From Dehalococcoidales bacterium (GTDB lineage Bacteria; Chloroflexota; Dehalococcoidia; Dehalococcoidales; UBA2162), in the NCBI GenBank assembly GCA_030648675.1, contig JAUSGV010000008.1:1-41465 (forward strand): a stretch of 41,465 nucleotides of DNA, in the 5' to 3' direction. The position numbers and the translations under genes are program-made. Of the stretch, positions 1 to 41,465 are shown one piece after another; within the stretch, counting starts at the first letter, position 1; each line of letters begins with the position of its first letter. The notes below the pieces were generated by a model that saw only the letters and a program-made list of their open reading frames with translations, did not search any database and had not been told where the DNA came from.

Positions 1-532
1 AGCCCAGGCTTAGACGAAGCATAAACCGATCCAATTGCGTTTCAGGGAGAGGAAAAGTACCTTCGTACTCAATAGGGTTCTGCGTAGCCAGAATATGAAA
101 AGGGGACGGCAGATCATACGTCGTCCCTTCAACACTCACCCGCCCTTCCTCCATACATTCCAGAAGCGCCGACTGCACCTTAGGAGTAGCGCGGTTGATT
201 TCGTCAGCCAGAACAATGTTTGCCATGATAGGTCCGGCACGAAATTCGAAGTCAGATGTCTTTTGGTTGAATACGGAAACGCCCGTAATGTCTCCGGGCA
301 GCATGTCGGGGGTGAACTGGATCCGCTTAAACGAACAATCTATGGATTTTGCCAGGCTGCGGGCAAGTATGGTCTTACCTACACCAGGCGCATCTTCGAT
401 CAGTAAATGCCCTTTACTGATAAGACCGATTACAGCAAATTCGACAGCTTTTCTTTTACCGACAATGACCTTTTCGATATTGTCAACGATTCGCTGGGCT
501 GTCTTCCGGGCTTCGATTACCGCCTCATCCAT
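1..532 (-). CDS. MoxR-family AAA+ ATPase (N-terminal part; gene continues past the left window edge)
   Basis: Absent from the ORF track because it is open at the edge. My minus-strand translation from the ATG at 532-530 reads [62 protein letters not shown]...[15 protein letters not shown]...[23 protein letters not shown]...[24 protein letters not shown]. This shows Walker A (GVGKT), Walker B (LADEINR) and the MoxR-type RIQFTPD.LP.DITG signature. The plus-strand track ORFs 35..406 and 195..599 are antisense shadows. Confidence 0.85.
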
Positions 533-631
533 GTCCGTAACCCCCCCCCGCGCCAGAATGTGGTATTTTGTAGGTAGGAATTTACTTATTTTAACATAAC
601 GCTTCACAAAAACCAACCCGTTCAGGAAAGG

Positions 632-660
632 CTACACCCGCGTTTCTACACCCGCGTTTC
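632..660 (+). repeat. Tandem 14-nt direct repeat (ctacacccgcgttt x2) abutting the -35 box of the trp promoter
   Basis: Bases 632-645 and 646-659 are identical. Base 660 starts a third copy, immediately before TTGACA at 661. Confidence 0.8.
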
Positions 661-690
661 TTGACAATGAAACAGAGCCGCTACTATACT
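661..690 (+). promoter_or_regulatory. Sigma-70-like promoter of the trp leader (TTGACA, 18-nt spacer, TATACT)
   Basis: TTGACA lies at 661-666 and TATACT at 685-690, directly upstream of the T-box leader. This is a consensus match only; no TSS data. Confidence 0.5.
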
Positions 691-696
691 GTTATG

Positions 697-999
697 TAAA
701 AAGCTGTGAACGAGAATAGTAACTCCTGAACGGAGCTTCAGAGAGCCGCGAACGGTGTGAAACGGCGTTGCCGCTGGAAGTGAATGGCCTCGGGAGCTGC
801 AAACCGAAAGTTTGTCCCGTACTTGATACGGGATCACACGAGTAGGCTTTGACGGAAGGGCACCGTGATTAAGCCCAGGATATCGTCCCGAAATAATCGG
901 GGCAGTATCTAAGAGAGATGTCCCGATTTCGGTTGGGACAAGTAGGGTGGTACCGCGAAGGAAAACCTCTCGCCCCTACGGGCGAGAGGTTTTGTTTTT
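697..999 (+). promoter_or_regulatory. T-box leader (tRNA-Trp sensing transcription attenuator) of the trp operon
   Basis: The canonical T-box sequence GGGTGGTACCGCG sits at 945-957, just 5' of an intrinsic terminator. Stem-I-like motifs are present: AGAGAG at 740-745 and GGTGTGAAA around 754-762. A UGG codon followed by A at 775-778 is in a plausible specifier-loop position. The ~300-nt length and the position before trpE fit the class. Confidence 0.8.
962..999 (+). terminator. Intrinsic terminator of the T-box leader
   Basis: The stem cctctcgccc (966-975) pairs with gggcgagagg (980-989) across a 4-nt loop (ctac). It is followed by ttttgttttt (990-999). The 5' stem half can alternatively pair with the T-box 3' side (antiterminator logic). 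Confidence 0.75.
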
Positions 1000-1011
1000 C
1001 TGGAGGTTCGC

Positions 1012-2451
1012 ATGTACTATCCATCATTGGAAGAGGTTAAAAAGCTAAAAACCAAGGGCAACCTGGTGCCTGTCTATCGTGAAATCGTGGCCGATATGGA
1101 AACCCCGGTATCGGCTTTCCTCAAGATCAACCGCGGCGGCTATTCTTTCCTTCTGGAAAGCGTAGAAGGCGGAGAAAGATTGGCCCGCTACAGCTTCATC
1201 GGTACTGACCCGTACCACGTTGTCACAACTCGCAGCGGAGATAAGACCGACCCGCTCACCCTGGTTTCCCGGGAAATGGAAAAACACCGCGTAGTGGAAG
1301 TAAGCGGCCTACCCAAATTCTGCGGCGGTGCCGTCGGCTACCTGTCTTACGAAGCTATTACCAAATTCGAAGAACTACCGTCGCCCGAACCCGACCCCAT
1401 CGGAATACCTGAGTCGCTATTCATGTTCGTCGACACCGTACTGGTCTTCGACCATGCCCTCCACAAAATTAAAGTGCTGAGTCACGTCCGCCTGGACGGA
1501 GACGTCGAAACGGAGTACGAAAAAGCGGTCGCCAGGATCGATCACCTCGTAGAGAGACTGAACCAGCCTCTCGCCCCAAACCACCAGACGGCGGCCACTT
1601 CCTCTGCATCGGGCAGTTCAGAGATGGCATCAAACTTCTCAAAAGAGGCCTTTATGACCGGCGTCGTCAGGATCAAGGAATACATTACCGCCGGGGAGGC
1701 TATCCAGGTGGTCTTATCACAGCGCCTTTCCCGACCGACAAAGGCATCGCCTTTCGCCATTTACCGGGCGTTACGGACAATCAACCCTTCACCATATATG
1801 TTTTTCCTCGACTTTAAGGATTTCCAGCTCATCGGAGCTTCTCCGGAAATCCTGGTACGAGTTGAAAACGGCGTGGTGACGACGCGCCCTCTCGCCGGAA
1901 CCAGGCCGCGGGGAGCTACCCCTGAAGAAGATGCACGTTTGGAAGAGGAACTCCGCCGCGACGAAAAGGAGCGAGCGGAACACATCATGCTTGTTGACCT
2001 CGGCAGGAACGATATCGGACGCGTCAGCGATCCCGGATCGGTTCAGGTTACCGAGCTGATGGAGATTGAACGCTATTCGCACGTGATGCACCTGGTAACC
2101 AACGTCCACGGCGCATTACGGCAAGATACTAACGCCTTCGATGCCCTGCGGGCATCCTTCCCGGCAGGCACAGTCTCCGGAGCACCCAAGATCCGGGCAA
2201 TGGAAATAATCGCCGAACTCGAGCCGGAAAAACGCGGCCCGTATGCCGGCTCCGCCGGCTATTTTTCTTTTTCCGGTAATATGGACATGGCTATCGCCAT
2301 CAGGACGATGCTCTTAAAGAAAGGTGTCGCCTATATACAGGCAGGAGCCGGCATCGTCTACGACAGTGTTCCGGAACGGGAATACACGGAAAGTATGAAC
2401 AAGTCGCGGGCACTGCTGAAAGCCCTGGACCAGGCAGAAGGCATCGGGTAG
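1012..2451 (+). CDS. trpE: Anthranilate synthase component I
   Basis: 479 aa with a GGAGG SD at 1002-1006. Chorismate-binding family motifs include LLESVEGGERLARYSFIG, GAGIVYDSVPEREYTE and SGAPKIRAMEII. It is the first gene after the Trp T-box. Confidence 0.95.
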   Translation: MYYPSLEEVKKLKTKGNLVPVYREIVADMETPVSAFLKINRGGYSFLLESVEGGERLARYSFIGTDPYHVVTTRSGDKTDPLTLVSREMEKHRVVEVSGLPKFCGGAVGYLSYEAITKFEELPSPEPDPIGIPESLFMFVDTVLVFDHALHKIKVLSHVRLDGDVETEYEKAVARIDHLVERLNQPLAPNHQTAATSSASGSSEMASNFSKEAFMTGVVRIKEYITAGEAIQVVLSQRLSRPTKASPFAIYRALRTINPSPYMFFLDFKDFQLIGASPEILVRVENGVVTTRPLAGTRPRGATPEEDARLEEELRRDEKERAEHIMLVDLGRNDIGRVSDPGSVQVTELMEIERYSHVMHLVTNVHGALRQDTNAFDALRASFPAGTVSGAPKIRAMEIIAELEPEKRGPYAGSAGYFSFSGNMDMAIAIRTMLLKKGVAYIQAGAGIVYDSVPEREYTESMNKSRALLKALDQAEGIG

Positions 2452-2463
2452 GAGGGCTATAAC

Positions 2464-3042
2464 ATGCTGTTATTAATTGATAATTACGATAGTTTTACCT
2501 ATAATTTATTTCAATATCTTAGCGAGCTTGGGCAAGAGGTAACGGTGGTACGCAACGACAAGACCACTGTAGCTGATATCGAACGCATGAAACCGGAGCG
2601 TATCGTGATTTCACCCGGACCTTCTAACCCTCAGAATGCCGGCATTTCCAACGAAGTTATCCGCCATTTCGGTCCGAAATTACCCGTGTTTGGCGTTTGT
2701 CTCGGTCACCAGTGTATCGGATATGCGTACGGCGGCATCGTGAGTGGAGCCAAGCAGATAATGCACGGCAAGTCCTCACCCATTCACCACTACGGAAAGG
2801 GCGTATTTACCGGTTTACCCGACCCTTTTTCCGCCATTCGCTATCATTCATTGGTGGTAAAGCGTGAGAACCTACCCGATTGCCTGGAAATAACCGCCTG
2901 GACGGAAGACGGCGAAATCATGGGATTGCGCCACAAGTCTCACCCGGTCGAAGGAATCCAGTTTCATCCGGAATCATTCATGACCGAGTACGGCAAGGAC
3001 ATCCTGAGCAACTTTCTGAAAGGTAACAAAACACGTCTATAA
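2464..3042 (+). CDS. trpG: Anthranilate synthase component II (class-I glutamine amidotransferase)
   Basis: 192 aa with LLIDNYDSFTYNL, the GVCLGHQ nucleophile elbow and FHPES. Operon context favours trpG over pabA. Confidence 0.9.
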   Translation: MLLLIDNYDSFTYNLFQYLSELGQEVTVVRNDKTTVADIERMKPERIVISPGPSNPQNAGISNEVIRHFGPKLPVFGVCLGHQCIGYAYGGIVSGAKQIMHGKSSPIHHYGKGVFTGLPDPFSAIRYHSLVVKRENLPDCLEITAWTEDGEIMGLRHKSHPVEGIQFHPESFMTEYGKDILSNFLKGNKTRL

Positions 3043-3096
3043 TAAGTTTAGTTCTTAACGCACCTGATGCGGAATATGAGTTTATGAGGTAGCAGA

Positions 3097-4119
3097 ATGA
3101 TAAAACAGACTATATCCAGCCTGGTTGCCGGCAAATCGCTGACCATGGGAGAAGCTGCGGAAGTTATGGAGGAGATAATGAGTGGACAGGCCACTCCATC
3201 GCAGCTCGCTGCATTTCTTATTGCTCTAAGGATCAAAGGTGAAACCGTCGACGAAATATCCGGTATGGCCCGCGTTATGCGTGCCAGGGCGACGAAGGTA
3301 GACGTCGCCTTTCCCGTTACCGACGTTGTCGGCACCGGCGGTGACGGCGCCAATACTTTCAATATCTCTACTGCGGCCGCCTTTGTCGCGGCCGGAGCCG
3401 GGCTTAAAGTCGCCAAGCACGGCAACCGCGCTGCCAGCAGCCGTTCCGGTAGCGCGGATGTCCTTGAAGCTTTGGGACTTCGCCTCGACCTGACGGCGGA
3501 AGGCGTACAAAAATGTTTGGAAAAAGTTGGCATTTGTTTCATGTTTGCCGCCGCTTTTCATCCGGCGATGAAATATGCCGGACCGACTCGCCGTGAAATC
3601 GGCATCAGGACGGTCTTCAATATTCTCGGACCGCTGACTAATCCCGCCGGAGCCAGGTCACAGGTGCTCGGCGTCGCAGACGCTGCTATGATTGAGAAAA
3701 TGGTCGCGGTACTAAAAAACCTTGGGTGCCATCACGCCATGGTAGTGCACGGTGACGATGGGCTTGACGAAATCACGGTAACAGGGAGCTCGCAGGTATA
3801 CGAACTCCTGGACGGGCGGGTAGTCAAACACACTATTTCGCCACAGGATTACGGCTTTTCACGGGCCGGTTACGGCAGCTTGAAAGGCGGCACTCCCGCC
3901 GAAAATGCTAAAATATTGCAGGACGTTCTTAACGGTGCCCCGGGTGCCCAGCGCGATGTCGTATTAATAAACGCCGCCGCGGCCCTGGTATCCGGAGACA
4001 CGGCATCATCTATCAAGGAAGGTATTGAACAAGCAAAGCGTTCCATTGATACCGGCGAGGCAGCATCCAAACTGAAACAACTCGTTGCTTGCAGCCAGGA
4101 ATTCGCCCCGAAAACATAA
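3097..4119 (+). CDS. trpD: Anthranilate phosphoribosyltransferase
   Basis: 340 aa with the TrpD motifs DVVGTGGDGANTFNISTAAAFVAA and KHGNRAASS.SGSADVLEALG. Confidence 0.95.
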   Translation: MIKQTISSLVAGKSLTMGEAAEVMEEIMSGQATPSQLAAFLIALRIKGETVDEISGMARVMRARATKVDVAFPVTDVVGTGGDGANTFNISTAAAFVAAGAGLKVAKHGNRAASSRSGSADVLEALGLRLDLTAEGVQKCLEKVGICFMFAAAFHPAMKYAGPTRREIGIRTVFNILGPLTNPAGARSQVLGVADAAMIEKMVAVLKNLGCHHAMVVHGDDGLDEITVTGSSQVYELLDGRVVKHTISPQDYGFSRAGYGSLKGGTPAENAKILQDVLNGAPGAQRDVVLINAAAALVSGDTASSIKEGIEQAKRSIDTGEAASKLKQLVACSQEFAPKT

Positions 4120-4126
4120 AGCACGA

Positions 4127-4903
4127 ATGACTCTCGACGACATCGTTGCCGCTAAAAGAAAAGAGCTGGCCGGAGCCAAACGCCGCGTACCGTTACGCGA
4201 CTTGCAGAAAATGGCGTTGTCCCAACCCCATGCGCTGGATTTTGCCGCGTCGCTGATAGGCCACCGCGCTCGGCTCATCGCCGAAGTAAAAAAAGCCTCT
4301 CCTTCAGCAGGAATTATCCGGGCAGACTTTAACCCTGCCGAAATAGCTTTGATTTATGCCGATAATGGAGCTGCGGCTATTTCCGTTTTGACCGAAACCA
4401 CTTTTTTCCAGGGCAGTCTTGAATATCTGAAAGATATACGAAAGTCCGTTGGCAGCCGGTTGCCGTTATTAAGAAAAGACTTTATTTTCGACCGGTACCA
4501 GGTTTATGAAGCCCGGGCTTATGGTGCCGATTCCATTCTCCTGATCACCGCGATACTGACGCCGGACAAGCTAACGACCCTCATCAACTTGAGCCGCAAA
4601 TTGGGCATGGAACCCCTGATTGAGGTGCACAATGAACTCGAAATTACGGTCGCTTTGAAAGCCGGAGGCAAAATCATCGGTATAAACAATCGTGATTTGA
4701 CGACTTTCAAGACCGATCTGGTGACAACCATGCGTTTGCGGCCGCTTATCCCCAACGATAAAATCGTTGTGAGTGAAAGCGGCATAAAAGACCGCAATGA
4801 CGTTGCATCATTAAGGAATCAGGGTGTCAACGCCGTCCTCATCGGCGAAACGCTCATGTCTTCGTCCAATATTCCCGCGACAATGAGGGACCTTTTACAT
4901 TAG
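4127..4903 (+). CDS. trpC: Indole-3-glycerol-phosphate synthase
   Basis: The track ORF begins at a TTG (4085) inside trpD. I prefer the ATG at 4127 (MTLDDIVAAKRKEL...), 7 nt after the trpD stop. Motifs: IAEVKKASPS.G, ISVLTE..FF.GS, GINNRDL.TF. Confidence 0.9.
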   Translation: MTLDDIVAAKRKELAGAKRRVPLRDLQKMALSQPHALDFAASLIGHRARLIAEVKKASPSAGIIRADFNPAEIALIYADNGAAAISVLTETTFFQGSLEYLKDIRKSVGSRLPLLRKDFIFDRYQVYEARAYGADSILLITAILTPDKLTTLINLSRKLGMEPLIEVHNELEITVALKAGGKIIGINNRDLTTFKTDLVTTMRLRPLIPNDKIVVSESGIKDRNDVASLRNQGVNAVLIGETLMSSSNIPATMRDLLH

Positions 4904-4915
4904 GCCGCTATAGTT

Positions 4916-5593
4916 ATGACGAAGATTAAAATTTGCGGAATAACTAACGGGGAACACGGTCTGGCGGCCGCCGGAGCAGGGGCCGATGTTATCGGATTGG
5001 TTCTCGCACCCAGCCGCCGCCAGATTTCACTTGATGAAGCCGTGCCGCTGGCCTCGGTCATCCACAGTTTTAATCTACACCCGGAAATTGTCGGCGTTTT
5101 TGTAAACTTTGAGCTAAATGCCGTAAATCGTATCGCCGAAGACCTGCAATTGGATTGGGTGCAGTTAAGCGGCGGTGAATCCTGGCAGTACTGCCGGGAA
5201 ATAAAGCGGCCGGTGATCAAGGTGATCCATATTGCCGGGCAGCAAAGTGCTGATATAATAACGAGTATAGAGGCAGGCCGTCAGGCGATGGCAGACCGGA
5301 AGTTCATGTGCCTTCTCGATACATCGAAAAAGCACTTCTACGGTGGTACCGGGGAAACCTTCGATTGGGCGGTCGCGAAAAAGGTCGCCGCCCGGTTTCA
5401 AGTGATCATCGCCGGCGGGCTTACCCCGGAAAACGTAGGCCGATTAATAGAACAAGTACGTCCGTGGGGTGTCGACGTTTCTTCCGGTGTCGAGACTAAC
5501 GGACAAAAAGACACGGCAAAGATAAACGCCTTCATTCAGGCGGTACGGAAAGCAGATGACGCTTTGGGAAAAGGCAAAAAGTCCGAAGGATAG
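4916..5593 (+). CDS. trpF: Phosphoribosylanthranilate isomerase
   Basis: 225 aa starting MTKIKICGIT, with GGTGETFDW and GGL.PENV. It follows trpC after a 12-nt gap. Confidence 0.9.
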   Translation: MTKIKICGITNGEHGLAAAGAGADVIGLVLAPSRRQISLDEAVPLASVIHSFNLHPEIVGVFVNFELNAVNRIAEDLQLDWVQLSGGESWQYCREIKRPVIKVIHIAGQQSADIITSIEAGRQAMADRKFMCLLDTSKKHFYGGTGETFDWAVAKKVAARFQVIIAGGLTPENVGRLIEQVRPWGVDVSSGVETNGQKDTAKINAFIQAVRKADDALGKGKKSEG

Positions 5594-5597
5594 CGAT

Positions 5598-8258
5598 ATG
5601 GAAATTGAAATGCCGAAGGCTTATGAGCCTAAAGAAGTCGAAAAGAAGTGGTACGCATATTGGCTGCAAAAAGGCTATTTTACGCCTAAGATAGACCCGC
5701 AAAAGAAACCCTTCGTTATCATCATGCCGCCGCCGAACATCACCGGTGAACTTCACCTGGGCCATGCCCTCACCGCCGCCCTGGAAGATATCATGATCCG
5801 CTGGCACCGCATGAAAGGCGATCCCACCTTGTGGCTGCCGGGAGCCGACCATGCCGGAATCGCCACGCAGGTGGTTGTCGAAAGACTTTTACAGAAAGAG
5901 GGCACCGACCGGCATAAGCTGGGACGAGTTGAATTCCAGAAACGGGCGTGGGAATGGGCTAACAAGACCCACCGCAGGATCATCGAACAGCACCAGAGAT
6001 TGGGAGCATCCTGCGATTGGACCCGCGAAACATTTACCTTGGACGAGAAGCCCAGCCGGGCGGTTCGAACCGTATTCGTCCGGCTCTACGATAAAGGATT
6101 AATATACCGCGGGGAACGCATCATAAACTGGTGTCCGCGCTGTGCCACGGCACTTTCCGACCTCGAAGTAGACCATCAGGACGTTCCCGGAAGTCTGTGG
6201 TACATCCGCTATCCATTCGCTGAAGGGGATGGTTATGTCACCGTAGCCACCACCCGCCCGGAAACGATGCTGGGTGATACCGCCGTAGCCGTAAATCCTA
6301 ACGACGAACGCTTCAAGGGAATGGTAGGCAGGAAGGTCGTTTTGCCGCTGATGAAAAGGCCAATCCCGATCGTTGGCGACGACATAGTATCTCTCGAATT
6401 CGGCACTGGTGCCGTCAAAGTTACTCCGGGACACGATCCGGTCGACTTCGAAATAGCCCAGCGGCATAAGCTGCCCATCATCAACATACTGAACTCCAAT
6501 GCGTCGATGAACGAGAACGCCGGACCTTATGCCGGTCTCGACCGCTTCGCGGCCCGCGACGCCGTCGTCAAAGACCTGGAAATGGAAGGCGCGCTGGTTA
6601 AGATCGAACCCTATAGTCATTCCATCGGGCACTGTCAGCGCTGCCGGACGATCGTCGAACCGATTGCCAGCCGCCAGTGGTTCGTCAAAATGGAGCCCCT
6701 CGCCGCACCGGCGATCAAAGCGGTCAACGACGGGCAGATCAAGATAATCCCTTCCCGTTTTACCAAAATTTACCTCAACTGGATGGAAAATATACGCGAC
6801 TGGTGCATAAGCCGCCAGTTGTGGTGGGGACACCGCATTCCGGTCTGGTACTGCCGCGATTGCGAAGAACTTACCGTCAGCATTGAAGACCCGAAAGTTT
6901 GCCGCCACTGCGGCTCCAGCAAGATCGAACAGGACCCCGACGTGCTCGACACCTGGTTCAGTTCGGCTCTATGGCCGCATTCAACCCTCGGTTGGCCGGA
7001 CAAGACGGAAGACTTCCGTTACTATTACCCGACCGCCGTAATGGAAACTGCCTACGACATCCTTTTTTTCTGGGTCGCCCGCATGATCATGATGGGGCTG
7101 GAAGACACCGGGAACGTCCCTTTCAGCACTGTTTATCTGCACGGCTTAATAAGAGACGAAAAGGGCGAGAAGATGAGCAAAACACGGGGTAATGTGCTCA
7201 ATCCCCTCGACCTCATGGACAAATTCGGCACAGATGCGATGCGCTTTGCTTTGCTTACCGGTACTTCGGCAGGCAACGACAGCAAGGTCAGCACAGACAA
7301 GATGGAGGCCGGGCGCAATTTCGCCAATAAATTGTGGAACGCTACCCGCTTTGTTATCAGTTCCATGGAGTCAGCGCCACCGTTCGGTGAAATGCAATGG
7401 GATAAATTGGCATTGGAAGACCGCTGGATCCTCAGCCGGCTGAGCCGCACTGTATCCGGCGTTTCCTCGGCTCTCGAAGACTTTCAATTCGAAGAAGCCC
7501 AACGGCTCATCTACGATTTTCTCTGGGGTGAATTCTGCGACTGGTATATCGAACTTGCCAAGATCCGCTTGCGTTCCGAAAAAGAAAAAAAACTTATGCC
7601 CCTTACCATTCTCTCTTATGTGCTGGAAACTTCGCTGCGCCTGCTTCATCCGTTCATGCCCTTTGTTACGGAAGAGCTTTGGCAGAACCTCAAAAGAGCT
7701 ATTTCAGAGAATTGGGAATCCGGCGACTCCATTATGGTCGCCCCCTATCCTGAGGCAGACAAGGAGGCGGTGGATTCTGAAGCCGAGCACGTGATGGCGG
7801 CAATAATCGAGATTGTCCGCTCCATCCGTAACGCCCGGGCGGAGTACAAGGTTCCGCAATCACAATGGGTAGACGCCCGAGTTTACGCCAATAAACTTAC
7901 CGAAGCGATAACTCCCTATAAAGCCGCTATCGAAACGCTAGCACGTGCCAAACCCGTCACTATCCAAAGAACCAGAGGCGAGACTGAGATTAAAAACGCT
8001 CTGGTAATGGTGCTGTCGGAGGGTGAAGTCGTCATTCCGATGGAAAGCATGGTCGATGTCGAGGCGGAAAAACAGCGCATCGCCAAAGAAATACAACAGA
8101 ACCGAGCGGAAATCGGCCGTCTGGAATCCCACCTCTACGACCGGTTATTCCTGACGAAAGCCCCTCCGGCGATCGTGAACAAGCAACGGGAAAGACTGGC
8201 GGTCGTAAAAGACAAACTGGTCAGGTTAGAGCAGGAATTAGCCCGTATTCAGACGTGA
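5598..8258 (+). CDS. valS: Valine--tRNA ligase
   Basis: Class-I aaRS with a HIGH-type motif (PPNITGELHLGHA) and KMSKS (EKMSKTRGN), plus a C-terminal coiled coil. The track start at 5556 overlaps trpF. The ATG at 5598 (MEIEMPKAYEPKEVEKKWY) lies 4 nt after the trpF stop. Confidence 0.95.
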   Translation: MEIEMPKAYEPKEVEKKWYAYWLQKGYFTPKIDPQKKPFVIIMPPPNITGELHLGHALTAALEDIMIRWHRMKGDPTLWLPGADHAGIATQVVVERLLQKEGTDRHKLGRVEFQKRAWEWANKTHRRIIEQHQRLGASCDWTRETFTLDEKPSRAVRTVFVRLYDKGLIYRGERIINWCPRCATALSDLEVDHQDVPGSLWYIRYPFAEGDGYVTVATTRPETMLGDTAVAVNPNDERFKGMVGRKVVLPLMKRPIPIVGDDIVSLEFGTGAVKVTPGHDPVDFEIAQRHKLPIINILNSNASMNENAGPYAGLDRFAARDAVVKDLEMEGALVKIEPYSHSIGHCQRCRTIVEPIASRQWFVKMEPLAAPAIKAVNDGQIKIIPSRFTKIYLNWMENIRDWCISRQLWWGHRIPVWYCRDCEELTVSIEDPKVCRHCGSSKIEQDPDVLDTWFSSALWPHSTLGWPDKTEDFRYYYPTAVMETAYDILFFWVARMIMMGLEDTGNVPFSTVYLHGLIRDEKGEKMSKTRGNVLNPLDLMDKFGTDAMRFALLTGTSAGNDSKVSTDKMEAGRNFANKLWNATRFVISSMESAPPFGEMQWDKLALEDRWILSRLSRTVSGVSSALEDFQFEEAQRLIYDFLWGEFCDWYIELAKIRLRSEKEKKLMPLTILSYVLETSLRLLHPFMPFVTEELWQNLKRAISENWESGDSIMVAPYPEADKEAVDSEAEHVMAAIIEIVRSIRNARAEYKVPQSQWVDARVYANKLTEAITPYKAAIETLARAKPVTIQRTRGETEIKNALVMVLSEGEVVIPMESMVDVEAEKQRIAKEIQQNRAEIGRLESHLYDRLFLTKAPPAIVNKQRERLAVVKDKLVRLEQELARIQT

Positions 8259-9001
8259 GCCGAAGGTACGATCTCGATAAATTCCTCCGGGAAATTGTGC
8301 CGGCTCAACTGCCAGGCTAAGCCCTGATTGTTCAACCAGATCAAAGCCTTTCTGGTGTCGCTGGCGATCCTGGCTTTATCGGAATTTTTCATGCGGAATT
8401 TGAACAGCCAGTAAGTAAATTCTTTCAGTTCCGTCAGGCTGGTGGATTGCAGCTGCGGCGCACCTTTTTCTTCCCTGAAGTTTCGCAGCAGCATAGCTTT
8501 GGTGGCGCCATAAACACGGCGGTGCGACTCATTCGTGACAAAATCGCTTTCCCGTGTCAGGCCGGCGGAGTGTCTTTCCTTTCTAACCTCTTCCTCGATA
8601 ACCAGGAGCAAAGCTTCTTCGACAGTTACACCGTAGAAGAAATTGAGATACTGATGGTGCTTCTTCCGGCCGAGCAATTCTTCAAATTCGTCCTCCGTCA
8701 GCGCCAGCGGCGGCTCACCGTGGAACAGGAATGCTGTCAATTCCGCCTCGGGAATATAATCTTCTACGGCTTCGCACAACCTTTCCGCCACCAGCAGCCA
8801 GTCCAAAGCTTCGTTGGCAATCAGGTAGTGGAAGGTACGGCCATTATGGGATTCTTCAGGCAGGTCCCATAGCCGTATCGACTCCAGCAGAGCCGCGTAC
8901 CAGTGCTTGCCGCTCAGAATGGCTTCCCTTAAATGCCTTATTGCCTCAGGTTCGTACGCGGCCGTCTCGGAGGACGATGGGTCTTGTGTATCATGCACCA
9001 T
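8249..9001 (-). CDS. Hypothetical protein (250 aa, acidic, no motif I recognise)
   Basis: ATG-initiated ORF whose codon usage looks like its neighbours. Its 3' end overlaps the valS 3' end by 10 nt (convergent). No catalytic or transmembrane signature is visible. Confidence 0.6.
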   Translation of the reverse strand: MVHDTQDPSSSETAAYEPEAIRHLREAILSGKHWYAALLESIRLWDLPEESHNGRTFHYLIANEALDWLLVAERLCEAVEDYIPEAELTAFLFHGEPPLALTEDEFEELLGRKKHHQYLNFFYGVTVEEALLLVIEEEVRKERHSAGLTRESDFVTNESHRRVYGATKAMLLRNFREEKGAPQLQSTSLTELKEFTYWLFKFRMKNSDKARIASDTRKALIWLNNQGLAWQLSRHNFPEEFIEIVPSAHV

Positions 9002-9115
9002 ATTGAGGCTATTTTAACACAGACGATGGCGAATAATGATTTACGATTAACGATTTAAGTATTTTTATGCAACCAGACCCATTTATAAATCATGAATCTT
9101 GAATCGTGGCAGCAA

Positions 9116-10834
9116 TCATTTCTTCAAGGCAGCCAGGAACTCGCGAAGCGGCCGCGTATTAAGCACATCTTTCGCTTCGCACCACCCGCGCCGGGCAATA
9201 CCGATGTCGAAACGCATAAAACCTAAGTGCTCGACAGAATGACTGTCGGTGCTCATAATCATTTTCACGCCTAATTCCCGGGCGCGGTAGATGTGCTTAT
9301 CCTTGAGGTCGAGCCGGCCGGGCGAGGCATTTATCTCCAGTATAGTACCGGTCCGGAGCGCCGCTTTGAAAAGCTCTTCCATATCCACCGCCACCGGCTC
9401 CCTGCCGGGCAGGAGACGGCACGTCGGGTGGGCATACATATCGACGTTCGGATTTTCCATCGCTTTGATGATGCGCCCCATCATCTTTTCCCGGCTTTCG
9501 TTAAATCCGGAATGTATCGAGGCGATGACAAAATCGAGCTTCACCAGTGCTTCGTCAGGCATATCAAGTTTGCCGTCGGCGTGGATATCGACCTCCATCC
9601 CTGTCAGTACGCGAATGCCCTTCAACTTTCGGTTCAACTCTTTTATTGCCGCTATCTGTTTACCCAGACGCTCGACATCCAGCCCTTTGGTAATTCCCAG
9701 CCCCCGCGAATGGTCGGTGATGGCAATGTACTCATAGCCCCGTTCCTTCGCCGCCGCCGCTTCGTCTTCAAGACTATCACGGCCGTCGCTCCAATCAGTA
9801 TGCACGTGCAGATCACCCTTGATATCGCCTAGCTCAATAAGCCTGGGGATTTCTCCTTTTGCCGCCTTTTCAATTTCGCGTCCCGCTTCCCTTATTTCCG
9901 GAGGTATGTACTGCAGACCCAACCGTTTATAAAATGCCTCTTCGGTGGCAAACTTTTCCAATTCTCCGGTCTTAACGTCGGTAATGCCGTACTCGGAAAG
10001 ACTGAATCCCTGTCGTAGTGCTCTCTTCCGCAATATTATGTTATGTTCTTTACTGCCTGTGAAATACTGCAGCAGGGAACCAAAGTCTTCGTGTTCCATG
10101 ATACGCAGGTCGACCTGGAGACCGCCGGCTACCCTGACGCTGGCTTTGGTCTGCCCGCGAGAAATTATCTCGTGAACGAATGGCAACGTGGTGAAAGCGT
10201 TAATCACTGCTTCAGCATCGCTGGCCGTACCCATTAGGTCGATGTCTCCTATCGTCTCGCGGAAACGGCGCAGGCTGCCGGCGGCAACCAGGTTTTTTAA
10301 TCCCGGGACATCCTTTAACTGTGCCGTGATTTCATCGACTACGGTCAGTGCTTCGCCGATGGGAATTCGCTGGTCTTTTCGCCGCAAGGCCTGGATGTTG
10401 TGCAAAATATTTTCGGCGGTCTTGTCGCCCATGCGGTAAAGTTTGCTCACCCGTCCGCTGACAATGGCGGCTTCGAGTTCTTCGATAGAGGTAATTCCAA
10501 GTTCAGTCGCGAGCAGATTGGCCGTTTTCGGCCCGACTCCGGGGATATCGAGGAAAGTCGTGATGCCTTTGGGGAATTCCTTTTTGGGGTCTTCGAAGAG
10601 TTTTAGTTTTCCAGTTTTCACGAGGTCAATAATCTTCTGTTCGATGGCCTCGCCCACGCCGGGGATTTCCCTGAGGTTCTTGCCTTCTTTGACAACCTGC
10701 TCCAGCTCAACCGATGAATGCTCGATGGAACGGGCCGCCTTCTGATAGGCACGGATCTTAAAGGGATTCTCCCCTTTCAGATCGAGGAGGTCGGCGACGT
10801 CATAGAAGACCTTGGCGATTTCGGTGTTGTTCAC
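9116..10834 (-). CDS. Family-X DNA polymerase with C-terminal PHP domain (PolX)
   Basis: 572 aa with a GTG start. N-terminal motifs include NPFKIRAYQKAARSIE, HhH motifs and GSLRR..ETIGDIDL. The PHP phosphoesterase half carries DLHVHTDWSDG and ITDHS. Confidence 0.9.
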   Translation of the reverse strand: MNNTEIAKVFYDVADLLDLKGENPFKIRAYQKAARSIEHSSVELEQVVKEGKNLREIPGVGEAIEQKIIDLVKTGKLKLFEDPKKEFPKGITTFLDIPGVGPKTANLLATELGITSIEELEAAIVSGRVSKLYRMGDKTAENILHNIQALRRKDQRIPIGEALTVVDEITAQLKDVPGLKNLVAAGSLRRFRETIGDIDLMGTASDAEAVINAFTTLPFVHEIISRGQTKASVRVAGGLQVDLRIMEHEDFGSLLQYFTGSKEHNIILRKRALRQGFSLSEYGITDVKTGELEKFATEEAFYKRLGLQYIPPEIREAGREIEKAAKGEIPRLIELGDIKGDLHVHTDWSDGRDSLEDEAAAAKERGYEYIAITDHSRGLGITKGLDVERLGKQIAAIKELNRKLKGIRVLTGMEVDIHADGKLDMPDEALVKLDFVIASIHSGFNESREKMMGRIIKAMENPNVDMYAHPTCRLLPGREPVAVDMEELFKAALRTGTILEINASPGRLDLKDKHIYRARELGVKMIMSTDSHSVEHLGFMRFDIGIARRGWCEAKDVLNTRPLREFLAALKK

Positions 10835-10934
10835 AGTATTATTTTATATCATCCGGAGGGTTTCCGCGGGTAACTCCGTACGAATCGGTCGAATGACAAA
10901 ACAAGCGTGGGTAGGCAAAAATCAATTTTTATGA

Positions 10935-11636
10935 TTAGTTTGAAACAGTAGGAGAGCGTGAAAGCCCTGCCACGTACAATGTAAGTTCCGGCAACTGCCG
11001 CTCCACTTGAAAGCCATTTTGTACCAGTAAGTCATGCATGGTCGGATTGCGGTAGATCAACCTTAATTTACGGGGATGGCGGGTTAAGCTTCTATTGAGT
11101 TTACCAATGGTATCGGCGAAGACAGCACCGGCAAACGGGTTATACATGTAGACAATTGATACATCGTCCGGAACCTCGTAATCCAAAACATTTGTGGAAA
11201 TCAATTCGACATTTCGACATTTGAGACGGTGCAGGTTCTTGCGGATGTTGCTCCGGGCAATCGCACAAAGATCTTCGGATTTTTCAACGCCAATCACTTT
11301 TTTAAAGTGATAATTGCGAGCCGCCACATAGACCATGCGACCTTTACCGGATCCAAAGTCGATGAAAACATCTTCACGTGAAACATTGTAACCGAGTGTA
11401 CCCTTGAGGTCCCACCAGTTCCCCGGTGTATAGGTATAGCCTGTGTTCGCATCAAAACCTAGCTTGTCGTAACTGACATCCTGGGCCGAATTGATTCCCA
11501 GCATTAAATCACCCAGGTATTGCTTCAGGAATCTCACTTTGCTGAATACCGCTTTCGGTAAGAAGCGCAGGACACACCTGACTGCCAAGCTTTCGCATTG
11601 CATCATCAGCCGATCCGCCCAGCCCTTTAGCCACAT
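10935..11636 (-). CDS. Class-I SAM-dependent methyltransferase (substrate unknown)
   Basis: 233 aa with an ATG start. The motif-I-like segment VFIDFGSGKGRMVYVAA is followed by VIGVE. Nothing further can be specified. Confidence 0.7.
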   Translation of the reverse strand: MWLKGWADRLMMQCESLAVRCVLRFLPKAVFSKVRFLKQYLGDLMLGINSAQDVSYDKLGFDANTGYTYTPGNWWDLKGTLGYNVSREDVFIDFGSGKGRMVYVAARNYHFKKVIGVEKSEDLCAIARSNIRKNLHRLKCRNVELISTNVLDYEVPDDVSIVYMYNPFAGAVFADTIGKLNRSLTRHPRKLRLIYRNPTMHDLLVQNGFQVERQLPELTLYVAGLSRSPTVSN

Positions 11637-11801
11637 CCTAAAGATTTATCCTATAATTAATTTCATTCTTTCGTTTTTTTCGAAAATACGCATGAATCCG
11701 CATTTTACTCCCGGTATTGAACCCGTCCGATTTCTATCGACACAATTATTTAATAATCATTTTCTTTTTCCGGCAACTATCCTTTTGTTACCTAACCCAC
11801 A

Positions 11802-11890
11802 CCGATTCGTTCCCTCATACTGTGTCCCGTATGACCGAAGGGAATCGGGATATAACGAAGGGAATCGGGGTATATCCGAAGAAAATCGGG
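11802..11890. repeat. 48-nt imperfect palindromic element (11802-11849) plus two extra right-arm half copies
   Basis: The element is ccgattcgttccctcatac..cccgtatgaccgaagggaatcggg, and its arms are mutually complementary. Right-arm half copies lie at 11856-11870 (cgaagggaatcgggg) and 11876-11890 (ccgaagaaaatcggg). It shares 38/48 positions with 16122-16169. Confidence 0.75.
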
Positions 11891-11941
11891 ACTTTACAAA
11901 AGGGGGAGGTTAAGCTTCCGTTGATAGTCGTTCGCGGGCTA

Positions 11942-14761
11942 TTATTTCCCGTGGCAGTGCTTGTATTTCTTGCCCGAACCGCAGTGGCAGGGGTCGTTGC
12001 GTCCGATCTTTTTATTACCGCCTGTCTTTTCCAACTCGCTCTGTCCGGTACCGCCGCCGGAAAGAACCTTCGTCATGGGTGAGACAGGCACCTGCGCCGG
12101 CGCTTCCTGCCGGGTAACAGTTACGTGATAGATCTGGTGTGCAACATCATGCTGAATAGTATCCTTCAATATCTGGAACTGCTGATATCCCTGATTTTTA
12201 TAGGCGTCGATGGCCTTCACCTGCCGTAGCTGCTCCCAACCGGCCTGGAGACGCATGTGTTCCATGTTAGTGAGATGCTCAACCCAGAGGTTATCTATAA
12301 CGCTAAGCATCAACAGCCCCTCTACCTTACGCATAATACCGGCAGTAACCTCGGCTTCTTTATTGTTATAGACAGCAATGGAAGCTTCAACCAGGGCATC
12401 TTCAAGCGGGATCTGCCCCATTGTAGCAGCCGAACTCTTGATCTCCGCCGGTACAGGGAATATTGTGCCGACCTCACCGAGCAACCCCTCCACATCCATT
12501 TCGCCTTCCGGTCCCGTGGCGGCATGAGAAGCGATGTCGTTGCGGATTTCATCCTCGACCATATCGAGAATGTTTGTCTTCAAGTCGCCGCCGCTTAATA
12601 CTTTGCGGCGGTCGGTGTAGATCAATTCACGCTGCTGGTTCACCACGTCGTCGTATTCCACCAGGCTTTTGCGGACATCGAAATTATATCCTTCAACCCT
12701 CACCTGAGCCCCTTCGATGGTGCGGTTGACCAGCTTGTTCTCGATGGCCATATTTTCGTCCATCCCCGCCCATTCCATGATGCCTTTGACACGGTCGCCG
12801 CCGAAGCGCCGGACGATGTCGTCTTCCAGTGAAACGTAAAAGCGGGTGCTGCCCGGATCCCCCTGGCGGCCGGAACGTCCGCGCAACTGGTTGTCGATAC
12901 GCCGCGATTCGTGCCGCTCGGTACCGATAACACAAAGGCCGCCTAGTTCGATAACTTTATCGTGGTCGGCCTGCCAATCCTTCGGTTCGCGACCTTCTGG
13001 ACTGCCGCCGAGAATAATGTCGACGCCGCGGCCGGCCATGTTGGTGGCTACGGTAACCGCTCCCAGCCGCCCCGCCTGTGCCACTATCAAACCTTCTTTC
13101 TCATGCAGCTTGGCGTTCAATACCTGGTGCGTTACGCCCTTCCGCTTTAACATATCGCTGAGGAGCTCGGATTTTTCGATGGATACGGTACCGATCAAAA
13201 CCGGCCTCTTTTGCTTGTAAAGCTCATCGATCTCGTTCACCACCGCCTTGAACTTCGTCGTCAGGTCCTTATAAATACGGTCGGGGTGGTCTTCGCGGAT
13301 AGCCGGCTTGTTGGTCGGGATCGTAACCACCTCGAGCTTATAAATCTTGTGAAACTCTTCCGCCTCGGTAGCGGCCGTACCGGTCATACCCGCGAGTTTC
13401 CGGTACATGCGGAAGTAGTTCTGAATGGTTATCGTGGCGTAGGTCTTGGTTTCTTCCTGTATCTTGACGTGCTCTTTGGCTTCGATGGCCTGGTGGAGCC
13501 CCTCGGAATAGCGGCGTCCCATCATCAGATGACCGGTAAATTCATCGACGATTATCACCTCACCGTCTTTGATCATGTACTGCTGGTCGCGCTTATAAAA
13601 CTCCTTGGCGGTAAGGGAATTTCTCAGGTGATGCATCAGGGAGACGTTCACCGGGTCATACAGGCTTTCCCCTTTCAGCATGCCTTCCTGCTTCAATATC
13701 CTTTCGACAGCAGCGTACCCGGAGTCGGTCGGTTCGATACTACGTTCCTTCTCTTTGACCTCGTAATCCGTTACGGGGTTTAATCTTTCCGCCAGTTTGG
13801 CAAAGTACTGGTAGGATTTTTCGGTCTGCGGCGCCGGCCCGCTGATGATAAGCGGGGTACGGGCTTCGTCAATAAGCAGGTTGTCCACCTCATCGACGAT
13901 GGCGTAGCTCTGCGGCAGGCGCTGTACGCACCGCGACAAATCCACGGCCATGTTATCGCGCAAATAATCGAACCCGAACTCGGCGCTGGTGCCATAGGTG
14001 ATATCCGCTTTATAGGCCTGCTGCCGTGTTATCGGCCGGAAATGCACCCAAAGCTTTTCTCCGGAGTCGAAGGCCGGGTCGTAAAGCCGCGACGGGGTAA
14101 AATCGTCCTGCGACTGTTGCGGGAATATGCTGGCAACAGTCAACCCCAGAGCATGAAAAACCGGCCCCATCCAGTAAGGGTCGCGCCGTGCCAGGTAATC
14201 GTTCACCGTAACCAGGTGGCAGCCTTTACCAGTCAGGGCGTTCAGGTACAGAGGCAGCGTGGCGACCAGCGTTTTGCCTTCGCCTGTCCTCATTTCGGCT
14301 ATCTTGCCCTGGTGCAGCACGATACCGCCGATCAACTGGACGTCGTAGTGGCGCTGGCCGATAGTTCTTTTCGCCGCTTCGCGAACCGCGGCGAAAGCTT
14401 CCGGCAGTAATTCTTCGAGGGCAGCGGTTTCGTCGTTCTGCTTGTCTTTCTCTATCTGGGCGACTTTATCTTCCAGGGATTTGACCTTGTAGGTCTCCCC
14501 CTGGCATTGCTGTTCGTCTTCGGCGGAGGCAATCCTTTGTTTCGCTTCATCCAGCTCTTTCCGGGCGTCAGCCAGGCGCTGCGTGACCTCGGCGGTCTGT
14601 TGCGCCAGATAATTTCGGAATTCTTGGGTTTTGCCGCGCAGTTCTTCGTCAGTTAACTTCTGAAACTCGGGCTCCAGTTCGTTTATTTGATGGACTAACG
14701 GCTGCAAACGATCGAGTGCTTTATCATTTGAATCAACCAGCTTTCCAAGCCATTTAAACAT
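11942..14761 (-). CDS. secA: Preprotein translocase ATPase SecA
   Basis: 939 aa with MRTGEGKTLVATLP (Walker A), DEVDNLLIDEARTPLIISG and TNMAGRGVDI. The C-terminal zinc finger is CHCGSGKKYKHCHG. Confidence 0.97.
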   Translation of the reverse strand: MFKWLGKLVDSNDKALDRLQPLVHQINELEPEFQKLTDEELRGKTQEFRNYLAQQTAEVTQRLADARKELDEAKQRIASAEDEQQCQGETYKVKSLEDKVAQIEKDKQNDETAALEELLPEAFAAVREAAKRTIGQRHYDVQLIGGIVLHQGKIAEMRTGEGKTLVATLPLYLNALTGKGCHLVTVNDYLARRDPYWMGPVFHALGLTVASIFPQQSQDDFTPSRLYDPAFDSGEKLWVHFRPITRQQAYKADITYGTSAEFGFDYLRDNMAVDLSRCVQRLPQSYAIVDEVDNLLIDEARTPLIISGPAPQTEKSYQYFAKLAERLNPVTDYEVKEKERSIEPTDSGYAAVERILKQEGMLKGESLYDPVNVSLMHHLRNSLTAKEFYKRDQQYMIKDGEVIIVDEFTGHLMMGRRYSEGLHQAIEAKEHVKIQEETKTYATITIQNYFRMYRKLAGMTGTAATEAEEFHKIYKLEVVTIPTNKPAIREDHPDRIYKDLTTKFKAVVNEIDELYKQKRPVLIGTVSIEKSELLSDMLKRKGVTHQVLNAKLHEKEGLIVAQAGRLGAVTVATNMAGRGVDIILGGSPEGREPKDWQADHDKVIELGGLCVIGTERHESRRIDNQLRGRSGRQGDPGSTRFYVSLEDDIVRRFGGDRVKGIMEWAGMDENMAIENKLVNRTIEGAQVRVEGYNFDVRKSLVEYDDVVNQQRELIYTDRRKVLSGGDLKTNILDMVEDEIRNDIASHAATGPEGEMDVEGLLGEVGTIFPVPAEIKSSAATMGQIPLEDALVEASIAVYNNKEAEVTAGIMRKVEGLLMLSVIDNLWVEHLTNMEHMRLQAGWEQLRQVKAIDAYKNQGYQQFQILKDTIQHDVAHQIYHVTVTRQEAPAQVPVSPMTKVLSGGGTGQSELEKTGGNKKIGRNDPCHCGSGKKYKHCHGK

Positions 14762-14840
14762 GTGTTTTACCTATCCCCCTTCCTGGGAGGGGAAGAATCC
14801 TTTTTATTTAGTTCCCTGTATTATATGCCAACTCTATCTT

Positions 14841-14995
14841 GTCATTGCGAGATTCAGCTTCGAGCTGAACCGAAGCAATCTCAATGAATGGTTTTTCGTA
14901 TTTCGTGCTTCGGATTTATCGTGTTTGGTTATTGCATCTTGGTTTTTGTAATTTGTTTGGAATTTGTATTTCGGGATTTGGAATTTCGTTAACTT
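14841..14995. repeat. Composite of short intergenic repeat motifs (secA-prs spacer)
   Basis: gtcattgcgag (14841-14851) has the inverse form ctcgcaatgac at 21971-21981. ttcgtgcttcggattt (14902-14917) is the exact reverse complement of 16058-16073. Low-complexity ggaattt/gggattt runs extend to about 14990. Confidence 0.7.
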
Positions 14996-15005
14996 TTTAG
15001 TTGTT

Positions 15006-15956
15006 TCACGCTTGTTGTTCGGCAAACATTGCTCCAACCGATTGACCGGTATGAATACGGTGCATAGCTTCGCCAAGCAAGGGGGCTATCGATAAAACCG
15101 TAATCTTATCTAATTTCTTTGCCGCGGGAAGCGGCAACGAATCGGTAACGATAACTTCCTTGACAGGCGATGCGGAAATCCGCTGGATCGCCGGGCCGGA
15201 AAAAACGGGATGGGTGCAGCAGGCATACACCTCTGTAGCTCCCCGACCCAGCAAAGCGGTTACCGTATTTACCATGGAGCCGGCGGTATCGATCTCATCG
15301 TCCACCGTGAGGGCCACTTTTCCCTGTACGTCACCGATAACATTCAACGTTTCTGTATGTCCTGCGTTATCCACCCGCCGCTTTTCCATGATCGCCAGAG
15401 GGGCTTTCAGACGTTCGGCCGCGTCGCGGGCACGTTTGGAGATACCGATATCGGTAGCAACAACTACCAGGTCTTTGAGGTTCTTGTTCCGGAAATAATC
15501 CGTCAGCAAAGGGAGAGCGGTCAGCTCATCGACCGGTATGTTGAAAAAACCCTGGATCTGTGCTGCATGGAAGTCCATCGACAGCAGACGGTTGGCCCCG
15601 GCCGTCGTCAACAGGTCCGCGATCAGCCGCGCGGTGATGGGTACGCGGGGCTGGTCCTTTTTGTCGGTACGTCCGTAGGCGTAATAAGGCACAACCGCCG
15701 TAATACGCCCCGCGGACGCCCGCTTCAGGGCATCCAGCATGATCAAAAGCTCAACAAGGTTCTCATTAACGGGAGAGGACAGCGGTTGGATGACAAACAC
15801 GTCCCGTGAGCGGACGTTTTCCATAATACGCACGAATATATTATCATTGCTGAATTTAAATACCTCACATTTACCCAGAGGTATGCCCATATAATCACAA
15901 ACAGATTTGGCCAGCGCCGGATGGGCGTTGCCAGTAAAAACTTTCAACTCATCCAT
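15006..15956 (-). CDS. prs: Ribose-phosphate pyrophosphokinase
   Basis: 316 aa with the PRPP synthetase motifs ITAVVPYYAYGRTDKK and DDEIDTAGS. Confidence 0.95.
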   Translation of the reverse strand: MDELKVFTGNAHPALAKSVCDYMGIPLGKCEVFKFSNDNIFVRIMENVRSRDVFVIQPLSSPVNENLVELLIMLDALKRASAGRITAVVPYYAYGRTDKKDQPRVPITARLIADLLTTAGANRLLSMDFHAAQIQGFFNIPVDELTALPLLTDYFRNKNLKDLVVVATDIGISKRARDAAERLKAPLAIMEKRRVDNAGHTETLNVIGDVQGKVALTVDDEIDTAGSMVNTVTALLGRGATEVYACCTHPVFSGPAIQRISASPVKEVIVTDSLPLPAAKKLDKITVLSIAPLLGEAMHRIHTGQSVGAMFAEQQA

Positions 15957-16009
15957 TAACTTCGGCTTCCTCCCGAAACGAATTCTGTTACGACAAATAT
16001 TATAGCACC

Positions 16010-16340
16010 AAACTCAAAACTAAAGACTGGGGATTGGGGATTGGTGATTTAAGGATTAAATCCGAAGCACGAACATCATCCCGATTACATACGGGATGGC
16101 TGCGGCTCAAAATCCGAAATGCCGATTCCTTACCTCATACGGCATCCCGCATGAATGGAGTGAATCGGGACAAGTTCGAATAACTGAAATTTTCGAAACC
16201 ATTCCGTGCCCGACACGCCTGCGTGCCATAACGCACTTCTGCGTGCAGGCACGGAATCCGGCTTCCCTCTTTTGTAAAGAGGGATTGAGGGAGATTTAAA
16301 AATCCCTCTGAATCTCCCTTTACGAAAGGGAGAGAAATTG
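16010..16340. repeat. Intergenic repeat island holding at least four repeat types
   Basis: Contents: tggggattggggattgg (16028-16044); aaatccgaagcacgaa (16058-16073); a small hairpin atcccg..cgggat (16078-16097); a 48-nt palindromic element (16122-16169); a hairpin ccctcttt-tgt-aaagaggg (16265-16283); and a 36-nt element (16299-16334) matching 25864-25899 at 34/36 positions. Confidence 0.8.
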
Positions 16341-16428
16341 CATCTTGGATTCCCCGTCTGCACGGGGAATAAAACTGTTAAAGCGCCGCAAAGGCGATAG
16401 TGCCGTGCTGGGGAACATCGCGACTCTT

Positions 16429-17673
16429 TTATATATCGATGCCGGGCACCGGGAACCGCGAGCATACCTTAAGCACATCCTGCCGGGCTCTCTCTTCGAA
16501 ATCGGCGTTACCGTGGTTGGATATCACTTTAACGATGGTGTCGGCAATGAATTTCATTTCTTCCTTACCGAAGCCGCGGCTGGACACCGCCGGAGTACCG
16601 AGCCGGATGCCGCTGGTTATCCTGGCCGAGCGCAGTTCGAAGGGAATACTGTTGCGGTTCACGACGATATTGACCCGGCCCAATGCCTCTTCCGCCTCGA
16701 GACCGGTAACGCCCGTTGAAGTGAGGTCGACCAGTACGAGGTGGTTATCGGTGCCGCCGGAGACAAGCCGCAGTCCGGAATGTTTCAATTCGGCAGCCAG
16801 GGTTTGAGCATTGTCCAGCACCCTTTTTTGATATTCGGTAAAGGCCGGTTGGACAGCCTCGTGGAAAGCAACAGCTTTGCCGGCGATGGCATGCATTAGC
16901 GGGCCGCCTTGCATCATCGGGAAAACCGCAGAATCCAGAGCGGCGGCATACTCTTTACGGCACAATACGAACCCACCGCGGGGTCCGCGCAGGGTCTTGT
17001 GAGTCGTCGACGTGACGATATCGGCATAGGGAACCGGGCTGGGATGCAAACCGACAGACACCATTCCGGCAATGTGGGCGATATCCACCATCACTTTCGC
17101 CCCGACGAGGTCGGCGATATACCGGATGCGCTCAAAATCGATAATTCTCGGATAGGAACTGGCACCGGCCACGATCAGCTTCGGCTGATGTTCTTTGGCC
17201 AGCTTTTCCATCCCGGCATAATCGATCCTTTCGGTCTCGCGGTTAACGCCGTAGTGAATGAAATTATATGATTTCCCGGAAAAACTCACCCCTGCGCCGT
17301 GGGTAAGATGCCCGCCGTGGGCGAGCGTCATACCCATCACGGTATCCCCATAGCTCAGCAGCGTGTAGTAGGCCGCCATGTTGGCCTGGGCGCCGCTGTG
17401 CGGCTGGACGTTGGCATGCCCGGCGTGGAAGATATCTTTGGCCCGTTCTACCGCCAGCGTCTCGATGGTATCCATATTTTCGCAGCCGCCGTAATAGCGG
17501 CGACCAGGATACCCTTCGGCATACTTGTTGGTGAGGAACGAACCTTGAGCTTCCAGCACGGCACTGCTGGCGTAGTTCTCCGAGGCGATAAGGTTTATGG
17601 TCTCTTTCTGACGTTTCTTCTCACGCTCGAGGGCACGGCTGATTTCGGGGTCGACATCATTCAGGGAAAACAT
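16429..17673 (-). CDS. glyA: Serine hydroxymethyltransferase
   Basis: Motifs: [17 protein letters not shown] and the PLP lysine context [14 protein letters not shown]. The track start at 17709 is a TTG overlapping the upstream gene. The ATG at 17673 ([22 protein letters not shown]) fits the usual N-terminus. Confidence 0.95.
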
Positions 17674-17705
17674 TCTAAAAGGATACCAACGAGGATATGC
17701 CGATG

Positions 17706-19070
17706 TCAACCAGCCAACTTTTTAAGTAGTTCATTCCCGGCTATCAGGATAGGATCGTAAACAGGAGCGAAAGGCGGCGCATAGCTCAGGTCCAGATTGG
17801 CGAGTTCCCGAACTGTCATCTTCGTACTAAGTGCCGTGGCAAAAACATCCAGCCGTTTGGCGACTCCTTCTTTACCAACCATCTGAGCTCCCAGAATACG
17901 TCCGGTCTTATTTTCCGCTAACAGTTTTACTCTGATTTTGGTAGCGCCCGGGTAATAATGTGCTCTTGAAAATTGATCAATCACATTAGCAACGTAATCC
18001 TTCCCTTCGAGCTTCGCTTCCTTTTCCGTGAGGCCTGTCCTTCCTACCTCTAAATCAAAAATCTTAAAAATAGAGGTCCCGACTATTCCGGAAAACCGGG
18101 CTTTACCACCCGCCATATTTTCTCCAGCTACCCGGCCTTGTTTGTTAGCAGTAGTGCCCAGGGGCATATAGACATTCCGCCCCAAAACCAAATGATAGGC
18201 TTCGGCGCAGTCGCCCGCCGAATAAATATCCGGAAGGTTCGTCCGCATATGTTCGTCCACTCTAATTGCTCCCGTCTGTCCCAATTCAATCCCGGCCTGC
18301 CGCGCAATTTCCACATTCGGCTTTATTCCCATACCAATAATAACGATATCGGTATCAATGGCCTCGCCATTTTCCAATACGGCACGTTTAACACCGGAAC
18401 TGTCTCCGACAAATTCAACGATACCCATTGATTTAAGGAGAGTAACCCCTTTGTTGTTAAGTTCTTCCTCGACAACCTCATTGATTTCATCGTCCATCGA
18501 TCCGAGAATATCAGGCATCTTCTCAACAACAGTTACGCTCAGGCCCCTTTCCGAAAAGGCTTCCGCCATCTCCAGGCCAATGCTTCCAGCTCCAATAATT
18601 AAACCTCGTTTTGGAGATTTGCCTGCCATGTAATCCTGAATAGCTATGCCGTCTTCAAGCAAGCGGACCGAAAAAATCCCTTTAAAATCATGACCTTTTA
18701 TAGGAAGCAACACGGGCGTGGCGCCGGTAGAGATAAGTAATCGATTGTATGAGTATTCCTTTTCCTCTCCAGTTGCTGCATTTCTCACCAATACGGTTTT
18801 GGCAGACGGGAAGATTTTGACAGCTTCATGATGCAAGTGTACGTCTATATCCCTTTTTTCCTTAAAAAACTGCGCATCATAAGCCACAAGCTTACTGCTT
18901 GACGGGATTTTGCCTTCAATAAAATAGGGAATCCCACAAGCGATATAGGATACGTAGCCGTTTTTCTGAAAGACTGTAATTTGTGAATCCGTATCGATAG
19001 TTCTAATCTTACTGGCAGCACTCATCCCGGCTGCTACGCCGCCGATAACAATAAAAGTATTCTTTCCCAT
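17706..19070 (-). CDS. FAD-dependent pyridine nucleotide-disulfide oxidoreductase, NADH oxidase / CoA-disulfide reductase family
   Basis: [13 protein letters not shown] (FAD GxGxxG), a single active-site Cys context SYIACGIPY, and a second dinucleotide fold [13 protein letters not shown]. The track start at 19088 is TTG. The ATG at 19070 has a GGGGGAG SD 9 nt upstream. Confidence 0.85.
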
Positions 19071-19232
19071 ATGTCTAAGCTCCCCCAATTGAACAAGTCT
19101 AAATGAAATCCGCTCACCTATAAAATAATTATAGGCTAAGCCTCCCCGTTGCGCACGCTGATCAATCGATTCGTCTTTTGATCGGCAGAAGCGTGACGTA
19201 ACCGGAAATTGGTTTCAACATTAAACAGGAGG

Positions 19233-19360
19233 CTATAACTGGATACCGATTTTCATCGGTACGAAATGATGGCCGGCGGTTCTACACTGGATTCCGTGTC
19301 AAGCACGGAACGAAATGGGAGGCTCATACACTGGGTACCGATTTTCATCGGTATGAAAAT
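19233..19360 (+). repeat. Three tandem hairpin-containing units (period about 44-48 nt)
   Basis: Unit 1 (19238-19272): actggataccgattttcatcggtacgaaatgatgg. Unit 2 (19286-19322): actggattccgtgtcaagcacggaacgaaatgggagg. Unit 3 (19330-19360): actgggtaccgattttcatcggtatgaaaat. Each unit carries a 7-bp stem hairpin. Confidence 0.8.
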
Positions 19361-19381
19361 ACGAGCGAACGCTCGTATTTT
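19356..19381. terminator. Bidirectional terminator-like hairpin (A-tract, acgagc-gaac-gctcgt, T-tract)
   Basis: aaaat acgagc gaac gctcgt atttt forms a perfect 6-bp GC-containing stem, extendable through the A/T arms. Its location, between two diverging genes, is odd. Confidence 0.45.
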
Positions 19382-19384
19382 CAA

Positions 19385-19413
19385 TTGACTTGACATATAC
19401 CGCGTGCTATCAT
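19385..19413 (+). promoter_or_regulatory. Sigma-70-like promoter upstream of the UDG gene (TTGACT, 17-nt spacer, TATCAT)
   Basis: TTGACT lies at 19385-19390 and TATCAT at 19408-19413, about 30 nt before the ATG at 19444. Confidence 0.45.
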
Positions 19414-19443
19414 AGCTCAAAGCTAATCTATTACCAGGATAAC

Positions 19444-20058
19444 ATGTCAGAGCTGAAACAGCTTTATGCCGAGATCGCTCGATGCCAGAAGTGTGAAATA
19501 GCCAAGCTCCGCACGCGTACCGTACCCGGTGAAGGGGCGGAAAATGCCGAGATTCTCTTTATCGGGGAGGCCCCGGGCTTCCACGAGGACCAGCAAGGCC
19601 GGCCGTTCGTCGGGGCAGCCGGACAGTTTCTCGACCGTTTACTCACTTCCATCAATCTAAAACGCGATCAGGTTTATATTGCTAACGTCATCAAGTGCCG
19701 GCCTCCCGGCAACCGCGACCCGTTGCCTGAGGAAATAAGCAATTGCCGCCATTGGCTGGACCGGCAAATCGCCTTACTCTCACCTAAAATGATAGTAACG
19801 CTCGGCCGTTATTCCATGGCTATGTTCTTCCCCGGAAAGACCATAAGCAAGATCCACGGCACGGCCCAAACCGAGAACGGCGTCATCCACTTTGCGATGT
19901 ACCATCCGGCGGCCGCCCTTCACCAGCAGGCACTGCGGAAGGAGCTTGAAGCCGATATAAAGAAAATCCCGGCAATACTGGCACAATCCAAAGCTGCGGC
20001 AAATCCTCCACCACCCCCCGAACCGCAGCTAAAACAATTAAATTTGTTCGAGGTCTAA
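19444..20058 (+). CDS. Family-4 uracil-DNA glycosylase with proline-rich C-terminal tail
   Basis: The ATG at 19444 (MSELKQLYAEIARCQKC...) is preferred over the TTG at 19390. Motifs: GEGAENAEILFIGEAPG, VGAAG and NVIKCRPPGNRDP, plus Cys residues typical of the Fe-S family-4 enzymes. The tail is AAANPPPPPEPQLKQLNLFEV. Confidence 0.85.
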   Translation: MSELKQLYAEIARCQKCEIAKLRTRTVPGEGAENAEILFIGEAPGFHEDQQGRPFVGAAGQFLDRLLTSINLKRDQVYIANVIKCRPPGNRDPLPEEISNCRHWLDRQIALLSPKMIVTLGRYSMAMFFPGKTISKIHGTAQTENGVIHFAMYHPAAALHQQALRKELEADIKKIPAILAQSKAAANPPPPPEPQLKQLNLFEV

Positions 20059-20062
20059 ATTA

Positions 20063-21721
20063 ATGTTAAAACCAAAACTTAAGATAATACCACTAGGCGG
20101 ATTCAACGAGATCGGCAAAAACATGATGGTGATGGAGTTTGAAAACGACATCATCGTCATCGATGCCGGGTTGATGTTTCCCGAAGAGGAAATGCTCGGC
20201 GTCGACCTGGTTATCCCCGATATCAGCTACCTTGTAGAACACAAGGACAAGGTACGCGGTATCGTCATCACCCACGCCCACGAAGACCATATCGGGGCAT
20301 TGCCCTACGTCTTGCCCCGGCTCAACGTCCCGGTCTATGCCACCAAGCTGACGCGAGGCATTATTTCCATCAAGCTCAAGGAGCGCAAGACGCTCGCCGG
20401 TGCAAGTCTCCACACCGTACCCATGGGCGGCACCGTGACGCTGGGCAAGTTCCGCGTAGAGTTCTTTCCGGTCTGTCACAGCGTACCCGACGCTGCCGGA
20501 CTTATCATTCACACGCCCATCGGGGTACTGGTCCATACCGGAGATTTCAAGCTCGACCACACACCGGTCAGCGGCAAACCGACAGACCTGGCACGTCTCG
20601 CCCAACTCGGCACCCGGGGCATTCTGGCGCTACTCTCCGATTCGACCTACGCCGAACTACCGGGATATACACCTTCGGAAAAAGTCGTCGGCGATGTTCT
20701 CGACCGCGTCGTCGCGGAAGCTCCGGGCAGGGTAATCGTAGCAACCTTCTCTTCCCTGGTTTCTCGTGTCCAGCAGGTGATCGACGCCGCGGCGAAATAC
20801 GGCCGCCGCGTCTTTTTGGTCGGCCGCAGCATGATCGACACCGTAGGTGTCGCCGCAGAACTCGGCTACCTCAGGACGCCTGACGGCGTCATGGCCCGCA
20901 TGGACGAACTCCGGGGACTGCCCGCCAACAAGATCGTGTTCGTTACCACCGGCAGCCAGGGCGAACCGACTTCGGCTCTGGTACGGATGGCAAACAAGGA
21001 CCACCCCCAACTTCATATCATCGAAGGCGATACCGTCGTTCTTTCGGCAACACCGGTGCCGGGCAACGAAGCCCTGGTCAACCGGACGCTCGACACCTTG
21101 TTCAAGCAAGGGGCGAGGGTTTTCTACGATAAGGTCGCGCAGGTGCACGTCCACGGACATGCCAGTCAGGAAGAACTAAAACTCCTTATCAACGTCTGCA
21201 AGCCGAAATTCTTTATTCCGATACACGGTGAATACCGCCATTTGACGCTTCATGCGAAACTGGCGGAATCTGTGGGAATTCCCCGGCAGAACACTTTCGT
21301 GCTGGAAGACGGCGACGTCTTGGAATTATCGCCCGAAGGGGGCAAGGTTATCGGTAAAGTGTCCAACAGTAACGTATACGTCGACGGATTAAGCGTCGGC
21401 GACATCGACAGCGTCGTGCTGCGCGACCGCCAAATGCTATCCAAAGACGGGATTGTGATGGTAGTAATTACCTTAGACGGCCAAACCGGAAAGCTGGTAG
21501 GCCGCCCCGATATAATCTCGCGCGGGTTTGTCGATCCGGTAGAATCCAACGACATGATAGAAGAGAGCCGCGATGTCGTAGCGAAGGCGCTCGACCATGC
21601 CGCGGCAAGACCGGCGGATTGGGGTTTCGTCAATACCAAGGTCAGGGACACCCTGCACAAGTTTTACTACGACCAGACGAGACGCCGCCCAATGATCCTG
21701 CCTTTTGTGGTAAAAGTGTAA
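20063..21721 (+). CDS. rnj: Ribonuclease J (metallo-beta-lactamase / beta-CASP)
   Basis: 552 aa starting KIIPLGGFNEIGKNMMVMEF, with ITHAHEDHIGALPY and HASQEEL. The overall length and architecture match RNase J. Confidence 0.93.
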   Translation: MLKPKLKIIPLGGFNEIGKNMMVMEFENDIIVIDAGLMFPEEEMLGVDLVIPDISYLVEHKDKVRGIVITHAHEDHIGALPYVLPRLNVPVYATKLTRGIISIKLKERKTLAGASLHTVPMGGTVTLGKFRVEFFPVCHSVPDAAGLIIHTPIGVLVHTGDFKLDHTPVSGKPTDLARLAQLGTRGILALLSDSTYAELPGYTPSEKVVGDVLDRVVAEAPGRVIVATFSSLVSRVQQVIDAAAKYGRRVFLVGRSMIDTVGVAAELGYLRTPDGVMARMDELRGLPANKIVFVTTGSQGEPTSALVRMANKDHPQLHIIEGDTVVLSATPVPGNEALVNRTLDTLFKQGARVFYDKVAQVHVHGHASQEELKLLINVCKPKFFIPIHGEYRHLTLHAKLAESVGIPRQNTFVLEDGDVLELSPEGGKVIGKVSNSNVYVDGLSVGDIDSVVLRDRQMLSKDGIVMVVITLDGQTGKLVGRPDIISRGFVDPVESNDMIEESRDVVAKALDHAAARPADWGFVNTKVRDTLHKFYYDQTRRRPMILPFVVKV

Positions 21722-21747
21722 ATAAAAAGGCTCGCCTTTTTATTTAC

Positions 21748-21990
21748 ATTCCAGCGAAGGCGGGGATCCAGATGAATATTAATAACCATTCCCCCGATTT
21801 TATCGGGGGAATCCAGTAATAATCTCCTCCCTTTCGTAAATGGAGGCCCAGGAGGATTTGTCCTAGATTCCGTATCTAGTACGGAATGGCTGATGGATTG
21901 ACTTCTGGATCCCGTATCGAGTACGGGATGACAGTTTATACAGTTTATATAGATTGCTACGGGCTTTGCCCTCGCAATGACATTAATAGG
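21748..21990. repeat. Intergenic repeat island (several perfect small hairpins and a tandem 9-mer)
   Basis: Hairpins: attcccccgat-ttt-atcgggggaat (21788-21812, 11-bp stem); attccgta-tctag-tacggaat (21867-21887); atcccgta-tcgag-tacgggat (21909-21929). Also the tandem cagtttata x2 (about 21932-21949) and ctcgcaatgac (21971-21981). Confidence 0.8.
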
Positions 21991-22004
21991 TTGAGATAAA
22001 GCAA

Positions 22005-24248
22005 ATGCCAAGAAAAAGTTCCGGCAGAAGAGGCGGCTCCAATAATTCCGATGCCCAGCGCGGCCTCGCTATTTTCATCCTTACCGTCTTAGTTACAGTA
22101 TTCATTTACTGGCAGCATAACGCTATCGGCACATGGCTGTCCGGTATTGCCGGTGCCATCTGGGGCTGGTCGGGGTGGGGACTCATCTTCATCGACCTCG
22201 CCATCGGCGTCCTGGTCTGGCTGGCATTTAAACAATGCCTCGATTCCCTGTTTTTCCGTTGGAACCGCTGGCTGGGCATCACGGCGTTCACCATCGCGGC
22301 ATGGGGCATTCTCGGTTTTCTCCACCAGGGCGGTAGCTTCGGACGGACGATCATCGGTGATCCCGGGAGCAGCTTTGCGGGCATTGCGTTCGGCATCCTT
22401 CGCCTCCTTCTTCTCCTGTTGATAGGGGTCATATTAGTCGCCCCCGGAGCTTTTTACCGCTCGCTGGTTCATTTCTTTTCCTGGCTTTTCCATCGCCCGC
22501 ACCTGCGCCGCGACCTGATACCGGTAACTGCCAATCAGCCGGCTTTGCCCATCCCGACGGACGACACTCCATCGACGGATGGAACGCTCAAGCCTGCCGA
22601 GGGACTTTATAAAGCACCGCCGAAACGAAAACCGCTGTTCCCTTTCCTGCAAGGTAAACCGGGACGCGTGACGGAGTCCCAGTCCCCAATCCCTAATCCC
22701 CAGCACCCAGTCTCCGCTCCCGACGCCAGACAGGTGGCCAGAGATGTATGGAGGAGGTTCGGCGAAGCCGACTCGCTGACGGTGGTCGACGGCTGGAAAC
22801 TGCCGCCGCTCGATATCCTGGAAAAAACCCAGGAGGTACAGTTCACCGAGGCGGATAATCAGAAACGGGCCAAACTTATCGAGGACGCCCTCGCAAGCTA
22901 CGGCGTCAATGCCAAGGTCGTCGAGATAAACGCCGGTCCGACGGTTACTCAATTCGGCATAGAACCGGGCTGGGACCGGAAGTTCAAGGAAACTAAGGAA
23001 AAGGACAAAGACGGCAATATCAAGGTCCACGTGGAAGAAGCTTCCAAGACCAGAGTCAAAGTCGACCGCATCACGTCGCTGGCAAACGACCTGGCGCTCG
23101 CTCTGGCTGCACCCAGCCTTCGCATCGAAGCGCCGGTACCCGGTAAAGCCGTTATCGGCATCGAAGTCCCTAACACCGTATCCAGCGCCGTCAGCCTGCG
23201 CGGCGTCATCGAAACGAATAACTTCCAGAAGATGGAGGCCAAGTCGAAGATGACGCTCGCCCTGGGTAAAGGAGCAGGCGGAGAAACGGTGGCCGCCGAC
23301 TTAACGAAAATGCCGCACCTGCTTATCGCCGGTTCTACGGGCAGCGGCAAGACGGTCTGTCTTAACGCCATCATTTCCTGCCTGCTTATGTACAACACCC
23401 CGAACGACGTTCGATTCATCATGGTCGACCCGAAGAGAGTCGAGCTTACCTCTTATAACAGCATTCCCCACCTTGCCGCACCCGTCATTGTCGAAGCCGA
23501 TAAAGCCCTCGAAGCACTGCGCTGGCTAAGCATGGAGATGGACAAGCGCTACCAGAAGATGGCCACGTTCTCCGCCCGCAACATCGAGACCTACAACAAA
23601 GGCCGGACGGGCACGGACAAGATGTCGTATCTCGTGCTGGTGATCGACGAACTCGCCGACCTCATGATGGCCGGCGGCGACGAGGTAGAACGCATTATTT
23701 GCCGCCTGGCGCAACTCGCCCGGGCCGTCGGCATCCACCTTGTCGTGGCGACGCAGCGCCCGTCGGTAGACGTCATAACCGGCCTGATCAAAGCTAACTT
23801 CCCCACACGTATCAGCTTCGCTGTCGTCTCGCAGGTAGACTCGAGAACGATACTAGACAGCGTCGGCGCCGAAAAGCTGCTCGGACGCGGCGACATGCTC
23901 TATATGCCCACCGAGGCCGACAAGCCCAAGCGCCTGCAGGGGTGCTTCCTCTCCGATGCCGAGATAGAACGGCTGGTCTATTTCTGGGGCAACCAGAAGA
24001 AGGATGACATCCCCTCGCTCAAACTGGATGAACTCCACCTCATACCCGCCATGGGGAAGAGAAGTACTGTTGCCGAAGACCCTCTGCTTGTCGAAGCCCG
24101 CAAACTCTCCCAGGAGCACAAGCAGTTGTCCGCTTCATTCCTCCAGCGCCACCTCCGTATCGGCTATCCCCGTGCCGCCCGCATAATGGAACAGTTACAG
24201 GAAGAAGGGGTAGAAGCGACTGCGGAAAGGGATGAGAAGGCGGGGTAA
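22005..24248 (+). CDS. ftsK: DNA translocase FtsK/SpoIIIE
   Basis: 747 aa with N-terminal hydrophobic helices and a Pro-rich linker. The motor domain has Walker A (GSTGSGKT) and VLVIDELADLMM. The C-terminal gamma-like winged helix includes ASFLQRHLRIGYPRAARIMEQL. Confidence 0.93.
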   Translation: MPRKSSGRRGGSNNSDAQRGLAIFILTVLVTVFIYWQHNAIGTWLSGIAGAIWGWSGWGLIFIDLAIGVLVWLAFKQCLDSLFFRWNRWLGITAFTIAAWGILGFLHQGGSFGRTIIGDPGSSFAGIAFGILRLLLLLLIGVILVAPGAFYRSLVHFFSWLFHRPHLRRDLIPVTANQPALPIPTDDTPSTDGTLKPAEGLYKAPPKRKPLFPFLQGKPGRVTESQSPIPNPQHPVSAPDARQVARDVWRRFGEADSLTVVDGWKLPPLDILEKTQEVQFTEADNQKRAKLIEDALASYGVNAKVVEINAGPTVTQFGIEPGWDRKFKETKEKDKDGNIKVHVEEASKTRVKVDRITSLANDLALALAAPSLRIEAPVPGKAVIGIEVPNTVSSAVSLRGVIETNNFQKMEAKSKMTLALGKGAGGETVAADLTKMPHLLIAGSTGSGKTVCLNAIISCLLMYNTPNDVRFIMVDPKRVELTSYNSIPHLAAPVIVEADKALEALRWLSMEMDKRYQKMATFSARNIETYNKGRTGTDKMSYLVLVIDELADLMMAGGDEVERIICRLAQLARAVGIHLVVATQRPSVDVITGLIKANFPTRISFAVVSQVDSRTILDSVGAEKLLGRGDMLYMPTEADKPKRLQGCFLSDAEIERLVYFWGNQKKDDIPSLKLDELHLIPAMGKRSTVAEDPLLVEARKLSQEHKQLSASFLQRHLRIGYPRAARIMEQLQEEGVEATAERDEKAG

Positions 24249-24879
24249 GCCAAAGATTGGAGTTTGTCTTTCCCAATGATTTTTACCTCGGTTTTGTCCA
24301 TTATTGACCACAAAGGTTATCCCTTGTCCGCTTGTGAATAAGGATATATAATCGGTTTATCTTAGTCAGCTCGGAGAGCGTGTAGTAAATGCAATCCAGG
24401 AAAGAACTACAACAATTTGCTGATTCGGTTGATATAGCTACCAACAAACGGAAGCACAACTTGCCAACATGGGGCGTATCATGCTGCCAATTTCACTAGC
24501 TTCTTTAGTGGGCGTAATCGGACTTCAAGCGATATTTCACGTCCTTCAGCGCTGGATTCCAACATCATTTATTTTATGGGTATTATTTTCCGCTGGAACC
24601 GGTTTGAATCATGTTATAAACTCTCTTTTTGTAAAAAAAGATTTGCTATTTGGGAAATTCAACCGACTAAACGATAAGGTGTTCTTTCAGTTCTTCGAGC
24701 GTTTTGCCCTGGCGTATCCGGATACTTTTCAAGCCATCCCACCAATTTGCCACCTTTTGATAATAAATAAACTACATCGTTTCCATAGACAAAACAACCT
24801 CTGTTTACTCAGCTGACTAGAAATACAATTATTCCGAAGATGACCTTTAAGTCCACCGCAAAGCAACAAGAACAGCAGC

Positions 24880-25269
24880 TTAATGGTGTTTTTCCGCTTC
24901 GGCTTTTTCCGCGTCGGCTTTGGTCTGGTGCACCGTTTTGTCAGGATGATTGGGAGGAGAATATATTGTGTACAGCTTTAGTTTTTCCGTTTTAGACGGA
25001 TTTACGACATTGTGGAACGTTCCGGCGGGAACTATGACCGCGTCCCCATCCTTCGCCGGATGCATCTCCGTTCCGTTGAAAATGAAATTTGCCGTGCCTT
25101 GCTCGATACGAAAGAATTGGTCGACATTCGGATGCACTTCATTGCCGATCTCTTCGCCCGGGAGCAAGGACATCACTACGAGCTGGGCATGCTTACCGGT
25201 AAACAATACCTCCCGGAAATAATCGTTGCTCAGGGTTAGTTTTTCGATCGGGCCAATAAATCCAACCAT
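24880..25269 (-). CDS. Cupin-domain protein
   Basis: 129 aa with the cupin motifs G.EIGNEVHP..DQFF.IE.G and GDAVIVPAGTFHNV. Confidence 0.8.
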   Translation of the reverse strand: MVGFIGPIEKLTLSNDYFREVLFTGKHAQLVVMSLLPGEEIGNEVHPNVDQFFRIEQGTANFIFNGTEMHPAKDGDAVIVPAGTFHNVVNPSKTEKLKLYTIYSPPNHPDKTVHQTKADAEKAEAEKHH

Positions 25270-25490
25270 TTTTTACCCTCCTTTGACTCTCATTCCGCTG
25301 AATACTTAAACACTCTTACCTAAATATAATTATAGCCGGGTAAAATCATAATTCAACCTGAAACGAAACACGGAAAAAGATGGGGACTAACCCGCTCCAA
25401 CTTTCGATTAATTCCTTCGGCAAGGACCATCGTTCTTAATTGAGCCCACGAAGAAAACTTCCGGCTTTGATTATAAACCTCCAAAAATTG

Positions 25491-25519
25491 TTGACAGTCG
25501 AGTCACTCCATGATATTTT
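25491..25519 (+). promoter_or_regulatory. Possible sigma-70-like promoter (TTGACA, 17-nt spacer, TATTTT) for the DUF2061-like gene
   Basis: TTGACA lies at 25491-25496 and TATTTT at 25514-25519. Sequence match only. Confidence 0.35.
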
Positions 25520-25564
25520 AATCAATGTTGTTTATGTAGATTATTTTAGTCAACTTATTAGAAA

Positions 25565-25792
25565 ATGGACAGTCACAAAAGAAGCATTTTAAAAGCATTT
25601 ACCTGGCGGGTGATCGCCTCGGTAATCACTTTCCTGGTCAGTTACGCCCTGACAAGGAAAGTTGAATTGGCCGCCGGCATTAGCCTGTTCGACACCTTGA
25701 TAAAAGTGTTCTCTTATTACGGACACGAGAGGATCTGGGAAAAAATCAATTTCGGCAGGAAAGCGACACCGAGCCAGGACTACACGATTTAG
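25565..25792 (+). CDS. Small membrane protein, DUF2061-like
   Basis: 75 aa with SILKAFTWRVIASVITFLVSY...YYGHERIWEKI, which resembles the DUF2061 two-helix pattern as I remember it. Confidence 0.65.
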   Translation: MDSHKRSILKAFTWRVIASVITFLVSYALTRKVELAAGISLFDTLIKVFSYYGHERIWEKINFGRKATPSQDYTI

Positions 25793-25863
25793 CAGGATAC
25801 TGAAAAACCCCCTTCTTCACCCCTGCTCTTTGAAAACGGGCGAAAAGAGGGCGGTGCAGGCTC

Positions 25864-25899
25864 AAAATCCCTCTCAATCTCCCTTTGCGAAAGGGAGAG
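25864..25899 (+). repeat. 36-nt element aaaatccctctcaatctccctttgcgaaagggagag (second copy of 16299-16334)
   Basis: 34/36 identical to 16299-16334 in the same orientation. It contains the hairpin ctcccttt-gcg-aaagggag. Confidence 0.85.
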
Positions 25900-26003
25900 G
25901 AAAGACGTTGGCTCCCTTTTTCATCATCCTGTTAGGGCGCGGTTTCGCCCCTTTGGTTCTCGAAAAAAAATAGAGTTTCAAGCGGCTTTCATGCTCCGTC
26001 TGA

Positions 26004-26032
26004 TTGACACCAATCCTCGCCACGGCTAGAAT
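26004..26032 (+). promoter_or_regulatory. Sigma-70-like promoter (TTGACA, 17-nt spacer, TAGAAT) for the MBL lipoprotein gene
   Basis: TTGACA lies at 26004-26009 and TAGAAT at 26027-26032. A GAAGGAAG SD precedes the ATG at 26054. Confidence 0.5.
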
Positions 26033-26053
26033 TCCTGCGAAGGAAGAAATGGA

Positions 26054-26914
26054 ATGCGGATAACACGCCTCACAGCCGTCTTCCTTGCCGTTCTGGCACT
26101 CACCCTTTCTGCTTGTGTTCACAAAACCCCGCCTTCCTCGCAAAACCTGACGGTGCACTTCATCGACGTGGGACAGGGCGACGCCATTCTGCTCGATCTC
26201 GGTACCACCGAGGTACTGATCGACGGCGGAGAGAAAAATACCGGAGTAGAGGATTACATCAAGCCGTATGTGGACGGGCCGCTTGACGTTATGGTGGCGA
26301 CCCACTTCCATGCCGACCATATCGGCGGGCTTATCAACGTATTGGCCCGATATAAAATAGACAACATCTGGCTTAACGGGGAAAACGCCACGACGGCTAC
26401 ATTCAAAACGTTTATGAACGCGGTTAACGCCGAGGGAGCCAACGTTCACCAGGCGGAGCGAGGCGGGACAATACGGGCAGGCAACCTCACTTTCGTTATC
26501 CTGAATCCGGGATTACCGCCGGCTACCGACCCTAACAATAATTCGATAGTCCTTAATCTCCGCTACGGCGATACCGATTTTCTTTTCACGGGCGATGCTG
26601 AAAACATTACTGAAAGCAGGATGCTTATACAGAGCATCGTACCCATCCCTGACATCGATATTTTGAAAGTCGGCCACCACGGATCGATGACCGCATCCTC
26701 GCCAACTTTCCTTGATTTAATCAAGCCCAAGGCGGCGGTTTACTCCGCCGGGGCAGGCAACACTTACGGGCATCCGCACCGGCAAACGATAATCAATTTA
26801 AGCAAAATCGGAGCGAAGATCTACGGTACGGACGTCCACGGGACGGTGGTGTTCAGTACCGATGGAACAGGCTACACTATAAAGACGAAAAAGCAGGCAC
26901 CGGTGATCAGATAA
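26054..26914 (+). CDS. Metallo-beta-lactamase-fold hydrolase, ComEC C-terminal-domain-like, predicted lipoprotein
   Basis: The signal peptide has a lipobox (LALTLSAC). Motifs: FIDVGQGDAILL, ATHFHADHIGG and KVGHHGS. Confidence 0.85.
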   Translation: MRITRLTAVFLAVLALTLSACVHKTPPSSQNLTVHFIDVGQGDAILLDLGTTEVLIDGGEKNTGVEDYIKPYVDGPLDVMVATHFHADHIGGLINVLARYKIDNIWLNGENATTATFKTFMNAVNAEGANVHQAERGGTIRAGNLTFVILNPGLPPATDPNNNSIVLNLRYGDTDFLFTGDAENITESRMLIQSIVPIPDIDILKVGHHGSMTASSPTFLDLIKPKAAVYSAGAGNTYGHPHRQTIINLSKIGAKIYGTDVHGTVVFSTDGTGYTIKTKKQAPVIR

Positions 26915-26919
26915 TAACC

Positions 26920-27024
26920 AAAGACAAGATTTAAGATTCAATATTTAAGAGACAAGCAACAAGAAACAATTACCAAATGCCGATTCCTAACGTCATATCC
27001 CGATTTCCTTTGGTCATACGGGAC
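26920..27024. repeat. Low-complexity spacer plus a third copy of the ccgattcc-type element
   Basis: aaatgccgattcctaacgtcata (26976-26998) parallels aaatgccgattccttacctcata (16117-16139). The following tcccgatttcctttggtcatacggga is the reverse form of the right arm seen at 11826-11849. Confidence 0.65.
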
Positions 27025-27140
27025 ACCCCGTTTGCCAATTCGGCCATAATATCCTCTCAGACTGTTATTGCCGCCGGTGCCAGGACGCAAACCCTGCTAA
27101 AATAAAACCAGAATTACCGAAGATAATAAGGGGAGGCCGT

Positions 27141-27614
27141 ATGCTTAAGGACTTCCGGGCGTTTATCACCCGTGGAAATGCTATCGACATGTCGGTCGGT
27201 ATTATTATCGGCGCCGCCTTCGGCCCGATAATAAACTCCCTGGTAAAAGACATCATCATGCCGCCCATCGGCCTGCTTCTCGGAAAAGTGGATTTTGCCA
27301 ACCTCATCGTGGTACTGAAGCATGGCGACCCGCCCGGCCCCTATTCTTCGCTTACCGCCGCCCAGACCGCCGGCTCGGTGTCCATTAATTACGGACCATT
27401 CGTAAACACGATAATAAACTTCATCATAGTTGCGGCAGCGGTTTTCTTATTTGTTGTCCGGCCCATCGCCAGAATGGATGCCCGCATTAAAGCCAGACAG
27501 CCCGCGCCTGTACCCGCGGCACCGGCGACAAAAGAATGCCCTTTCTGCAATACCAATATTCCGATCAAGGCGACCCGCTGTCCCAACTGCACATCGGAAA
27601 TCAGTAAAACTTAA
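27141..27614 (+). CDS. mscL: Large-conductance mechanosensitive channel MscL with C-terminal zinc-ribbon tail
   Basis: GGGGAGG SD. Motifs: MLKDFRAFITRGNAIDMSVGIIIGAAFG.I..SLV.DIIMPPIG and the TM2 segment FVNTIINFIIVAAAVF. The tail is CPFC..IPIKATRCPNC. Confidence 0.9.
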   Translation: MLKDFRAFITRGNAIDMSVGIIIGAAFGPIINSLVKDIIMPPIGLLLGKVDFANLIVVLKHGDPPGPYSSLTAAQTAGSVSINYGPFVNTIINFIIVAAAVFLFVVRPIARMDARIKARQPAPVPAAPATKECPFCNTNIPIKATRCPNCTSEISKT

Positions 27615-27669
27615 AGCTCAAAAGCAAAAAGCAAAAACTGATTCCAAGAGATTAGGGGTTGGGGATGCC

Positions 27670-28038
27670 TCAGATTCCGACGAGGATATTATCGCCTTCG
27701 ACTTTGACCGGATAAACCCGCAGCGGACGGAGCGGACGGAACATCTGGTTAGCCTTCGCTTTGAAGCCGGCCCAGAACGTCCACCGGATTACCCGCCCGT
27801 CGATCAAGTCGAATTGAGAGCCGTGAAGAGGACATGTGACTACGGTGCCCTCCAGCTTCCCGAGAGATAGGTTCCCGCCCAGGTGCGGGCATTTGTTATC
27901 AGCCGCATAGAATTTGCCGTCCACCAAAGCCACTAAAACCTGCCGCTTATCTGCTCGGAACGCCTTCATCGTCCCGTTTTGAAAGTCGCTGACTTGTGCC
28001 ACAGGTATGAAATTAGCCGTAGCCGTTATACTGCTCAT
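27670..28038 (-). CDS. Small Rieske [2Fe-2S] protein
   Basis: 122 aa with CPHLGG (C.H) and CPLHGSQF (C..H). Its start overlaps the stop of the upstream micro-ORF (ATGA). Confidence 0.85.
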   Translation of the reverse strand: MSSITATANFIPVAQVSDFQNGTMKAFRADKRQVLVALVDGKFYAADNKCPHLGGNLSLGKLEGTVVTCPLHGSQFDLIDGRVIRWTFWAGFKAKANQMFRPLRPLRVYPVKVEGDNILVGI

Positions 28039-28187
28039 GGCTGTTTTTTCGTCGCCCGCTTCTGGACCGCGTTTTTATAAATCTTTGCCAGAGCTTTCCC
28101 GTGCTGGGGTATCTGCTCCTTCTTCTTCCGGAGCTTTTTTTCGCGCCGTTCCTGGCGGGTTTCCATTGGTTCGAGTTCCCGTTTCAT
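28035..28187 (-). CDS. Unannotated 50-aa highly basic micro-ORF
   Basis: Below the track length cut-off. My translation is MKRELEPMETRQERREKKLRKKKEQIPQHGKALAKIYKNAVQKRATKKQP. Its ATG (28187-28185) overlaps the TGA of the USP gene (28186-28184), and its TGA (28037-28035) overlaps the ATG of the Rieske gene (28038-28036). Confidence 0.45.
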   Translation of the reverse strand: MKRELEPMETRQERREKKLRKKKEQIPQHGKALAKIYKNAVQKRATKKQP

Positions 28188-28687
28188 TTTTCGTCGATCG
28201 GCCTGCTTAACGGCAATTTCCGGTAATCCGGTACTCTGACCAGCGTTATCGGAATCCTCCCGCCTCTTCTTATCACTTTATCGGCTACACCGCCGAAAGC
28301 CCACCCGCTGAACCCCGACAAGCCGTGGCTCGACAGTGCTATCATACTGGCGTTAGCTTCCTCAGCCGTCTTGATGATCTCTTCCGGCGGAAAACCAACC
28401 GACACCTTTACCGTCGCGGTAACATCCTTACTCTTGAGGCTTTTCCCCACCTTTCTTAAATATCTTAAAGCCTTTTCTTTGTGCTTCTTCATCTCTTCCT
28501 CGGTGTAAAGGACACGGTTGCACGCTTCTCCGCAAACCACCACCGGGGCGAAAGTCGATAATACCTGGAGGAGAATAACTTCTTTCCTGACGTTGGGCGA
28601 AATCTTGCCCAGGAAGTCATCGACATACGACAGGGCTACCTCACCTAAGTTAGACCCGTCCAGCGGCACAACAATTATCTCTTCCAC
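28184..28687 (-). CDS. Universal stress protein (UspA family)
   Basis: 167 aa with a GTG start 5 nt after an AAGGAGG SD. Motifs: IIVVPLDGS and the C-terminal ATP-binding-like segment SSHGLSGFSGWAFGGVADKVIR. Confidence 0.85.
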   Translation of the reverse strand: MEEIIVVPLDGSNLGEVALSYVDDFLGKISPNVRKEVILLQVLSTFAPVVVCGEACNRVLYTEEEMKKHKEKALRYLRKVGKSLKSKDVTATVKVSVGFPPEEIIKTAEEANASMIALSSHGLSGFSGWAFGGVADKVIRRGGRIPITLVRVPDYRKLPLSRPIDEK

Positions 28688-28723
28688 GTTATCCTCCTTA
28701 CCAAGTGCAATCAGGCAACTGCT

Positions 28724-30685
28724 TCATCTCCTACCGATTCCGCTTTGCAGCATCAGTCCTTCCAAAAGCCTGGACAATTCTATCGTTGCAACCCCGATGA
28801 CCTTGTCCGCGCCGCCGTAATAAACAAACAAACGTCCGTTAATCACTACCGCTCCGCACGAGAAGACCACATTGGGTACCTGGCCTTCCCTTTCGTACAG
28901 CATTTCCGGCTCGAGAAGCGGTGTTTTTCTCCTTGCAATAACGCGGGTGGGGCGCTCGCTATCCAGCAACGCGGCACTCAGGTAATAGATGCGGCGGCCT
29001 TCCTTTTGCGCGACGACGTGATAAATAAGCAGCCAACCGTATTCGGTCTCTATCGGCGGCGCCGCGATACCGATCTTTTCGGCGGGCAGTTCTTCCTGTA
29101 TCGGGCTCATGATAACGCTGCCCTTTATCCACCGTCCGTCGCCGAGTTCTGCCAGATTTTCTCCCATATCCAGCCAAATGCTTACGCCGGGACGATGCAG
29201 GATGGCGAACTTGTTGCCGAACTTCCTCGGGAAAATAGCGGCATTCTTGTCCATGATACCGGGCGGCGATATTATCACCGGCTTCGCCCAGTTCCAGCGC
29301 TTTGCCAGAAAATCATCCGCCGTGATGGACGTCAGGGCGACCCTCGGTTCGCTCCTGCCGTCCCAGGCGGTATAGCACATATACAGGTCGTTCTCGATCC
29401 GGGTAATCCTGGGATCTTCGCATCCGGAGCCGACGTAGGGAGAGCGTTTGTTTTCAAAATCTTCGCGGGGCACGTAAACCGGCTGGTCCAATCTTTCGTC
29501 GAAAATAAAACCGTCCTTGCTGGCGGCGTAACCGATAACGGAGGTATTGTCTTCCGCCTGTGCACGGTATAAGAGGTGGACTTTATCGCCGGCGTAGAGT
29601 GCCGCGGTATTATAGACTGCTTTCGCTTCCCACGGATGCCGCGGGTCGGGTCGAATAATCGGGTTACCGGAATGCCGCACCAGCTTCATCTTGTTCACTT
29701 CCGGCAGGAGCATCTCTTCGATAATCGCGCTCAATTTTCCCGTCGCTACCGCGCAAGTCGTATCGGTAGCACCATAGTACAAATAAATCTGTTCGCCTTT
29801 TACGAACGCCCCCGACGGGAATATAACGTTCGGCACGCGCCCATATTTCTCGTAGACTTCCTGGGGTACCATGAGCGATTTCTGCGTCCGGGCGATGACT
29901 TTTTGCGGGTCGTCCAGGTCGAGAAGAGCAGCTTCGATGCCGAACACCGGGCGCCCGGAGAAATAGTCCTGTATATACGAATAAATCAGAAGCCACCCGA
30001 ATTGTGTCTTGATTGGCGGAGCACCGACTTCCACCTGGTCGAGGTTCGACCGCTGCAGGGGTATTACGTGGTCGTTCAGGAAGGTATACCAACCCTCCCA
30101 GTATTCGTACGACCATATCTGCTCTTCTTCGTCGAAAAGAGCGAGCCCGATCTTCGACGGCGGATTGTCTGTATTAGCCGTCAGCACGGCGGCGATCTTG
30201 CCGCCGACCCTGGCGGGAAAGAGGGCCATCGCTTTGGAATTGAACGGAGTGACACGATGCTTCTCGTCGATCTTCTTGAAGTCTCTCGTTACCGCCAGAC
30301 CGATCCGGATGCCTTCCGCGCAAAACGGACATGTAGAAAGAGCGGTGTAAAAAATGTAGTACTTTCCGCCCAGCTTCGTCACCCTCGGGTCTTCGCAGCC
30401 GTATTTTTCCCAATCGTACTCGGGCGTGATAAACTGCCGGCGCTCGCTAAAGCTTATCCCGTCGGTACTTTGCGTATAGCCGACGGTCGATACCCCCAGC
30501 TCGACGCCGGAAATTACCTGGGGCGACGACACGGCGCGGTAAAGCAGGTGGATAGTCTTTCCGCTGACGACAGGGCAGGGATTGAAGACGGCTTCCGCTT
30601 CCCATGCTTCCTCGGTAATAGGCTGCAAAATCGGATTTTCCGGGGAACGCTTGAATAGACTTACCGGCTTGGCCCCAGCACTCAT
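28724..30685 (-). CDS. Two-domain GH130-family (DUF377) glycoside phosphorylase/hydrolase-like protein
   Basis: 653 aa comprising two tandem copies of the GH130 pattern. Copy 1: NPIL.P....WE..AVFNP....LLYRA...GY..S.DG..F...YGCEDPRVTKLGGKYYIFYTA. Copy 2: GNPIIRP..HPWEAKAVYN...LLYRA...SGCEDPRITRIENDLYMCYTAWDG. Both end in LFVYYGGADK or LYYGATD. Confidence 0.8.
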   Translation of the reverse strand: MSAGAKPVSLFKRSPENPILQPITEEAWEAEAVFNPCPVVSGKTIHLLYRAVSSPQVISGVELGVSTVGYTQSTDGISFSERRQFITPEYDWEKYGCEDPRVTKLGGKYYIFYTALSTCPFCAEGIRIGLAVTRDFKKIDEKHRVTPFNSKAMALFPARVGGKIAAVLTANTDNPPSKIGLALFDEEEQIWSYEYWEGWYTFLNDHVIPLQRSNLDQVEVGAPPIKTQFGWLLIYSYIQDYFSGRPVFGIEAALLDLDDPQKVIARTQKSLMVPQEVYEKYGRVPNVIFPSGAFVKGEQIYLYYGATDTTCAVATGKLSAIIEEMLLPEVNKMKLVRHSGNPIIRPDPRHPWEAKAVYNTAALYAGDKVHLLYRAQAEDNTSVIGYAASKDGFIFDERLDQPVYVPREDFENKRSPYVGSGCEDPRITRIENDLYMCYTAWDGRSEPRVALTSITADDFLAKRWNWAKPVIISPPGIMDKNAAIFPRKFGNKFAILHRPGVSIWLDMGENLAELGDGRWIKGSVIMSPIQEELPAEKIGIAAPPIETEYGWLLIYHVVAQKEGRRIYYLSAALLDSERPTRVIARRKTPLLEPEMLYEREGQVPNVVFSCGAVVINGRLFVYYGGADKVIGVATIELSRLLEGLMLQSGIGRR

Positions 30686-31989
30686 TCGACCTTCCCTATA
30701 CGGAACATCTTACCCCCGCATTTCGGGCAAGTCCCCTGGACTGCCGGCCGGCCGTTCTTCATGGTGACGGCTTTGGGATTTTTCATGACCCGCATCTTCC
30801 GGCATTTTACACAGTAGGCCTGGATAAATTTGTTCATTACCTTATCGAACTCAGGCCCGGGGACGGGGAAAGGCAATGTCGTTACGCCGGGTACGGGCCG
30901 CGGAGTTCGTGCACCCGCCGCGAAGGTCCGACCGCCGGTCAGCTTCTTGATAAAATCGTTCAGGTCGGTAAAAGCAACGCAAGTTACTTTATCCGCCCCT
31001 CCATAATAGACAAACAAGCGGCCGCCGATTACTGCGGCTCCGCACGGGTAAACGACGCCTGCTTTCCAGCCTTCGTTTTCATATTTCTCCACCGGCTCCA
31101 AAAGCGGTTCGTCGGCGCAGTAGATCACCTTCGCCGGGTTTTTAAGGTCGAGCAGCATCGCTCCTATCTTGTAGCGTCCTGGATCGCGCTCGCCTATCCC
31201 CTGGTAGATAAGCAGCCAACCGGCTTTAGTCTTGATGGGGGGAGCACCGGCACCTACCTTGCGGCTGTCCCAGTAGTCAGCCCGGGGTTTTATCCTAAAG
31301 TCGCCTCGCAACCATCTGGTTTTACCGTCGAAATTCAAATCGTCGACGAAATCGATGAGGATATCGGGGTAAACGCGGTGGAATATAACGTATTTCGATC
31401 CGATCTTCTCCGGCAAAATGCAGGCATTCTTGTTAACGACACCGGGGCGGGATATAAGTACCGGCCGCTCCCAGCGCCATCGCCTGGCAAGAAAATCTCC
31501 GGCCAGTATCGAGGTCAAGGCAACCCGAGGCGGACTGTATCCGTCGTAAGCCACGTAGGTCATGTATATCCGGTCGCCGATCCGGGTTAACCTCGGGTCT
31601 TCACATCCGCCGGCACCTCCTCCCCCTGATAGGTAGGCGACTTCTCTTACCTTTTCCTCTTCGGCTTCACCATTTCCCGCAACAAGATAGGTGACGTGGT
31701 GATCGTCCGCAGAGAGCGACAACAGGCTGGAGCCGTCGTAAGCCCCTTCGGTACGGTAAATGGGGTAGGTCAATCGCTCGTCGACGTGAAATCCGTCGGT
31801 GCTGCAGGCATACCCGAGGACCGATTGATCGGAATCGCCGATAGCGCGGTAAACGATGTGGACTTTGCCGCCTTCATAGATAGCCGCCGGATTAAAAGCT
31901 GCCTTCGATTCCCAACCGAGACCGAGTCTCGGCTCGAGGATAGGATTGCCGGCGTACCTTTCCAGAACAGGGCGAAACTTCATGTCCAA
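30682..31989 (-). CDS. GH130-family domain fused to a C-terminal C4 zinc ribbon (DUF5679-like)
   Basis: 435 aa with GNPILEP..GWESKAAFNP...IVYRA, GGCEDPRLTRIGDRIYMTYVAYDG and LFVYYGGADK. A Pro-rich linker leads to CVKCRKMRVMKNPKAVTMKNGRPAVQGTCPKCGGKMFRIGK (nt about 30685-30813). Its TGA overlaps the ATG of the next gene (ATGA at 30682-30685). Confidence 0.8.
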   Translation of the reverse strand: MDMKFRPVLERYAGNPILEPRLGLGWESKAAFNPAAIYEGGKVHIVYRAIGDSDQSVLGYACSTDGFHVDERLTYPIYRTEGAYDGSSLLSLSADDHHVTYLVAGNGEAEEEKVREVAYLSGGGGAGGCEDPRLTRIGDRIYMTYVAYDGYSPPRVALTSILAGDFLARRWRWERPVLISRPGVVNKNACILPEKIGSKYVIFHRVYPDILIDFVDDLNFDGKTRWLRGDFRIKPRADYWDSRKVGAGAPPIKTKAGWLLIYQGIGERDPGRYKIGAMLLDLKNPAKVIYCADEPLLEPVEKYENEGWKAGVVYPCGAAVIGGRLFVYYGGADKVTCVAFTDLNDFIKKLTGGRTFAAGARTPRPVPGVTTLPFPVPGPEFDKVMNKFIQAYCVKCRKMRVMKNPKAVTMKNGRPAVQGTCPKCGGKMFRIGKVE

Positions 31990-32029
31990 GACTGCCTCCG
32001 CGACGTTTTACGAGACCCCTTTTAGAAAA

Positions 32030-32058
32030 ATCATACAACGCTAAAGGTTATCTTGCAA
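32030..32058 (-). promoter_or_regulatory. Sigma-70-like promoter for the GH130 operon (TTGCAA, 17-nt spacer, TATGAT on the minus strand)
   Basis: The minus strand reads TTGCAA (32058-32053), a 17-nt spacer, then TATGAT (32035-32030). A GGAGG SD sits about 10 nt before the ATG at 31989. Confidence 0.45.
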
Positions 32059-32169
32059 TAACCTGTTAAGCGTCTTTAGCATCTCTAACCGTCTCACTCA
32101 ATAGTACCCGTCATTTACGCCCTTCACAATCACTGGCATTTTTGATGGAGGTTTGAATGAAGCCTGGAA

Positions 32170-33123
32170 TTGATTTTGGAAGCAGGCAGCTTTTATAATT
32201 CGCCTGGGAACTGCATGATTGATTCTACTCTGGACCCTTTAGAAGAAAGAGTCTCAGCCGACTGCCTGACCAGGAAGCTCCTTTTCCGGCTGGCAGACGG
32301 CAAGACTATCGAGTCGGCATTGATATTATCCGTGGATTCCCGCACCGGACGGGAGCGGCGGACGGTGTGCGTCTCGAGCCAGGTCGGCTGCAATATCGGC
32401 TGTCCCTTCTGTGCCACCGGTCAGCAGGGATTTGAACGTAACTTGAGTCCGGATGAGATAGTCCGGCAGGTCCATTTTTTCGTGGAACGTTTTGGTAATA
32501 CGACCGGGCTGGAGAAAGGAAAAAACCGGGGTTGGTTGACCAATGTGGTATTCATGGGCATGGGCGAGCCGCTGGCTAATTATGAAAATACCCGGCAGGC
32601 TATTGCCATGCTTAACTCGCCGAAGGGGCTGGGCATGGGAATTCACCAGATAACCCTGTCCACCTCGGGCCTCGTACCGCAAATACGCCAGCTCACGGAA
32701 GAAGGCCTGCAGTACCAACTGGCGGTTTCACTTCACGCCGCTAATGACAAACTGCGCGATGAACTGGTGCCCATCAATAGAAAATACCCGCTCGAACACC
32801 TGATTTCGGCCTGCAAAGAATACAGCCGCAAAACAGGCCGGAGCATCTTTATCGAATACGCCCTTTTCGACAAGATAAATGATTCAGTAAATGATGCCGA
32901 AAGCCTCGTAAAATTGCTGGCGGGATTAAAATGCTCGATCAACCTGATTACCGGTAATCCCACCGGTTCCAGCTTTAAACCCTCTTCCCGCGAGATAGCA
33001 CTGGTGTTTCAGAAAATACTGATGGCAAGCGGCATCAGAACGATGCTCCGTGTTTCCCGTGGTGCCGACATCGAAGCCGGCTGCGGACAGCTACGAAGCC
33101 GGTGGAGCACATCTCAAACTTAG
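32170..33123 (+). CDS. rlmN: RlmN/Cfr-family radical-SAM rRNA/tRNA methyltransferase, N-terminally short
   Basis: Motifs: [19 protein letters not shown] (C...C..C), [16 protein letters not shown] and the C-terminal [11 protein letters not shown]. The start is uncertain (TTG 32170 or ATG 32215). Either way only about 20-35 residues precede the [17 protein letters not shown] strand. Confidence 0.8.
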
Positions 33124-35087
33124 GGCAAACTTTTTCTCAGTTCCACGATGCGGTCGCGCAGAAGGGCGGCTTTCTCGAATTCCAGGTTTCTTGCCGCCGC
33201 CTTCATCTGCGATTCGAGATCCTTTATCAAACGGGCTATCTCGTCCGGCGAGGTCGGACCGGCAGCATAGGAAGCCTGCGGCTCGGCGACAGATTTGAAT
33301 CTTTCGCTGATGTCCTTTATCGCTTTTTTAATGCCCTGCGGGGTAATACCATGGTTCCGGTTGTACTCTTCCTGGATCCCCCGGCGGCGGACAATCTCGT
33401 CGATGGCCGCTTTCATGGAACCGGTGACGGTATCGGCGTACATGATGACGTGTCCGTCGATATGCCGCGCGGCACGCCCCATGGTCTGTATCAGAGCGCC
33501 GCCAGACCTTAAATACCCCTCTTTATCGGCGTCGAGGATGGCCACGAGACTTACTTCGGGCAGATCCAGCCCCTCTCTCAGGAGGTTGATACCGACGATG
33601 ACGTCGTAAACGCCAAGGCGCAGGTCGCGCAATATCTCGACCCTTTCCAGCGTAACGACCTCGGAGTGCAGATAGTGCGTCTTGATGCCCATCTCCCCCA
33701 GGTAATCGGCCAGCTCTTCCGCCATCCGTTTAGTCAAGGTGGTGACCAGGCAACGTTCGCCCTTGTCCACACGCATTCTAATTTGCGCGATCAAATCGTC
33801 GATCTGCCCCCTGGTCGGATTGACCTCAATGGTCGGTTCGAGAAGTCCGGTAGGACGTACGAGTTGCTCCACCACCTGCTGGCTGTGCTCCAGTTCATAA
33901 GGCCCCGGCGTGGCCGAGGTATAGATCACCTGGTTGACGTGCTGCTGGAACTCTTCGAAGTTAAACGGCCGGTTATCGAGAGCGGAGGGCAAACGGAACC
34001 CGTAATCGATGAGGGTCTGCTTGCGCGACCGGTCGCCTTTATACATGCCGCGTATTTGCGGCAGACTCATATGCGATTCGTCGATAAACAGCAGGTAATC
34101 CTCGGGAAAGTAGTCGATAAGCGTCCACGGAGGACTGCCGGGAGCTCTTTCGGAAAGGTGGCGGGAATAATTCTCGACACCGGAGCAGTAACCGGCTTCG
34201 CGCATCATTTCGAGGTCGTAATGCGTCCGGGAATCGAGACGGGCGGCTTCGACAAGCTTCCCCTGCCCCTTTAATTCCGTCAGCCGCCCGTCCAACTCCT
34301 TTTCGATGTTCACGATCGCCCGCTGCAGCTTTTCCGCCGAGGTCACGAAGTGTTTTGCCGGATAAATATCTATAGATTGGAGTTCGGCAAGGATTTCGCC
34401 GGTAAGCGGGTCGATTTCAACAATACGCTCCACGTCGTCGCCGAAAAATTCGATGCGCAAAGCCAGGTCTTCGTATGCCGGCTGAATTTCCAGCGTGTCA
34501 CCCCGGATGCGGAACCGGCCGCGGGTAAAATCGACATCGTTCCGCTCGTACTGCATGTCGACCAGGGAATGGAGCAGCTTGTGCCGGTTGTAGGTTTGTC
34601 CTCGTTTCAGGCTGAGAACGAAACTGCGGTACTCTTCCGGGGAGCACAAACCGTAGATGCACGATACCGACGCCACAATGACCACGTCGCGGCGTTCGAA
34701 GAGCGCCCTGGTAGCAGCGTGGCGGAGCTTATCGATCTCTTCGTTGATATCAGCGTCCTTTTCAATATAAACATCGTTTTGGGGAATGTAAGCCTCAGGC
34801 TGATAATAATCGTAATAACTCACGAAGTATTCAACGGCGTTGTTGGGCAGGAACTCCTTGAATTCCTGGTAGAGCTGGGCAGCCAACGTTTTGTTGTGGC
34901 TGATGACGAGGGCGGGCCGCCTTGATTGAGCGATTACGTTGGCCATAGTAAAGGTTTTACCGCTTCCGGTCACGCCGAGCAAAGTCTGGTGTTTGTAGCC
35001 GTGCTGAAGCCCCTCGACCAGTTTGGCCGCCGCCTGCGGCTGGTCGCCCATCATCTTGAAATCGGAGACAATTTCGAATTCAGGCAT
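33120..35087 (-). CDS. uvrB: Excinuclease ABC subunit B
   Basis: 655 aa with [18 protein letters not shown], helicase motifs and the C-terminal UVR domain [13 protein letters not shown]. It shares a convergent 4-nt overlap with the rlmN-like gene. Confidence 0.97.
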
Positions 35088-35350
35088 TGTTGTTACTCAA
35101 GGATTAGTATAACGTCCGTCAGGTTTGGCGTTCAAATAGTACCTTTTTGCAACCGAAATTGGATTCGTTTTTCCTGCATGGATATGATAATCCGAGCGTT
35201 TGTGCAACGTCTTGCCAGCTCCGGGACATTTATTGTTAGCCTAAAGTTAATCTAAAATACTTCTTTCGAATAATGTCGCACGCAGGCCGCTTAGATATAG
35301 TTGAATCGTTGATGATCAAAGGTCTGTCGGTTTTGAGGAAAGGCAACATT

Positions 35351-35587
35351 ATGGAACTATTTGGTGAAATCCAGAGCATGATCGGCCAAAGACTTAGCGT
35401 CGACCCTGAAAAAGTGACCAGAGACGCTCATCTCCAGTTTGACCTGGGAGCTGATTCGCTGGCGATTTTGAACCTGTCAGCCGATATCAGCCGTAAATAT
35501 GGTATAGAGGTACTTGGCGAAGATATCGTGGAATTGGAGAACGTCGGTAAACTGGTTGCCTTGGTTGAGTCAAAAGTCGGTACTTAG
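35351..35587 (+). CDS. Acyl/peptidyl carrier protein-like (78 aa), non-canonical helix II
   Basis: The ATG at 35351 follows a GAGGAAAGG SD by 7 nt; the track start at 35273 has no SD. The DLGADSLAI motif provides the phosphopantetheine Ser. The downstream segment LNLSADISRKYGIEV lacks the acidic run of fatty-acid-synthase AcpP. Confidence 0.8.
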   Translation: MELFGEIQSMIGQRLSVDPEKVTRDAHLQFDLGADSLAILNLSADISRKYGIEVLGEDIVELENVGKLVALVESKVGT

Positions 35588-35666
35588 ATTGAAAGAATTT
35601 CACGATATTCTTCTTCATCACTGATTTTTTCCGGTCCTATTATCTATAAATATATGGAGGTGTCCG

Positions 35667-37412
35667 ATGGACTACCCGAGGATTATCAAAGGGCGTCTGG
35701 ATAGCTTTCGTGTAAAGCCAAATATTCCCGATTACCAAAAGATGCGTGATAATTTCAGGTGGGAAGAAATTTCTTCTGAACTTGCATGGTTCGACAATGA
35801 GCATATTAACATCGGACACGTCGCTGCGGATGCCCACCTGGAAACCGACCGCCGGAATAAAAAAGCACTTATATGGGAAAGCCAAAGAGGCGAAGTTGAA
35901 GAGTTCACGTTTGCGAATCTCGCAAAATTAAGTAATAAGTTTGCAAACATTCTGGTAAATGAGGCCGGCGTTCTTCGGGGAGATAGAGTTTTCTTCTTTC
36001 TTGAGCGCGTCCCTGAGATATTTGTCGGGATTTTAGGTACCCTCAAGGCCGGGGCTGTCTTTGGCCCGCTATTTTCAGCCTTTGGGCCCGACGCTGTCAG
36101 AGACCGTCTGTTCGACAGCAAGGCAAAGGTGCTGGTAACCAGTCCGTCGCTGAAAAGGAAAATCGCTGAAATCATTCCAGGTCTGCCGAACCTGGAAAAG
36201 ATTATCGTGGTCAACCGGAAAAATGATGTACTCGATGCTGACGACCTTTCTTACGAAGCGGCGATGGAGCGTGCTTCCGAAAACTTCCAAACTGTTCATA
36301 CCAATAAAGAAGACTACGCCATCATGCATTATACTTCGGGCACTACCGGGAAACCAAAAGGTGCCGTTCATGTGCACAACGCCGTTATCGGCCACTATGC
36401 TACGGCAAAATATGTTCTTGACCTTCATTCCGATGATATCTACTGGTGTACGGCTGACCCAGGCTGGGTAACCGGCACGTCATACGGAATGTTTGGTCCC
36501 TGGTCAAACGGTATTACTCAGTTCGTGTACGAAGGCGTGTTTAGCGCCAGACAATGGTACAAAATGCTTGAGAAGTGGAAGGTGACAGTCTGGTACACGG
36601 CCCCGACGGCTATTAGAATGCTGATGAAAGCCGGGGATGATTTGCCCGGAAAGTTCGATTTGAACTCTGTACGCCATGTCTGCAGCGTAGGCGAGCCGCT
36701 GAATCCGGAAGCCGTAATGTGGGGAGAACGGGTCTTAGGAAAATCCATACACGATAACTGGTGGCAGACTGAAACGGGGTCCATCATGATCGCCAATTAT
36801 GCGATCCAGGATATCAAACCGGGTTCGATGGGACGTCCTTTCCCTGGCATTACCGCCGGTATTATCGATGATAACTTCGATGAACTGCCCGCCGGCCAGG
36901 AAGGAAATCTTGCAGTAAGGACAGGTTGGCCTTCCATGTTTCGTACCTACTGGGGGAAACACGACTTGTACCAATCGCGCTTCAAGAAGGGGTGGTATAT
37001 AACCGGCGATAGGGCTCGCACAGATGACGAGGGATATTTTCATTTTATAAGCCGTGCTGATGACGTCATCAACTCGGCCGGTCATAAAGTCGGGCCGTTT
37101 GAAGTGGAATCGGTATTGATGGAGCATCCTGCAGTTGCCGAAGCGGGGGTTATCGGGAAGCCCGACCCGATAACTACGGAAGTGATAAAAGCGTTCGTCT
37201 CCCTTAAAAGAGGCTTCGAGCCAGGGGAAGATCTGAAGGAAGACATTAAAAGATTCGCCATGAAGCGCCTCTCAATGGCTGCTGCTCCCCGAGAAATTGA
37301 TTTTGTAGATTCCCTTCCTAAAACGCGCAGCGGCAAGATCATGCGCAGGCTTCTGAAGGCCAAAGAACTTGGGTTGCCACTAGGCGACACGTCGACTCTT
37401 GAAAACGATTGA
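35667..37412 (+). CDS. AMP-forming acyl/acetyl-CoA synthetase, Bacillus AcsA-like
   Basis: 581 aa with a GGAGGTG SD. Motifs: YTSGTTGKPKG, WCTADPGWVTG, WWQTETG, YITGD and the terminal LPKTRSGKIMRRLLKAKELGLPLGDTSTLEND. From memory, it is very similar end to end to B. subtilis AcsA. Confidence 0.88.
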   Translation: MDYPRIIKGRLDSFRVKPNIPDYQKMRDNFRWEEISSELAWFDNEHINIGHVAADAHLETDRRNKKALIWESQRGEVEEFTFANLAKLSNKFANILVNEAGVLRGDRVFFFLERVPEIFVGILGTLKAGAVFGPLFSAFGPDAVRDRLFDSKAKVLVTSPSLKRKIAEIIPGLPNLEKIIVVNRKNDVLDADDLSYEAAMERASENFQTVHTNKEDYAIMHYTSGTTGKPKGAVHVHNAVIGHYATAKYVLDLHSDDIYWCTADPGWVTGTSYGMFGPWSNGITQFVYEGVFSARQWYKMLEKWKVTVWYTAPTAIRMLMKAGDDLPGKFDLNSVRHVCSVGEPLNPEAVMWGERVLGKSIHDNWWQTETGSIMIANYAIQDIKPGSMGRPFPGITAGIIDDNFDELPAGQEGNLAVRTGWPSMFRTYWGKHDLYQSRFKKGWYITGDRARTDDEGYFHFISRADDVINSAGHKVGPFEVESVLMEHPAVAEAGVIGKPDPITTEVIKAFVSLKRGFEPGEDLKEDIKRFAMKRLSMAAAPREIDFVDSLPKTRSGKIMRRLLKAKELGLPLGDTSTLEND

Positions 37413-37426
37413 GCGAGGTAACCTTG

Positions 37427-38248
37427 ATGCTGCTTCCCGAGGATTTTTTCGACTTGCAGGAATACGAACACGGGGACGTATTTCAGCCCGATGCACCGGT
37501 GTGGACTGCACTCGACCGCTTACCCGCTTATATCGCTTCGTTTTTTAATAGGACATGGCCGCTATTTAACTACGTCGGGACTGTGGACAGGCCACTGGTC
37601 ATCATAGGCTCCACCGTACGGAACGACCTGGACATCCGTCCCTCGGGAGCCAATAACGTAGTTCAAGCTTTTGAAGGCGAAAGTCTCGTAGAAAACGCGG
37701 CTATTATCATGCCCGGCGCGTACCTGTTCGATAATAGAATTATTGTTGGCCCGCGCACCGTGATCGAACCAGGCGTGCTTATTAAAGGACCGACCATACT
37801 CGGCGCCGATACTAAAGTGCGTCAAGGCGCGTACCTGCGGGGTAATTGCCTTATAGGGAACCGCTGCGTCGTTGGCCACACAACGGAGATTAAGGGTTCC
37901 ATCATGATGGATGGAGCGAAAGCGGGCCACTTCGCCTACATTGGCGACAGCATCCTCGGCAAAGACGTAAACCTCGGGGCTGGCACCAAACTGGCAAATC
38001 TGAAAATCATTCCCGGACCGATTACAATTGCAGCTAACAGAAAACACTACAAAACTAACCGCCGCAAGCTTGGTGCTATCCTTGGCGACCGGACTGAAAC
38101 CGGTTGCAATTCAGTCGCTTCACCCGGCACGTTGATGGAGCGTGACTCTATCGTGTTTCCCTGCACCGCCGTACCGGGTGGATACTATCCGAGAAAATCT
38201 AATATCCGGCCGTCCCCTCCTTGCATTGAAATCGGAGATAGCCGTTAA
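37427..38248 (+). CDS. Left-handed beta-helix (hexapeptide-repeat) acyltransferase, GlmU C-terminal-domain-like, without a nucleotidyltransferase domain
   Basis: The ATG at 37427 lies 8 nt after a GAGG and 14 nt after the ligase stop. Hexapeptide repeats run from about IIVGPRTVIEPGVLIKGPTILGADTKV. GHFAYIGDSILGKDVNLGAGTKLANLK resembles the GlmU acetyltransferase core. The roughly 90-aa N-terminal region is not recognisable. Confidence 0.78.
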   Translation: MLLPEDFFDLQEYEHGDVFQPDAPVWTALDRLPAYIASFFNRTWPLFNYVGTVDRPLVIIGSTVRNDLDIRPSGANNVVQAFEGESLVENAAIIMPGAYLFDNRIIVGPRTVIEPGVLIKGPTILGADTKVRQGAYLRGNCLIGNRCVVGHTTEIKGSIMMDGAKAGHFAYIGDSILGKDVNLGAGTKLANLKIIPGPITIAANRKHYKTNRRKLGAILGDRTETGCNSVASPGTLMERDSIVFPCTAVPGGYYPRKSNIRPSPPCIEIGDSR

Positions 38249-38333
38249 GACGGGACCGCAAGTGCCAGATATCCTGTCATATTTTGAAAACATGGTTATT
38301 TGTTGAAATAGGCAGTCGAAAAGGCTTGTCAAA

Positions 38334-38714
38334 ATGAGAATAGAAGTAAACAAGTTTGGGATAGGAGTCGATATCGAAAATATCGACCGCTTCGCCGGCT
38401 CTGATTTTGTCCGGGATAGCGCAATTGTGAACAGTATATTTACCCAGAGTGAACAGGAATATTGTTTTTTGTATAAAATTGCCGCTCCTCATCTCGCCGC
38501 CAGGTATTGTGCCAAGGAGGCGATTACAAAGGCGCTGGCAAGTATCGGTACTAACGGCATCAATTACAAAGACATAGAAATAATCAACGAACAGGCCGGG
38601 CCTCCAGTGGCCGTAATTGAAAAAGAAGGCGTTCACGATTTGCAGGTATACCTTAGCCTTTCACATTGCAATGACAAGGCTGTGGCTTTCGCAGTTATCA
38701 TCCGGACAATCTAA
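38334..38714 (+). CDS. acpS: Holo-[acyl-carrier-protein] synthase (AcpS-type 4'-phosphopantetheinyl transferase)
   Basis: 126 aa with GIGVDIENIDRF, LAARYCAKEAITKAL and LSLSHCNDKAVAFAVI, the typical AcpS pattern. Confidence 0.85.
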   Translation: MRIEVNKFGIGVDIENIDRFAGSDFVRDSAIVNSIFTQSEQEYCFLYKIAAPHLAARYCAKEAITKALASIGTNGINYKDIEIINEQAGPPVAVIEKEGVHDLQVYLSLSHCNDKAVAFAVIIRTI

Positions 38715-38789
38715 TTTTTACCCTTGCCGGAATATGTAAAAACAATCATACCAACGATACTTCAGCAGACCGATGTCTCCCAAAATCGT

Positions 38790-39587
38790 TCACCGCGCAA
38801 AAATAACGCGGTTGACCGCTTTGGCGACGCCGCTGTGTTCGGCATCGAGGGTAACGTGGTGGGCGATCGCTTTCAATTCATCCGAAGCGTCACCCATCGC
38901 TACGGCGAAGCCCACCCTGGAAAGGATCGAGGCATCATTCGCCCCGTCGCCGACGGCCATCACTTCATCCAAAGCTATATCTATGAACGAAGTCAATATC
39001 TCGATGGCATTGCCTTTTGAAACCCCGGGGGCCAGGACGTTCACAAAATCAACGCCGGGAAAAGTGGGCGTCCGGTTCGTTGAAAAACAAAGGGTATCGC
39101 CGAATTGCCGCCGGAAAGAGGCGGCTTTTTTCTTTTCTGCCGCAGAACGGGCCACGATCGTCCCCTTGATAATTCTTTCTTCGCGCTCTATCAGGGCAAA
39201 ATCGGTGATAATCGGCTGGGAGTGGAACGCCTGTCGTCGGACATCCCCCATCCACGAATCCCGTTCGATAAAAAGCCGGTTGTCGGAATATAGCTCGATA
39301 TCGATCCCGCTGTCGTGAGCATAGGCGATTATCTTTTCCACCATAGCGGCCGATATCGGTTCGGCGAAAACCTCATGATTCAATTTCGGATCGCTGACTA
39401 GAGCCCCGTCGAAAGTAGTGTGGAAACCGTCCAGCCCCAGTTCGTTGATAAGAGGCAGACAGGCGGTAACCGACCGTCCGCTGGCAAGAGAAACCTTTAT
39501 TCCTGATGAAACGACCCGGGCTAGAGCTTGTTTGTCCTCGTCTGAAACTGTACCCCCCTTATTCAACAACGTACCGTCGATATCCAA
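38790..39587 (-). CDS. Cof-type HAD-IIB phosphatase (true start probably upstream of the track start)
   Basis: Motifs: DIDGTLL, SGR and the C-terminal GDG.ND. The track start is a TTG immediately before the nucleophile Asp. The in-frame upstream sequence encodes IENRIKLLVL, the expected first beta-strand, but has no ATG, GTG or TTG. Confidence 0.8.
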   Translation of the reverse strand: MDIDGTLLNKGGTVSDEDKQALARVVSSGIKVSLASGRSVTACLPLINELGLDGFHTTFDGALVSDPKLNHEVFAEPISAAMVEKIIAYAHDSGIDIELYSDNRLFIERDSWMGDVRRQAFHSQPIITDFALIEREERIIKGTIVARSAAEKKKAASFRRQFGDTLCFSTNRTPTFPGVDFVNVLAPGVSKGNAIEILTSFIDIALDEVMAVGDGANDASILSRVGFAVAMGDASDELKAIAHHVTLDAEHSGVAKAVNRVIFAR

Positions 39588-39727
39588 TACCAGGAGCTTA
39601 ATGCGATTTTCGATGGGATAATTCCTTTGCCGTGTAATTTCGCAGCTAGATCAATTCTTAACGCGAGCTTTACTATTATAGGCTACGCGACGTTATGTAA
39701 GCAACGCCAGGGTGTATACTGTACCCC

Positions 39728-40243
39728 ATGAACGGCGTCTTGACCAAACGTGATATCCGCAAACTTATCGAGCAAAATCCTCCGCTCATACAGGGTTACG
39801 TCGACCTCGAAACACAATTGCAGCCCAACGGCCTGGACATGACCGTTCGCGATATCGCTTCGATGGATAACGCCGGGCAGATCGCGGCCAGCGATAAAGA
39901 CAGGCGGGTCTCCAAAACCAGCCTCCTGAGTTTCGACGCTTTCGGTTTTATCGACCTAGAGCCCGGCCCTTACATGGTCACCTACAACGAGATCGTTACC
40001 CTGCCCGTAAACGTCATGGCACTAGCCCGCCCGAGGTCAAGTCTGCTCCGCTGCGGCGTTACGGTCGGAGCGGCAGTCTGGGATGCCGGGTACTCCGGGC
40101 GGTCGCAGTCGCTGCTGGTCGTATACAATCCGCACGGTTTCCGCCTGCAAAAGAACGCACGAATATTGCAGCTTGTTTTTTTTACGCTGACACAGGAAAC
40201 GCAAGGTTATAACGGAGCCTACCAGAAAGAAAACATCAAGTAG
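39728..40243 (+). CDS. dCTP deaminase/dUTPase-superfamily protein (probable dUTP diphosphatase)
   Basis: 171 aa with LQPNGLDMTV, RPRSSLLRCGV, VWDAGYSG and the QLVF pattern of the trimeric DCD-DUT fold. Confidence 0.75.
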   Translation: MNGVLTKRDIRKLIEQNPPLIQGYVDLETQLQPNGLDMTVRDIASMDNAGQIAASDKDRRVSKTSLLSFDAFGFIDLEPGPYMVTYNEIVTLPVNVMALARPRSSLLRCGVTVGAAVWDAGYSGRSQSLLVVYNPHGFRLQKNARILQLVFFTLTQETQGYNGAYQKENIK

Positions 40244-40324
40244 AGCCTAAAGGAGATAATGCATGAGTTTTTCCTTCAAGCAGACTTTGCTTCTTTTCCT
40301 TATTCGGTAGTTCTCGCGGAGGTC

Positions 40325-40810
40325 CTAGTCCAGAAAGCTGATTTCGGCTGAGGGTCTGGGCTTGGTGGAAACTTCGATTCCGCCGTCACGAAATAGAGCG
40401 ACAAACTTGTCGTCGGCATATTTCCCGAAACTGACGAACCGCTTGATGCGGGCGTTAACCAGCATCTTGGCACAGAGAACGCACGGCGTGTGCGTGCAAT
40501 AGATGGTGCAGCCTTCCAGGCTGACGCCGTGTAACGAAGCTTGAATGATGACGTTCTGCTCGGCGTGGATACCGCGGCAAATCTCGTGTCTCGTCCCTGA
40601 GGGAATGCCGAGTTCGTCACGCATGCAGCCCAGGGAAAGACAATCCCTGGCCCCGGCCGGCGCCCCGTTATATCCGCTGGCCAGTATATGCTTGTTGACC
40701 ACCGCCACCGCTCCCACCATATGCCGCTGGCAGGTGGCCCGCTCGGCCACTACCGAGGCGATCTTCAAGAAATACTCATCGACGTCCGGTCTGGTTACTC
40801 TTCTACTCAT
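40325..40810 (-). CDS. Deoxycytidylate (dCMP) deaminase, ComEB-type
   Basis: 161 aa with the zinc motifs HAEQNVI and PCVLCAKMLVNA. Confidence 0.9.
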   Translation of the reverse strand: MSRRVTRPDVDEYFLKIASVVAERATCQRHMVGAVAVVNKHILASGYNGAPAGARDCLSLGCMRDELGIPSGTRHEICRGIHAEQNVIIQASLHGVSLEGCTIYCTHTPCVLCAKMLVNARIKRFVSFGKYADDKFVALFRDGGIEVSTKPRPSAEISFLD

Positions 40811-41351
40811 TTTTTATCCTGGCGATTACGTTTTTCGTGCTTTCTATAAGGTTGGGCAGCGATAACTCGTTGAGAATGGTATAATCGGCCACGGATATCG
40901 GGCCGCTTTTGTTCAGTTTTTCGATTTCCGCTCTGTCGCGGCTGGCGGCTTCCACCGCTGTCAGAGGGCGCACCCGCCTTCCGGCCAATCTTGCCTGCCT
41001 TGTTTTTGGTGAAGCCCAAACCGCGACCACGCAGAACTTGTCGCCGTAGTGCTCCTCGAGGAAGAGATACTCTTCCCAGGAATAGAGACCGTCGATGACT
41101 ACGTCGCCCGATTTGAGCGCCGCATCGATTTTAGACTGGTTCAATATCGCGTATGCGGCCATGCCCATTTCGACTCTTAGCTGCTCGCGTACGGCTCGCT
41201 CGTTGGCCTCGTTAAGCGGCAAGCCCCGCTTTTTCACCTCTTCATCGGTGACGTCGCCGAACCTGATCCGCGTAAAGCCGCTGCTTTCGAAGAGCCGGGC
41301 TACTTCCGATTTTCCGGCTCCGGTCATGCCTACGATAGCTATTACTTTCAT
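40803..41351 (-). CDS. P-loop nucleotide/nucleoside kinase-like protein (dephospho-CoA-kinase-like, UPF0200-like)
   Basis: 182 aa with Walker A (IVGMTGAGKSEV). Its size and layout match small NMP-kinase folds. Its stop overlaps the dCMP deaminase start by 8 nt (ATGAGTAG). Confidence 0.65.
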   Translation of the reverse strand: MKVIAIVGMTGAGKSEVARLFESSGFTRIRFGDVTDEEVKKRGLPLNEANERAVREQLRVEMGMAAYAILNQSKIDAALKSGDVVIDGLYSWEEYLFLEEHYGDKFCVVAVWASPKTRQARLAGRRVRPLTAVEAASRDRAEIEKLNKSGPISVADYTILNELSLPNLIESTKNVIARIKNE

Positions 41352-41465
41352 GGCAAAGACCTATTATATAAGCCGTGGGGATAAATGACAACGAAAATTT
41401 AAACGAATGTTAATGTTCTACGATTTTGTCAGTAGTCAATTGTTCAAGGAAAATGTCAGTCATGG

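What the first reader, a model, noticed from the sequence alone, without database searches (positions are those of the whole stretch)
35351..38714. Self-contained carrier-protein module: ACP-like protein, AcsA-type ligase, GlmU-C-like LbH acyltransferase and AcpS, with no fab genes nearby
Four same-strand genes are separated by gaps of 79, 14 and 85 nt.

1. A 78-aa carrier protein has the DLGADSLA phosphopantetheinylation motif. Its helix II region is neutral to basic (LNLSADISRKYGIEV) rather than the acidic helix of fatty-acid-synthase AcpP.
2. A 581-aa AMP-forming ligase is nearly collinear with Bacillus-type acetyl-CoA synthetase.
3. A 273-aa left-handed beta-helix transferase has a core resembling the GlmU acetyltransferase domain. 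It lacks any nucleotidyltransferase domain and has an unrecognisable ~90-aa N-terminus.
4. An AcpS-type PPTase closes the set.

No fabD, fabH, fabF, fabG or fabZ gene is adjacent.

LbH enzymes that take their acyl group from a carrier protein are established (LpxA, LpxD). Adenylating ligases that load a carrier protein are also established (DltA/DltC, acyl-ACP synthetases). The inference is a dedicated short-chain acylation pathway: the PPTase primes the private carrier, the ligase activates acetate or another small acid onto CoA or the carrier, and the LbH enzyme transfers it to an unknown amine or hydroxyl acceptor. I do not know of this four-gene arrangement having been described, but I cannot search for it.
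Basis: partly seen in the sequence, partly recalled or inferred. Interest (0 to 1): 0.7.

Follow-up and report, generated by a model that had tools for sequence, protein, structure and literature searches.

The report
Acetate ligase, private carrier, acetyltransferase operon
A gene set conserved across anaerobic bacteria and some archaea ties an acetate-activating enzyme to its own small carrier protein and a GlmU-type acetyltransferase, which points to an undescribed way of handing on acetyl groups; the product is still unknown.

Summary
The four genes are real, at the stated coordinates. They are a carrier protein (PF00550), a Bacillus-type AcsA ligase that passes NCBI's acetate-CoA ligase cut-off, a stand-alone GlmU/ST0452-type beta-helix acetyltransferase (LbH), and an AcpS. 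No fab genes lie in the 41-kb Dehalococcoidales contig.

Comparative genomics changes the picture. The conserved unit is [PIG-L deacetylase]-ACP-ligase-LbH. In metagenome loci holding this ACP subfamily:
- the ligase follows directly in 54/56;
- LbH follows in 23/23;
- a PIG-L deacetylase precedes in 24/48;
- AcpS follows in only 1/19.

All four genes recur in Hydrothermarchaeota archaea and in a Dehalococcoidales subclade. One relative has two AcpS paralogues, and the module-linked one is the window's orthologue. So this is not fatty-acid-synthase ACP plus neighbours.

The LbH family also occurs alone in about half of the genomes, and with the ligase but no ACP in a few. All its active-site residues are invariant in every context. 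The LbH therefore does not strictly need this carrier.

Most likely the ligase activates acetate to a phosphopantetheine thioester, on the private ACP and/or CoA. The LbH then N-acetylates an amino-sugar-phosphate-like acceptor. PIG-L hints at a deacetylate/re-acetylate relay. I found no description of this cluster in the searched literature.

The parts
35351..35587 (+). Private acyl-carrier-type protein (78 aa). Ser36 lies in the DLGADSLA motif and helix II is non-acidic.
   Evidence: PF00550 at 43.5 bits, but below all AcpP equivalog cut-offs (for example TIGR00517, 50.6 against 70.45). AF2 four-helix fold, pLDDT 91.6. The subfamily sits directly upstream of the ligase in 54/56 loci. The start codon is fixed by family alignment (M1 invariant in A3) and a GAGGA motif.
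35667..37412 (+). AcsA-type AMP-forming acetate ligase (581 aa).
   Evidence: NF003313 acetate-CoA ligase at 876 bits (cut-off 729). 51% identical and collinear with AcsA structure 9g79. Acetate-pocket residues of S. enterica Acs V310/T311/V386/W414 correspond to V268/T269/V341/W366 here, A357 to A312 and the catalytic K609 to K557 (alignment; residue roles from my own knowledge of Gulick/Reger work). 65% identical to the archaeal module ligase and 72% to the Syntrophus one.
37427..38248 (+). Stand-alone left-handed beta-helix N-acetyltransferase of the ST0452/GlmU C-terminal-domain type (273 aa). It has a conserved ~55-aa N-terminal helical cap and no nucleotidyltransferase domain.
   Evidence: TIGR03992 positions 246-392, 146 bits. 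Profile against PDB gives E 4e-32 to ST0452 residues 243-390. AF2 pLDDT 92, and the top Foldseek hits are 5z09/5z0a/2ggo. H168/Y171/N191 align with ST0452 H308/Y311/N331. 39 columns are invariant in 109 family members.
38334..38714 (+). AcpS-type 4'-phosphopantetheinyl transferase (126 aa). It is a lineage-specific add-on to the module.
   Evidence: PF01648 at 57 bits and TIGR00556 at 64 bits (cut-off 45). It is adjacent to the module in close relatives L087, L088, L091 and L175, and divergently in L093. It is 37% identical to the AcpS that ends the archaeal module. In L175 a second AcpS paralogue, only 32% identical to the module copy, lies 6.7 kb away.

Best explanation
This is one copy of a laterally spread operon whose conserved core is [PIG-L deacetylase]-ACP-AcsA-type ligase-GlmU/ST0452-type LbH acetyltransferase. 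Here and in archaea it is completed by an AcpS.

Proposed mechanism:
1. AcpS converts the private carrier to its holo form. This is inferred from family membership.
2. The ligase adenylates free acetate. The acetate pocket and catalytic Lys are shown to be conserved. It then forms an acetyl-phosphopantetheine thioester, preferentially on the private carrier and possibly also on CoA. The thiol acceptor is inferred only from the near-obligate ACP-ligase adjacency.
3. The trimeric LbH enzyme uses that thioester to N-acetylate an amino-sugar-1-phosphate-like amine. The fold and catalytic His/Tyr/Asn are shown; the acceptor identity is inferred from the ST0452/GlmU resemblance.

Where PIG-L is present, the set would remove an acetyl group from one (amino-sugar) intermediate, recapture the acetate with ATP, and put it back on a later intermediate. 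This is the same logic as NagA -> GlmM -> GlmU in amino-sugar recycling.
For: Unit conserved:
- ACP-ligase adjacency in 54/56 loci, LbH after it in 23/23, PIG-L before it in 24/48.
- The trio or pair recurs in Desulfobacterota, Chloroflexota and Hydrothermarchaeota genomes.
- The ligase-LbH link appears in at least three separate LbH lineages.

Not fatty-acid-synthase ACP:
- It fails the AcpP equivalogs and has a non-acidic helix II.
- There are no fab genes in 41 kb.
- It is present, with its own AcpS, on archaeal contigs that carry NMD3 and Hdr/Mvh genes.
- L175 has two AcpS paralogues, and the module-linked one is orthologous to the window's.

Acetate as the acid:
- Equivalog score 876 against a cut-off of 729, and all four acetate-pocket residues are kept.
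- The archaeal ligase also passes the cut-off (916 bits).

LbH as an amino-sugar-phosphate acetyltransferase:
-; active-site columns invariant.

PIG-L identity: PF02585 at 41.7 bits against a cut-off of 28.2.
Against: - LbH occurs without ACP or ligase in 38 of 79 genome loci, and with the ligase but no ACP within 10 kb in L003, L042 and L050.
- LbH proteins from ACP modules share no distinguishing residues with each other compared with stand-alone ones. Only one I/L column differs.
- The ligase is indistinguishable by motifs from bona fide CoA-forming AcsA.
- A deacetylase plus an acetyl-specific re-acetylation looks futile unless the two steps act on different intermediates.
- This window itself has no PIG-L gene.
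- No biochemical or expression data exist.
Confidence: 0.45

Rival explanations
1. The ligase is an ordinary acetyl-CoA synthetase and the LbH uses acetyl-CoA, as GlmU and ST0452 do. The two are clustered simply so that acetate is turned into the donor for the N-acetylation. The carrier protein has another role, for example modulating or buffering the ligase, or serving an unrelated partner.
For: - The ligase passes the acetate-CoA ligase equivalog and is 51% identical to a solved AcsA.
- Ligase-LbH pairs exist without ACP (L003, L042, L050).
- LbH stands alone in 38 of 79 loci, sometimes beside a CoA_binding_2 protein.
- The LbH active site is invariant in all contexts.
- Alcohol dehydrogenase and aldehyde:ferredoxin oxidoreductase genes, which would make acetate, lie next to the module in L003 and L005.
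Against: It gives no reason for a dedicated ACP subfamily to sit directly upstream of the ligase in 54/56 loci and never elsewhere except L132. It also does not explain why archaea and a Dehalococcoidales clade add a PPTase to the operon.
Confidence: 0.3
2. This is an acyl-swap pathway like LpxC -> LpxD. PIG-L removes an N-acetyl group, and the ligase/ACP/LbH trio installs a different short acyl group (propionyl, glycolyl or similar) on the freed amine.
For: PIG-L is directly upstream in 24/48 loci. Deacetylase followed by an ACP-dependent LbH N-acyltransferase is the established LpxC/LpxD logic (own knowledge). This reading avoids a futile acetyl cycle.
Against: All four residues that restrict Acs to acetate, including the Trp of WWQTETG, are conserved in the window, bacterial and archaeal ligases. 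The LbH is closest to acetyl-specific GlmU/ST0452 and scores only weakly against LpxA/LpxD models (E about 1e-5 to 1e-8, far below their cut-offs).
Confidence: 0.1
3. This is a regulatory set for AcsA, analogous to Bacillus acsA-acuABC. The LbH acetyltransferase and the PIG-L deacetylase would switch the ligase (or the carrier) on and off by acetylation.
For: An acetyltransferase and a zinc-type deacetylase flank an AcsA orthologue that keeps the regulatory/catalytic Lys in PKTRSGK. 9g79 carries a 572-aa AcsA chain. That the entry is a complex with AcuA is my own recollection; one search lists only the AcsA chain.
Against: LbH enzymes of the GlmU type are small-molecule acetyltransferases, and the residues that bind the sugar phosphate in GlmU/ST0452 are invariant here. 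The LbH family is widespread without any adjacent ligase. This reading explains neither the ACP nor the AcpS.
Confidence: 0.07
4. The adjacency is chance: housekeeping acpP, acs, an unrelated LbH gene and acpS happen to lie together.
For: The window is otherwise a housekeeping region. AcpS relatives 52-67% identical stand alone elsewhere.
Against: The ACP-ligase-LbH order is conserved across phyla and domains. The ACP is not AcpP-like.
Confidence: 0.03

Closest known systems
GlmU C-terminal domain / Sulfolobus tokodaii ST0452 amino-sugar-1-phosphate N-acetyltransferase
   Same: Left-handed beta-helix fold. It shares the long insertion loop (ANLx...RRKLG) seen in ST0452. The catalytic His and the Tyr/Asn/Arg/Glu/Lys positions are conserved.
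   Different: There is no nucleotidyltransferase domain. It is a stand-alone 273-aa protein with its own strongly conserved ~55-aa N-terminal cap. It scores at half the TIGR03992 cut-off (146 against 292). It is genetically tied to an acetate ligase and a carrier protein, whereas GlmU and ST0452 use free acetyl-CoA.
Bacillus-type acetyl-CoA synthetase AcsA (NF003313/PRK04319; PDB 9g79)
   Same: It is collinear with AcsA at 51% identity and scores above the equivalog cut-off. The acetate pocket, pantetheine-tunnel Ala and catalytic Lys are kept.
   Different: It is encoded immediately after a dedicated carrier protein in 54/56 loci and before an LbH acetyltransferase. The module ligases stay 65-72% identical across bacterial phyla and archaea. 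The thiol acceptor is untested.
DltA/DltC, and other stand-alone ANL adenylating enzymes paired with a small carrier protein (AsbC/AsbD, acyl-ACP synthetases)
   Same: A free-standing ANL ligase is encoded beside a dedicated ~80-aa carrier protein, and an acyltransferase follows.
   Different: The ligase here is an AcsA orthologue for acetate, not an amino-acid, aryl or fatty-acid adenylating enzyme. The acyltransferase is an LbH, not an MBOAT or a condensation enzyme.
Acetate:[acyl-carrier-protein] ligases CitC (EC 6.2.1.22) and MadH (EC 6.2.1.35) of citrate lyase and malonate decarboxylase (own knowledge)
   Same: They are precedents for ATP-dependent formation of acetyl-S-carrier protein from free acetate.
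   Different: CitC and MadH belong to an unrelated protein family. They act on a 2'-(5-phosphoribosyl)-3'-dephospho-CoA prosthetic group, not on an AcpS-installed phosphopantetheine of a PF00550 protein.
LpxC -> LpxD (deacetylase, then acyl-ACP-dependent LbH N-acyltransferase) and NagA -> GlmM -> GlmU (deacetylate, isomerise, re-acetylate)
   Same: A deacetylase gene (PIG-L) and an LbH N-acyltransferase gene are clustered around a thioester-generating step. An ACP-dependent LbH has precedent in LpxA and LpxD.
   Different: PIG-L is unrelated to LpxC and NagA. The LbH is GlmU-like rather than LpxD-like. The acyl group is predicted to be acetyl. No mutase or nucleotidyltransferase gene is conserved nearby.

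Membership tests
Fatty-acid-synthase AcpP (TIGR00517 / NF002148-51) | Scores above the curated AcpP equivalog cut-off | tested here: not met
   TIGR00517 at 50.6 bits against 70.45. The best subfamily model scores 55.6 against 71.
Fatty-acid-synthase AcpP (TIGR00517 / NF002148-51) | Acidic recognition helix II | tested here: not met
   Helix II has 0-3 acidic and 1-2 basic residues in 16 family members.
Fatty-acid-synthase AcpP (TIGR00517 / NF002148-51) | Encoded in or near a fab cluster | tested here: not met
   There are no fab genes in the 41-kb window or beside the ACP in related loci, where the neighbours are the ligase, LbH and PIG-L.
Phosphopantetheine-binding carrier protein (PF00550) | Passes the Pfam gathering score, has the DSL serine, and has a four-helix fold with the Ser at the start of helix II | tested here: met
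   43.5 bits against 20.8. D35-S36-L is invariant. AF2 helices are 2-14, 36-50, 56-60 and 65-76, pLDDT 91.6.
Acetate-CoA ligase, Bacillus type (NF003313) | Scores above the equivalog cut-off over the full length | tested here: met
   876.4 bits against 729, covering residues 11-579 of 581.
Acetate-CoA ligase, Bacillus type (NF003313) | Acetate-restricting pocket (S. enterica V310, T311, V386, W414) and the catalytic Lys of motif A10 | tested here: met
   These align to V268, T269, V341, W366 and K557. The residue roles come from my own knowledge of the Acs literature.
Acetate-CoA ligase, Bacillus type (NF003313) | CoA is the physiological thiol acceptor | not testable with these tools
   The R191/R194 loop of the long Acs is absent from all short AcsA enzymes, including 9g79, so motifs do not discriminate. 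An enzyme assay is needed.
Bifunctional GlmU / archaeal GlmU (TIGR01173, TIGR03992) | N-terminal sugar-1-phosphate nucleotidyltransferase domain | tested here: not met
   Only model positions 246-392 of 393 match. The score is 146 against a cut-off of 292. There is no NTP_transferase Pfam hit.
Bifunctional GlmU / archaeal GlmU (TIGR01173, TIGR03992) | LbH acetyltransferase domain with the catalytic His (ST0452 H308 / E. coli H363) and Tyr/Asn partners | tested here: met
   H168, Y171 and N191 align to ST0452 H308, Y311 and N331 and are invariant in 109 sequences. The top Foldseek hits are ST0452 and GlmU.
Bifunctional GlmU / archaeal GlmU (TIGR01173, TIGR03992) | Acceptor is GlcN-1-P or GalN-1-P and the donor is acetyl-CoA | not testable with these tools
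   Inferred from residue conservation only.
Acyl-ACP-dependent LbH acyltransferases LpxA/LpxD | Scores above the LpxA or LpxD model cut-offs | tested here: not met
   LpxD NF002060 at 33 bits against 207. LpxA NF003657 at 27.5 bits against 226.
Holo-ACP synthase AcpS (PF01648 / TIGR00556) | Passes the Pfam and domain-level cut-offs at ~120-aa single-domain size | tested here: met
   PF01648 at 57.3 bits against 25. TIGR00556 at 64 bits against 45.35. The protein is 126 aa. It falls below the equivalog TIGR00516 (48.2 against 59.8).
Conserved [PIG-L]-ACP-ligase-LbH module (defined here) | ACP of this subfamily directly upstream of the AcsA-type ligase, directly upstream of the LbH, all on the same strand | tested here: met
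   Window coordinates. The family pattern holds in 54/56 and 23/23 loci.
Conserved [PIG-L]-ACP-ligase-LbH module (defined here) | PIG-L/LmbE deacetylase directly upstream of the ACP | tested here: not met
   uvrB lies upstream on the other strand. tblastn with the PIG-L protein finds nothing in the window (best E 0.95). PIG-L is present in 24/48 related loci.

The most novel reading that the evidence does not exclude
A subset of proteins annotated as acetyl-CoA synthetase are in fact acetate:carrier-protein ligases. Together with a private ACP they would form an acetyl relay kept apart from the CoA pool. That relay would feed a stand-alone GlmU-type N-acetyltransferase. The system has moved as a cassette between Chloroflexota, Desulfobacterota and archaea, which otherwise lack ACP and AcpS.
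Probability: 0.35. Interest if true: 0.75.

Novelty: new variant of a known kind. Interest (0 to 1): 0.6.

Why it matters
- If the carrier is the ligase's real acceptor, this would be the first acetate-specific ANL ligase shown to load a PF00550 carrier protein.
- It would show that equivalog-level 'acetate-CoA ligase' annotations hide a second activity in hundreds of anaerobe genomes.
- It would be a rare case of a working ACP/AcpS pair in archaea.
- It would define a stand-alone GlmU-type acetyltransferase family, present in at least 597 species-level genomes, whose substrate is unknown.
- Even under the conservative reading (acetyl-CoA as intermediate), the conserved pairing of acetate activation with an amino-sugar-type N-acetylation and a PIG-L deacetylase points to an undescribed acetyl-salvage or glycan-precursor route. 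Its hosts are syntrophs, sulfate reducers and Dehalococcoidia.

Tried and rejected
- CoA-binding residues of the ligase. The R191/R194 loop of S. enterica Acs is missing here, but it is missing equally from the genuine 572-aa AcsA 9g79. R584 aligns to M532 with K533 and R534 next to it. Not discriminating.
- ACP-specific residues in LbH. I looked for columns shared by bacterial and archaeal module LbH proteins but not by stand-alone ones. Only one conservative I/L column turned up.
- HAD phosphatase as a fifth member. The window's convergent Cof-type HAD and the archaeal upstream HAD are unrelated. The archaeal one is a phosphoglycolate phosphatase equivalog. Treated as coincidence.
- Promoter and terminator scan of 34900-39800. 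The numbers found were no higher than in shuffled sequence.
- Syntrophus Acs1 (SYN_02635). It is the long ~74-kDa Acs, not this short form.
- Literature searches for the gene combination, DET1209, SYN_01222-4, MadH and Hydrothermarchaeota ACP found no description of the cluster.

Full report
**Observation**

The window is a 41,465-bp contig of a Dehalococcoidales MAG: the ACP and AcpS are 100% identical to NCBI proteins from a contig of exactly that length. Four same-strand ORFs lie at 35351-35587, 35667-37412, 37427-38248 and 38334-38714, with gaps of 79, 14 and 85 nt. The first three starts have plausible Shine-Dalgarno motifs; the one before AcpS is weaker.

Family assignments:
- The first protein is a PF00550 carrier protein. 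It fails every AcpP equivalog cut-off.
- The second passes the Bacillus-type acetate-CoA ligase equivalog NF003313 (876 bits, cut-off 729).
- The third matches only the C-terminal acetyltransferase half of archaeal GlmU (TIGR03992 positions 246-392) and has no nucleotidyltransferase domain.
- The fourth is an AcpS-type PPTase.

The rest of the window is housekeeping and has no fab gene. It holds a T-box-led trp operon, ValRS, PolX, SecA, PRPP synthetase, SHMT, RNase J, FtsK, MscL, two GH130 genes, a radical-SAM gene and UvrB. After the module come a Cof-type HAD, dCTP deaminase and dCMP deaminase.

**The parts**

*ACP.* The ACP model is a four-helix bundle with Ser36 at the start of helix II (pLDDT 91.6). 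Helix II carries 0-3 acidic residues across the family.

*Ligase.* It is 51% identical and collinear with the solved 572-aa AcsA 9g79. Alignment to S. enterica Acs shows that the acetate-pocket residues V310, T311, V386 and W414, the tunnel residue A357 and the catalytic K609 are all retained. The roles of those residues come from my knowledge of the Gulick/Reger structures. The CoA 3'-phosphate loop (R191/R194) is absent, but it is equally absent from genuine short AcsA. Sequence therefore cannot say whether CoA or a carrier is the thiol acceptor.

*LbH.* The LbH model is confident (pLDDT 92). Its best structural and profile matches are the acetyltransferase domain of Sulfolobus ST0452, followed by bacterial GlmU. 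H168, Y171 and N191 align with ST0452 H308, Y311 and N331. The roles of those residues are from my own knowledge. The beta-helix starts near residue 57, so the 'unknown N-terminus' is a ~55-residue helical cap. That cap is very well conserved; W26 is invariant in 109 sequences.

**Is the arrangement conserved?**

They are mostly Desulfobacterota, with Chloroflexota, Nitrospirota, Actinomycetota, Clostridia and Hydrothermarchaeota as well. Of the 79 loci that could be scored:
- 25 have the AcsA-type ligase directly upstream of LbH, and 18 of those also have the ACP;
- 38 have LbH alone, with enough flank to judge;
- 20 are cut by contig ends.

All four genes, in the same order, occur in three contigs from two Hydrothermarchaeota MAGs. 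One of these contigs also carries NMD3 and Hdr/Mvh genes, so it is archaeal.

A ~250-280-aa PIG-L/LmbE-family deacetylase sits directly upstream of the ACP in 13 of these loci and in two further Chloroflexota-like contigs.

The reciprocal scan used the ACP alignment against metagenome contigs. It gave 69 loci with an ACP of this subfamily:

| Neighbour | Loci with it / loci with room to judge |
|---|---|
| Ligase directly downstream | 54/56 |
| LbH after the ligase | 23/23 |
| PIG-L directly upstream | 24/48 |
| AcpS downstream | 1/19 |

The two loci without a ligase are L126, with only 550 nt of downstream sequence, and L132, a related ACP next to a sucrose synthase gene. Some contigs are duplicates, so these are not independent counts, but the pattern is unambiguous.

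**AcpS**

Relatives of the window's AcpS at 65-74% identity lie on contigs whose lengths match those of module LbH and ACP hits. One of them, L175, was confirmed as ACP-ligase-LbH-AcpS. Relatives at 52-67% identity stand alone in unrelated contexts.

L175 carries a second AcpS 6.7 kb away. It is only 32% identical to the module copy and 33% identical (over a 78-residue local alignment) to the window's. The archaeal module AcpS is 37% identical to the window's.

AcpS is therefore a lineage-specific addition. At least once it is an extra, module-linked paralogue. It is not part of the conserved core.

**What the comparative data say about mechanism**

The gene sets are nested: LbH alone, then ligase-LbH, then ACP-ligase-LbH, then PIG-L-ACP-ligase-LbH. 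On a rough neighbour-joining tree, nearly all ACP-containing modules fall in one LbH clade. The archaeal four-gene modules and a ligase-LbH-only group sit in other clades, among stand-alone LbH genes. Identities to the window proteins for the archaeal module, with the Syntrophus ligase for comparison:

| Protein | Archaeal module | Syntrophus module |
|---|---|---|
| Ligase | 65% | 72% |
| LbH | 49-50% | not compared |
| ACP | 32% | not compared |
| AcpS | 37% | not compared |

The cassette has evidently moved between phyla and domains.

Thirty-nine LbH columns, including all putative catalytic and substrate-binding residues, are invariant whatever the context. No residues distinguish ACP-linked from stand-alone LbH proteins. 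No ACP is detectable within 10 kb in L003, L042, L050 or several LbH-only loci.

My reading is as follows:
- The LbH reaction is the same everywhere. The enzyme can work without this carrier, presumably with acetyl-CoA.
- The ligase supplies the acetyl thioester from free acetate.
- The private ACP is an accessory of the ligase step. The acetyl-phosphopantetheine arm that enters an LbH active site is chemically the same on CoA and on ACP, so both donors are plausible.
- PIG-L suggests that acetate is released from one intermediate and put back on another. This is the same logic as NagA -> GlmM -> GlmU in amino-sugar recycling (own knowledge).

In two phyla the module lies next to alcohol dehydrogenase and aldehyde:ferredoxin oxidoreductase genes, which would generate acetate.

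**Comparison with known systems**

The closest precedents, all from my own knowledge, are:
- ANL ligase plus dedicated carrier pairs (DltA/DltC, AsbC/AsbD);
- acetate:carrier-protein ligases of an unrelated family (CitC, MadH);
- acyl-ACP-dependent LbH enzymes (LpxA, LpxD);
- deacetylase-then-acylate logic (LpxC/LpxD).

By every sequence test run here the ligase is a member of the AcsA family. The LbH works like the GlmU/ST0452 acetyltransferase domain but is not a bifunctional GlmU. The ACP is a PF00550 protein but not an AcpP. The characterised Syntrophus Acs1 is the long form and is not part of such a module.

**Verdict**

However:
- AcpS is not a conserved member;
- a PIG-L deacetylase is the commoner fourth gene;
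- the LbH does not depend on the carrier across its family.

I put 0.45 on the carrier-mediated acetyl relay to an amino-sugar-phosphate-like acceptor. I put 0.30 on the same pathway running through acetyl-CoA with the ACP in another role. The remaining probability is spread over an acyl-swap pathway, an Acu-like regulatory set and chance adjacency.

This is a new variant of a known kind of system, with interest 0.6.

Noticed in passing
window 697-980 (+), upstream of 1012-5593: A T-box leader (RF00230, 98 bits against a gathering score of 93) directly precedes trpE, trpG, trpD, trpC and trpF. The tryptophan operon of this Dehalococcoidales MAG is therefore T-box controlled.
   Followed up: no
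window 28724-31989 (-): Two adjacent GH130 (mannoside phosphorylase family) genes. One is a 653-aa protein with two GH130 matches. The other is a GH130 fused to a C-terminal DUF5679 zinc-ribbon-like domain.
   Followed up: no
L009:6899-7744, L089:5025-5768, L090:4586-5329 and 20+ metagenome loci: A PIG-L/LmbE-family deacetylase (PF02585) lies directly upstream of the ACP on the same strand in about half of the module copies. It is absent from this window. NCBIfam gives only faint BshB-like similarity.
   Followed up: partly
L175:3-335 and L175:7001-7381: A Chloroflexota MAG (GCA_016190675.1) has two AcpS paralogues within 7 kb. The one ending the module is 72% identical to the window's AcpS. 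The other is only about 32% identical to the module copy.
   Followed up: yes
L173:1483-13375: An AcpS 55% identical to the window's sits inside a sugar-modification cluster: LbH, two DegT aminotransferases, an oxidoreductase, an epimerase, methyltransferases, a 78-aa ORF, a ketoreductase, a second LbH, a B12 radical-SAM enzyme and FkbH_N. This looks like carrier-protein-dependent N-acylation of an amino sugar.
   Followed up: no
L003:3699-5982 and L005:1-2893: Iron alcohol dehydrogenase, aldehyde:ferredoxin oxidoreductase and URO-D-family genes flank the module in a Deltaproteobacterium and in a Dehalococcoidia-like contig. They suggest a link to ethanol, acetaldehyde or acetate metabolism.
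   Followed up: no
L001, L011; L068, L078-L080, L083; L039, L043, L046, L049, L052, L060: Stand-alone LbH genes have three recurrent contexts of their own. One is downstream of RapZ. One is between a CoA_binding_2 protein and a small class-I methyltransferase. One is in the order PolyA_pol/CCA-like enzyme, 80-aa ORF, LbH, HU, methyltransferase.
   Followed up: partly
L037:9911-11198: The LbH is followed 17 nt later by an AcpS-type gene, yet no ACP or AcsA-type ligase lies within 10 kb on either side.
   Followed up: partly
window 37427-37600 (LbH residues 1-56): The N-terminal cap of the LbH is highly conserved (F7, F8, D22, V25, W26, L29-L32, Y35, F40, P45, L46; W26 invariant in 109 sequences). 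From my knowledge of GlmU structures, the acetyltransferase active site lies at the opposite end of the beta-helix, so the cap should be far from it. The cap has no assigned role.
   Followed up: partly
window 38790-39587 (-) and L056:7142-7912: A HAD-IIB phosphatase borders the module both here (Cof-type, convergent) and in the archaeal locus (same strand, upstream). The two are unrelated beyond the superfamily, and the archaeal one is a phosphoglycolate phosphatase equivalog. This is probably coincidence.
   Followed up: yes
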